Source of the DNA: Nemertoderma westbladi
Lineage: Eukaryota > Animalia > Xenacoelomorpha
Assembly: GCA_032718475.1 (NCBI GenBank)
Contig: JAUCBJ010007224.1
Location: 1 to 64,000, forward strand
Length of the DNA stretch: 64,000 nucleotides
Direction of reading: 5' to 3'
The notes under the pieces were generated by a model. That model saw nothing but the letters and a program-made list of their open reading frames with translations. It did not search any database and had not been told where the DNA came from. Both the position numbers and the translations under genes were made by a program. Positions 1 through 64,000 of this stretch are shown here, piece after piece (positions within the stretch are counted from its first letter, which is position 1; every line of letters begins with the position of its first letter).

Positions 1-402
1 CGCACTGATGCACAGGCGAACAATGTCAACCACACTGAACGGCAGGATACGGGGGATAAACGCAAATTGGCAGTGAAAACAGGAGTGAAAAATAAAAAAA
101 AAACGAAAAATATAAGTGGTCTTTTTGATAATTAAGTTGATAATTGAGTTGATAATTAAAATAGTCATAATTTTTGACTGACAGACAAACAGACCAAAAG
201 ACAGACCGAGAGACATGCATGCAGACTCTGTCTATGTCTGTCTGTTTGCCTGTTATATTTTGACAGACATACTAACATGTTAATAGTTAATACCATGTTT
301 AAGCAAAAACACTGGCTAATATTTATTGCATTGCCAAGATATAGTATGCAATGCATCCTTAGTAATCAGAGATAAAATTGACTTGTAATTTACAATATGA
401 AA

Positions 403-2252
403 TTAGTTTAGGTTTACTCTCCTATATACATAGTCCCGACAGTGCATATACAATTCTACATTGAAGTTATTATTAGGCAGTACAACAGTTTGTAATAACT
501 GTTGGAGTTCAGTCCGGTCATCTTCGTTGAGTGGACATAGAACATCAGGGACATCAACAACAGTTTCATTGTCTTCAACGACTGGTCCCTCCCAATCAAT
601 ACCGTATGATTCAAGTTCAGGCGATTCCTCGAGGGAAGTGGACAATCGGCTATTAATAAATATCTTAGTTGGAGACCAGTAGCTTTCTGTACGTAAACCA
701 TGGCGATTCCATGCGTTACGGAAAGTTTCAAGAGAATTGTTTATCCTATCCTTATAGCAAGTATGGAGTACGAATAAGTCCACTGTGTTCGTTGGATCCA
801 ACAAACAGTTATCTTCCATCCAGTAAAACAACTCGTAGTACAAACTTAGGACAGACCTAAAGACATCTCGCCATAATCTCTCAATTCTCTGATTGTGGGT
901 ACTTTTACCCGCTATAAAGCTACCCCTGTTATATCCTCTATTAGCTATCATTAACGAAGCGACGTCACGGTTCTCCCCACCCTTATCCCCCCTGACACGA
1001 GATGGTAATCCATAATACTGCATAAGGCACTTTCGCGCTTCAGCATCAGTGGTTTCACACATACATAGTATATATATATATATATATCGGTACAATGAAC
1101 CATGCTGTTAACACCCCCCCCCCCCCCCCCCCCCCATTATTTTTAACCCCCACCGCACCCCGTCGCTATTCCTGTTAGACCCCCATACACATCCAATATA
1201 TTGTAGTATTACTATTCTCTTTATTGATCTGTAGACTTTATTAAAACCGTCTCTTTTATTAAAACAAAATTATCTTTATTAACAAACAATAATTTATTTA
1301 TTTATTAATTTTATTTTATTAATTTAAAAAACACTGATGATGAAACCCGATACTCTCCTGTACTGCTTCCTGAAACAACTTCAATACAGTTTCAGCACAA
1401 TTATTCGTTGATAGCCAAAGATATGTTATTAACCGTGAATAACCGTCAATGGCACCATGTACAACAAAACACCACCTCACTAGGCTGTGGTGGCCGTCTA
1501 TATGCCACAGCGAATTTGCACCCCTAACATTATACTTACGGCGACTAACAAGGGCCCCCCAGCGGTAGGATGAAGATACGGGATCGATTTCTCGTAGAAT
1601 TGAGGAAACACGATTTAACCCTACATATATATTCTTCATCCGTAGTAAAGAATTCACCATCCGGCAACCAGCATGTGGAAATTCCCGGTGTATTTCTCTA
1701 ATAGCGGCAAACAGTGTTCCATTTGTAACCACTCGTCTAACTCGTTGCAAACCGTATTGTCTTACACGTGTCATTATTGCGGACCTACTAACACCGAATA
1801 TCTTCGAAATTTGCTTCCAAGTAAATCCGGTTTCTTTAAGGAAACTCAGGGTTTCCGATGGAATGTCAAATGACGGACGACCGCGCTGGTTATCGACTCC
1901 GATTCTAGACCTGCTAGTAAAACCTCTATATGGCAGTCTAATTAAGTCTGTGCAACGAGACGAGGACCTAGACCTATTCTCAGGTGTTTTTACGCAGTTG
2001 AATAAGATAGCCATGATAAGCCACACCAGTATGATTATTAGGATAATTAATACTGTTTACTAAGTCCAAGTTTGTTGCTGCGTGACTAATTCGCTGATAC
2101 AAGTCGTTCAAAACATCAACATCACAGATGAGACTTGGTGAACTCTGGATATCATCATGGAGATGTAATTGTTCGCACTTACTAATTACAGACAATATCT
2201 CCTGGTGCATTATTTCAACTTGATATGCCATATTTAAACTAGCCTCTGGCAA
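403..2252 (-). mobile_element. rve-type DDE integrase-core transposase gene (IS3/IS481-like eukaryotic family), in three ORF pieces
   Basis: ORFs 1980-2252, 1319-2026 and 403-1095. HTH-like 'GRPSFDIP..LSFLKETGFTWKQISKIFGVSR', then WHIDGHH..HGAIDGYSR (D), [15 protein letters not shown] (D) and [16 protein letters not shown] (E). Interrupted by a 340-bp insert (1018-1357) and an apparent frameshift near 2030. Confidence 0.8.
1018..1357 (-). other. 340-bp insertion (MITE-like or non-canonical GA-AG intron) within the integrase gene
   Basis: CAG occurs at both borders (1358-1360 and 1018-1020, minus strand). Removal gives in-frame FQEAVQ|YYGLPSRV. Imperfect ~26-bp inverted repeats near both ends share TTCA(T/G)CATCAGTG. 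Interior is AT-rich with a poly-C run and (TA)n. Confidence 0.65.
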
Positions 2253-2433
2253 ACTAATATAAAATTACGAAACGAAACGAAGGTAATACAACGGCAGGGC
2301 AGTACAGTAATTAATTACCTACTGCAGCACCGCACCGGTGTGGTACAGTACAGCAGTACCCAAATCTAGGCCTATTGCAGGACATAATTCAAATATCCCG
2401 CCTATTCATGGTATCATAGCAACAACAACAGCT

Positions 2434-3080
2434 ATTAATTACGACGGTCGATCTGGTTCCAGTATTTAATTACGACGGTCAATAATGTCAACATTAATAA
2501 CGACGGTCGATCTGGTTCCAGTATTTAATTACGACGGTCGATAATGTCAACATTAATAACGACGGTCGATCTGGTTCCAGTATTTAATTACGACGGTCGA
2601 TAATGTCAACATTAATAACGACGGTCGATCTGGTTCCAGTATTTAATTACGACGGTCGATAATGTCAACATTAATAACGACGGTCGATCTGGTTCCAGTA
2701 TTTAATTACGACGGTCGATAATGTCAACATTAATAACGATGGTCGATCTGGTTCCAGTATTTAATTACGACGCACGATAATGTCAACATTAATAACGACG
2801 GTCGATCTGGTTCCAGTATTTAATTACGACGGTCGATAATGTCAACATTAATAACGACGGTCGATCTGGTTCCAGTATTTAATTACGACGGTCGATAATG
2901 TCAACATTAATAACGACGGTCGATCTGGTTCCAGTATTTAATTACGACGGTCGATAATGTCAACATTAATAACGACGGTCGATCTGATGGTTCCAGTATT
3001 TAATTACGACGCACGATAATTATCAGCATTTAATTACGACGGTCGATAATTTACAGTATTTAATTAGTGACAGTCGATGT
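2434..3080. repeat. 59-bp tandem repeat (~10 copies) built of two related ~30-bp halves
   Basis: Unit ATCTGGTTCCAGTATTTAATTACGACGGTCGATAATGTCAACATTAATAACGACGGTCG; both halves contain TTAAT(T/A)ACGACGGTCGAT; the array degenerates after ~3000. Confidence 0.95.
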
Positions 3081-3119
3081 TGGTAGCTTTATCGGCTGTC
3101 ATAAAATTATATCGAATTA

Positions 3120-4358
3120 AAATACCAAAAGTATGCCATAGTAGACGCCATTACGTACGCTACGGAGCAGTGGAGAGCTGAACTCAACCAAGGTAAGTAT
3201 GTTGCCGTGGCGTTCCTCGACCTCAGCAAGGCCTTTAACTCTCTCAAACACGATACTTTACTAAAAGAGCTCGATTCATTAGGATTTAATTCAACGGCTC
3301 TAAAATTAATTAAAAATTACCTCTCAGACCGCAAACAGAAAGTTAAAATCGGAAACATTTCTTCGACATATTTTTCCGAAAAAAGGGGTGTCCCTCAAGG
3401 TACCCTAATGGGGCCTTTAATGTACACACTCTATACTAACACTATGCCATCTCTAGTAACTAAAAATACGTCCATGGTACAATACGCTGACGACACAGCC
3501 ATATATATATCAGGAAAAGATCCGGTCTACTTAGCAAGCGAATTAAAAAACATCATACATAATATTTCAAACATTTTCCAGGCATACAGTCTTCAAGTTA
3601 ATCCAGATAAAACAGAACTTTTACTTCTACATCCACATAAAAATATAGACAATAATATTCAAAAAATAAAAATTAAATTAAACAAAGAATGTATAATAGA
3701 ACAATCGACTAGCGTACGATATTTAGGTATAAAAATAGACAATAAACTAGAATGGAAAGAGCAGATTGATTCAGTTATTAGTAAAATGGGTATGGCAATT
3801 TCGGGTCTAAGAAAAATTAAAGGGCAATTACCACTAAAAACGAAAATTACTTTATATAAAGCATTGGTTTTACCATACCATAATTATTGTTGCCAGCTGC
3901 TGTTATCTTTACACAACGAATATGGACACAAAAAAATACTGTACCGTCTGGAAAAAATGCAGAACTTAGCACTACGTTGCATATTTAGCAAAAAACCAAA
4001 AGATTGTTCTGCTACCGAACTTCGCACAAAAGCTAAAATTCCAACTCTTTATGCATCTCGCGAATACTACGGCATCACCTTTTTACACAAATATTTACTA
4101 GGAATAGCAGAACCATTCAAACATCTCGACCTACCATTCTTAAAAAATGAAAACAAACAAATAAACCCACGAACATTTAAAATTAAAATGCCAAAAACTA
4201 AAAATTATTACGGTCATACATCATTAACATATAAATTAATACAAATGTGGAATGAACTACCACAGGCAGTAACTTCCCAATACCAACACTTGAAAGAATT
4301 TAATGCAACCCTAAAAAAACATTACCTAACTCAGTACCACCGGGATGATACAACATAA
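3120..4358 (+). mobile_element. 5'-truncated non-LTR retrotransposon (CR1/L2/Jockey-group) reverse transcriptase
   Basis: AFLDLSKAFNSL, YLSDRKQKV, GVPQGTLMGPLMY, QYADDT, VRYLGIKIDNKLEWKEQI, C-terminal WNELP. No endonuclease domain present. Confidence 0.9.
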
Positions 4359-5859
4359 CGCAAAAAACAATTACCTTTTTTTCATAGCATCTCGTAAATT
4401 GTGTACACTCAGTGATTCATATATTATAATATAATTTGTGCAATATCTAGCTAGGGTTGTAGTAATTCATTAGGGATTAAAGTAAGTTTATATACATACT
4501 GTAGAACCCAACATTAAATGTCTGGGCGGGCCAGTCTGACGTATATTCATTATTACCAGTTACCTTGTGTAACTGCCTGTTTTTGTGCAATTATTGCTAA
4601 TGATTACACAATGCAGTTTGAATATGAAACAAAAAAAAAAAAAAAATACACCTGCTGAGTGTATCACGTATGACAATGTATTCCTAAAACCCAGCGGACA
4701 AGTTATTATGACAAATGCAGGTATTATGCAACGAATCTGGAACTTTGTAAGGCCTGAATTGGAAAGCAAGGCGGTCTCAACAAGTACTGTATACGCCATC
4801 TATGAGGTGACTTCGCCGTGAGTACCAGTGAGTCTGTGCACAATCTTGCGCTTTGACACCCCATGACTTTCTTAAGACGCCTCTTAAAGGACATTGGCCT
4901 TGGAGATTCTGATAATTATGGGGATAGGGAATTGCGGCGGTGGAATTTTGTACAGTATTTAACCCGGCATATCATTCTTTGCATGCTGCTTCACAGTAAG
5001 CCAATTGAAGGTTGCATGGTGGTGGAACAAATTTTTGTTATAGATAGATAGATACTTACATACCGCATTATAAACTTGAGAGATTCAACCAAAGATTGTA
5101 AGTATTTAATTTACCGCTGTGCCATAAACAGGCTGATCGGTAAATTGGATCAATTTAAAAAATATATATTTATTCAATCATATTTTTTTGCATTAATCTT
5201 ATCTGTTTATTACAACAATCAATCGAATTAAATTACATGCAGTACCGCTCATGTGATATATTAAATTCCATATGTTAAAGCTGATAACTCTAACTGTCTA
5301 AAGTTCTGTCATATATTCGACTAGAAATAAAATTATTAACTAATAATTAAATTTTAAATAATTGCCTTTAGTGTCTTTGATGGATGGCGGCCCTTTATTA
5401 TTATGGTCCCGATACGGTTGAAAAGCATCACAAGATTGACCTTTTTAATTTTTTCAACGACAATTTTAAAAATATCTGAACTGAAATTGAACTGGTTAAT
5501 TTGTATTGGATAATAAACACTATTGAAACGTTCACAATAGCTAACGGAAATATAACTAGCCATTTACAAATCGTTACTTTTCAGTTTCTGAACTCAAATT
5601 GAACTGGTTAATGCGTGGGACGCTATTCAAACGTCCAAGAACATTAATGGGAAATTAACGATACCATTAATGAACGTTACTTTTTTAGTTGAAACACCAA
5701 CACCATTTAGGCGTTATTATATGGAGACTAATTTAGAACTTTGAAAACTGGTACAGTATGTGCGACGTTTATGGAGTGGACATGTTCTCAACGTCGAAAA
5801 GCTGTGTGTGAACGTTATGTGCTACTAGGGTTGTTAACCAGTCAGCTTAGTTCAGTCGT

Positions 5860-6030
5860 TGTTCATGTGCTACTGGAAGTCCCAGACTAGTTGACCAGAC
5901 AGCTTAGTTGTTCACGTCTGCTCTATGCCCCAGACTAGTTAACGTCAGGTTTAGATGTGCACGTGCTGCTCGGTCTGCTCTATGCCCCAGACTAGTTAAC
6001 GTCAGGTTTAGATGTGCAAGTGCTGCTCGA
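5860..6030. repeat. short ~57-bp tandem repeat (2 good copies plus degenerate ones)
   Basis: GTCTGCTCTATGCCCCAGACTAGTTAACGTCAGGTTTAGATGTGCA.GTGCTGCTCG repeated. Confidence 0.75.
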
Positions 6031-6960
6031 AGTACCAGAATAGATAAATCAACAACATTAACGGATGAGTGAGTTAAACCGATAAGAAATATTTTATTCT
6101 GATTCAATGAATTACATTAGTCTTACTCTCTTCATGTATTCAACGTTAAAAAAGATTTGAATTTACTGCCAAAATATAGATAGCAGATCTGATCTGCCAC
6201 CCTTTCTAGTACAAATTACATGTATTTCAATCATTTGCATTTCCCGCGCTATGGAGCAGGGTGGCACCTTTTAGGGACTTGTAGGTGGTTCGCCTGCGGG
6301 GCTAGGACTCCATGTGAGATGTTTCCTAAATTAACTATATATATAGACAAATGGAATAAAAGTTCAGTAATACTTTGTGAGTTGAGTACCACATATTTTT
6401 TTGTTACTTGTAAATAGGACTTCATTTTATTATGATCAAACTTTATTAAGAATGTCCAATTAATGTTTTTATACATTAATAAGTCAGTCCACCGATCTTA
6501 TCATTGAAAATGACGCCAGTTGGTGTATGAAATCTTTGTTTTGTTGTATTTGAATTGTTATATTATATTAATTAATATATTGGCTATTCTTTATTTTGAA
6601 TATTTATATGGCTTACTTTGGTTGATCGATTAATGTTTTTACATTAAATGAGGCTGTTAGTAAGACGCCCAAATGATGAATACTTTCATTACCAATAGAA
6701 CTTTAGAAAACGTACATTTATTGTATTTAAATAAGAATATCCAACATAAGTTTTCACACCTTTGCCTGTACCAATAGCTACACCCACATGGTACTGTATA
6801 CATGTACGCATAAGGACCCCCTTACATGGTATGCAAATTCTAAGCCTAATTATTTAAAGTTATATTAGTCCTCTGAGAAACCACAAACGTTAAACGTTTT
6901 TTCTATCCACTTCTCTTATGCCACTTTCATTTCCAGTAATTATGGCAGCTACCCACAATA

Positions 6961-7250
6961 CACTGTTTTATCGGTTTTTCCCACCAGGATCATCTTTCTG
7001 ATTTCATCTAGCACAATCCAAATTCTGATGACAACTTTGGGTTCTCCCTGACAGTTACCAATGTCCATTTTTAGCGCGGATCGGGTCGGGTATTTGAAAC
7101 ACAATGCCCAGAACATCATGCAGTCAGTGTAATCCCTGTATCAATGTTTTGATGTTTGGTGGGAATGATCTCTGCGATCCTGACTACCCCACGTAAGGAC
7201 AAAGCCAAATTATTTGCATATATTAGTCATATGAGAAATCTTTTAAGGGT
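6961..7250 (+). pseudogene. degenerate SGNH/GDSL-hydrolase-like fragment
   Basis: Manual translation gives CFIGFSHQDHLSDFI*...NFGF...VHF*RGSG and, in another frame, NPCINVLMFGGNDLCDP (G-x-N-D block). Stops and a frameshift are present. Confidence 0.35.
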
Positions 7251-7639
7251 AAGATTTAGTTGTATGCTTACTTATAGTAGTAATAGTGACAATATGAAAT
7301 CTTAAAACTTCGTATAATTATATTATTAAACATGTTTCCAATATAATAAATAGATCAACGAATATCAATTGAGGAACTTCAAGGTCATGTTCGAGCGGAG
7401 GTGGCGCGCTATGCTGGTGTGTGGAATGTGGTGGGATGGACTAAGTCGTCCACCTCCACCATCAATGAAGCCGGCATAAAAAACATTGAGGCGGCGAAGG
7501 TAAACTTTTCAAGTGTGACCCTAGTGGAGGAGTTTGAATGATGATAAGACCGAGTTACTCCTATTGCAGAATCGTTTCGGATGCCACGTGGTCCGGTCCA
7601 TCCAACAGTTCAATGTGGTGCTGACACAATAGTGACTAG

Positions 7640-7940
7640 CACGCATGCACGCAATATTGGGTTTGTAATAGACACACACTTAACTTTTTAAAAACAAATT
7701 GCAGCAACAGTACGTGATTCATTTTTTCAATTACCTAATATATCAAAGATAAAACGGTATTGTCAAGACATGACCTCGAAATATTGATTCATGCCCTAGT
7801 GACAAGCAACCTGGACATCAACAATTCCCTCTATTATAGTCTGTCAGTTAAGCTCATAAAGAAATTACAATAAGTACAGAATGCGGCAGCACGATTGCAG
7901 GCTGGTATTAGGAAGAGAGATCACATTACTCATGTTTTCG
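7640..7940 (+). mobile_element. degraded L2-type LINE RT C-terminal fragment
   Basis: Manual translation across stops and frameshifts: RNIGFVIDTHLTF*KQI...ILIHALVTSNLDINNSL...KLQ*VQNAAARL...RDHIT. Confidence 0.75.
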
Positions 7941-8155
7941 TTATGGGATCCGAGTTGCCGCATAGATTTTTTTATTAAAGCAGAATCTAAAGCAGAACTT
8001 GAAGCGCACCATCATATCTTAGAAAATACAGAATCTGGTTCCGAAACAGAGAGAATGGTATGGTAATAGTTAGGGCTCAACAGGGTGACAAACAATATGG
8101 CAACACTCCTACTGTAGTTGAGTGGCGCGCTGGTTGGATCTAAGTACATGTAAGT

Positions 8156-8230
8156 ATAATATAATAATAATAATAATAATAATAATATTTATAAAGCGCC
8201 TGTCTAAGCACTATTTCAAGGCGCTGTATA
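8156..8230 (-). repeat. (TAA)n microsatellite plus stem-loop resembling an L2/SINE 3' tail
   Basis: (AAT)~10 followed by ATTTATAAAGCGCCTG...CAAGGCGCTGTATA, with an AGCGCCT/AGGCGCT stem. Confidence 0.55.
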
Positions 8231-9064
8231 TACTGTATATATACTGTATTATAATGTATAGACCTCAAAATTTAATTAAATAGTATAATATAATGGTGTG
8301 ATCATGGGTGTATAAAGAACGATTATATTTGTATAACATAAATATAGTAATAGGGGTGGATTTGTGTGGGTCGGTTTGGGTTTGAGGATTTATAACATAA
8401 TTTTCTTAACTTATTTCATGGAATACCATTTCACTGTCAACTTGCAATCTTAATATATGTTAATTACTGTGGAGTAGATGAATCTTAATGGAACAGAAAC
8501 TGGATCAAAACTGGAATTGAGACTCGATTTGACTAGATTGATTCGACTTGAACATATTAATATACTGTATACTAATGCAGCATACTTTAGGCCTACCTAT
8601 AATTATACATTTTAATTGTTTCTTGCAAAAATATTAATAAAATTGTAATACTGGAGAAGCCCTATTGGGTATCGGAAAGTTATGTGTTTTTATACCTACG
8701 AGTTTAGCAGCTTAGCACTACATTACGGGTCACCAAACAATATTATATATTACAGTTGTTAGATATATTTGCTATAAGATAATAAGATAAAAAAGCATTG
8801 CGTTGTGGGTTTATTTCACTGTTTTAAACGGGTGTTCACATAATGCTAACATTATTATTATGATTAAAATATTAATAAAATAACGTTTTCAACAATTCTT
8901 ACTCTATTATATTATAAAACAAATCGCACCAATTTTGTTCAGATGTAATAATTTATTGCATTTATAGAAATAACATTGTTTATATGGAAACTCTATGTAG
9001 GCCTATTACAAGATAATACCATGCATTTAATAACATTAAAATCATAATGTTTTAGTATTATTGT

Positions 9065-9420
9065 ACATCCCTGAAGGGACATCCCCTGAAAGAGGGCAGT
9101 GCAGTCATTGACCATGTGCACCTTTTTGAGTGTATCTGGATGTCGTTCATCCTGATGTGGAAGGTAGTACGTCTTGTCAGTAACAACTTCTGGGTTTATC
9201 ATCCTCATGGAGTAACCCTTTTCAAAGTAAGTCTGAAGTTGGGTGTTGTATTGCATATGGGCCTTCTCATCACGCAACAAACGCTGGCGTATAGACTTCA
9301 AACGTTTCAACGCAAGCGGATAGTTGTTGATAAGTTTCGGTTGTTTCAACATCCGCCTTATTGCAGGTAGACTTCGCCACCAACTTTCCCTGTTATTACC
9401 AGGATGAGGCACATAGTGCC
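9065..9420 (-). mobile_element. BEL/Pao pol fragment (pre-RT/RT start)
   Basis: PKLINNYPLALKRL...TDKTYYLPHQ..HPD..KVHMVNDCTALFQGMSL aligns by eye with PKLENNYSLALKRL...TDQTYYLPHH..HPD..KVRVVNDCAAVYRGMSL of ORF 19003-26517. Confidence 0.85.
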
Positions 9421-9852
9421 CATTGGAATAGGGAGGCGATTAAGATATTTACAATTTCAATTTCAATTTTTCAATTTAATTCTTCCATCCTTTTATGAGT
9501 AAAATTAAGAGCGATGAAGGTTACAGAAGGAAGGAATAGGATGATAGCTAGTAGCAGGGCTAGTAGTTGCCACCACCCTATTGTAGGGAAGGGAATTTGT
9601 GGTTGGGGGGGGGGGGGGGGGGGTAGGTAGGTTCCAGATCTGTGTACTCCAGATTTGAAGATAGTACTGTAAATAATAGAAGATAAAAACAAAAGTTAGT
9701 TAGATAGGAATGCGGCAGCCGCCGAATGAAGAAATCTATAATGGATGATGATACGGTGTTAGTGGTACACTATTATTGTGGCTAAAACAATAGTAGTGTA
9801 ACTAAGAATGGGTACACCTAGAATTACAAAATTAAGTTAAAGTTATAGTTAG

Positions 9853-11760
9853 TCATAGTTTAGATAGGTAGTATTGCTTGAGATATTTTGAGAAAGTCCT
9901 CTTTGTGCTTTTATTTTTTATAATCACTGGGATTGAGTTCCATATGGATGGGCCCAATAAACTCATGGATCGTTGTGTGGAAGAAAGTCTAACAAGGGGG
10001 GTATAAAAATTGAGATTAGTTGCAGCACGAGTAGCATAGCTATGTACTGTTGATGTTTTGGAAAAGAGCTGACCAAGGTTAGAGTTATGAGGGATGGAGT
10101 TAGTGTGAATGTCAAACATAAACAAGGACACTTGGTGCTTAAACAATAAATCAAGGGGGAGTATGTTGAGAGATTTATATAGGAGGTTGGAATTTACAAC
10201 AGCAATGTGGTTGCAAAATGGAAAAGAAAGCACCATTGTAATATCCGAAGACAAGGCCCACGGTAAGGAAACAATCATCTGTTTCTTGGATACCATAATA
10301 GGGAAGATGATTAATAATATCCCAATGGTGACTAAAATCACCATCTGTTCGGATGGGCCTTATTGTCAGTTCAAGAACAGATATATAATAGCTGCCTCAA
10401 TTCTTTGGCTAGATAGGTGCCATAATATCAATATAAACTGGGAATTTTCTGTATCTGATCATGGTAAAGGGGCAGTGGACAGCATCAGCACCAATATTAA
10501 AAGTGGCGTATCACTGGCAATAAACCGTGTAGTGCAATAAGTCCACAACGCTGAAGAGTTCGCAAAGGTAGCAGCAATTGGTAACAATGCCAATGTGATA
10601 AAATGGTTCAACATCAATAATAATTTTACTGTGTTTAACCACTCTCCCGCAATGCCAGGAATATTTTCAGCGCACCATGTCAGTACCTTTCGGCCAGCAA
10701 CTATTATTAACAGCAACAGCAACTTATTAGTTTGTTTCAGTGATAAGTTTCTCGAGGTCCTTCCCTGTTGTTAATAAGTTAGTATCATCTGCAAACAAAA
10801 TACATTTTGCTAGTTTACACACACGTGTTAGTTAAGTCATTACAATAAATGATAAACAGTAGTGGACTAAGTAAGGAGTGTACCTTGAGGCAGTCAGTCC
10901 AATTGTAATTGTTTTTCGTTGTGATTTTCCTTTTCCTACTGTCACATATTGAATTCTGTCAGATTAGTAGTTTGTAATCCAGGCCAACGCAGTTTCAGCA
11001 ATTCCGTAACATTGTAATTTTTCGAGTAATATTCTGTGGTTCACAGTGTCAAACGCTTTCGATAATTCAATTAAGACACCTATTGCATATTCTCCCGAAT
11101 CTAGAGCATTTGTAATATGGTCTAGTAGTGTAAGTAGAGCTTGTTGAGTTGATTTCTTATTTCTAAAGCAAAATTGTGCTGGAGAAAGTATGGCTTCTCT
11201 TATTAAGTAATCTGTGAGTTCTGTTTGAATGATTTTCACAAGTATTTTGGAAAAATATGCTAATACGGATATTGGTCTGTAATTCTCAACAAGTGTCAGA
11301 TTATCAGTTTTAAATATTGGGGTGGTAATACGTGCAATTTTCATTTTATTGGGGAAATAACCACTACACAGAGACATGTTAACTATATAAGCTGAGCCCC
11401 TTGCTTATAAGTGATAAGTGATAAGATATATTGTTGGTTGGATGGTTGATGAGGCTAGTTCGTCATAGCCAGGGCTTGTTCTCTTGTTTAGTTTATTTGC
11501 TGTTTGAATAATTTGAGATGGTGTGATAGTTGTGTTTCTTGTGATGTTTCTTTCTAAAAGTTTCTTTGTTGGTTCGGTTTTTGATAAATAAACTAGTGGT
11601 GAACCTTGAATCATGGGATTTTTTGTTCAAGTTTTGATCCAATTGTAAAATCTTATGAATTGTTAAGGCATTATTGTTAATCGATATCCCCATGGCTTTA
11701 ATTTCTGCTTACATTCTCTGAAATATAATTGAGGTAACCTCATTTCCCTGGCATACAAAT
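9853..11760 (-). mobile_element. degraded CR1/Jockey-group LINE ORF2 (RT), interrupted
   Basis: SPGYDEL, FPNKMKIARITTPIFK, NYRPISVL, ELSKAFDTVNH, FADDTN (~10780-10797) and C-terminal GPSIWNSIP...FSKYLKQY; multiple frameshifts. Confidence 0.85.
10196..10720 (+). mobile_element. Sola2-like DDD transposase fragment
   Basis: SDGPYCQFKNRY...WEFSVSDHGKGAVDSISTNIK matches the SDG..QYKN / W.F....HGKG..DG pattern; in-frame stop at 10538. Confidence 0.7.
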
Positions 11761-12602
11761 ATGTATGTCTGTACCATATTGTAAAGATTAATAAATGAGA
11801 ATAAGCCTATTTAGATCGTACAGGTTAATGTTATTATTGATGTGCTATGTTTACTGGTTTGCGTAATTACATACGTAATTTTATTCTTAAATTGGTATAT
11901 TTTTGTTAATATAATAAATAGGCCTACTGGTAATATCTTGTTTTTGGTTATTCTGTACTTAAAGGTTTCTTGTGTTTTTAATTCGGTATAATTTAGAATC
12001 AAATTAAATTGTTTGTGTCGGTCAGTGAATTCTGCAGTTTTATATACTTCCCTTTATGTCCCGTCTAGGAATCTCAGAATTTCGTTGTCTTGTACATGTA
12101 GGTAGGTATATACTGTATATTCCGATGTTGTTTAGGGTTTTATTTCCACTCAATCTGAGCCAGTAGGCTCAGTAAGCCATAAACTCAGTAGTCCTACCAT
12201 AAATTTGAAACGAGTTTATTTTTTATGCTTGGGGCTGGTAAACTAACTTCCTTACAATAATTTGTCTGTAGACATCAGCCAATATTATTAATTTGTGTTA
12301 TGTCCTATCTTTGCACAATTAAGCTGGTGACGTCATGGAATTTGGAAAATATATTAAGTTATATTATTATTATATTAAATTAAATATATTCCATTATTCC
12401 GTCATGTAAAAAAAAAAACACTCCAGATTAACGATAATAGCGAAATGTTACTAAATGTTTATGGGACCCAGCACCAGGACGGGACCCAGCACCAGGACGG
12501 GACCCAGCACCAGCTCCTGCAGGGCCATTGAAAGGATGCCACATCACTCACCAGGAGTAGGTAGTACTATCTGGATCGTATCGGAATTTCGACCCGACCA
12601 AC

Positions 12603-13400
12603 ATGGTTATCATTGGTATCATTCTCATGGTTGCCAAGGTAGATAAAGCCATGAGCTTCGTCCGAGTCAGTCGCGGTACCAGGGATAGTGGTGGTGAGTT
12701 TTTGGGCCCTTCTTCGAAGACGAGTCGTCGGGAGCATGTGTACGATCGCGAAGTTGTGCTCAGTGATTTAGATAGTGAACAGTCATATATTACTTTTACT
12801 CGTGATCCGTCATCCTCAAGATCTCTATTCAAACACATAGAGATCACCCTCGGCTCAGTGGTACAAGTGGTGGAACCCCTGTTCCTCGGGGATTATTACC
12901 TCCACCACTCCTCTCTCTCCAATCCCATTGTGGTTAAACATAGCCCTCTCCTGCCAGTGACCTTCAACCCCCCAGTCTCTCCACTCCCTCCCACTGGACA
13001 TATCATTGAAAGAAGAGACGGCCTACTACCAATACCATCTGGTCAGAGAGAAACTCCTCGTACTATTGCCACAAGTGCTTAGTCCCACTTGTGCTGTGGC
13101 GGCAGTCTCTGCAACCGTCGGACGAGATCCATTGGATCTGGTTGTTGTAGTGTTGAGAAGGACAATGTTGAGGGTTGGTTTATGGCTGCCGTCATAAGAA
13201 CCCTGTCTCGGGACATTTTACCATTCGAGCAAGAACTTGCCTGCTCTTAAGTTGGCTTGTCTCCAGTATAACGGCAACGAAGAGAAGTTGAACGAGGAGT
13301 CTCTTCGGTTGAGATACCTCCCAAGGGACAATGTCCAGACCAAAGTTATTTCGGTTCAACCGCGATTTGTCATTGTCCCTTGGCACTAATCCCAAACAGT
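12603..13400 (+). pseudogene. uncharacterised protein fragment with a Cys cluster
   Basis: Protein-like ORF 12603-13082 (YDREVVLSDLD...LGSVVQVVEP) that continues past a stop into SHLCCGGSLCNRR..SGCC. Coding-like GC content against AT-rich flanks. Confidence 0.35.
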
Positions 13401-14063
13401 AAATTTATGTAACTTAACTCTGTTTACCTTTTTAATGCCGAAATTTTATTGTAATTTAAACTGGAGTAGCCATCTATTTTATTATTTTGTATTATTGATA
13501 GATAGGTCAAAAACTTTTTGGATTGCAATGTTTTAATGATAATATACAGTACTTATGATCTATAATTATACCTTGTAGTACACAACTTATATGAACTACT
13601 TTATATATGCAAAAATTATGCAGTACTTATATACAGTTGTTACGGTATATGGCGCTGTATCCACATTATTAGTCGTTATACTGTATCCACAGTATTAGTC
13701 CGTTATGCAGTATGCAATATTAGTCCGTTATACTGTACGTAATATTAGTCCGTTGTGCAATATAATTATTTAGATAAGGCGCAGTGTGGTGACATTTAGG
13801 TAAGGAAGTTAAAACGCCCATATATTTTGCATCCATTCATTTTGTATAGTATGTAGCCCTACCTACGTAATTTTGTATTAGGATATATGTAGATAGTTCC
13901 AGGGTAGCGAGTTTACTCGGACCCTGGATTTTGTGCTTGCTGATATTAGTTTGATAGGGCTAGCATATAGGGACGCTGTCCTGGCCATTCAGCAGCCAGA
14001 GACGTGATCCATTACCATATATGGTAATAATTTGAGGGCATAGGGCTACAATCCGGCCTCCTT

Positions 14064-14171
14064 ATTGGATTAACTGCTTCCAGGTTGGTCTAATGCTAGC
14101 ATGGACTGGAGAGCCAATAGGATAGCGATTGAGTCACCCTATTGCATCATCCCACCCGGATCACCTATAAA
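14064..14171 (+). promoter_or_regulatory. candidate LTR promoter 1 (CCAAT boxes plus TATA)
   Basis: ATTGG at 14064, CCAAT at 14114, TATAAA at 14166-14171. Confidence 0.55.
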
Positions 14172-14646
14172 TTGGCGGTGTGCCGGTAGAGCCTTACAAC
14201 TCAACCAACATCGATCTGTTCAACCTGTTACGTTACAATTTACTTGCTGAGCTGTCTCTAATTTGTATTAGGATATCGTACTTTCTGCAATTTGCTAATT
14301 TGATTAATTTCGTGAGATGATTTGCTAGTGCGATTACTTTGCTTGTGTTTCTCAATAATTCCTTCGATTACTGCAAATTACAATCGAACTATGATTTCTA
14401 CCTTTGATTGATGGTTCTATGTGATTCTTTTCTGCGCAATAATCCCAAGGGATTCCTGAGACTGTCAGACTTTGTGATTTGCATGCGCCGCTACGGTAGC
14501 TATTAGCGTAATGGAGGGCTAAGGCGCCAGCGGGCGGTGGGCACATCGGGGGGTTGGGCGACTAAGGGAGAGCGGAGGATTCAAAGCGAGCAACGCTGGC
14601 GTGGGGTCACCGTTGCGGTCGGGAAGTTAACGTTGTGGTACGCAGA

Positions 14647-14770
14647 CCAATCGCCGGTACAGTAGTTAGGGGGCTGATGATCCAGGTTTCGTCTCTATTT
14701 AGTATTAGGGGGGCGGGAATCAGGTTAGTTAGGAGTCCTATATGTACCCGGGAGAGGCCTGCACGTATCA
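14647..14770 (+). promoter_or_regulatory. candidate LTR promoter 2 (CCAAT, GC box, TATA-like)
   Basis: CCAAT at 14647, GGGGGCGGG at ~14708-14717, TATATGTA at 14739-14746. Confidence 0.4.
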
Positions 14771-17032
14771 AAACGTTTCGAGCGTTGAGCGTATAGTACG
14801 AATAGTGAGTCGCATAATTGTGGGCTATACAGTAGTTAACTGCATAATTGCGAACTGTGATTGCTGACGCTGATTGGTGTGTTACTGAAGTGTGCCTATG
14901 ATTGTGAATGTTTAGGTAGGCGCTCTTTTCTCTTTGATTGATTTCTATTTCTTAGTTACAATAATTAGTTACTGATTAGGTCAAAGTAATATGGCAATTT
15001 AGGCTATTACTAGCGAAACCTGTTGCGTGATAAATTAGAATTACGTATTCTGGAACTCTTAGTAATTAGTACGCTGTTAAATATTTGTGACTGTAATTGA
15101 TTAGCAAAATTAAGAATTAGTACGCAGCATAGCGGAGAGTAGCTAAAGTAATAATTAAAGTACTGTAAACTATTCACGCTAAGCGGTTATTTGTATTAGC
15201 GGGCAATCAGCTAGAACGCACTATTCGGCACGCACGAAACGCTAGTGATTTGCTGGCCTAAAGCCAGCTGCAGGCAATTTTAGACCCGGAGTGGTACTAT
15301 CCACGAGAGACAATTACTGTACCATTTTTGATATTTAAATATTCTCGCATTCACACATTACGTTAGAGAAACCCCAGTATTCGCGATTAGAAAGACGTAG
15401 GTAATAGCGTGCTTTAATAAGTGATAGAATTAGGCGTAAGAATACTCTGAGTGCAAGGCCTCTCGCACTCGTCTTAAGTAAGCTTAGGGAGCCGACTCGG
15501 GTTTATTGTTTTGGTTATTCCTGCGTGGCTCATAGATTCGAACAGTTAGCTCTCTATTGAGCAATCGGTAGAGAAAGGAACAAGCGATTTTGCAGGAGTT
15601 GTGTAAATTTAGTAAATATATTAGCGGACGGCAGATTAGCGCCATCTAACGGTAAGTAGCGGTTTTGTATTTAGCAACCCTTACAATTTAGTAATATCAC
15701 GCTCCTGAGCCCCTTTACTTAACAGTAGAGCAGTCTTTGTGTCTTATTGGTTAGACGAGAACTTATTAGGTTGGCAGAAGGATATTAACGGGTATTGGTC
15801 TGTTCAACAGTTCTGCTGTTAGTATAGAGGTCGCGGTTGTTTATCACTGATACGTGGTTTATTGGCTGTTGCTTGCAGCGGTCAATAGAGTATTCTTAGG
15901 CTGTTAGTAGTATCATAGTATTAGGCAATAAATTGGAGCACGTGATCGTCTGCTGTAGGCTATAGGCTAGCGTACAGTAAGACATTGAGTTTATTCTATT
16001 AGGTTGTTAGTTTAGATTACTGTATTCACTGGCTGCGTACGATAGTACAGTAGTACATTAGGCTGATTGCTGTTACTGCGTACGGTAGAAGGACATTTGT
16101 TTGCCGTACCACACACAGTATCATTAGGCTGTTAGGTTGGTGTACTGTTTTACTTACTGTACTGCATACAGTGAATGTACGGCAGTGCGTTTTTGCTAAT
16201 TGCGAATACAGCAGTCCTTAGGCCTTCGGGCAAACTGTAATTAGAAAGTTTTTTGAAAATTATTAGCTAGGTTTGCGAGAATTCAGTTTCGGTCAAAATT
16301 ATTTGTAAAATTCTAGAGTTTTGTACCGGTATGTTAGGTAACCGCTTAGTTATTTTATACCATCTGGAGATACATGGCAAGACGGAACTTCTGAGTTTGG
16401 GGTTCGTGTGGGTCTGCGGGTTCGGTTTGCAATCAGCGAAGGGCCTGAATCTTTGGACGCGGACGTGGAATCTCACAGCAAACAAGGTTGGTTGTTCTGT
16501 TGGCACCAGTGTGTTTGTGGAAGCAGTAAAAAATTATCGGTTGTTTAACTGCGAAGCTGAACTCAATTTATTAGTTAGGATATTTAGGTTTAGCCGGCCA
16601 TGGTTTTTTGAATCGCTCAAGTTAGAGAGAGAGTTAGAGAGAGTCGCAACCCGAAGATGTAGCCACGCGCTAGTGGATACATATAATATTTGAAACTAAA
16701 ATTACGTTGATTAGAGCTATACATATAAAATTAGAAATATTCGGGCGGCAAGTTTATTTGAATATTTTGTATTAGATTCAGAGTTATTTTGTGCTATACC
16801 GGTATTTAATACTATATAGTAGCTATATAATAATATTTTTGTTTAAATATTGTGCTAGTATTTGCTATAACTATACCCCATTAAATTCACAATATTGCAT
16901 TGCGAATTTATTTGACATTTGGACCAACTGATTATTTGACAAATAATTTGACCGTATTTTCGGTTAAATTATAATTATATCTCGAACTTTTGCGAGATAT
17001 ATTTTTGCCGGAAGGCAAACATTATTTAGACT

Positions 17033-17860
17033 ATGAGTGTCTCAGACAAGGAGGCACTAGAGGACAGCTATGAGACGGCGGCTGGACCGCCGACTGACGA
17101 TAGCGTAAATGTTACTGTTGATGACAATGCCGACTATGACGACGCAGCGAGTGACGCTGACGTAAGTGAACAGGAGGACGAGACAGTGACTAGTGAGGAA
17201 GAACAACAACCTCAAGTAATAGTATTAGGATCCCCTACCGCTACTGTAAGGAAGGATTGTACAGCAACCCGGACAGAGGTGAGTGATAGGGAGGGTAGTG
17301 TAGCAGAAGCGAGAGCCCGGAGCCCGGTTACCAGACCTGTGGGTATGGTAAGTGCCGTGGTCCCGACGGCTGTAAGGAGTACCCGTAGTTCCCGAAATAA
17401 TCCTTCAAGTCCACCGAGTGTGAGTCAGGTAAGCGAGAGAGAACTTGACATTGCGATAAAGAAGAAACTTCGCGCGCACGCCGGACATATAACTCGGACG
17501 GCGGACAAGGTAAGGAAGATGTTGGCCGATTCAGCGAACATCGACAGGGAAGGGTTAGTAGAGATTAGAAGAGGATATAACTCAGCGTTATTCAAGCAGA
17601 CGGAGGAGCTTGCAGTCCTAGCGAAGAAGGCAGTAGAGTCTCAGTCGAGCGACGTGGCGACGAGGATTTACGACAGGGTTTTAGCAGCCTTGTTGGAGCA
17701 CCGCGAGTTATCAGAGCGACTTCGACGAGTTAGGACGGAGAACTGGCTGCTATGGGCATCACAAGCGCAGGCGACTCAGGTGAGTGACGCAGAGCTGAGA
17801 GACTTAGTGGAGCGTGAAGAGACGCAGGATAAAGAGGAGCGCCGGTACCTAAAGAGGTGA
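17033..17860 (+). CDS. upstream ORF of the BEL element (275 aa; acidic/disordered N-terminus, helical Gag-N-like C-terminus)
   Basis: ATG start; purine-rich coding composition like gag-pol; KLRAHAGHITRTADKVRKML resembles the helical start of BEL Gag. Confidence 0.7.
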   Translation: MSVSDKEALEDSYETAAGPPTDDSVNVTVDDNADYDDAASDADVSEQEDETVTSEEEQQPQVIVLGSPTATVRKDCTATRTEVSDREGSVAEARARSPVTRPVGMVSAVVPTAVRSTRSSRNNPSSPPSVSQVSERELDIAIKKKLRAHAGHITRTADKVRKMLADSANIDREGLVEIRRGYNSALFKQTEELAVLAKKAVESQSSDVATRIYDRVLAALLEHRELSERLRRVRTENWLLWASQAQATQVSDAELRDLVEREETQDKEERRYLKR

Positions 17861-19002
17861 GGTCTCTATAGGGGTGCCGGCAGCAGGCGGCGGCGGACTC
17901 GTGAGGGTCTGGGGGCACGTTAAATCCTCTTCTAAGTGCAAGGGAGATACTGAAGGCCCTCGTGTCTAGCGAACCATGAATTGCCATGGTGCCGTGGTTC
18001 CGTCTAGTCGGCCTGTTGCCGTACTGCCAGTCCTGTACACAGTAGGGGTGGTGGCATGGCGTGATTTGTGGTTCATGTGGTATGAACTGTGATTTGTATG
18101 TGGGCGACCAGTGGCAGTTAGCTTTGGGGCTTGGATGTGTGCCATTGACCGTCAGCTGTTCCGTTTTTTTGATACTATATGTTATTGTCTCCATGTTCAG
18201 CTGATTGGTCTTTGGGGTGTGTTTGGGTCTGAGATGAGCTTTGTCACTGTGGGTGCGTGAGTACATGTGATTGTTTGTATGGCCACTGTGAGTGAGTATG
18301 GGAACCCTTGCCAGTTGGCCCAGACACCGCTGGTATTAGTAGGACCATACTTTACTGCGCCCCAGCATGCTTTGTGCACACAAGTTATTTTACCCTGTCG
18401 GTAAAATAAAGTACTCTCGACTTTCTCATTCTCTCTCAAGTCGATACAACTAGTCCCTCCCGATTTTGACACCGATTTTGTCTTTCCCGATTATGTCTTC
18501 TGTGTGTGCATGGTATGTGTCAGATTTTGTGTTTACCGTAGTGTACTTGATATTGTGAACATCTGTTGAGTACACGTGTACAGGACAGGTAAGTGGTTAC
18601 TTGTTCCTAGCTTTCGAGCTAGTCAGTATTGTTTGCGGAACTTACTTCCCCTCAATACTGCCGGCGAGGCGGGTGAAAACGAGTCAAAATTCCATGTTGG
18701 GTAGCGCAAGCCCACATGGGACAAGACCGTCGGTTAGGCCCAAGGGTGACCTTGGTGCTCGATCGCTATCGACTGGTCCACCCGCCGGTTGACTCTTTGT
18801 TATACTTTGAGTTGGCTCAATGTACAGTCAGGCCACAGTAAGTTGACAGTAGCCGCCCATCTGGCTACAAGTTCGACGAGCTGTGCCGGTGTGATCGGGG
18901 GACCGAAAACAGAACCCGGGAAGCATCGGGCCACCCTCCGGCCCGGTCTGATAATAACATCAGTCAGACTGGCCCCAGGGGTGGTGGGACAGTGTCCGCC
19001 TC

Positions 19003-22000
19003 ATGGGTGCGCCTCCGGCCCGAGGAGCCCAGAAGGACACAAGCGATCAAAGGGAAGTTACTAGCTGGCTGATGCAGAATGGAGTGGTGGTACCAGGCCA
19101 GGTGCTACCGACGACGGAGAACATTCAACAGAGGACGTTGACTCCACCCGACGACGCATCCAGAGACAGTGGCGATTCCCAGGTTAGTCACGCGCGAGGG
19201 AAGGTTATATGTGCTAGATCCCTTGTTTCTCACAACTCGGCGGAGGAGAGAAGACGCCGACTGGACGAACAACAGGCGGAAGTTTTGCGTGCATCGGAAG
19301 CACGGAAGGAAGCCGAGCGGGAACGGGAGCGCACACGTAAGTTAGACGCAAAGTTGCGAGAGTTGGAAGAGAAAGGTAAGCGCGAGCAAGCGGAACGCGA
19401 ACGCAAGGAACGCGAACTCCAGCTCGAACGCGAACAGAAGGAACGCGAACAAAAGGAATACGAACTTCAACTCGAACACGAGCGCAAAGAACGCGAACTC
19501 GAGATCGAGAAGGAGCGATGGGCGTTGTATGAAGAGAAGGCGCGGGTGGAAGAAGAGAGCGCAGCGAGACGAGCGAGGGAAGAAGAAGAACGTAAACTGG
19601 CGCAGTTGGAAAGTGCGAGATTAAGTTTAGAGAGCGAAGAACGGACTAGGAAGGCGAATGAAATCGCCGAGAAGGGGATGCGAATGATCGAAGAATGTGG
19701 GGCGAGTGTAGGGACAGAGTTGCGAGAACTGTTCGCACTGCAGAAGGCCGAACAGGAAGCGAGAACTCCGACCATACGCGAGTCAACGACGACCAGAATT
19801 CCTATACCCGGTCCAGCTATTACGAGTACACGGATCGTTAAACCGTTCTCTACATATCGCACGCCAGTTGGTATTAGTGCTTCACCCATCGCTCAGGATC
19901 TACGTCATCGGAACGCCGCACCACTGTATACCGAACGAGACAACGGAGAATTTAGAGAAGAAACTCCGACGGGCCGAGTATTTGGCGAACCGAACCCGCG
20001 GTTTTGGAATGCGCGGACGGAGCGCCGACCCAGTTCGACGGAGAACTTCCGGGTTAAACCGGAAGAGGGATCATATGAGAGACAGCGGATTACTCAGATA
20101 GAGCCGACTATACAACAGAACCCTAGCCAGGAATTTATTACGAGGGATGAGTTGAGTGCTAGTTTAGCGCAAGCTATATCGCCGCACATCCAACCTATAA
20201 CGGATATGCTTAGTAACCTACGGTTAAAGGAAGCAGCCCAGGTAAGAAGTAATTCTAATCCTAGCAGGCCTGAGTTAGATAAAGTCCAGCCTAGTCAACG
20301 AGTACGCATATCGGAGGAGACTATACCACATAGACCTCAGGTAAGGACGCCTGTCCCGAATATTCATAATCCTAATTTCGAAAACTCAGCCGAGAAATTT
20401 ATTCAGGAGGCTTGGGTCAGGGCTTCGGCGCGCAAACCATCGCGAGCGCTAAGGACTGACACCGAGTCAAGTGATGAAGAGGAAGACATGAGACGTCAGA
20501 AGTCCCGAAACTATAAGGAAAGAAGGACCGACGCGGAGCAGGTAAGTTGGAACCACCGGGAAAGGACCAGACTTAACAACCCTGCGGAACTAAACCATTT
20601 GTTAACCCGGAACGACGCAACCCTTAGGGACATAGGTAAGTTTGCTGCTAGGCAAGGACTGCCGACGCAACAACCCCAGAAGTTTATGGGTAACCATAAG
20701 CATTGGAGGACCTTTAGAACCTATGTCGACGAGCAGCTAACCAACAGCACCTTTACTCCCAACGAGAAGTTCAACTATTTGCTTCAGATGCTCCATCGAG
20801 AACCTAGAGCCATTGCTGACAACTTCGTCGGCAATGAAAGAGCATTCGAGTTAGCGATGAAGACGCTTAGCGACATCTACGGGAATAAAACCAAGATGGC
20901 GCAGTCGATAGTAGAAGACTTGGGTAAGGGCGGAAGGATTACAACTCCGTTAGAGCTGTTGAACTTAGCGAACGCTATTTCGAACGCATTGGACATCTTG
21001 AGGACGGTGAATCTACCTCATCATGGTGATCACGCCGAAGTTTTGAAGAGTGTAATAAGACGTCTAAACATGCGTTATCGACAGAAATGGCGCAAATTAG
21101 AGAATAAGTTGGAGGGTCAAGGTAAAGTATTGACACTTCAGCATATTCATGACATGATAGCCACAGACGCAGTAGCAGAGATGAAATCAAACTTCTCAGA
21201 AGAGAATATGAGAGAGTCTAAACCTGTTACCGGTAAGTCTATGGTAAGTTTTGACGATGACAGGACCACTGTGACTTATAACTCAGTAGACAGATATAAT
21301 TCGAGTACCCCAGCCTTTAGATCAGACTCGCGAGTATGGTCAGGTGAGCGGTTAGATAGACCTAGGTTAAAGCAACAGGAGTTGCCGGATGGATTTGTAG
21401 GTTGCCAATACTGTTTACTAAAGGAGGTAAGATCCGACGACCATAAGTTGGATAGTTGCAGACGGTTCAAAGAATTAAATTCGGAACAGAGAAGAGTTCA
21501 AGTGCGGACGTTGGACACCTGTTGGGCTTGTCTTGCGCCAGGACATGTACGGCGGCAGTGCCCGAACAGCAAGGACGGATGCATGGAATGCGGCAGACTA
21601 CATCACAAGTTGCTACATGCGGATTTCCATACCCCAACGGACCGTTACTTACAGCGAAATCCTCACAGGAAGGGGAGCAAAGAACCCGTATCGATAAGGA
21701 GGAATACGTACACTGGCATCCAGGACGATGGTTACCAACCAGGTTCGTCGGACGAAGATGGCGAGTCGAGCGCGAGAGAAGTGACCTGCCAAGGTTTCAC
21801 CGCGGATAGTTCATCGACCAGCGCGCGGACGTATTTATCATCGGCAACGTCGGAAATATTTAGCGTGATTCCGGTGAAACTCACTGGCGATAAGGGATCG
21901 AAGCGAATATATGTGATGTTGGACACTGCGTCCACATTATCTTATATCGACGAAGAAGTGGCGAGAGCCGTTTCTAGCTTCCAGGACGCCGAGGAGATCC

Positions 22001-25000
22001 AAATAGAGTTGAAGTCTATGCATGGGGTAGGAGACCTCAAGGGACACAGAATTTCGGTAGAACTAGATTCCCTACTTCCGAGAGACCAGCACACTCGACA
22101 AGAACGGAAAGCTTTGCCATTGGACGGATTTAAGTGTCTAGCTATGAAGGGATTCGGCAGGCAGTTAGGTAAGGTGCCGCCGATGAGTCCCATAGCACAG
22201 GAGTATTTTGACAAGCTCAGGATACCCAGACACCAGGTAGGTTATAGGAATGTTTCTATGTTGATTGGTGCAGAACAGCTGATCGCACACCAAATATGGG
22301 AAACGAGACCAGCTGAGCCGCATGTCAATGGACCACATGCCCATAGGACCATACTAGGTTGGTATACACGAGTACCCATGTCTTATAAGTTTACAGGTGG
22401 CGACAAGCCAATGAACAGATACGATGAATTACAGCCTATAACTCAACCACCGTTAGTAAAACCACCAGACATAGACGAGTTTAGGAGAACCTGTATTGAC
22501 CACTATAGTGACTTTAGCGAGTCGGACGAGGAGTTGATTCCCGATAATGTTAGGTTGTCGGAACCACTTCATAATGACCGGACAGATAGTGAACCCGAGG
22601 ACTACTGTTATCAGACCCGTGGGTCTGGTTCAGCGGCCCACGCTACTTATCTAACTAACGTTTTGACTTATACAGACATAGTGGAGGGTCAAGTGGCTAA
22701 ATATCGAGACCTAGACATTTTCCAATACAGTGAGGAGGAATTACAGAAGGAATTGATACGCCAGGACCTCGAGACAGGAGCCAGAACTGTCGAATGGCTG
22801 GATAGGGACGCAATGGAACCCGGTGGATATGACCTAGCCATGTCTACTGATGAGAAAAGGTCGCTGGAGATGATGGAAGACACCATACGTCTGCTACCGA
22901 CTGGACATTTTGAAGTTGGAATGTTGTGGCGTCGACAACCACCTAAGTTGGAGAACAACTACAGCTTAGCCTTGAAAAGATTAAACGGAGTAAGGGCTCG
23001 GTTGTTGAAGAATCCGGACATTAGGGAGAAGTATTGCGCCCAGATCAACAACTATTTCGCCAAGGGATTTGCTGGGAAGGTAGAGGACCCTGACTTAGTG
23101 ACAGACCAGACTTATTACCTTCCACACCACTATGTGACTCACCCTGACAAACCTGACAAAGTCCGAGTAGTCAACGACTGCGCAGCAGTCTATAGAGGTA
23201 TGTCCCTGAATTCAGAGTTGATGGATGGTCCCAACCTGAACAACTATTTGATTGGAATACTGTTGCGTTTTAGACAGCGGCGATTCGCATTTACTTGTGA
23301 CATCGAGGCGATGTTCCACCAGGTAAGAGCCTGTAAGGCAGACCAGGATAGCCTTCGATTTCTCTGGTACGAGAATGAAGACTTATCCGGCCCAGTGGTT
23401 ACATACCAGATGTACGTTAGGATATTTGGCGCCCGCGATAGTCCGAATGGCACGCTGTTCGTTTTAAAGAAAACGGCAACAGCCCAGATTGGTAAGTATC
23501 CAGTAGAAGTAATCGAGTCCATCTTGAGAAACTTCTATATGGACGACGGATTGGTGTCCAAGGACACGGCGGAAAAAGCCATAGAAGTGGCTCACGGCCT
23601 GCAAGAGTGCTTGGCTACAGGGGGTTTCCCTCTAACCAAGTTCACTACGAACTCGGAGGCCCTATTAGAATCGTTCCCGGTAAAGGATCGCGGGAGCGGA
23701 GACATAGAATTGGGGGTAGAACCAATCCCCATGGCGCGAGTACTGGGACTCGCTTGGAACCCGAACTCAGATAAGTTCCAGGTAAGAGTTAGATTTGAGC
23801 CCAGTAGCCCAGACAAAGTTTTGACAAAGAGGATTTGCTTATCGACATTAAGTAGACTATTTGACCCGATGAACTTTATCAGTCCGGTTATATTACAGGC
23901 ACGAGCGTGCATGAGGAAAATTTGGTTGTCCGACGTAGAGTGGGACGAACCAATATCTCCTATACATGCAAGGCAGTGGAGAGAGTGGGAAGCCGAGTTG
24001 CATCTATTGAAAAATATAGATGTACCCCGTTCCTACTTTCCGAATCAGCTGGTATTTCCAGCTGATCTCGAACTCCACTTATTTAGTGACGCAAGTGACA
24101 CCGGCTTTGGTATGGTAGCCTACCTTCGCCGAGAGGTAAGTCAGGACAAGTTTGAGACGGCCTTTGTAACTTCTAGATCAAAGACAATGCCGGTCAAATA
24201 CATGACTGTCCCTCGTGCAGAGTTACAGGCGGCTGTAGTTTCGGTCGAGGTAAGTAAGCAAATATCTGAGGAATTAGACACGACATTGACCTTATTTTAT
24301 TGGACGGACGCATCCTTGGTGTTAGTATACATTGCGGCCGACAATATTGCACTAAAGACATTTGTGGCCAACAGACGCGCTCAGATCGTCGATTTTTCGA
24401 CGAAGGAACAATGGAGACATTGTCCGGGAGTGTTGAACCCGGCCGACATAACTTCGAGAGGTGCAATGCCGGCGGAATTTTGTCAGGAAGAGTCGCAGGA
24501 GTTTTGGTTGCATGGACCTGATTTTCTAACGAGGACACAGGAACATTGGCCAGAGCGACTAAAGATAGTGACCAATCCGATGCCTGAAGATGCAGAAGTC
24601 AAAGTGGAGAAAGTCTCTAAGTCGAAGTCTAAAGCCAAACTTAAGTCATTGGAGCGGCCTGAAAAGTCATTGGAGCGGCCTGAAGAGTCATTGGAGCGGC
24701 CCGGAGACCTGTCAGACCAACAGACTTACGTGACTACTAGGTCAGGAAGGGTAAGTTACGACGTAAAACCACCCTTACAGACTAAACCGGAGTCACAGTT
24801 GGTAAGTGACGGACAGAAAATGACCGACACAATGGATCCTTTGGTTTCCAAACCTGCGGGTTTGGATTCGAAACTTCCATTAGTTAGCGGACAACCGTCG
24901 CTGGCATTAGAGTCACGCAGTGTTTATGACAAATTACTAAATTCGTCTGCCTCTTGGCTGACAATTTGTAAAAGAACTGCGTGGTTAAGCCGATACGTTT

Positions 25001-26517
25001 CGTACCTTTGTTTAAAACATTCGAAACATTTGAGAGAACCATTGAGCACCAATAGTGAGCGAATTCAGAAATTGAAACAACCTCTGACAGAGGATGAGAT
25101 TGATCAAGCGGAATTAAAGCATTTGAAGCATTATCAAATGTGTGCCTTCCCTAAAGAATTCCATCTATTATCGGCTCAACGACCAGTTCTCTATAAACCC
25201 CTTAGAAAATGGAGTCCATTAATCCATAAGGGTTTAATTTGTCATAGATCGAGAATCCAGACTGTCGACATAAACTCACAGTTTAGGTTCCCAGTGATAA
25301 TCCCTAGTCACCCAATAGAATTGCAAAGGGCGATTCTATGGGATATACACAAGAGGTTGCATCACGCGGGAAAGTTACACTGTTTGTCGGCAGCGAGACA
25401 GCGATTCATTCTATTGCAGCCAAGCAGGGCAGTAGGCACTATGTACGACGCCTGTCTGGTTTGCAAGAGGGTGAACGCCAGAGTATTGGAACAGGAGATG
25501 GCTGAACTCCCGGAAGCGAGAGTGCAGGCATATGACCCACCTTTTACGAACACAGGGGTGGATTGTTTTGGTCCGATTGAAGCAAAGAGTGGACGGCTGA
25601 CCCACAAGCGATGGGGTCTGCTACTGACATGCATGGCTAGTAGAGCCATACACATCGAGCGTGTGGCAGACATGTCGACCAAATCTCTGCTCCTGGCTTT
25701 AAAGAGATTTATGGCCAGGAGAGGACTAGTAAAGGCGTTCTACTCCGATAAGGGTACAAACTTTGTCGGAGGGAATAGCGAGTTGAACGCGGCTCATAAA
25801 GCAGCACAGAATAAGGAAATTTCTGCAGCACTTTTGCCGCAAAGAGTAGAATGGAGATTTAATACTCCAGAAAGTCCTTGGAGAGGAGGAAGTTGGGAGC
25901 GTTTGGTTCGCTCTGTAAAGCAGGCTATTGCCAAAACATTGCCTGTGAACAAACAACTTACCGACGACGAACTGGTTACAGCTTTCATTGAAATCGAGCA
26001 TACCCTAAACTCGAGGCCGATAGCTATGTTGCCAGACGGTGTTGCATTAACGCCGAATCATTTGCTAATGCAGAGTCCAGCATTTCTTGTGCCGGCATCA
26101 GAACCCGTTAGTGCCGACCTATATAGTCGTAAGAGCTGGAAAGTAACACAATTAGTCGCGTACACATTCTGGGAATATTGGCGGGAATACTATCTTCCCA
26201 CCATATCCACCAGAACAAAGTGGTACAAAACGGTTCGGAGTCTCCAAAAGGGAGATTACGTATTGATAACCGAACCCATTGTCAAGAGAAGGTATTGGGA
26301 GACTGGAGTTATCTTGCACACACACCCAGACGTGCAAAACATAGTGCGCACAGTCACTGTGAAAATTAGGTGCAAGTGTCCGCACCCAAAAAAGTGTAAA
26401 ACTAATGGTTTACACACCTTGGACCGACCGGTCCAAGATATTGTGTTATTAGAGGAGACACGTATCGAGACGGGAGATTATAATTTGTCTCCTGCCTCAA
26501 AACAGAATCAGTGTTGA
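19003..26517 (+). CDS. BEL/Pao Gag-Pol polyprotein (2504 aa)
   Basis: E/R/K coiled coil; capsid-like KFMGNHKHWRTF..EKFNYL; BEL triple Zn knuckle (CQYC..H..C, CWACLAPGHVRRQC, CMECGRLHHKLLH); protease LDTAS; RT DIEAMFHQV and FYMDD; RNase H FSDAS, VPRAEL, WTDA, NPAD; integrase HHCC, GVDCFGP, SDKGTNF, GGSWERLV; order PR-RT-RH-IN. Confidence 0.97.
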   Translation: MGAPPARGAQKDTSDQREVTSWLMQNGVVVPGQVLPTTENIQQRTLTPPDDASRDSGDSQVSHARGKVICARSLVSHNSAEERRRRLDEQQAEVLRASEARKEAERERERTRKLDAKLRELEEKGKREQAERERKERELQLEREQKEREQKEYELQLEHERKERELEIEKERWALYEEKARVEEESAARRAREEEERKLAQLESARLSLESEERTRKANEIAEKGMRMIEECGASVGTELRELFALQKAEQEARTPTIRESTTTRIPIPGPAITSTRIVKPFSTYRTPVGISASPIAQDLRHRNAAPLYTERDNGEFREETPTGRVFGEPNPRFWNARTERRPSSTENFRVKPEEGSYERQRITQIEPTIQQNPSQEFITRDELSASLAQAISPHIQPITDMLSNLRLKEAAQVRSNSNPSRPELDKVQPSQRVRISEETIPHRPQVRTPVPNIHNPNFENSAEKFIQEAWVRASARKPSRALRTDTESSDEEEDMRRQKSRNYKERRTDAEQVSWNHRERTRLNNPAELNHLLTRNDATLRDIGKFAARQGLPTQQPQKFMGNHKHWRTFRTYVDEQLTNSTFTPNEKFNYLLQMLHREPRAIADNFVGNERAFELAMKTLSDIYGNKTKMAQSIVEDLGKGGRITTPLELLNLANAISNALDILRTVNLPHHGDHAEVLKSVIRRLNMRYRQKWRKLENKLEGQGKVLTLQHIHDMIATDAVAEMKSNFSEENMRESKPVTGKSMVSFDDDRTTVTYNSVDRYNSSTPAFRSDSRVWSGERLDRPRLKQQELPDGFVGCQYCLLKEVRSDDHKLDSCRRFKELNSEQRRVQVRTLDTCWACLAPGHVRRQCPNSKDGCMECGRLHHKLLHADFHTPTDRYLQRNPHRKGSKEPVSIRRNTYTGIQDDGYQPGSSDEDGESSAREVTCQGFTADSSSTSARTYLSSATSEIFSVIPVKLTGDKGSKRIYVMLDTASTLSYIDEEVARAVSSFQDAEEIQIELKSMHGVGDLKGHRISVELDSLLPRDQHTRQERKALPLDGFKCLAMKGFGRQLGKVPPMSPIAQEYFDKLRIPRHQVGYRNVSMLIGAEQLIAHQIWETRPAEPHVNGPHAHRTILGWYTRVPMSYKFTGGDKPMNRYDELQPITQPPLVKPPDIDEFRRTCIDHYSDFSESDEELIPDNVRLSEPLHNDRTDSEPEDYCYQTRGSGSAAHATYLTNVLTYTDIVEGQVAKYRDLDIFQYSEEELQKELIRQDLETGARTVEWLDRDAMEPGGYDLAMSTDEKRSLEMMEDTIRLLPTGHFEVGMLWRRQPPKLENNYSLALKRLNGVRARLLKNPDIREKYCAQINNYFAKGFAGKVEDPDLVTDQTYYLPHHYVTHPDKPDKVRVVNDCAAVYRGMSLNSELMDGPNLNNYLIGILLRFRQRRFAFTCDIEAMFHQVRACKADQDSLRFLWYENEDLSGPVVTYQMYVRIFGARDSPNGTLFVLKKTATAQIGKYPVEVIESILRNFYMDDGLVSKDTAEKAIEVAHGLQECLATGGFPLTKFTTNSEALLESFPVKDRGSGDIELGVEPIPMARVLGLAWNPNSDKFQVRVRFEPSSPDKVLTKRICLSTLSRLFDPMNFISPVILQARACMRKIWLSDVEWDEPISPIHARQWREWEAELHLLKNIDVPRSYFPNQLVFPADLELHLFSDASDTGFGMVAYLRREVSQDKFETAFVTSRSKTMPVKYMTVPRAELQAAVVSVEVSKQISEELDTTLTLFYWTDASLVLVYIAADNIALKTFVANRRAQIVDFSTKEQWRHCPGVLNPADITSRGAMPAEFCQEESQEFWLHGPDFLTRTQEHWPERLKIVTNPMPEDAEVKVEKVSKSKSKAKLKSLERPEKSLERPEESLERPGDLSDQQTYVTTRSGRVSYDVKPPLQTKPESQLVSDGQKMTDTMDPLVSKPAGLDSKLPLVSGQPSLALESRSVYDKLLNSSASWLTICKRTAWLSRYVSYLCLKHSKHLREPLSTNSERIQKLKQPLTEDEIDQAELKHLKHYQMCAFPKEFHLLSAQRPVLYKPLRKWSPLIHKGLICHRSRIQTVDINSQFRFPVIIPSHPIELQRAILWDIHKRLHHAGKLHCLSAARQRFILLQPSRAVGTMYDACLVCKRVNARVLEQEMAELPEARVQAYDPPFTNTGVDCFGPIEAKSGRLTHKRWGLLLTCMASRAIHIERVADMSTKSLLLALKRFMARRGLVKAFYSDKGTNFVGGNSELNAAHKAAQNKEISAALLPQRVEWRFNTPESPWRGGSWERLVRSVKQAIAKTLPVNKQLTDDELVTAFIEIEHTLNSRPIAMLPDGVALTPNHLLMQSPAFLVPASEPVSADLYSRKSWKVTQLVAYTFWEYWREYYLPTISTRTKWYKTVRSLQKGDYVLITEPIVKRRYWETGVILHTHPDVQNIVRTVTVKIRCKCPHPKKCKTNGLHTLDRPVQDIVLLEETRIETGDYNLSPASKQNQC
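24643..24702 (+). repeat. in-frame 21-bp tandem repeat x3 (KSLERPE)
   Basis: AAGTCATTGGAGCGGCCTGAA repeated in the RNase H-integrase linker. Confidence 0.9.
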
Positions 26518-27273
26518 ACGCAACTCACTTCGTATGCATTCCTCGTATGCAAATACAAGGAGATGCATAGGAGCGGGGTTGTGGTTGATTTGCGTTGAGT
26601 TTTGTCTGGTGGGTATCAAAACAAAATTTTATTTTCAAAATTTTTGGAAAATTAAAAAATTTTAAAAAATTAGAAGTGAACCCAAGACAATTCCAGACGC
26701 TGTGTATAGACGCATTTTGAATTCGTCTATAGATAAACAGTAATTTGAAAAGTCGTGAAGCCTGGAAAATAGCATTTAGAAACCATGGTGACGGCTATAT
26801 TACGTAGGAGTGTAAATTGAGTTTAGCAACTTCCACAGATTGGTGCCAACAGTACAACTAAGGTACTAAAGGTTAGTAGCACCAGAGGCGTACATGGACC
26901 CCACTCAGTAGTTTGCAGGATGTGTGATGTTCGATTATCAAACCTGTGGGTTTGGTATAGTCGAGTATTGTGGCTATAGTCCTTTCTAACTACTGTAGTT
27001 TAGTACGAGTAATGGGAGTAGTTTGGGCATCAAAAAGTGAGTTGGTCACGGCCAGTTTATCTCCAAAGTTTTTGCGCTATGCATGGGAATAGGTTAGAGG
27101 ATAGTTAGTTAGGAAGAGACGGGATCTAGAGAGTCGAACCTGAACTGCTGGAAGGCGGGGGGGGGGTTCGGGAGGTCTGTCCTTCGGCGACATCTAACTG
27201 ATTTACCCACAGTGTAATTGGTTACGTAACGGCACTTATTGGGATATATATATATGTATATACGCGTAACATA

Positions 27274-30200
27274 ATGGAGAGGGATATTAGAGCGCAACCG
27301 CGCAGAGGATTTACTGCCAGAGAGGAGGCGGAGCTACCATTCGCGCGACCGGGATGTAAAGATTCGAACGTTTACTACCATGGGCGGTCCGTGATGGAGC
27401 TGAACGGGAAGTATAAGCCGAGTTATGATAAAGAATTACGGAGAGAAAGAATGAGAGCGTTGGGGGACCGGATGGAAGTCTTGCGGAGAGAGTATCGCAC
27501 GCGGTATCCCTACGACTTTGCTTTGGACGTGTGTGACATTAGCGCAGATCCGGACGAGGAAATCGCACGACTATACCATATGAATATGTATTTACGACAC
27601 GAGGAGCCTCTACCTGCAGTCCGAGACCAGTTTGACGGAATGCATCTGTATCGGAGGACTCGAGGCGAGGATCAGGAGACGCCGAAAGTCTTCAGGGTAT
27701 ACAAGCTCTTCTACAAGTGTGGTGAATGCATGAATAAACAAGACGTGGCGATTCCCGACCGACTAGACGAGCAACATCCGGAACCGATATTAACGCGATG
27801 TCCAGCTCACCAATTCCTTAGATACAACGAGGGAGGTTACCCGATGAGCAACCCGATGATCAGTATCGACTTCAGCGGAAAGCGACCTCCGAGACCCATT
27901 ACGCCGACCGTTACGACATTAGATCCGTATACGGAGATTAAACCCTGTTCGACACCCAGTTTGATAGAGACGGCAGCGGCCATTTCGCTGTACCGAGCCT
28001 ACAAGGATCTAGAGGCGCGGCGCGAAGCGGCGCGGGACTCGGGTACCAAACCCGCGGGTTTGGAGCTCTCGAGTCCCTGGACTGCGTTTACTTCACCTCA
28101 CCGAGTGAGAAGCCTCACGCCTGAGCATCAGGACGACATAGACGCGTTGCGGCAGGAGGAGCGAGCGGCGAAGGCGAAGGAGTTATTCGAGAACAGGATA
28201 GCAGAGTATAATAAGACCGCGGATAGACATCAAGAGGAGACGAGGAGAGTGACCGGATTTGTTCCACAGGTCGTATCTCAACCCGGACCGGTGTATTATT
28301 CCGACGGCACCGAACCTGCGATATTAGTAGATCATCCGGAGTCGCGAGAAGCGATACGATTCTTGCCGATGGTAAGAATGGCGGACCATTGGAACGTTGA
28401 CTGTCTACGGGAAGTTTTATGCGCGAAGTTCTTGCGTGATGTCCCAATGCAGATCACAGATTATGACACCTTGGACAAGATTGGAGCTCCGGGGAAGGAG
28501 AGTAAGTTATTCGGATGGTTGGATAAGTACATCAAGGTATGGGTCGCGGTGGCTACATTCCCAGACGACGAGGAAGTAGACCAGACGTGGCTGAGGAGGA
28601 AGGGTTCTTATACCCGATATGATGACCACAAGGCGATCGAGCGCATGTGGACCCCATCAGATGAGATTCAGCGTCAGTGGAGGAAAACGGAGGAATCACT
28701 GCAGGATTGGAGAGTGATGTTCTACGACAATGAAGGAGGGTCCCATCAGGAATGCTTGACCAGCAAGTGTATTCAAATTCGTGCGGCCGATGGTGTGACT
28801 CATGTGTTTATGCGTGTGAGGGCGGATAGAGAGAGACCGGAGCCCATCATAACGACACAATATCGGAAAGGGAAGGATCCTAGGGAACAGATTTTGGAGG
28901 TATGCAGGCGAGGAGGTATGCACGGAGCGGAGCGTATCGACGCCAGGATGTTACCCAAGAAAGTTAGAGAGGCTATTCTCAACCAAGATTACGTCAAGGT
29001 GGGATCGGGAGTCCAGAGCGATTTGGAGAGCGACTTCAACGCCATGACTGATCTGGAAGATAGATTGCCGAGACCGTTTGTCGACACCAAGCTATTGTTG
29101 CTATGGGCACAGGATATTGGAATTTATAGGGAGTATCCCAACTCTGCCAAGACTGGTATGGGCTTTATAGCACACTTGTTGTATAATTGGGACTTTAAGT
29201 TAAAGACGCAGAAGAAGTATGAGGAGGCGTATGGCGAATACAACACGCCACCGGGAGCGGAGTTCAAATCCCACTTCAAGCGGCAAGCGTTAGTGTATTG
29301 GAACATTTGCGCGCCACCCCGTGCGTCGCTACAATATTATTTGGTGCTTGAGTCGAACACGGTGACTTGTTTATTAGCGGATATCGTTGCGCGAGTTTTG
29401 AAGCGTCATCCATTGGTATTCGGAGGAGATCAATACGTTCGCTCGAAAGGGGGAATCCAATCCGACGTGATGAAGCGTTTCTTAACCCCGTTCTTCAACC
29501 AATCGTTAGAGAATACGTCGATGGTGAGGAGAGGATTAGCGATATTCGAAGGAGTATATCGACAGAACATCGGAGATTTGGGAGACCGACCGTCGATGGA
29601 ATATCCGACGCCAGAAGCTTTGGAGAAGTGGTTCGGGAATCAAACCCGCGGGTTTGGTACTCCCTTCCACTCGGAGGCTGATAGACCTGTTAAGGAGGGC
29701 TGGCCGGAGACGTTAGTAGAGGTGTTCGGAGTAGATCTTCCGGTGGAGAAGACATATCCGAAACGAACGCGGGAGGAAATATTGGAGATAGAGGACAAGG
29801 GCGAGGATGTTTACTTTGTTCCGGATCGACAACCGTTGACCGGAGAGGACGACATCGTATTAGACATTGGGAAGGAAGGAAGTGCGAAACCGATTGGAGA
29901 CCTCATATACGAGAGGGCCTGGTTTCCACAAGCGCGTAGGTGCAAATTGTGCGGCAGCACAAGGCACAATCTAAAGTCGTGCGACGCGGTAATAGAGGCG
30001 GCGCATAAGGTCTGTCGTTGGTGTAATGAGACCGACCATTCGTTTCACACGTGCACCGTCTTCATTTCTCAATGTGGATATTGTGGAGTAAAAGGACACC
30101 GTAGCGCGAGATGTCAGCTGCGAGATGATTCCTTTCAAAACCATAGCGCTAACCTACTTCGGGAGATGTTAGATAAGTGGGAGAGTGTGGCGGATTACCA

Positions 30201-30981
30201 TATTCAAGCGCAGATGCGTTGGTTACCATTTAAAGCGGGATATGGGTTTTGGGCGGTAGACCCATCGCATGTTGCGTACGAGCCATATCTACAATCGCTA
30301 CCACAATATCAGGAGCTCATCCTAACTGCTCAAGACCTTCCACAGAACACTGGAGTTATCGTAGTCCGAGAATACTTCAGACAACTGAACATGGACAATA
30401 AGTACACATGGAACTTCGTTGCTATTTGCGATCGCATCACGAAGGGTGTATTTACGGAGACTAGAAAAGTGGTACGCGCGCGAGGTGATTGGAGGATGGC
30501 GGCTATACAATACCGCAACGAATTCTTGTTGACTCATGTGCCAGTGGGTTCATTGACCGCCGAGAGGATACAGGAACAAAGGATCGCAGCGACCACAGCG
30601 ACGACCGCTGGAGCTCAAGGCTCGCGGAAAGAACCAGGAGGAGGGGTCCAAGACAAGCGTCAAGTCAAGGACGATCACTATCATTCAATTATAGAAGCTC
30701 AACGATTGCAGCGCAAGGCGCAGGGAGCGTCGGAGAAGGCGCGAGCGCAACTGCATAAGGAAGAGTTGGCGGAAGCGACCACGGGAGCGCGACAATTGGG
30801 ACGAGGCCGAGGGAGAAGTTCGAGCCGAGAATCTGTCGGGGCTCAGGGAACATCGTCGCCGGTTCCGGGGAGTGACGCCTCACGGACGCCGTCAACGGAG
30901 TCGACTAGAGGACGACTGGTGTATCTGGGAAGAGGGCGAAAAAGGGGAGCGAGCCCAAAGAACCCAGGAGCGGGTCGATAA
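27274..30981 (+). CDS. accessory ORF of the BEL element: DEDD(y)-type 3'-5' exonuclease domain plus 3 CCHC zinc knuckles (1235 aa)
   Basis: ExoI FYDNE (28720-28734); CIQI; LPKKVREAILNQDYVKVGSGVQSD (ExoII); FVDT; KTGMGFIAHLLYNWDFK; YWN...LQYYLVLE (ExoIII-like). Knuckles CKLCGSTRHNLKSC, CRWCNETDHSFHTC and CGYCGVKGHRSARC at 29941-30114. Basic GRGR-rich tail. Confidence 0.85.
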   Translation: MERDIRAQPRRGFTAREEAELPFARPGCKDSNVYYHGRSVMELNGKYKPSYDKELRRERMRALGDRMEVLRREYRTRYPYDFALDVCDISADPDEEIARLYHMNMYLRHEEPLPAVRDQFDGMHLYRRTRGEDQETPKVFRVYKLFYKCGECMNKQDVAIPDRLDEQHPEPILTRCPAHQFLRYNEGGYPMSNPMISIDFSGKRPPRPITPTVTTLDPYTEIKPCSTPSLIETAAAISLYRAYKDLEARREAARDSGTKPAGLELSSPWTAFTSPHRVRSLTPEHQDDIDALRQEERAAKAKELFENRIAEYNKTADRHQEETRRVTGFVPQVVSQPGPVYYSDGTEPAILVDHPESREAIRFLPMVRMADHWNVDCLREVLCAKFLRDVPMQITDYDTLDKIGAPGKESKLFGWLDKYIKVWVAVATFPDDEEVDQTWLRRKGSYTRYDDHKAIERMWTPSDEIQRQWRKTEESLQDWRVMFYDNEGGSHQECLTSKCIQIRAADGVTHVFMRVRADRERPEPIITTQYRKGKDPREQILEVCRRGGMHGAERIDARMLPKKVREAILNQDYVKVGSGVQSDLESDFNAMTDLEDRLPRPFVDTKLLLLWAQDIGIYREYPNSAKTGMGFIAHLLYNWDFKLKTQKKYEEAYGEYNTPPGAEFKSHFKRQALVYWNICAPPRASLQYYLVLESNTVTCLLADIVARVLKRHPLVFGGDQYVRSKGGIQSDVMKRFLTPFFNQSLENTSMVRRGLAIFEGVYRQNIGDLGDRPSMEYPTPEALEKWFGNQTRGFGTPFHSEADRPVKEGWPETLVEVFGVDLPVEKTYPKRTREEILEIEDKGEDVYFVPDRQPLTGEDDIVLDIGKEGSAKPIGDLIYERAWFPQARRCKLCGSTRHNLKSCDAVIEAAHKVCRWCNETDHSFHTCTVFISQCGYCGVKGHRSARCQLRDDSFQNHSANLLREMLDKWESVADYHIQAQMRWLPFKAGYGFWAVDPSHVAYEPYLQSLPQYQELILTAQDLPQNTGVIVVREYFRQLNMDNKYTWNFVAICDRITKGVFTETRKVVRARGDWRMAAIQYRNEFLLTHVPVGSLTAERIQEQRIAATTATTAGAQGSRKEPGGGVQDKRQVKDDHYHSIIEAQRLQRKAQGASEKARAQLHKEELAEATTGARQLGRGRGRSSSRESVGAQGTSSPVPGSDASRTPSTESTRGRLVYLGRGRKRGASPKNPGAGR

Positions 30982-31468
30982 TACATTATGGCACAGGGCG
31001 ACAGACTCTAGATATATACATCATCGTCGCTCTGATGTATATTGTAGCATTTGAAAATCTTCGACTAGACTCATATACACTAGTTGAGTTATTTGAATTT
31101 ATATTATGAAAGAGGCGAAGGAAGTGATTGGGGAGACAAACCTGCGGGTTTGGCTTACTCCTTTCACTTGCCCTAGCAAAATTTTTTATATATTTGATTT
31201 TGTATGTAGTAATCATTATGTAGAATGAACGAGAAACAATATTTTGTAAATTTAATTTGTATGTAATAATCGTTAAATAATGAGAGAGATAATATTTGTA
31301 AATTTAATTTGTATGTAATTCATTATGCAATATCTATGGCAATATTTGTAAATAGTAGAATTATTATGTTATTTAGATTGGTTGGAAGAAATTTATTTTG
31401 TTTTGTATACATCACCTTATACTCTTCTACAATTGGAGGGAAACATAATATGATTTCCCTTGGAGCGG

Positions 31469-33677
31469 TGTTACGGTATATGGCGCTGTATCCACATTAT
31501 TAGTCGTTATACTGTATCCACAGTATTAGTCCGTTATGCAGTATGCAATATTAGTCCGTTATACTGTACGTAATATTAGTCCGTTGTGCAATATAATTAT
31601 TTAGATAAGGCGCAGTGTGGTGACATTTAGGTAAGGAAGTTAAAACGCCCATATATTTTGCATCCATTCATTTTGTATAGTATGTAGCCCTACCTACGTA
31701 ATTTTGTATTAGGATATATGTAGATAGTTCCAGGGTAGCGAGTTTACTCGGACCCTGGATTTTGTGCTTGCTGATATTAGTTTGATAGGGCTAGCATATA
31801 GGGACGCTGTCCTGGCCATTCAGCAGCCAGAGACGTGATCCATTACCATATATGGTAATAATTTGAGGGCATAGGGCTACAATCCGGCCTCCTTATTGGA
31901 TTAACTGCTTCCAGGTTGGTCTAATGCTAGCATGGACTGGAGAGCCAATAGGAGAGCGATTGAGTCACCCTATTGCATCATCCCACCCGGATCACCTATA
32001 AATTGGCGGTGTGCCGGTAGAGCCTTACAACTCAACCAACATCGATCTGTTCAACCTGTTACGTTACAATTTACTTGCTGAGCTGTCTCTAATTTGTATT
32101 AGGATATCGTACTTTCTGCAATTTGCTAATTTGATTAATTTCGTGAGATGATTTGCTAGTGCGATTACTTTGCTTGTGTTTCTCAATAATTCCTTCGATT
32201 ACTGCAAATTACAATCGAACTATGATTTCTACCTTTGATTGATGGTTCTATGTGATTCTTTTCTGCGCAATAATCCCAAGGGATTCCTGAGACTGTCAGA
32301 CTTTGTGATTTGCATGCGCCGCTACGGTAGCTATTAGCGTAATGGAGGGCTAAGGCGCCAGCGGGCGGTGGGCACATCGGGGGGTTGGGCGACTAAGGGA
32401 GAGCGGAGGATTCAAAGCGAGCAACGCTGGCGTGGGGTCACCGTTGCGGTCGGGAAGTTAACGTTGTGGTACGCAGACCAATCGCCGGTACAGTAGTTAG
32501 GGGGCTGATGATCCAGGTTTCGTCTCTATTTAGTATTAGGGGGGCGGGAATCAGGTTAGTTAGGAGTCCTATATGTACCCGGGAGAGGCCTGCACGTATC
32601 AAAACGTTTCGAGCGTTGAGCGTATAGTACGAATAGTGAGTCGCATAATTGTGGGCTATACAGTAGTTAACTGCATAATTGCGAACTGTGATTGCTGACG
32701 CTGATTGGTGTGTTACTGAAGTGTGCCTATGATTGTGAATGTTTAGGTAGGCGCTCTTTTCTCTTTGATTGATTTCTATTTCTTAGTTACAATAATTAGT
32801 TACTGATTAGGTCAAAGTAATATGGCAATTTAGGCTATTACTAGCGAAACCTGTTGCGTGATAAATTAGAATTACGTATTCTGGAACTCTTAGTAATTAG
32901 TACGCTGTTAAATATTTGTGACTGTAATTGATTAGCAAAATTAAGAATTAGTACGCAGCATAGCGGAGAGTAGCTAAAGTAATAATTAAAGTACTGTAAA
33001 CTATTCACGCTAAGCGGTTATTTGTATTAGCGGGCAATCAGCTAGAACGCACTATTCGGCACGCACGAAACGCTAGTGATTTGCTGGCCTAAAGCCAGCT
33101 GCAGGCAATTTTAGACCCGGAGTGGTACTATCCACGAGAGACAATTACTGTACCATTTTTGATATTTAAATATTCTCGCATTCACACATTACGTTAGAGA
33201 AACCCCAGTATTCGCGATTAGAAAGACGTAGGTAATAGCGTGCTTTAATAAGTGATAGAATTAGGCGTAAGAATACTCTGAGTGCAAGGCCTCTCGCACT
33301 CGTCTTAAGTAAGCTTAGGGAGCCGACTCGGGTTTATTGTTTTGGTTATTCCTGCGTGGCTCATAGATTCGAACAGTTAGCTCTCTATTGAGCAATCGGT
33401 AGAGAAAGGAACAAGCGATTTTGCAGGAGTTGTGTAAATTTAGTAAATATATTAGCGGACGGCAGATTAGCGCCATCTAACGGTAAGTAGCGGTTTTGTA
33501 TTTAGCAACCCTTACAATTTAGTAATATCACGCTCCTGAGCCCCTTTACTTAACAGTAGAGCAGTCTTTGTGTCTTATTGGTTAGACGAGAACTTATTAG
33601 GTTGGCAGAAGGATATTAACGGGTATTGGTCTGTTCAACAGTTCTGCTGTTAGTATAGAGGTCGCGGTTGTTTATCA
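31469..33677 (+). repeat. 3' LTR (2209 bp)
   Basis: Direct repeat of 13638-15846, followed by the TSD ACAGT. Confidence 0.97.
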
Positions 33678-34071
33678 ACAGTATTCACAATAAATGCAAT
33701 ATAAATGCTACTTATATGTCATTAATAACAGTATTATATTACCTATTAAATTATATTTTTGTTATTTTCGGGTTTTAGGACTATAATAAGGAAAAAACAA
33801 CATGCATGTACACATTTATATTATTATATTATCAAATTAATATATTTATATGACATTTATTAGAGGCGATTTATAATTTCATCATATTGCTGTGACACAC
33901 CTACAATAAATTATTCTGACACATAGATTGCCTATTAATATAAATAAATATTGACAATTGTAATCAGGAGATATATAATTAAAGTATTAAAATTTCCATA
34001 GATTTTCTAGTATATTATATTTATTATTGTTTTTTAGGGACAATGAGATCAGGTCGGGTTGGTTCTATTAA

Positions 34072-35689
34072 GGTGGTTCAACATGAAAAATAAATATAAA
34101 AATCAATTTTTTTATTATTATCGATTCTAAACCACAATTTAATGGAGATTCCGAATATATAAGTTATATTCAATGAATGTCACTCTGTCAAAAGTTATGA
34201 CGTCTTTTGTGAAAGTTGTCCGAACACACCCGCCCCTAATAAAAGTCACCGCCAAGTCTATTTTTTGCTTCATAATAATTTCGTTGCGAAAGAGACAAAT
34301 CTATGTTATTTTCTACACTTTACAAAGTAGAGGGAAATTCAAAGTTGAATTTACAGTCTTTCTTATACATCTGGTAGGCCTATTGCAGCACACTGCGGAT
34401 TTAGGTTGCTTGAGTTACTTTGAACTCGGCTGGTATGCTGCTATACAGTAGGTGTATTAATTTATAATTGTATATGGTGCGCCTAATACCAAGAGAATGC
34501 CTCGCAGTACAAGCACGTACAAACATCATAAATTTCTCAGTAATCAACATGTGAAGAAGCTGGATGACAAACCCGTTGGTAAGTAGGCCTAAGTAAAAGT
34601 AGGTAGATGTCCGGTTTGATAATCATTGAAGGTACAATAGGGCTGCTCTTGATCAAGTTGGTTTGTGAATAACATTGTAATTTGTCTGTATTAGTGGATT
34701 TATGACTTTTTCTTCTAAGATAACAGCCTTATTATTATTATTATTGTCATATCCACCAGTAGTTGGATATGACAATAATAATTTGTCCCAAAATACCACA
34801 AAAACCCCAAAAACACCAAAAAAATAGATGGCCTCAACCTCAATATAAGCTATCATACGGGTTATGCTTAGGTAACAGTTTTAGCATATGTTATATTATT
34901 TACATATTTACAAGCAAGTACTACTTATTGTAATGAGTATTGCCACTTTTTATAGATGTTCAAAGTGATGAAAGTGCACCCATCATAGCTGTACCAACAA
35001 GTAGTGCTATCAGATCAAAACTGAGGTATGTGGATCCACCCAATCCCAAAGATAAGAATACTCCACCATCAACCTTCCATATCATTGATCTGTCCATACT
35101 CAATAAAGCACTAGGTAAATCTGCAATTTGCAAAACTTGCAAACGGAAGGATAGTATTTCTGTCCACACTGTTCCTTCACCTACCAGTAGTGGATTCTGT
35201 GAGACCTTTGAACTTAGATGTAGAAATTGCTATCCTCATAGAATTGCCCCTGAGTCATTTAGTTCATCTAACTATAGCCATTCACATTCAAGGTTGTTTG
35301 AGCTTAACTTGCGTATGATGTATGGATTTAGATGTGTTGGACTTGGGCTGGAGCCTGCCAAAATATTTGCAGCAGTTTCGGGCATACCTCTTCCACCTTC
35401 AAATATAATATCGTATAATATGGCTATTGAAAGTGCAGTGAAGATTGAATCATTGAAGTCAATGAAAAGGGCTGCAGGTGAAGTAAAGGATGCTAATGAT
35501 GGTAGTAGTGATACAGGTGCATCTTTTGACGGGTCGTGGCAAAGGCGAGGATACAGTTCTCTCAATGGGTTTGTTTCTTGTATAAGTATGGACACAGGGA
35601 AGGTCTTGGATGTTGAAATATTGTCGAAGTTCTGTCGAACCTGTTCTAGGGAAGATAACCCTCTACCACACAAATGTACCAGCAGTTAT
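34072..35689 (+). mobile_element. Kolobok-type DNA transposon, left end plus truncated transposase
   Basis: TTAA (34068-34071) followed by GGTGGTTCAAC; transposase motifs downstream; no right end found in the window. Confidence 0.7.
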
Positions 35690-35692
35690 TAG
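34497..35692 (+). pseudogene. spliced Kolobok-type transposase (often annotated 'Mutator-like'), truncated by the satellite
   Basis: Exon 1 34497-34578 (MPRS..HKFLSNQH); GTAAGT...TTTTATAG intron 34579-34955 joining in frame (phase 1); exon 2 with CKTC..CRNC, FELNLR, SMKRA, FDGSWQRRGYSSLNG, TGKVLDVEILSKFCRTC..HKC. The stop codon is supplied by the first satellite unit. Confidence 0.85.
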
Positions 35693-38600
35693 AGAGTTGA
35701 TATGAGGGTCCGTGGTTATTAGAGAGTTGATATGGGTGGGGTTCCGCGGCTATTAGAGAGTTGATATGGGTGGGGGTCCGTGGTTATTAGAGAGTTGATA
35801 TGGGGGTCCGCGGTTATTAGAGAGTTGATATGGGGGTTCGCGGTTATTAGAGAGTTGATATGGGGGTCCGTGGTTATTAGAGAGTTTATATGGGTGGGGG
35901 TCCGCGGTTATTAGAGAGTTGATATGGCGGTCCGCGGTTATTAGAGAGTTTATATGGGTGGGGGTCCGCGGTTATTAGAGAGTTGATATGGGGGTCCGTG
36001 GTTATTAGAGAGTTTATATGGGTGGGGGTCCGCGGTTATTAGAGAGTTGATATGGGGGTCCGCGGTTATTAGAGAGTTGATATGGGGCAGTCCGCGGTTA
36101 TTATAGAGTTGATATGGGTGGGGGTCCGCTGTTATTAGAGAGTTGATATGGGTGGGGGTCCCCTGTTATTAGAGAGTTGATATGGGGGTCCGCGGTTATT
36201 AGAGAGTTGATATGGGTGGGGGTCCGTGGTTATTAGAGAGTTGATATGGGTGGGGGTCCGCGGTTATTAGAGAGTTGATATGGGTGGGGGTCCGCTGTTA
36301 TTAGAGAGTTGATATGGGGGTCCGTGGTTATTAGAGAGTTGATATGGGTGGGGGTCCGCTGTTATTAGAGAGTTGATATGGGGGTCCGTGGTTATTAGAG
36401 AGTTGATATGGGTGGGGGTCCGCTGTTATTAGAGAGTTGATATGGGGTTCCGTGGTTATTAGAGAGTTGATATGGGTGGGGGTCCGCTGTTATTAGAGAG
36501 TTGATATGGGGGTCCGTGGTTATTAGAGAGTTGATATGGGTGGGGGTCCGCTGTTATTAGAGAGTTGATATGGGGGTCCGCGGTTATTAGAGAGTTGATA
36601 TGGGGGTCCGTGGTTATTAGAGAGTTGATATGGGTGGGGGTCCGCTGTTATTAGAGAGTTGATATGGGGGTCCGTGGTTATTAGAGAGTTGATATGGGTG
36701 GGGGTCCGCGGTTATTAGAGAGTTGATATGGGTGGGGGTCCGCGGTTATTAGAGAGTTGATATGGGGGTCCGCGGTTATTAGAGAGTTGATATGGGGGTC
36801 CGCTGTTATTAGAGAGTTGATATGGGGGTCCGTGGTTATTAGAGAGTTGATATGGGGGTCCTCGGTTATTAGAGAGTTGATATGGGGGTCCGTGGTTATT
36901 AGAGAGTTTATATGGGTGGGGGTCCGCGGTTATTAGAGAGTTGATATGGGGGTCCGTGGTTATTAGAGAGTTGATATGGGTGGGGGTCCGCGGTTATTAG
37001 AGAGTTGATATGGGGGTCCGTGGTTATTAGAGAGTTGATATGGGTGGGGGTCCGCTGTTATTAGAGAGTTGATATGGGGGTCCGCGGTTATTAGAGAGTT
37101 GATATGGGGGTCCGTGGTTATTAGAGAGTTGATATGGGTGGGGGTCCGCTGTTATTAGAGAGTTGATATGGGGGTCCGTGGTTATTAGAGAGTTGATATG
37201 GGTGGGGGTCCGCGGTTATTAGAGAGTTGATATGGGTGGGGGTCCGCGGTTATTAGAGAGTTGATATGGGGGTCCGCGGTTATTAGAGAGTTGATATGGG
37301 GGTCCGCTGTTATTAGAGAGTTGATATGGGGGTCCGTGGTTATTAGAGAGTTGATATGGGGGTCCGCGGTTATTAGAGAGTTGATATGGGGGTCCGTGGT
37401 TATTAGAGAGTTGATATGGGGGTCCGTGGTTATTAGAGAGTTGATATGGGTGGGGGTCCGCTGTTATTAGAGAGTTGATATGGGGGTCCGTGGTTATTAG
37501 AGAGTTGATATGGGTGGGGGTCCGCGGTTATTAGAGAGTTGATATGGGTGGGGGTCCGCGGTTATTAGAGAGTTGATATGGGGGTCCGCGGTTATTAGAG
37601 AGTTGATATGGGGGTCCGCTGTTATTAGAGAGTTGATATGGGGGTCCGTGGTTATTAGAGAGTTGATATGGGGGTCCTCGGTTATTAGAGAGTTGATATG
37701 GGGGTCCGTGGTTATTAGAGAGTTGATATGGGGGTCCGTGGTTATTAGAGAGTTGATATGGGTGGGGGTCCGCTGTTATTAGAGAGTTGATATGGGGGTC
37801 CGTGGTTATTAGAGAGTTGATATGGGTGGGGGTCCGCGGTTATTAGAGAGTTGATATGGGTGGGGGTCCGCGGTTATTAGAGAGTTGATATGGGGGTCCG
37901 CGGTTATTAGAGAGTTGATATGGGGGTCCGCGGTTATTAGAGAGTTGATATGGGGTGGAGGTCCGCGGTTATTAGAGAGTTGATATGGGGGTCCGCGGTT
38001 ATTAGAGAGTTGATATGGGTGGGGGTCCGCGGTTATTAGAGAGTTGATATGGGGGTCCGCGGTTATTAGAGAGTTGATATGGGTTGGGGTCCGCGGTTAT
38101 TAGAGAGTTGATATGGGGTCCGCTGTTATTAGAGAATTGATATGGGTGTCCGCGGTTATTAGAGAGTTTATATGGGTGGGGGTCCGCGGTTATTAGAGAG
38201 TTGATATGGGGGTCCGCGGTTATTAGAGAGTTGATATGGGTGGGGGTCCGCGGTTATTAGAGAGTTGATATGGGTGGGGGTCCGCGGTTATTAGAGAGTT
38301 GATATGGGAGTCCGCGGTTATTAGAGAGTTGATATGGGGGTCCGCGGTTATTAGAGAGTTTATATGGGTGGGGGTCCGCGGTTATTAGAGAGTTGATATG
38401 GGGGTCCGCGGTTATTAGAGAGTTGATATGGGGGTCCGTGGTTATTAGAGAGTTGATATGGGTGGGGTTCCGCGGTTATTAGAGAGTTGATATGGGTGGG
38501 GGTCCGCTGTTATTAGAGAGTTGATATGGGTGTCCGCGGTTATTAGAGAGTTGATATGGGTGGGGGTCCGCGGTTATTAGAGAGTTGATATGGGGGTCCG

Positions 38601-41600
38601 CGGTTATTAGAGAGTTGATATGGGGGTCCGTGGTTATTAGAGAGTTGATATGGGTGGGGTTCCTCGGTTATTAGAGATTGGATATGGGTGGGGGTCCGCT
38701 GTTATTAGAGAGTTGATATGGGTGGGGGTCCGCGGTTATTAGAGAGTTGATATGGGTTGGGGTCCGCGGTTATTAGAGAGTTGATATGGGGGTTCGCGGT
38801 TATTAGAGAGTTTATATGGGGGTCCGCGGTTATTAGAGAGTTGAATGGGTGGGGGTCCGCGGTTATTAGAGAGTTGATATGGGGGTCCGTGGTTATAAGA
38901 GAGTTGATATGGGGGTCCGCGGTTATTAGAGAGTTGATATCGGGGTCCGTGGTTATTAGAGAGTTGATATGGGGGTCCGCGCTTATTAGAGAGTTGATAT
39001 GGGGGTCCGCGGTTATTAGAGAGTTGAATGGGTGAGGGTCCGCTGTTATTAGAGAGTGGATATGGGTGGGGGTCCGCTGTTATTAGAAAGTTGATATGGG
39101 TGTCCGCGGTTATTAGAGAGTTTATATGGGTGGGGGTCCGCGGTTATTAGAGAGTTGATATGGGGGTCCGCGGTTATTAGAGAGTTGATATGGGGGTCGG
39201 CGGTTATTAGAGAGTTGAATGGGTGGGGGTCCGCGGTTATTAGAGAGTTGATATGGGGGTCCGTGGTTATAAGAGAGTTGATATGGGGGTCCGCGGTTAT
39301 TAGAGAGTTGATATGGGGGTCCGCGGTTATTAGAGAGTTGATATGGGGGTCCGCGGTTATTAGAGAGTTGATATGGGTGGGGGTCCGCGGTTATTAGAGA
39401 GTTGATATGGGGGTCCGTGGTTATTAGAGAGTTGATATGGGTGGGGGTCCGCGGTTATTAGAGAGTTGATATGGGTTGGGGTCCGCGGTTATTAGAGAGT
39501 TGATATGGGGGTCCGCGGTTATTAGAGAGTTGATATGGGGGTCCGCGGTTATTAGAGAGTTGATATGGGGGTCCGTGGTTATTAGAGAGTTGATATGGGT
39601 GGGGGTCCGCGGTTATTAGAGAGTTGATATGGGGGTCCGTGGTTATTAGAGAGTTGATATGGGTGGGGGTCCGCGGTTATTAGAGAGTTGATATGGGGGT
39701 GCGTAGTTATTAGAGAGTTGATATGGGTGGGGGTCCGCGGTTATTAGAGAGTTGATATGGGTTGGGGTCCGCGGTTATTAGAGAGTTGATATGGGGGTCC
39801 GCGGTTATTAGAGAGTTGATATGGGGGTCCGCGGTTATTAGAGAGTTGATATGGGTGGGGGTCCGCGGTTATTAGAGAGTTGATATGGGGGTCGGCGGTT
39901 ATTAGAGAGTTGATATGGGTTGTGGTCCGCGGTTATTAGAGAGTTGATATGGGGGTCCGCGGTTATTAGAGAGTTGATATAGGGGTCCGCGGTTATTAGA
40001 TAGTTGATATGGGGGTCCGCGGTTATTAGAGAGTTGATATGGGTGGGGGTCCGCGGTTATTAGAGAGTTGATATGGGTGTCCGTGGTTATTAGAGAGTTG
40101 ATATGGGTGGGGGTCCGCGGTTATTAGAGAGTTGATATGGGGGTCCGTGGTTATTAGAGAGTTGATATGGGTGGGGGTCCGCGGTTATTAGAGAGTTGAT
40201 ATGGGTGGGGTCCGCGGTTATTAGAGAGTTGATATGGGTGGGGGTCCGCGGTTATTAGAGAGTTGATATGGGGGTCCGCGGTTATTAGAGAGTTGATATG
40301 GGTTGGGGTCCGCGGTTATTAGAGAGTTGATATGGGGGTCCGCGGTTATTAGAGAGTTGATATGGGGTCCGCTGTTATTAGAGATTGATATGGGTGTCCG
40401 CGGTTATTAGAGAGTTGATATGGGTGGGGGTCCGCGGTTATTAGAGAGTTGATATGGGGGTCCGCGGTTATTAGAGAGTTGATATGGGTGGGGGTCCGCG
40501 GTTATTAGAGAGTTGATATGGGGGTCCGTGGTTATTAGAGAGTTGATATGGGTGTGGGGTCCGCGGTTATTAGAGAGTTGATATGGGTGGGGGTCCGCGG
40601 TTATTAGAGAGTTGATATGGGGGTCCGCGGTTATTAGAGAGTTTATATGGGTGGGGGTCCGCGGTTATTAGAGAGTTGATATGGGTGGGGGTCCGCGGTT
40701 ATTAGAGAGTTGATATGGGGGTCCGCGGTTATTAGAGAGTTGATATGGGTGGGGTCCGCGGTTATTAGAGAGTTGATATGGGGGTCCGTGGTTATTAGAG
40801 AGTTGATATGGGGTCCGCTGTTATTAGAGAGTTGATATGGGGGTCCGCGGTTATTAGAGAGTTGATATGGGTGGGGGTCCGCGGTTATTAGAGAGTTGAT
40901 ATGGGGGTCCGCGGTTATTAGAGAGTTGATATGGGTGGGGGTCCGCGGTTATTAGAGAGTTGATATGGGGGTCCGTGGTTATTAGAGAGTTGATATGGGT
41001 GAGGGGTCCGCGGTTATTAGAGAGTTGATATGGGTGGGGGTCCGCGGTTATTAGAGAGTTGATATGGGGGTCCGCGGTTATTAGAGAGTTTATATGGTGG
41101 GGGTCCGCGGTTATTAGAGAGTTGATATGGGGGTCCGCGGTTATTAGAGAGTTGATATGGGGGTCCGCGGTTATTAGAGAGTTGATATGGGTGGGGGTCC
41201 GCGGTTATTAGAGAGTTGATATGGGGGTCCGTGGTTATTAGAGAGTTGATATGGGGTCCGCTGTTATTAGAGAGTTGATATGGGTTGGGGTCCGCGGTTA
41301 TTAGAGAGTTGATATGGGGGTCCGTGGTTATTAGAGAGTTGATATGGGGGTCCGCTGTTATTAGAGAGTTGATATGGGGGTCCGCGGTTATTAGAGAGTT
41401 TATATGGGTGGGGGTCCGCGGTTATTAGAGAGTTGATATGGGGGTCCGCGGTTATTAGAGAGTTGATATGGGTGGGGGTCCGCGGTTATTAGAGAGTTGA
41501 TATGGGTGGGGGTCCGCGGTTATTAGAGAGTTGATATGGGGGTCCGCGGTTATTAGAGAGTTGATATGGGTGGGGTCCGCGGTTATTAGAGAGTTGATAT

Positions 41601-44600
41601 GGGTTGGGGTCCGCGGTTATTAGAGAGTTGATATGGGGGTCCGTGGTTATTAGAGAGTTGATATGGGGTCCGCTGTTATTAGAGAGTTGATATGGGTGTC
41701 CGCGGTTATTAGAGAGTTTATATGGGTGGGGGTCCGCGGTTATTAGAGAGTTGATATGGGGGTCCGTGGTTATTAGAGAGTTGATATGGGGTCCGCTGTT
41801 ATTAGAGATGTGGGGTCCGCGGTTATTAGAGAGTTGATATGGGGGTCCGCGGTTATTAGAGAGTTGATATGGGGGTCCGCGGTTATTAGAGAGTTGATAT
41901 GGGTGGGGGTCCGCGGTTATTAGAGAGTTGATATGGGGGTCCGTGGTTATTAGAGAGTTGATATGGGGTCCGCTGTTATTAGAGATTGATATGGGTGTCC
42001 GCGGTTATTAGAGAGTTGATATGGGTGGGGGTCCGCGGTTATTAGAGAGTTGATATGGGGGTCCGCGGTTATTAGAGAGTTGATATGGGTGGGGGTCCGC
42101 GGTTATTAGAGAGTTGATATGGGTGGGGGTCCGCGGTTATTAGAGAGTTGATATGGGGGTCCGCGGTTATTAGAGAGTTGATATGGGGGTCCGCGGTTAT
42201 TAGAGAGTTGATATGGGTTGGGGTCCGCGGTTATTAGAGAGTTGATATGGGGGTCCGCGGTTATTAGAGAGTTGATATGGGGGTCCGTGGTTATTAGAGA
42301 GTTGATATGGGGGTCCGTCGGTTATTAGAGAGTTGATATGGGTGGGGGTCCGCTGTTATTAGAGAGTTGATATGGGTGGGGGTCCGCGGTTATTAGAGAG
42401 TTGATATGGGTGGGTGTCCGCGGTTATTAGAGAGTTGATATGGGTTGGGGTCCGCGGTTATTAGAGAGTTGATATGGGGGTCCGCGGTTATTAGAGAGTT
42501 GATATGGGGGTCCGCGGTTATTAGAGAGTTGAATGGGTGGGGGTCCGCGGTTATTAGAGAGTTGATATGGGGGTCCGTGGTTATTAGAGAGTTGATATGG
42601 GGGTCCGCGGTTATTAGAGAGTTGATATGGGGTCCGTGGTTATTAGAGAGTTGATATGGGGGTCCGCGCTTATTAGAGAGTTGATATGGGGGTCCGCGGT
42701 TATTAGAGAGTTGATATGGGTGGGGTCCGCTGTTATTAGAGAGTTGATATGGGTGGGGGTCCGCTGTTATTAGAAGTTGATATGGGTGTCCGCGGTTATT
42801 AGAGAGTTTATATGGGTGGGGGTCCGCGGTTATTAGAGAGTTGATATGGGGGTCCGCGGTTATTAGAGAGTTGATATGGGGGTCGGCGGTTATTAGAGAG
42901 TTGAATGGGTGGGGTCCGCGGTTATTAGAGAGTTGATATGGGGGTCCGTGGTTATAAGAGAGTTGATATGGGGGTCCGCGGTTATTAGAGAGTTGATATG
43001 GGGGTCCGTGGTTATTAGAGAGTTGATATGGGGGTCCGTGGTTATTAGAGAGTTGATATGGGTGGGGGTCCGCTGTTATTAGAGAGTTGATATGGGGGTC
43101 CGTGGTTATTAGAGAGTTGATATGGGTGGGGGTCCGCTGTTATTAGAGAGTTTATATGGGTGGGGGTCCGCGGTTATTAGAGAGTTGATATAGGTGGGGG
43201 TCGCGGTTATTAGAGAGTTGATATGGGGGTCCGCGGTTATTAGAGAGTTGATATGGGGGTCGGCGGTTATTAGAGAGTTGAATGGGTGAGGGTCCGCTGT
43301 TATTAGAGAGTTGATATGGGGATCCGTGGTTATTAGATAGTTGATATGGGTGGGGTTCCTCGGTTATTAGAGAGTTGATATGGGGGTCCGTGGTTATTAG
43401 AGAGTTGAATGGGTGAGGGTCCGCTGTTATTAGAGAGTTGATATGGGGGTCCGTGGTTATTAGAGAGTTGATATGGGTGGGGGTCCGCGGTTATTAGAGA
43501 GTTGATATGGGGGTCCGCGGTTATTAGAGAGTTGATATGGGTGGGGGTCCGCGGTTATTAGAGAGTTGATATGGGGGTCGGCGGTTATTAGAGAGTTGAT
43601 ATGGGTGGGGGTCCGCGGTTACTAGAGAGTTGATATGGGGGTCCGTAGTTATTAGAGAGTTGATATGGGTGGGGGTCCGCGGTTATTAGAGAGTTGATAT
43701 GGGTTGGGGTCCGCGGTTATTAGAGAGTTGATATGGGGGTCCGCGGTTATTAGAGAGTTGATATGGGGGTCCGCGGTTATTAGAGAGTTGATATGGGGGT
43801 CCGTGGTTATTAGAGAGTTGATATGGGTGGGGGTCCGCGGTTATTAGAGAGTTGATATGGGGGTCCGTGGTTATTAGAGAGTTGATATGGGTGGGGGTCC
43901 GCGGTTATTAGAGAGTTGATATGGGGGTCCGTGGTTATTAGAGAGTTGATATGGGTGGGGGTCCGCGGTTATTAGAGAGTTGATATGGGTTGGGGTCCGC
44001 GGTTATTAGAGAGTTGATATGGGGGTCCGCGGTTATTAGAGAGTTGATATGGGGTCCGCGGTTATTAGAGAGTTGATATGGGTGGGGGTCCGCGGTTATT
44101 AGAGAGTTGATATGGGGGTCCGCGGTTATTAGAGAGTTGATATGGGTTGGGGTCCGCGGTTATTAGAGAGTTGATATGGGGGTCCGCGGTTATTAGAGAG
44201 TTGATATGGGGGTCGGCGGTTATTAGAGAGTTGATATGGGTTGGGGTCCGCGGTTATTAGAGAGTTGATATGGGGGTCCGCTGTTATTAGAGAGTTGATA
44301 TGGGGGTCCGTGGTTATTAGAGAGTTGAATGGGTGAGGGTCCGCTGTTATTAGAGAGTTGATATGGGGGTCCGTGGTTATTAGAGAGTTGATATGGGGGT
44401 CCGTGGTTATTAGAGAGTTGATATGGGGGTCCGCGGTTATTAGAGAGTTGATATGGGGGTCCGCGGTTATTAGAGAGTTGATATGGGGGTCCGCGGTTAT
44501 TAGAGAGTTGAATGGGTGAGGGTCCGCTGTTATTAGAGAGTTGATATGGGGGTCCGTGGTTATTAGAGAGTTTATATGGGTGGGGGTCCGCGGTTATTAG

Positions 44601-47600
44601 AGAGTTGATATAGGTGGGGGTCCGCGGTTATTAGAGAGTTGATATGGGGGTCCGCGGTTATTAGAGAGTTGATATGGGGGTCCGCGGTTATTAGAGAGTT
44701 GAATGGGTGAGGGTCCGCTGTTATTAGAGAGTTGATATGGGGGTCCGTGGTTATTAGAGAGTTGATTGGATGGGGGTCCGCTGTTATTAGAGAGTTGATA
44801 TGGGGGTCCGCGGTTATTAGAGAGTTGATATGGGGGTCCGCGGTTATTAGAGAGTTGATATGGGTGGGGGTCCGCGGTTATTAGAGAGTTGATATGGGTG
44901 GGGGTCCGTGGTTATTAGAGAGTTTATATGGGTGGGGGTCCGCGGTTATTAGAGAGTTGATATGGGGGTCCGCGGTTATTAGAGAGTTGATATGGGTGGG
45001 GGTCCGCGGTTATTAGAGAGTTGATATGGGGGTCCGCGGTTATTAGAGAGTTGATATGGGTGGGGGTCCGCGGTTATTAGAGAGTTGATATGGGGGTCCG
45101 CGGTTATTAGAGAGTTGATATGGGTGGGGGTCCGCGGTTATTAGAGAGTTGATATGGGTTGGGGTCCGCGGTTATTAGAGAGTTGATATGGGGGTCCGCG
45201 GTTATTAGAGAGTTGATATGGGTGGGGGTCCGCTGTTATTAGAGAGTTGATATGGGTGGGGGTCCGCGGTTATTAGAGAGTTGATATGGGGGTCCGCGGT
45301 TATTAGAGAGTTGAATGGGTGAGGGTCCGCTGTTATTAGAGAGTTGATATGGGGGTCCGTGGTTATTAGAGAGTTGATATGGGGGTCCGCGGTTATTAGA
45401 GAGTTGATATGGGTGGGGGTCCGCGGTTATTAGAGAGTTGATATGGGGGTCCGCGGTTATTAGAGAGTTGAATGGGTGAGGGTCCGCTGTTATTAGAGAG
45501 TTGATATGGGGGTCCGTGGTTATTAGAGAGTTGATATGGGTGGGGTCCGCGGTTATTAGAGAGTTGATATGGGTGGGGGTCCGCGGTTATTAGAGAGTTG
45601 ATATGGGGGTCCGTGGTTATTAGAGAGTTGATATGGGGGTCCGCGGTTATTAGAGAGTTGATATGGGTGGGGGTCCGCGGTTATTAGAGAGTTGATATGG
45701 GTTGGGGTCCGCGGTTATTAGAGAGTTGATATGGGGGTCCGCGGTTATTAGAGAGTTGAATGGGTAGGGTCCGCTGTTATTAGAGAGTTGATATGGGGGT
45801 CCGTGGTTATTAGAGAGTTGATATGGGTGGGGGTCCGCGGTTATTAGAGAGTTGATATGGGTTGGGGTCCGCGGTTATTAGAGAGTTGATATGGGGGTCC
45901 GCGGTTATTAGAGAGTTGATATGGGTGGGGTCCGCGGTTATTAGAGAGTTGATATGGGGGTCCGCGGTTATTAGAGAGTTGATATGGGTGGGGTCCGCTG
46001 TTATTAGAGAGTTGATATGGGGGGGTCCGCGGTTATTAGAGAGTTGATATGGGGGTCCGCGGTTATTAGAGAGTTGATATGGGTGGGGTCCGCGGTTATT
46101 AGAGAGTTGATATGGGGGTCCGTGGTTATTAGAGAGTTGATATGGGTGGGGGTCCGCGGTTATTAGAGAGTTGATATGGGTGGGGTCCGCGGTTATTAGA
46201 GAGTTGATATGGGGGTCCGTGGTTATTAGAGAGTTGATATGGGGGTCCGCGGTTATTAGAGAGTTGATATGGGTGGGGGTCCGCGGTTATTAGAGAGTTG
46301 ATATGGGTTGGGGTCCGCGGTTATTAGAGAGTTGATATGGGGGTCCGCGGTTATTAGAGAGTTGAATGGGTAAGGGTCCGCTGTTATTAGAGAGTTGATA
46401 TGGGGGTCCGTGGTTATTAGAGAGTTGATATGGGTGGGGGTCCGCGGTTATTAGAGAGTTGATATGGGTGGGGTCCGCGGTTATTAGAGAGTTGTATATG
46501 GGTTGGGGGTCCGCGGTTATTAGAGAGTTGATATGGGGGTCCGTGGTTATTAGAGAGTTGATATGGGTGGGGGTCTGCGGTTATTAGAGAGTTGATATGG
46601 GGGTCCGCGGTTATTAGAGAGTTTATATGGGTGGGGGTCCGCGGTTATTAGAGAGTTGATATGGGTTGGGGTCCGCGGTTATTAGAGAGTTGATATGGGG
46701 GTCCGCGGTTATTAGAGAGTTGATATGGGTGGGGGTCCGCGGTTATTAGAGAGTTGATATGGGGGTCCGTGGTTATTAGAGAGTTGATATGGGTGGGGGT
46801 CCGCGGTTATTAGAGAGTTGATATGGGTGGGGGTCCGCGGTTATTAGAGAGTTGATATGGGTTGGGGTCCGCGGTTATTAGAGAGTTGATATGGGGGTCG
46901 GCGGTTATTAGAGAGTTGAATGGGTGAGGGTCCGCTGTTATTAGAGAGTTGATATGGGGGTCCGTGGTTATTAGATAGTTGATATGGGTGGGGGTCCGCG
47001 GTTATTAGAGAGTTGATATGGGGGTCCGTGGTTATTAGAGAGTTTATATGGGTGGGGGTCCGCGGTTATTAGAGAGTTGATATGGGGGTCCGTGGTTATT
47101 AGAGAGTTGATATGGGTGGGGGTCCGCGGTTATTAGAGAGTTGATATGGGGGTCCGTGGTTATTAGAGAGTTTATATGGGTGGGGGTCCGCGGTTATTAG
47201 AGAGTTGATATGGGGGTCCGCGGTTATTAGAGAGTTGATATGGGGGTCCGCGGATATTAGAGATTTGATATGGGTGGGGTTCCTCGGTTATTAGAGAGTT
47301 GATATCGGGGTCCGTGGTTATTAGAGAGTTGAATGGGTGAGGGTCCGCTGTTATTAGAGAGTTGATATGGGGGTCCGTGGTTATTAGAGAGTTTATATGG
47401 GTGGGGGTCCGCGGTTATTAGAGAGTTGATATGGGGGTCCGTGGTTATTAGAGAGTTGAATGGGTGAGGGTCCGCTGTTATTAGAGAGTGGATATGGGTG
47501 GGGGTCCGCTGTTATTAGAGAGTTGATATGGGGGGCCTGCGGTTATTAGAGAGTTGATATGGGTGGGGGTCCGCTGTTATTAGAGAGTTGATATGGGGGT

Positions 47601-50600
47601 CCGTGGTTATTAGAGAGTTGATATGGGTGGGGGTCCGCGGTTATTAGAGAGTTGATATGGGTGGGGGTCCGCTGTTATTAGAGAGTTGTATATGGGTGGG
47701 GGTCCGCGGTTATTAGAGAGTTGATATGGGTGGGGGTCCGCGGTTATTAGAGAGTTGATATGGGGGTCCGCGGTTATTAGAGAGTTGATATGGGTGGGGT
47801 CCGCGGTTATTAGAGAGTTGATATGGGTGGGGGTCCGCTGTTATTAGAGAGTTGATATGGTGGGGTCCGCGGTTATTAGAGAGTTGATATGGGGGTCCGC
47901 GGTTATTAGAGAGTTGATATGAGGTGGGGGTCCGCGGTTATTAGAGAGTTGATATGGGGTTCCGTGGTTATTAGATAGTTGATATGGGGGGTCCGCGGTT
48001 ATTAGAGAGTTGATATAGGTGGGGGTCCGCGGTTATTAGAGAGTTGATATGGGGTTCCTCGGTTATTAGAGAGTTGATATGGGGGTCCGTGGTTATTAGA
48101 GAGTTGAATGGGTGAGGGTCCGCTGTTATTAGAGAGTTGATATGGGGGTCCGTGGTTATTAGAGAGTTGATATGGGTGGGGGTCCGCGATTATTAGAGAG
48201 TTGATATGGGTTGGGGTCCGCGGTTATTAGAGAGTTGATATGGGGGTCCGCGGTTATTAGAGAGTTGATATGGGTGTCCGCGGTTATTAGAGAGTTTATA
48301 TGGGTGGGGGTCCGCGGTTATTAGAGAGTTGATATAGGTGGGGGTCCGCGGTTATTAGAGAGTTGATATGGGGGTCCGCGGTTATTAGAGAGTTGATATG
48401 GGGGTCGGCGGTTATTAGAGAGTTGAATGGGTGAGGGTCCGCTGTTATTAGAGAGTTGATATGGGGGTCCGTGGTTATTAGATAGTTGATATTGGTGGGG
48501 GTCCGCGGTTATTAGAGAGTTGATATAGGGGTCCGCGGTTATTAGAGAGTTGATAGGGGGTCGGCGGTTATTAGAGAGTTGATATAGGTGGGGGTCCGCG
48601 GTTATTAGAGAGTTGATATGGGGGTCCGCGGTTATTAGAGAGTTGATATGGGGGTCGGCGGTTATTAGAGAGTTGAATGGGTGAGGGTCCGCGGTTATTA
48701 GAGAGTTGATATGGGGGTCCGTGGTTATTAGAGAGTTGATTTGGATGGGGGTCCGCTGTTATTAGAGAGTTGATATGGGGGTCGGCGGTTATTAGAGAGT
48801 TGAATGGGTGAGGGTCCGCTGTTATTAGAGAGTTGATATGGGGGTCCGTGGTTATTAGATAGTTGATATGGGTGGGGGTTCGCGGTTATTAGAGAGTTGA
48901 TATGGGGGTCCGTGGTTATTAGATAGTTGATATGGGTGGGGGTCCGCTGTTATTAGAGACTTGATATGGGGGTCCGTGGTTATTAGAGAGTTGATTTGGA
49001 TGGGGGTCCGCTGTTATTAGAGAGTTGATATGGGGGTCCGTGGTTATTAGAGAGTTTATATGGGTGGGTGTCCGCGGTTATTAGAGAGTTGATATGGGTT
49101 GGGGTCCGCGGTTATTAGAGAGTTGATATGGAGGTTCACGGTTATTAGAGAGTTGATATAGGTGGGGGTCCGCGGTTATTAGAGAGTTGATATGGGGGTC
49201 CGCGGTTATTAGAGAGTTGATATGGGGGTCGGCGGTTATTAGAGAGTTGAATGGGTGAGGGTCCGCTGTTATTAGAGAGTTGATATGGGGGTCCGTGGTT
49301 ATTAGAGAGTTGATTTGGATGGGGGTCCGCTGTTATTAGAGAGTTGATATGGGGGTCCGTGGTTATTAGAGAGTTTATATGGGTGGGTGTCCGCGGTTAT
49401 TAGAGAGTTGATATGGGTTGGGGTCCGCGGTTATTAGAGAGTTGATATGGGGGTCCGCGGTTATTAGAGAGTTGATTTGGGTGGGGGTCCGCGGTTATTA
49501 GAGAGTTGATATGGGGGTCCGCGGTTATTAGAGAGTTGATATGGGGGTCCGCGGTTATTAGAGAGTTGATATGGGTGGGGGTCCGCAGTTATTAGAGAGT
49601 TGATATGGGTGGGGGTCCGCGGTTATTAGAGAGTTGATATGGAGGTCCGCGGTTATTAGAGAGTTGATATGGGTTGGGGTCCGCGGTTATTAGAGAGTTG
49701 ATATGGGGGTCCGCGGTTATTAGAGAGTTTATATGGGTGGGGTTCCTCGGTTATTAGAGAGTTGATATCGGGGTCCGCGGTTATTAGAGAGTTTATATGG
49801 GTGGGGGTCCGCGGTTACTAGAGAGTTGATATGGGGGTCCGCGGTTATTAGAGAGTTTATATGGGTGGGGGTCCGCGGTTACTAGAGAGTTGATATGGGG
49901 GTCCGTGGTTATTAGAGAGTTGATATGGGTGGGGGTCCGTGGTTATTAGAGAGTTGAATGGGTGAGGGTCCGCTGTTATTAGAGAGTTGATATGGGGGTC
50001 CGCTGTTATTAGAGAGTTGATATGGGTGGGGGTCCGCGGTTATTAGAGAGTTGATATGGGTTGGGGTCCGCGGTTATTAGAGAGTTGATATGGGTGGGGG
50101 TCCGTGGTTATTAGAGAGTTGATATGGGGGTCCGCGGTTATTAGAGAGTTGATATTGGGGTCCGCGGTTATTAGAGAGTTGATATGGGTGGGGGTCCGCG
50201 GTTACTAGAGAGTTGATATGGGGGTCCGTGGTTATTAGAGAGTTGATATGGGTGGGGGTCCGCGGTTATTAGAGAGTTGAATGGGTGAGGGTCCGCTGTT
50301 ATTAGAGAGTTGATATGGGGGTCCGTGGTTATTAGAGAGTTGATATGGGTGGGGGTCCGCGGTTATTAGAGAGTTGATATGGGGTCCGCGGTTATTAGAG
50401 AGTTGATATGGGTGGGGGTCCGCGGTTATTAGAGAGTTGAACGGGTGAGGGTCCGCTGTTATTAGAGAGTTGATATGGGGGTCCGTGGTTATTAGAGAGT
50501 TGATATGGGTGGGGGTCCGCGGTTATTAGAGAGTTGATATGGGTGGGGGTCCGCGGTTATTAGAGAGTTGATATGGGTGGGGGTCCGCGGTTATTAGAGA

Positions 50601-53600
50601 TTTGATATGGGTGGGGGTCCGCGGTTATTAGAGAGTTGATATGGGTGGGGGTCCGCGGCTATTATAGAGTTGATATGGGTGGGGGCCCGCGGTTATTATA
50701 GAGTTGATATGGGTGGGGGTCCGCGGTTATTATAGAGTTGATATGGGTGGGGGTCCGCGGTTATTAGAGAGTTGATATGGGTGGGGGTCCGCGGTTATTA
50801 GAGAGTTGATATGGGTGGGGGTCTGCGGTTATTAGAGAGTTGATATGGGTGGGGGTCCGCTGTTATTAGAGAGTTGGTATGGGTGGGGGTCCGCTGTTAT
50901 TAGAGAGTTGGTATGGGTGGGGGTCCGCGGCTATTAGAGAGTTGATATGGGGGTCCGCGGTTATTAGAGAGTTGATATGGGGGTCCGCGGTTATTAGAGA
51001 GTTGAATGGGTGAGGGTCCGCTGTTATTAGAGAGTTGATATGGGTGGGGGTCCGCTGTTATTAGAGAGTTGGTATGGGTGGGGGTCCGCGGCTATTAGAG
51101 AGTTGATATGGGGGTCCGCGGTTACTAGAGAGTTGATATGGGGGTCCGTGGTTATTAGAGAGTTGATATGGGTGGGGGTCCGCTGTTATTAGAGAGTTGA
51201 TATGGGTGGGGGTCCGCGGTTATTAGAGAGTTGATATGGGGGTCCGCGGTTATTAGAGAGTTGATATGGGTGGGGGTCCGCGGTTATTAGAGAGTTGATA
51301 TGGGTGGGGGTCCGCGGTTATTAGAGAGTTGATATGGGGGTCCGTGGTTATTAGAGAGTTGATATGGGTGGGGGTCCGCGGTTATTAGAGAGTTGATATG
51401 GGTGGGGGTCCGGGGTTATTAGAGAGTTGATATGGGGGTCCGTGGTTATTAGAGAGTTGAATGGGTGAGGGTCCGCGGTTATTAGAGAGTTGATATGGGT
51501 GGGGGTCCGGGGTTATTAGAGAGTTGATATGGGTGGGGGTCCGCGGTTATTAGAGAGTTGATATGGGGGTCCGTGGTTATTAGAGAGTTGATATGGGTGG
51601 GGGTCCGCGGTTATTAGAGAGTTGATATGGGTGGGGGTCCGGGGTTATTTGCGAGTTGATATGGGGGTCCGCTGTTATTAGAGAGTTGATATGGGGGTCC
51701 GCTGTTATTAGAGAGTTGAATGGGTGAGGGTCCGCTGTTATTAGAGTGTTGATATGGGTGGGGGTCCGCGGTTATTAGAGAGTTGATATGGGGGTCCGTG
51801 GTTATTAGAGAGTTGATAGGGGTGGGGGTCCGCGGTTATTAGAGAGTTGATATGGGTGGGGGTCCGGGGTTATTTGCGAGTTGATATGGGGGTCCGCTGT
51901 TATTAGAGAGTTAATATGGGGGTCCGCTGTTTTGGGTTGATGGGTGAGGGTCCGCTGTTTTAGAGTGTTGATATGGGTGGGGGTCCGCGGTTATTAGAGA
52001 GTTGATATGGGGGTCCGTGGTTATTAGAGAGTTGATATGGGTGGGGGTCCGCGGTTATTAGAGAGTTGATATGGGGGTCCGCTGTTATTAGAGTGTTGAT
52101 ATGGGTGGGGGTCCGCGGTTATTAGAGAGTTGATATGGTGGTCCGCGGTTATTAGAGAGTTGATATGAGGGTCCGTGGTTATTAGAGAGTTGAATGGGTG
52201 GGGGTCCGCGGTTATTAGAGAGTTGATATGGGGATCCGTGGTTATTAGAGAGTTGAATGGGTGGGGGTCCGCGGTTATTAGAGAGTTGATATGGGTGGGT
52301 GTCCGCGGTTATTAGAGAGTTGATATGGGTGGGGGTCCGCTGTTATTAGAGAGTTGAATGGGTGGGGTCCGCGGTTATTAGAGAGTTGATATGGGTGGGG
52401 GTCCGCGGTTATTAGAGAGTTGATATGGGTGGGGGTCCGCTGTTATTAGAGAGTTGAATGGGTGGGGTCCGCGGTTATTAGAGAGTTGATATGGGTGGGG
52501 GTCCGCGGTTATTAGAGAGTTGATATGGGGGTCCGCGGTGATTAGAGAGTTGATATGGGGGTCCGCGGTTATTAGAGAGTTGATATGGGGGTCCGCGGTT
52601 ATTAGAGAGTTGATATGGGGGTCCGCGGTTATTAGAGAGTTGATATGGGTGGGGGTCCGCGGTTATTAGAGAGTTGATATGGGGGTCCGTGGTTATTAGA
52701 GAGTTGATATGGGTGGGGGTCCGCGGTTATTAGAGAGTTGATATGGGGGTCCGTGGTTATTAGAGAGTTGAATGGGTGAGGGTCCGCTGTTATTAGAGAG
52801 TGGATATGGGTGGGGGTCCGCTATTATTAGAGAGTTGATATGGGTGTCCGCGGTTATTAGAGAGTTTATATGGGTGGGGGTCCGCGGTTATTAGAGAGTT
52901 GATATGGGGGTCCGTGGTTATAAGAGAGTTGATATGGGGGTCCGCGGTTATTAGAGAGTTGATATGGGATATGGGGGTCCGCGGTTATTAGAGAGTTGAT
53001 ATGGGGGTCCGCGGTTATTAGAGAGTTGATATGGGGGTCTGCGGTTATTAGAGAGTTGATATGGGTGGGGGTCCGCGGTTATTAGAGAGTTGATATGGGG
53101 GTCCGTGGTTATTAGAGAGTTGATATGGGTGGGGGTCCGCGGTTATTAGAGAGTTGATATGGGGTCCGTGGTTATTAGAGAGTTGAATGGGTGAGGGTCC
53201 GCTGTTATTAGAGAGTGGATATGGGTGGGGGTCCGCTATTATTAGAGAGTTGATATGGGTGTCCGCGGTTATTAGAGAGTTTATATGGGTGGGGGTCCGC
53301 GGTTATTAGAGAGTTGATATGGGGGTCCGTGGTTATAAGAGAGTTGATATGGGGGTCCGCGGTTATTAGAAGGTTGATATGGGGGTCCGTGGTTATTAGA
53401 GAGTTGATATGGGGGTCCGTGGTTATTAGAGAGTTGATATGGGTGGGGGTCCGCTGTTATTAGAGAGTTGATATGGGGGTCCGCGGTTATTAGAGAGTTT
53501 ATATGGGTGGGTGTCCGCTGTTATTAGAGAGTTGATATGGGGGTCCGTGGTTATTAGAGAGTTGATATGGGTGGGGGTCCGCTGTTATTAGAGAGTTGAT

Positions 53601-56600
53601 ATGGGCATGGGGGTCCGTGGTTATTAGAGAGTTGATATGGGTGGGGGTCCGTGGTTATTAGAGAGTTGATATGGGTGGGGGTCCGCTGTTATTAGAGAGT
53701 TGATATGGGGGTCCGCGGTTATTAGAGAGTTGATATAGGTGGGGGTCCGCGGTTATTAGAGAGTTGATATGGGGGTCCGCGGTTATTAGAGAGTTGATAT
53801 GGGGGTCCGTGGTTATTAGAGAGTTGATATGGGGGTCGGCGGTTATTAGAGAGTTGATATGGGTGTCCGTGGTTATTAGAGAGTTGATATGGGTGGGGGT
53901 CCGCGGTTATTAGAGAGTTGATATTGGGGTCCGTGGTTATTAGAGAGTTGATATGGGTGGGGGTCCGCGGTTATTAGAGAGTTGATATGGGGGTCCGCGG
54001 TTATTAGAGAGTTGATATGGGGGTCCGCTGGTTATTAGAGAGTTGAATGGGTGAGGGTCCGCGTGTTATTAGAGAGTTGATATGGGGGTCCGTGGTTATT
54101 AGAGAGTTGATATGGGTGGGGGTCCGCGGTTATTAGAGAGTTGATATGGGGGTCCGCGGTTATTAGAGAGTTGATATGGGGGTCCGCTGGTTATTAGAGA
54201 GTTGATATGGGTGGGGGTCCGCGGTTATTAGAGAGTTGATATGGGGGTCCGCGGTTATTAGAGAGTTGATATGGGTGGGGGTCCGCGGTTATTAGAGAGT
54301 TGATATGGGTGGGGGTCCGCGGTTATTAGAGAGTTGATATGGGGGTCCGCGGTTATTAGAGAGTTGATATGGGGGTCCGCTGGTTATTAGAGAGTTGATA
54401 TGGGTGGGGGTCCGCGGTTATTAGAGAGTTGATATGGGTGGGGGTCCGCGGTTATTAGAGAGTTGATATGGGGGTCCGCGGTTATTAGAGAGTTGATATG
54501 GGGGTCCGCGGTTATTAGAGAGTTGATATGGGGGTCCGCGGTTATTAGAGAGTTGATATGGGGGTCCGCGGTTATTAGAGAGTTGATATGGGTGGGGGTC
54601 CGCGGTTATTAGAGAGTTGATATGGGGGTCCGTGGTTATTAGAGAGTTGAATGGGTGAGGGTCCGCTGTTATTAGAGAGTGGATATGGGTGGGGGTCCGC
54701 TATTATTAGAGAGTTGATATGGGTGTCCGCGGTTATTAGAGAGTTTATATGGGTGGGGGTCCGCGGTTATTAGAGAGTTGATATGGGGGTCCGTGGTTAT
54801 AAGAGAGTTGATATGGGGGTCCGCGGTTATTAGAGAGTTGATATGGGATGGGGGTCCGCGGTTATTAGAGAGTTGATATGGGGGTCCGCGGTTATTAGAG
54901 AGTTGATATGGGGGTCCGCGGTTATTAGAGAGTTGATATGGGTGGGGGTCCGCGGTTATTAGAGAGTTGATATGGGGGTCCGTGGTTATTAGAGAGTTGA
55001 TATGGGTGGGGGTCCGCGGTTATTAGAGAGTTGATATGGGGGTCCGTGGTTATTAGAGAGTTGAATGGGTGAGGGTCCGCTGTTATTAGAGAGTGGATAT
55101 GGGTGGGGGTCCGCTATTATTAGAGAGTTGATATGGGTGTCCGCGGTTATTAGAGAGTTTATATGGGTGGGGGTCCGCGGTTATTAGAGAGTTGATATGG
55201 GGGTCCGTGGTTATAAGAGAGTTGATATGGGGGTCCGCGGTTATTAGAAGGTTGATATGGGGGTCCGTGGTTATTAGAGAGTTGATATGGGGGTCCGTGG
55301 TTATTAGAGAGTTGATATGGGTGGGGGTCCGCTGTTATTAGAGAGTTGATATGGGGGTCCGCGGTTATTAGAGAGTTTATATGGGTGGGTGTCCGCTGTT
55401 ATTAGAGAGTTGATATGGGGGTCCGTGGTTATTAGAGAGTTGATATGGGTGGGGGTCCGCTGTTATTAGAGAGTTGATATGGGCATGGGGGTCCGTGGTT
55501 ATTAGAGAGTTGATATGGGTGGGGGTCCGTGGTTATTAGAGAGTTGATATGGGTGGGGGTCCGCTGTTATTAGAGAGTTGATATGGGGGTCCGCGGTTAT
55601 TAGAGAGTTGATATAGGTGGGGGTCCGCGGTTATTAGAGAGTTGATATGGGGGTCCGCGGTTATTAGAGAGTTGATATGGGGGTCCGTGGTTATTAGAGA
55701 GTTGATATGGGGGTCGGCGGTTATTAGAGAGTTGATATGGGTGTCCGTGGTTATTAGAGAGTTGATATGGGTGGGGGTCCGCGGTTATTAGAGAGTTGAT
55801 ATTGGGGTCCGTGGTTATTAGAGAGTTGATATGGGTGGGGGTCCGCGCTTATTAGAGAGTTGATATGGGGGTCCGCGGTTATTAGAGAGTTAATATGGGG
55901 GTCCGTGGTTATTAGAGAGTTGAATGGGTGAGGGTCCGCTGTTATTAGAGAGTTGATATGGGGGTCCGTGGTTATTAGAGAGTTGATATGGGTGGGCGTC
56001 CGCGCTTATTAGAGAGTTGATATGGGGGTCCGCGGTTATTAGAGAGTTGATATGGGGGTCCGTGGTTATTAAAGAGTTGATATGGGTGGGGGTCCGCGGT
56101 TATTAGAGAGTTGATATGGGTGGGGGTCCGCGGTTATTAGAGAGTTGATATTGGGGTCCGTGGTTATTAGAGAGTTGATATGGGTGGGGGTCCGCGCTTA
56201 TTAGAGAGTTGATATGGGGGTCCGCGGTTATTAGAGAGTTGATATGGGGGTCCGTGGTTATTAGAGAGTTGATATGGGTGGGGGTCCGCGGTTATTAGAG
56301 AGTTGATATGGGTGGGGGTCCGCGGTTATTCGAGAGTTGATATGGGGGACCGTGGTTATTAGAGAGTTGATATGGGTGGGGTCCGCGGTTATTAGAGAGT
56401 TGATATTGGGGTCCGTGGTTATTAGAGAGTTGATATGGGTGGGGGTCCGCGCTTATTAGAGAGTTGATATGGGGGTCCGTGGTTATTAGAGAGTTGAATG
56501 GGTGAGGGTCCCTGTTATTAGAGAGTGGATATGGGTGCGGGTCCGCTATTATTAGAGAGTTGATATGGGTGTCCGCGGTTATTAGAGAGTTTATATGGGT

Positions 56601-58030
56601 GGGGGTCCGCGGTTATTAGAGAGTTGATATGGGGGTCCGTGGTTATAAGAGAGTTGATATGGGGGTCCGCGGTTATTAGAGAGTTGATATGGGGGTCCGC
56701 GGTTATTAGAGAGTTGATATGGGGGTCCGCGGTTATTAGAGAGTTGATATGGGGGTCCGCGGTTATTAGAGAGTTGATATGGGTGGGGGTCCACGGTTAT
56801 TAGAGAGTTGATATGGAGGTCCGTGGTTATTAGAGAGTTGATATGGGTGGGGGTCCGCGGTTATTAGAGAGTTGATATGGGGGTCCGTGGTTATTAGAGA
56901 GTTGAATGGGTGAGGGTCCGCTGTTATTAGAGAGTGGATATGGGTGGGGGTCCGCTATTATTAGAGAGTTGATATGCGTGTCCGCGGTTATTAGAGAGTT
57001 TATATGGGTGGGGGTCCGCGGTTATTAGAGAGTTGATATGGGGGTCCGTGGTTATAAGAGAGTTGATAGGGGGGTCCGCGGTTATTAGAAGGTTGATATG
57101 GGGGTCCGTGGTTATTAGAGAGTTGATATGGGGGTCCGTGGTTATTAGAGAGTTGATATGGGTGGGGGACCGCTGTTATTAGAGAGTTGATATGGGGGTC
57201 CGCGGTTATTAGAGAGTTTATATGGGTGGGTGTCCGCTGTTATTAGAGAGTTTATATGGGGGTCCGTGGTTATTAGAGAGTTGATATGGGTGGGGGTCCG
57301 CTGTTATTAGAGAGTTGATATGGGCATGGGGGTCCGTGGTTATTAGAGAGTTGATATGGGTGGGGGTCCGTGGTTATTAGAGAGTTGATATGGGTGGGGG
57401 TCCGCTGTTATTAGAGAGTTGATATGGGGGTCCGCGGTTATTAGAGAGTTGATATAGGTGGGGGTCCTCGGTTATTAGAGAGTTGATATGGGGGTCCGCG
57501 GTTATTAGAGAGTTGATATGGGGGTCCGTGGTTATTAGAGAGTTGATATGGGGATCGGCGGTTATTAGAGAGTTGATATGGGTGTCCGTGGTTATTAGAG
57601 AGTTGATATGGGTGGGGGTCCGCGGTTATTAGAGAGTTGATATTGGGGTCCGTGGTTATTAGAGAGTTGATATGGGTGGGGGTCCGCGCTTATTAGAGAG
57701 TTGATATGGGGGTCCGCGGTTATTAGAGAGTTAATATGGGGGTCCGTGGTTATTAGAGAGTTGAATGGGTGAGGGTCCTCTGTTATTAGAGAGTTGATAT
57801 GGGGGTCCGTGGTTATTAGAGAGTTGATATGGGTGGGGGTCCGCGCTTATTAGAGAGTTGATATGGGGGTCCGCGGTTATTAGAGAGTTGATATGGGGGT
57901 CCGTGGTTATTAAAGAGTTGATATGGGTGGGGGTCCGCGGTTATTAGAGAGTTGATATGGGTGGGGGTCCGCGGTTATTAGAGAGTTGATATTGGGGTCC
58001 GTGGTTATTAGAGAGTTGATATGGGTGGGG
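35685..58030. repeat. ~22.3-kb satellite array of interspersed 30-bp and 34-bp units
   Basis: GGGGGTCCGCGGTTATTAGAGAGTTGATAT (30 bp) and the same with an extra GGGT (34 bp). Recurrent variants CCGTGG, CCGCTG and GAATGGGTGAGGG. All units in one orientation. Confidence 0.99.
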
Positions 58031-58221
58031 TGGTATGGATATATACAGTATAGGCCTATTTCATTATTCCCCCTTACTGTCTATGGCACGGGCCTACATA
58101 TCTTGCTTGCATTCTGCATATATTATATTATACTGACCGGTTGTGTCGCTCCAGCATCCACTTTTACCTCAGCCTACAAGCTACAGATGTCTGGCTATGT
58201 ACCGGACAGCCGGACATACCA
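58031..58221 (+). repeat. 5' LTR of a Gypsy element (191 bp)
   Basis: 7-bp terminal inverted repeat TGGTATG...CATACCA, immediately followed by a PBS. The partner LTR is not in the window. Confidence 0.75.
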
Positions 58222-58238
58222 TGGCGCAGTGAGATAGG
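58222..58238 (+). promoter_or_regulatory. primer binding site, probably tRNA-Ser type
   Basis: TGGCGCAGTGAGATAGG directly after the LTR-terminal CA; complementary to a ...CUGCGCCA tRNA 3' end. Confidence 0.7.
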
Positions 58239-58405
58239 CGCAGTACCAGTACCGCGCTGCGCTTGAACTTACGCAATAAACTGCACTGCAATATCACCGA
58301 TCGATCATCGATCGACTGTACGTCTGCACGTTCTGACGTTATTTGCTTGCTAATTAATAATTTGAAATTTCATATATTAAAAAAACATAGGCCTATTTAA
58401 TTTGC

Positions 58406-61400
58406 GTGATGGACGAACTCCCAACCCAGGATGAAACGTGGGAAATTGATCCAGCTTCGATAGAACACCTTGACCGGGCGACTATTAAAGCACACCTCGC
58501 AAATGCCGGAATTAAGTACAGTGACAGAACGGCAACAACGGTTCTTAGAAAACGGTTGCTAAAGTTCGTAGAAGGAGCAGAATCAGAACCTGAACAAACC
58601 GGAGAAGTCGGAGGTTCCGATTTAGCTAAACTCCTCGCGCACTTTGTCGACCAGGATGCTAAACGAATGGAAGAACAGCGGGTTGAACGACGAGAACGGG
58701 CGGAAGAGCACAGACAACTCCTCTACCTCGTCGATCAAAACCAACAGCGTTTACTTGAGGGATTGCGGGAAGAGCGCGACGTAATAGCAGCTGCGGGCCC
58801 GGGATCGGCAACGCACGGAAGCTCCAGACGTCCCCAAGACCGCGAGGCAACCAAACTCACTGTACACCCGCCAAACATTGTCGAGGATGACGTTTCCTAC
58901 AAAACATTTAAACGGTGGGAGACAACATGGCGCAATTATGCCCGGGTGACAAAACTCGACAGCAAACCTATGGAAGATCAGGTGGCAACGTTCTTTTCAT
59001 ACTGCAGCCCTGATTTCCTAAACCGGATGCATTATGCTGTCAAAATTCCTCAAGATACCCGACTGTCAACGGACGAAATCCTCGTAAAAATACGGGAACA
59101 CCTCCGCGCACAACAGAATATAACTGTAGACCGTTACAAACTGGTACGGACTAAACAGGAAGAAAAACAGTCGTTCGACGATTACTACATTCAGTTGTGC
59201 GAACTGGTGGATGACGCAAACATCGAAGTTATGACAAAGGAGGACTGGATCTCCACTTTAATAGTTTGCGGTATACGGGATGAGGAGGTACGTCAGGAAC
59301 TTTTGGGTAAAAGGCCTGCCCTATCCCGCGATGAAACTGTCGATTTTTGCCGTAATCGGGAGCTGGCTGTTCGGGAAGATCAACGACTGACATACAAAGT
59401 TAACGCAGTTAAACCTCAGAACCGAGGGCGTAATTTTAGTAAGTCAGATAGCCAACGGAGCTCCAGTAAAGGTCGACAATTCAAACCCCATCCACAAATA
59501 CGAGACAATAATCGCTGCTGGAAATGTGGTGGAGTTTGGCCTCACGAAAAAGATAAACAGTGTAAAGCCATCGGCCGCGAATGCAAAAAATGCGAACGTA
59601 TCGGCCACTTCACCCATCTATGTCGCCAACCAAAGAAGACAACTTCCGGTGCGATTTCCCTCGCGAAAATTGGCGTCGAACCACGCGAACTAGCCCGGGA
59701 GGCCGGTAAACCTCGCATCTCTGTACAATTCGTGCATACCGGTACGGGGAAACTGCTAACAACAAGCGCTTGCATTGCAGACACCGGCGCAGACGTCACC
59801 GCTGGCGGAATCGGTATTCTAAATCGCCTCGGTATATCTATAAATAAACTTAGAGAATTAGACGAGCCACTGGAAGCAATAAACAGCAATCCAATAAAAT
59901 GTATAGGACGTTTAAAACTAACTCTACAGATTGAAAACATGCGTTACAACGAATGGGTTTATATTTGTGACGGAATTAAAGATATTTATCTTTCCTTTAC
60001 AGCTTGTAAAGCCTTCAACATCGTCCACGACGAATTCCCCACACCACTCCATTTAGTGAAGGAAAATAAAGTGGTTGCACCTATTAACATAGATGCTGAA
60101 CTCGTAGACAAAATAAAACAAAAACTTCTGGAAGAGTTTAGTGACGTCTTTGCCATCAAAGGCCAACTTAAACCGATGCTGGGTCCCCCTATGACTATAG
60201 AAGTCAAGGAAGGTGCAAAACCTTTCTGCATCTACGCCACCCGCTCTATACCCTACGCGTACAGAGATAAAGCCCACTCCGAACTCAACGACATGTTGGA
60301 CAAAGGCATCATTGAACGGGTGGGTGACCGGGCCACAGATTGGTGTCATCCCATGGTTGTTTGCCCCAAACCCGGTCGACCGGATGAAATTCGTATCACG
60401 GTTGACCTTACCAAATTAAATAATCAGGTGAAACGAACTATACACAATGCCAAAACTCCTTTCGACGTTGTCTCAGACCGCACACCAGACGCGCGTTATT
60501 TCACAAAAATTTACGCTAAGTCTGGTTATTGGCAAGTCGAGTTGGCGGAAGAATCGCGAGACCTCACTACCTTCTTAATGCCGTGGGGCCGGTTCCGGTA
60601 CTGCCGGGCCCCGATGGGCTTCATATCCACCGGGGACTCATATAATTATAGGGGAGACATGGCTTTTGAGGGTATGGCCAACATAAATAAAATCGTAGAC
60701 GACCTACTCATCGAGGATGTCGAGTTTGACACTCACGTTGAACGCGTTCGTTCGGTTCTACAACGCTGTCGGGATTTTGGCATCACCCTCCATCCTGAAA
60801 AGTTCAACTTCGCTCAAGAACGAGTAAAGTTTGCAGGATATATCGTTTCACACAACGGCATCGAGGCAGACCCCAACAAAGCAAAGGCAATCTCCGAGTT
60901 TCCCAAACCAACTAACATAAGTGAACTCAGAAGTTTTATGGGACTCGTTAACCAACTCGGTTGCTTTTCCTCGGAAGTCAGCGCTGCAGCGACTCCGTTG
61001 CGCGAGTTACTATGAACTCGCAACCATTTTACATGGGAAATAATGCATGATAATGCATTCGTGGCTGTTAAATACGCACTTCTAAAACCTCCAATCCTGG
61101 TACCCTTCGATCCGCACGCTGAAACACGGTTAGAAGTAGACGCCAGTCGATTGCACGGATTTGGCTTCGATTTACTGCAAAATAATAATAATAAATGGAA
61201 GCTCATTGCCTGTGGAAGCCGATTTATATCGGACGCCGAAACCCGGTATGCCACAATAGAATTGGAAGCCATTGCTATAAAATATGCAATGAGTAAATGC
61301 CACCTATATTTAGCTGGATTAGAAAGTTTTAAAGTTATGACTGACCATCGGCCTTTACTTTCAATCTTCAATAAACAAACCCTGGATCAAGTCGATAATA

Positions 61401-62593
61401 CAAAACTCCAGCGAATTAAAGCTCAGCTGCAATCGAAATATCAATTTGAATTAGTGTGGCAAAAAGGTAAAGACAATAAAATTGCAGACTGTCTCAGCCG
61501 AGCTCCAGTGGATGACCCCGATACCACTGATGAATTATTAATGGAAGATGACGATGTCACAAGAACCATAGCAGCTATACGGATAGCATTAACTAATACT
61601 CGGGACTTAGATCCTGAAAACGTTCTAGAACCACCTACAACAGACCCCGTTATCGAGGAAATCCGGAAGGTAGCCTTAAACGATAAGGCCTATCAGCAAT
61701 TAGTTACTGAAATCCTAAGCGGATTCACAACTGAAAACCACACCTCCGGATTCGTCCAGCAATTTAAATCCATACATAACGAACTCTCCGTAGATAACGG
61801 CCTGGTATTATATGGTCCACGCCTGGTTATACCTAGTGCGAAACGAGCCGAAATTCTAGAACGCCTACACGCCGCCCACCAGGGTATGACGCGGACGAAA
61901 CAAAGAGCGCGGTCCGCAGTCTACTGGCCGGGAATAAACAACGACATAATCCAAATGGTTCAGCAATGTCATCAGTGCCAAGAACGACTACCGAGCCTGC
62001 CGAAGGAGACGTTGGTTGCCGACCCACAGCCAACCAGACCCTTCGAACACGCATCGACAGACCTATTCTCTCTCGCCGGCCGACACTACATTGTTTACAC
62101 AGATTTATTATCTGGCTATCCACTCGTTGGTCAATGGCGTAATGACCCAACATCACAACAAGTCGTCAGCGTGTTACGGAAATGTTTCGTCGACTTAGGC
62201 GTTCCAACCAAACTTCGAAGCGATGGAGGACCTCAATTCGCCGCATCCAACTTTAGGAAATTCCTGCAACGTTGGGGGGTCAAATGGGCGCCTAGTACGC
62301 CGCATTTTCCGTCCAGTAACGGGCACGCGGAATGCCACGTAAAACTCATTAAAGGTCTATTGGCAAAAACGACAACCTCAGACATAAATTCTGAGGAATT
62401 CCTCGAAGGTTTACTCGAGGTACGGAACACACCACACGTGGATGGTCGTTCACCAAGCCAGATCGTTTTTGGGCGCAACCTGCGATCGCGTGTACCAGCC
62501 CATCACACTTCATTTGACCCGAAGTGGCAGCAGTCAGCCGAGACAGCTGACGCACGACACGAAACTATTCGCGAGAAAGCCGTCAAACACTAC
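58406..62593 (+). mobile_element. Ty3/Gypsy (Mag-like) gag-pol, defective
   Basis: Two CCHC knuckles (CWKCGG..H..C, CKKCERIGHFTHLC); protease ADTGAD; RT IVDD; RNase H VDAS, IELEA, TDHRPL; integrase HAAH..CHQC, SDGGPQF, SNGHAE. Frameshift near 61013; RT motif A reads FTKIYAKSGYWQ (Asp replaced by Tyr); integrase C-terminus cut at 62593. Confidence 0.93.
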
Positions 62594-64000
62594 TGTAAGG
62601 GTCCAGTAGTATACCGCTTACCAGATCCTAGTAACGATGTATCTTACTATGAGACTCTAGTAATGTATACGGGCTTGTACAGTATCTGACAACAAATCCC
62701 AGTCCAGGATATCTAAACAAACAGATATAGTACACAAACGACTACTGGCGAGGAACAGAGCCTTGTATCTATTCTATGTACGTGAGCGGGTCTAATGCCT
62801 ACGTACTAGACAGAAGGATACCTGTCCTCTAACCGGTGAGGCAGATGTACAGTTACCGTAACAGACCAAACTCACGGGAAAACAATCCCCGCGCAGCGAA
62901 TCCTAACTATCACTGACAGTCCTAAATACAGTAACTTGCCGCGGTGTGATTTATATGGTTTATATACGAACTAGGTGGTTAACAGACCTAGTGTAACAAT
63001 GCTGATCATCCCTGTCGAAATCAGCCTAAAGGTCGTGCCTAAATGTAACAATAACTGATCCCCCTGTACGAAATCAGTCTAAAGGGTCAGGCCTAAATGT
63101 AACAATACCGTTGTCCAGACAAACAACAGTTTAATAACGAAAGTGAAATACTCCTTATCTTGCCGCAATCAAATCAGATCCTAATTGTACGAATACAAAT
63201 AATTTCCTCCTAACGTAATGTATAGTACGCTATAGCTAGTAGAACTTTAAGGGCGATATGTTTTAGGGCGTGTGTGTGTGGGTGTGTTACAAATAAAACA
63301 ATTTCGGGTAATTCCTTTTACTAGGTTTTAGTGATTTTCTGACTAAAATGATACCGTGCGCTAGCTACTAAAATAAACTAGTCGCGTTTGTAGAACTTTA
63401 TACTCACGAATGACGTCAAAGCTCTCTCCTTCCTATCCACAACCCAATGGGCAACCACAGTGTTAGTAACTACACCCGTGATCGGCACTAATACCAGATT
63501 CTGGTTGTAAGATAAGAATAGGGGTTAATCGCTACCGTACGTTAGCTGATCTGGTATACTAATTTAATTCTAGAATTTTGTTGCTGCGGTAGTTAGCAGC
63601 AATACCTATCAGTACGTGGCAAGGCGCGGTAGGATATTAATAAACCTCCCTAGGCCAAGCAGTGTGCCGGTAGCAGAAATACTCCTTGCCTGATCAAATA
63701 GCTAACTCCAGACAAGGGGGGGGGGGGGGGGGTACTAATGTACGTTCTTCAAAGCGAACCGGTACCAAACAGTCAGTGCTATGAATCACTAAATTATGGA
63801 ACGTATGCTGTCCGTACCTAATATGTACTCGCGTACTGACGAATGGCAATAGTTCGCACCTGTAGGAAGTACAGGTTAACCCAGGGATTCGTAGGACTGA
63901 CAAGAGGGGGGGGGGGTTGTCTGGATATAATTATTTGATCCTAAATTTGCGGCGTCCAGTGCGGTGTCACGCTTACCCTGATCTATAGGTCTTACGGCGG
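62594..64000. mobile_element. probable LTR of a second element nested in the Gypsy integrase
   Basis: Integrase homology stops at AVKHY, exactly where TGTAAGGG begins. Non-coding thereafter, with an internal ~54-bp tandem repeat at ~62990-63106. The other end is not identified. Confidence 0.5.

Follow-up and report, generated by a model that had tools for sequence, protein, structure and literature searches.

A BEL/Pao retrotransposon of Nemertoderma westbladi carries a selected gene for a predicted DEDDy exonuclease with three zinc knuckles

Juno and Vesta, two bdelloid LTR elements, are Ty3/gypsy-like. In both, the place of env is taken by a stand-alone DEDDy ORF, ORF3 (Rodriguez et al. 2017, PMC5408684), and DEDDy genes are found in bdelloid LTR and Penelope-like (Athena/Terminon) elements alike; that study saw no clear link between a DEDDy ORF3 and copy number, and small RNAs still covered the ORFs. 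A later paper counts DnaQ-like exonucleases among the well-known accessory domains found in LTR elements (PMC6338049), and Dada DNA transposons encode a DEDDy domain as well, placed inside a DDE transposase and suggested to act on DNA ends (PMC3706591). Exonuclease and CCHC knuckles occur together in the solved structure of Trypanosoma brucei RNase D (TbRND; PDB 7c42/7c45); RNA binding and efficient cleavage by this enzyme depend on the knuckles, and its over-expression depletes one small-RNA class (PMC7797062). The gene content of BEL/Pao elements has been described as gag, pol and env only (PMC8742986), and our literature search returned no BEL/Pao exonuclease gene, the word "exonuclease" being absent from PMC3118150, PMC554778, PMC2774666 and PMC13524379. 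Since bdelloid DEDDy ORF3s and a trypanosome nuclease-knuckle RNase D have been published, the kind of gene reported here is already known, and the earlier note on this DNA, which had called it the best candidate for an undescribed system, overstated the case (precedents in PMC5408684, PMC6338049 and PMC7797062). What is new, as far as our searches reach, is that the carrier is a BEL/Pao element, that the family has three knuckles and that the element measures 20 kb. An RNase D-like domain is reportedly present in nematode Cer7-type BEL elements.

The window, a stretch of 64,000 nucleotides from Nemertoderma westbladi (GCA_032718475.1, contig JAUCBJ010007224.1, positions 1 to 64,000, forward strand), holds an intact, young BEL/Pao element of 20,040 bp (13638-33677) with the following parts:

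13633..13637, plus strand: left target-site duplication, ACAGT
13638..15846, plus strand: 5' LTR, 2209 bp, TG...CA (LTR comparison)
17033..17860, plus strand: extra upstream ORF, 275 aa, no family match
18958..26517, plus strand: gag-pol ORF of BEL/Pao type, 2519 codons from stop to stop, earliest ATG at 19003
27274..30981, plus strand: intact ORF3 of 1235 aa, subject to purifying selection (translation, sibling comparison)
31469..33677, plus strand: 3' LTR, 2209 bp, TG...CA (LTR comparison)
33678..33682, plus strand: right target-site duplication, ACAGT

The two LTRs show a single mismatch in 2209 bp, at 14123/31954 (0.05%). The target duplication has the 5-bp length typical of BEL/Pao elements. 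The element was assigned to this class because its gag-pol ORF contains the Pfam domains DUF1759, Peptidase_A17 (E 1e-38), integrase rve and DUF5641; the ORF also encodes three Gag Cys-His boxes, and the best 120 of its 806 matches all carry PF05380 at 38-43% identity. Similar to the Belpaoviridae as described by the ICTV (PMC8742986), the element has an LTR-gag-pol-LTR layout and the domain order PR-RT-RH-IN. It differs in its size (20 kb against 4.2-10 kb), in its LTRs (2.2 kb against 0.2-1.2 kb), in a nuclease gene that replaces env, in the extra upstream ORF and in a tRNA primer site that was not recognised. The element doubles the size range given for BEL/Pao, a range that is a descriptive trait and no criterion of descent. 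The upstream ORF has an acidic N-terminal half, a helical-looking C-terminal half and a codon usage resembling that of gag-pol (r 0.56). A profile of 94 BEL N-termini, applied to the idea that this ORF is a split-off Gag N-terminus, did not score it above shuffles, and missed the element's own Gag too. Rfam gave no match across 13500-33800.

ORF3, in sense orientation, sits between the gag-pol ORF and the 3' LTR and runs without a stop, as the earlier note had stated. We confirmed that it is not env-like: no env-type signal peptide or transmembrane anchor was found in ORF3, its N-terminus being charged and the absence of a transmembrane segment following from a 19-residue hydropathy maximum of 1.34. 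The CxxC..CxxH, the three knuckles and the basic RG-rich tail that had been named were all located in it:

27274..28620, plus strand: N-terminal extension (about 450 aa); its CxxC..CxxH spans 27718-27810
28621..29433, plus strand: predicted DEDDy-fold 3'-5' exonuclease domain (profile, structure model)
28726, 28732, 29020, 29338 and 29350, plus strand: predicted catalytic positions D485, E487, D583, Y689 and E693, respectively
29941..30114, plus strand: zinc knuckles of the form CX2CX4HX4C, three in tandem (residues 890-903, 914-927 and 934-947)
30166..30258, plus strand: post-knuckle family motif, with A973, G991 and F992 invariant in 8/8 rows (alignment)
30781..30978, plus strand: low-complexity tail, basic and containing RG, with RGRKR close to its end

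The N-terminal extension had no match in the seven homologues described below, Pfam, PDB sequences or 129 stored proteins, and its CxxC..CxxH (residues 149-179), a putative metal site, falls outside the region aligned to homologues. The last 85 residues contain 17 K/R against 7 D/E, five RG lie within the last 60, and the terminal RGRKR is a possible nuclear signal judging from its sequence.

Compared with the published descriptions of Juno and Vesta ORF3 (PMC5408684), ORF3 is similarly a non-env ORF behind pol that lacks a transmembrane segment and has a predicted RNase D-like DEDDy fold with an altered acid motif. The motif itself reads DEDE here, with the fourth acid changed, and DEED in the bdelloid ORFs; the bdelloid LTRs measure 159-551 bp against 2209 bp; and the text of the paper mentions a Cys-His-Cys motif in two Vesta ORFs and describes no tandem knuckles in ORF3. 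The carrier, too, is a BEL/Pao element, unlike Juno and Vesta.

The nuclease domain was undetected by Pfam, PHROGs and a single-sequence PDB search, so that its detection required homologues and a structure model. The middle region of ORF3 is predicted to adopt a DnaQ-like DEDDy 3'-5' exonuclease fold, in agreement with the WRN/EXD/Nibbler/Egalitarian/RNase D grouping suggested earlier. An exonuclease-only model reached a pLDDT of 68.5 and a pTM of 0.70, and in the VIA structure search all 50 listed rows were DnaQ-like nucleases or polymerase proofreading domains. The top matches (apPol, diDNase, Nibbler and WRN) tied at Z 13.1-13.3, with an rmsd of 3.2-3.7 over 171-188 residues, and therefore no cellular donor can be named; EXD1 (Z 12.4), the TbRND exonuclease (11.7) and Egalitarian (11.5) scored below. 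Foldseek gave EXD2 as its best match (E 3.4e-5), and all three Exo motifs of the family profile aligned with EXD2 (E 0.006) and Egalitarian. ORF3 shares its predicted fold and its motif order with EXD2, Nibbler (MUT-7), WRN-exo, EXD1 and Egalitarian, EXD2 being the best profile and Foldseek match, whereas identity is 7-16% and none of the matched chains has the knuckle module. The fold search did not separate RNA from DNA nucleases, as WRN, diDNases and polymerase proofreading domains tied with Nibbler. An HRDC domain of the Rrp6/EXOSC10 type gave no Pfam match in ORF3 or its seven homologues, the region behind the nuclease being modelled at low confidence.

The motifs of the domain are YDNE (484), VGSGVQSD (576), FVDT (602) and YYLVLE (688). 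In the profile alignment with EXD2 and Egalitarian, the Exo I D-x-E and the Exo II Asp are present as D485, E487 and D583, and Exo III reads Y689-x3-E693, with Glu as the fourth acid in place of the Asp of the Y-x3-D DEDDy group. The earlier motif assignment stood for this terminal Glu and had to be revised for FVDT, whose Asp (D604) is a conserved but non-canonical position aligned to EXD2 "DLR" and Egalitarian "DTQ". Among aligned family rows the fourth acid is Asp in 4/7 and Glu in 3/7. In TbRND the matching Asp is critical (PMC7797062), and our search found no paper on the effect of a Glu at this position in DEDDy enzymes. This Glu, and the loss of the acids in one homologue (P0005), are observations that speak against catalysis.

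Not a single CX2CX4HX4C knuckle appeared in 2000 shuffles of the ORF3 protein, and the three present resemble those of Lin28 and retroviral nucleocapsid. The nuclease-linker-knuckle layout and the post-knuckle motif are common to all seven remote homologues. The four acids are kept by 7/8 family proteins (six homologues and ORF3) at about 20% identity, Exo I of homologue L001 being taken from the sequence ahead of a predicted intron. In 6/7 aligned rows the tyrosine of Exo III is present. In P0005 the acids are lost and the knuckle module is doubled, suggesting that binding can outlast catalysis. For L001, the sole homologue with readable DNA, a GT-AG intron of 91 nt is predicted, and its contig (2486 bp) contains no pol. 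One metagenome scan yielded a single locus from 157 candidate stretches, the viral-contig and genome-contig scans yielded no ORF3 relatives, and the homologue matches included no named, conserved host gene. A word-index protein search with ORF3 returned no relatives (679-2162 aa searched), and with the 8-row family alignment it returned P0003 itself only. We also considered that the knuckles were borrowed from the element's own Gag and rejected it: the spacing differs, and BEL polyproteins scored no better than E 0.012, against a range of 1e-3 to 1e-15 for the family.

TbRND is a close architectural parallel. In both proteins a DEDD exonuclease domain, predicted in ORF3, is followed by tandem CCHC knuckles, and the TbRND knuckles match the family profile (E 8e-5). 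In TbRND, a cellular guide-RNA trimmer, the knuckles number four and follow the nuclease after about 28 residues, whereas ORF3 has three, after about 170 residues, and adds the post-knuckle motif, the 450-aa N-terminal extension and the basic tail. Identity over the aligned domain is 14%, and TbRND was not among the nuclease-profile matches with an E value of 10 or below. The resemblance is one of architecture. The best Atlas cluster for one homologue was a euglenozoan exonuclease-CCHC family (cosine 0.86, 163 shared features), which is a lead only.

A sibling copy of the element also contains ORF3, and the two versions of the gene differ by 16 synonymous changes and 2 replacements (pN/pS of 0.04-0.05, p at most 1e-7), against 19 synonymous and 4 replacement changes in the gag pieces. 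ORF3 is therefore neither absent from the sibling copy nor evolving neutrally: it is under purifying selection of a strength matching gag, between copies that diverge by 1-4%, far above the 0.05% between the LTRs. The N-terminal extension contributes the bulk of the signal (13 synonymous, 1 replacement), and the nuclease domain contains one listed sibling difference only. In PMC5408684, variation was tested for env- and GDSL-type ORFs only, in contrast to the selection found here on a nuclease ORF3. ORF3 codon usage follows gag-pol (r 0.55) and not the neighbouring elements (r -0.20 to -0.41).

We propose that ORF3 serves a young BEL/Pao element as an accessory gene kept by selection. It encodes a predicted 3'-5' exonuclease that would be made as a protein of its own, from a sub-genomic message; three runs, which consist of contigs of uncertain type, showed no splice joints. 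By analogy with TbRND, the three zinc knuckles would grip single-stranded RNA and pass its 3' end to the active site, with RNA and not DNA as the substrate. As its most likely use, the enzyme would over-trim or destroy host small silencing RNAs or their unprotected precursors. Given the structure model and this analogy, the ORF3 protein is probably an active, knuckle-guided RNA exonuclease. The full chain, in which this enzyme would be aimed at host small silencing RNAs, is the reading we favour, though tentatively. It appears doubtful that ORF3 represents a widespread transposon-borne family of knuckle-guided exoribonucleases that would destroy or mis-trim piRNA/siRNA guides, convergent with TbRND and carried here by a giant BEL/Pao element. 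Elements that copy themselves by unlike chemistry repeatedly carry DEDDy genes, a pattern that would fit a common outside problem such as silencing. The 2'-O-methyl end of mature piRNAs resists 3'-5' exonucleases of the DEDDy type, which counts against a piRNA target. The continued small-RNA coverage of bdelloid DEDDy ORFs and the lack of a clear link between them and copy number (PMC5408684) speak against a small-RNA target.

An alternative explanation, which we consider rather unlikely, is that the knuckle-guided exonuclease works on the element's own RNA, trimming primer or genomic 3' ends or removing RNase H leftovers, probably after co-packaging. The nucleocapsid-like knuckles would suit co-packaging, and 3'-end processing has been proposed for the bdelloid DEDDy ORFs (Rodriguez et al., PMC5408684; Arkhipova & Yushenova). 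Five tRNA motifs, sought as the 18-nt tRNA-Arg/tRNA-Gly primer site of BEL/Pao, were all absent directly behind the 5' LTR, where the bases instead have a 9-nt perfect complement within the LTR, making a self-made primer that needs trimming possible. However, this complement is weak (at least 9 nt at 10/400 control sites), a split self-primer across an LTR intron gave 8 nt, which is chance level, and BEL/Pao elements described with gag, pol and env only suggest that replication does not generally rely on a nuclease.

It is improbable that ORF3 is a weak or dead catalytic scaffold acting as an Egalitarian- or EXD1-like RNA-binding adaptor that escorts, localises or shields element RNA. Both namesakes are among the structural matches, the fourth Asp is replaced by Glu, P0005 keeps two knuckle modules beside an active site that has decayed, and the basic tail and long selected N-terminal extension could make protein contacts; conservation of the four acids and the Exo III tyrosine across the remote family is nevertheless a mark of catalytic selection. 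Quite improbable, too, is that ORF3 encodes a DNA exonuclease for proofreading during reverse transcription or for cleaning up cDNA ends and so permits a 20-kb element, by analogy to nidovirus ExoN. The element's length relative to its family and the tie of WRN and polymerase proofreading domains for best structural match agree with it, whereas ORF3 is separate from Pol, none of 121 BEL polyproteins matched the nuclease profile (best E 1.6), and the one solved tandem-CCHC case, TbRND, points to single-stranded RNA. That ORF3 is a recently captured host gene carried without a role for the element, as the host-gene-like L001 might suggest, is largely refuted by gag-like purifying selection between copies that differ far more than the two LTRs do, by its gag-pol-like codon usage and by the lack of a named host gene among the homologue matches.

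Overall, to the question, posed since 2017, of what nuclease genes in place of env do, this locus adds purifying selection between copies and a predicted active site conserved across a remote family. TbRND provides a close architectural model that indicates what to assay. If the element's own RNA is the target, ORF3 would add an extra step to the poorly understood replication of BEL/Pao elements; if host small RNAs are, ORF3 would provide a rare case of an animal retrotransposon countering silencing with an enzyme.

ORF3, the third gene of a BEL/Pao element, located between gag-pol and the 3' LTR, is a real accessory gene under selection, and its product is probably a knuckle-guided 3'-5' RNA exonuclease that would be made as a separate protein. 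The features concerned are as follows:

13638-33677: complete LTR retrotransposon within the window, 20,040 bp
17033-17860, + strand: extra intact ORF between the 5' LTR and gag-pol, 275 aa
18958-26517: gag-pol ORF, 2519 codons
27274-30981, + strand: ORF3, 1235 aa

The two LTRs (2209 bp each, starting with TG and ending with CA) differ by a single base, and ACAGT borders the element on either side. The Pfam set of the gag-pol ORF is that of BEL/Pao polyproteins; its RT-RNase H region shared 38-43% identity with the best 120 of 806 database matches, among which the named members were few and mostly from marine invertebrates. The ICTV gives a range of 4.2-10 kb for the BEL/Pao family, with LTRs of 0.2-1.2 kb (PMC8742986), which makes this element roughly double the size on record. 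The 275-aa ORF has an acidic first half and a codon usage resembling that of gag-pol, and a search for a family match returned none; given the GT donor-like site at its end, it may be a spliced first Gag exon or a second accessory gene. A GGAGCGG run occurs twice, about 50 bases past the pol stop (26565-26580) and directly before the 3' LTR (31455-31470), and the first could be a purine-tract relic predating the gain of ORF3. No tRNA primer site was recognised behind the 5' LTR, where positions 15848-15856 are perfectly complementary over 9 nt to a stretch within the LTR (14762-14770; 10 of 400 control sites had a complement of at least 9 nt). Together, these two observations give a weak hint of self-priming. 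That ORF3 processes the element's own RNA or primer is a reading we regard as rather unlikely.

Elsewhere in the window, positions 2316-4358 hold a 59-bp tandem array and, behind it, an A-rich ORF for a reverse transcriptase that is probably part of a LINE, and a satellite of about 22 kb (35640-58000; 30- and 34-bp units, GC skew about 0.65) contains ORFs that are repeat artefacts. Directly behind it lies a Ty3/gypsy-type gag-pol region (58391-62689, + strand) of two adjacent ORFs in different frames, with RT, RNase H and integrase.

ORF3 residues 401-999, searched with phmmer against 1.84 billion representatives, gave seven matches at E ≤1e-3; none of the seven has a name, their clusters contain no more than two members, and the contigs they lie on are 2.5-11 kb long. 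Each of these homologues (514-715 aa) lacks the 450-aa N-terminal extension and runs from a nuclease-like domain through a variable linker to knuckles and a conserved motif ending G-F. The nuclease-only alignment comprised ORF3, five homologues and, from L001 (the contig carrying P0007), the part that follows the intron; P0005 (decayed) and P0010 (a duplicate of P0007) were left out. Among the predicted catalytic positions, D485 and E487 (Exo I) were retained in all six rows reaching them, D583 (Exo II) in 7/7 and Y689 (Exo III) in 6/7, while position 693 was E in three rows and D in four. P0007 begins behind a predicted 91-nt GT-AG intron (L001:504-594) that parts Exo I from the remainder of the homologue, with F-D-L-E in frame upstream. 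Counting this Exo I along with the alignment rows, the four acids are retained in seven of eight distinct proteins; P0005 has lost them, its active site having decayed, and keeps two complete knuckle-plus-motif modules. A non-catalytic adaptor is, in our judgement, an improbable role for ORF3. L001 (2486 bp) was the sole homologue locus found in scans of contig collections and contains the homologue gene only; this gene appears to have an intron, which would not be expected had it gone through an RNA stage. As the family has no named conserved orthologues, we infer that mobile-element genes fit better than a core host gene; transposon-borne status is shown solely for this window.

Every motif that the earlier note had named in this exonuclease and zinc-knuckle gene was found in the translated sequence, the absence of a transmembrane segment was borne out, and the three CX2CX4HX4C knuckles are not due to chance (0/2000 shuffles). 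Neither Pfam nor PHROGs detected the nuclease, and a PDB search with the single sequence also missed it. A model of 669 residues was of low overall quality (pLDDT 42), yet its structural matches were already DnaQ-like chains only; a nuclease-only model was fair (pLDDT 68.5, pTM 0.70), and all 50 VIA rows among the matches listed were DnaQ-like. The top rows were tied at Z 13.1-13.3 (apPol, diDNase, two Nibblers and WRN), followed by EXD1 (12.4), RNase D (12.3), Trypanosoma brucei RNase D (TbRND; 11.7), Rrp6 (11.6) and Egalitarian (11.5). Foldseek ranked EXD2 first. Viral matches were giant-virus 3'-5' exonucleases and phage polymerases (8-18% identity). Through the family profile, all three Exo motifs aligned to EXD2 (E 0.006) as well as to Egalitarian, and Atlas placed the nuclease domain with clusters bearing PF01612 (0.91). 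The DnaQ-like fold anticipated in the earlier note can be considered settled as a model prediction. DNA proofreading by ORF3 seems quite improbable.

Contigs of a public run (X1), of uncertain type, covered 29/30 bins of the element, mostly at 95-99% identity; none of those listed joined pol to ORF3. Four of them differed from ORF3 at 20 of 1947 bases, and the 18 itemised differences comprised 16 synonymous and 2 replacement changes (pN/pS 0.036-0.049; binomial p 4e-9 to 1e-7), at a depth below 5 where errors are possible and would bias towards replacements. ORF3 is present in a sibling copy and evolves under purifying selection. Two gag contigs showed 19 synonymous versus 4 replacement changes. 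Because the differences from the element (1-4%) far exceed that between the LTRs (0.05%), they most likely arose between replicating lineages. The N-terminal extension holds 14 of the 18 (13 synonymous:1 replacement), which shows that this orphan region is coding and needed; the nuclease domain holds just one. The codon usage of ORF3 follows gag-pol (r 0.55), unlike that of neighbouring Gypsy/LINE ORFs (r -0.20 to -0.41), and fits long residence in the element. A mere passenger gene is very improbable.

RNase D-like DEDDy ORF3s with DEED are carried by the bdelloid elements Juno, Vesta and Athena, in an account that called such retrotransposon nucleases previously unreported (Rodriguez et al. 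2017; PMC5408684) and is repeated in two reviews (PMC5718144, PMC6431247). Morozov et al. place this domain among well-known accessories (PMC6338049), and Dada DNA transposons also encode a DEDDy domain (PMC3706591). A BEL/Pao exonuclease gene was not found in the literature searched, which covered few subscription papers; according to the earlier note, an RNase D-like domain has been reported in nematode Cer7-type BEL elements. According to Gao et al., TbRND joins a DEDD nuclease to four CCHC knuckles, a combination termed very unusual, and the knuckles are required for RNA binding and efficient trimming (PMC7797062). ORF3 resembles TbRND in working architecture and the bdelloid ORF3s in position, clade membership being demonstrated in neither case. 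Similar genes recur in elements with unlike copying modes, and over-expression of TbRND, the only analogue with a solved structure, depletes a class of small RNAs; on both counts, the putative knuckle-guided RNA exonuclease of ORF3 may most likely act on small RNAs of the host, a reading that, taken as a whole chain, we hold tentatively and at somewhat less than an even chance.
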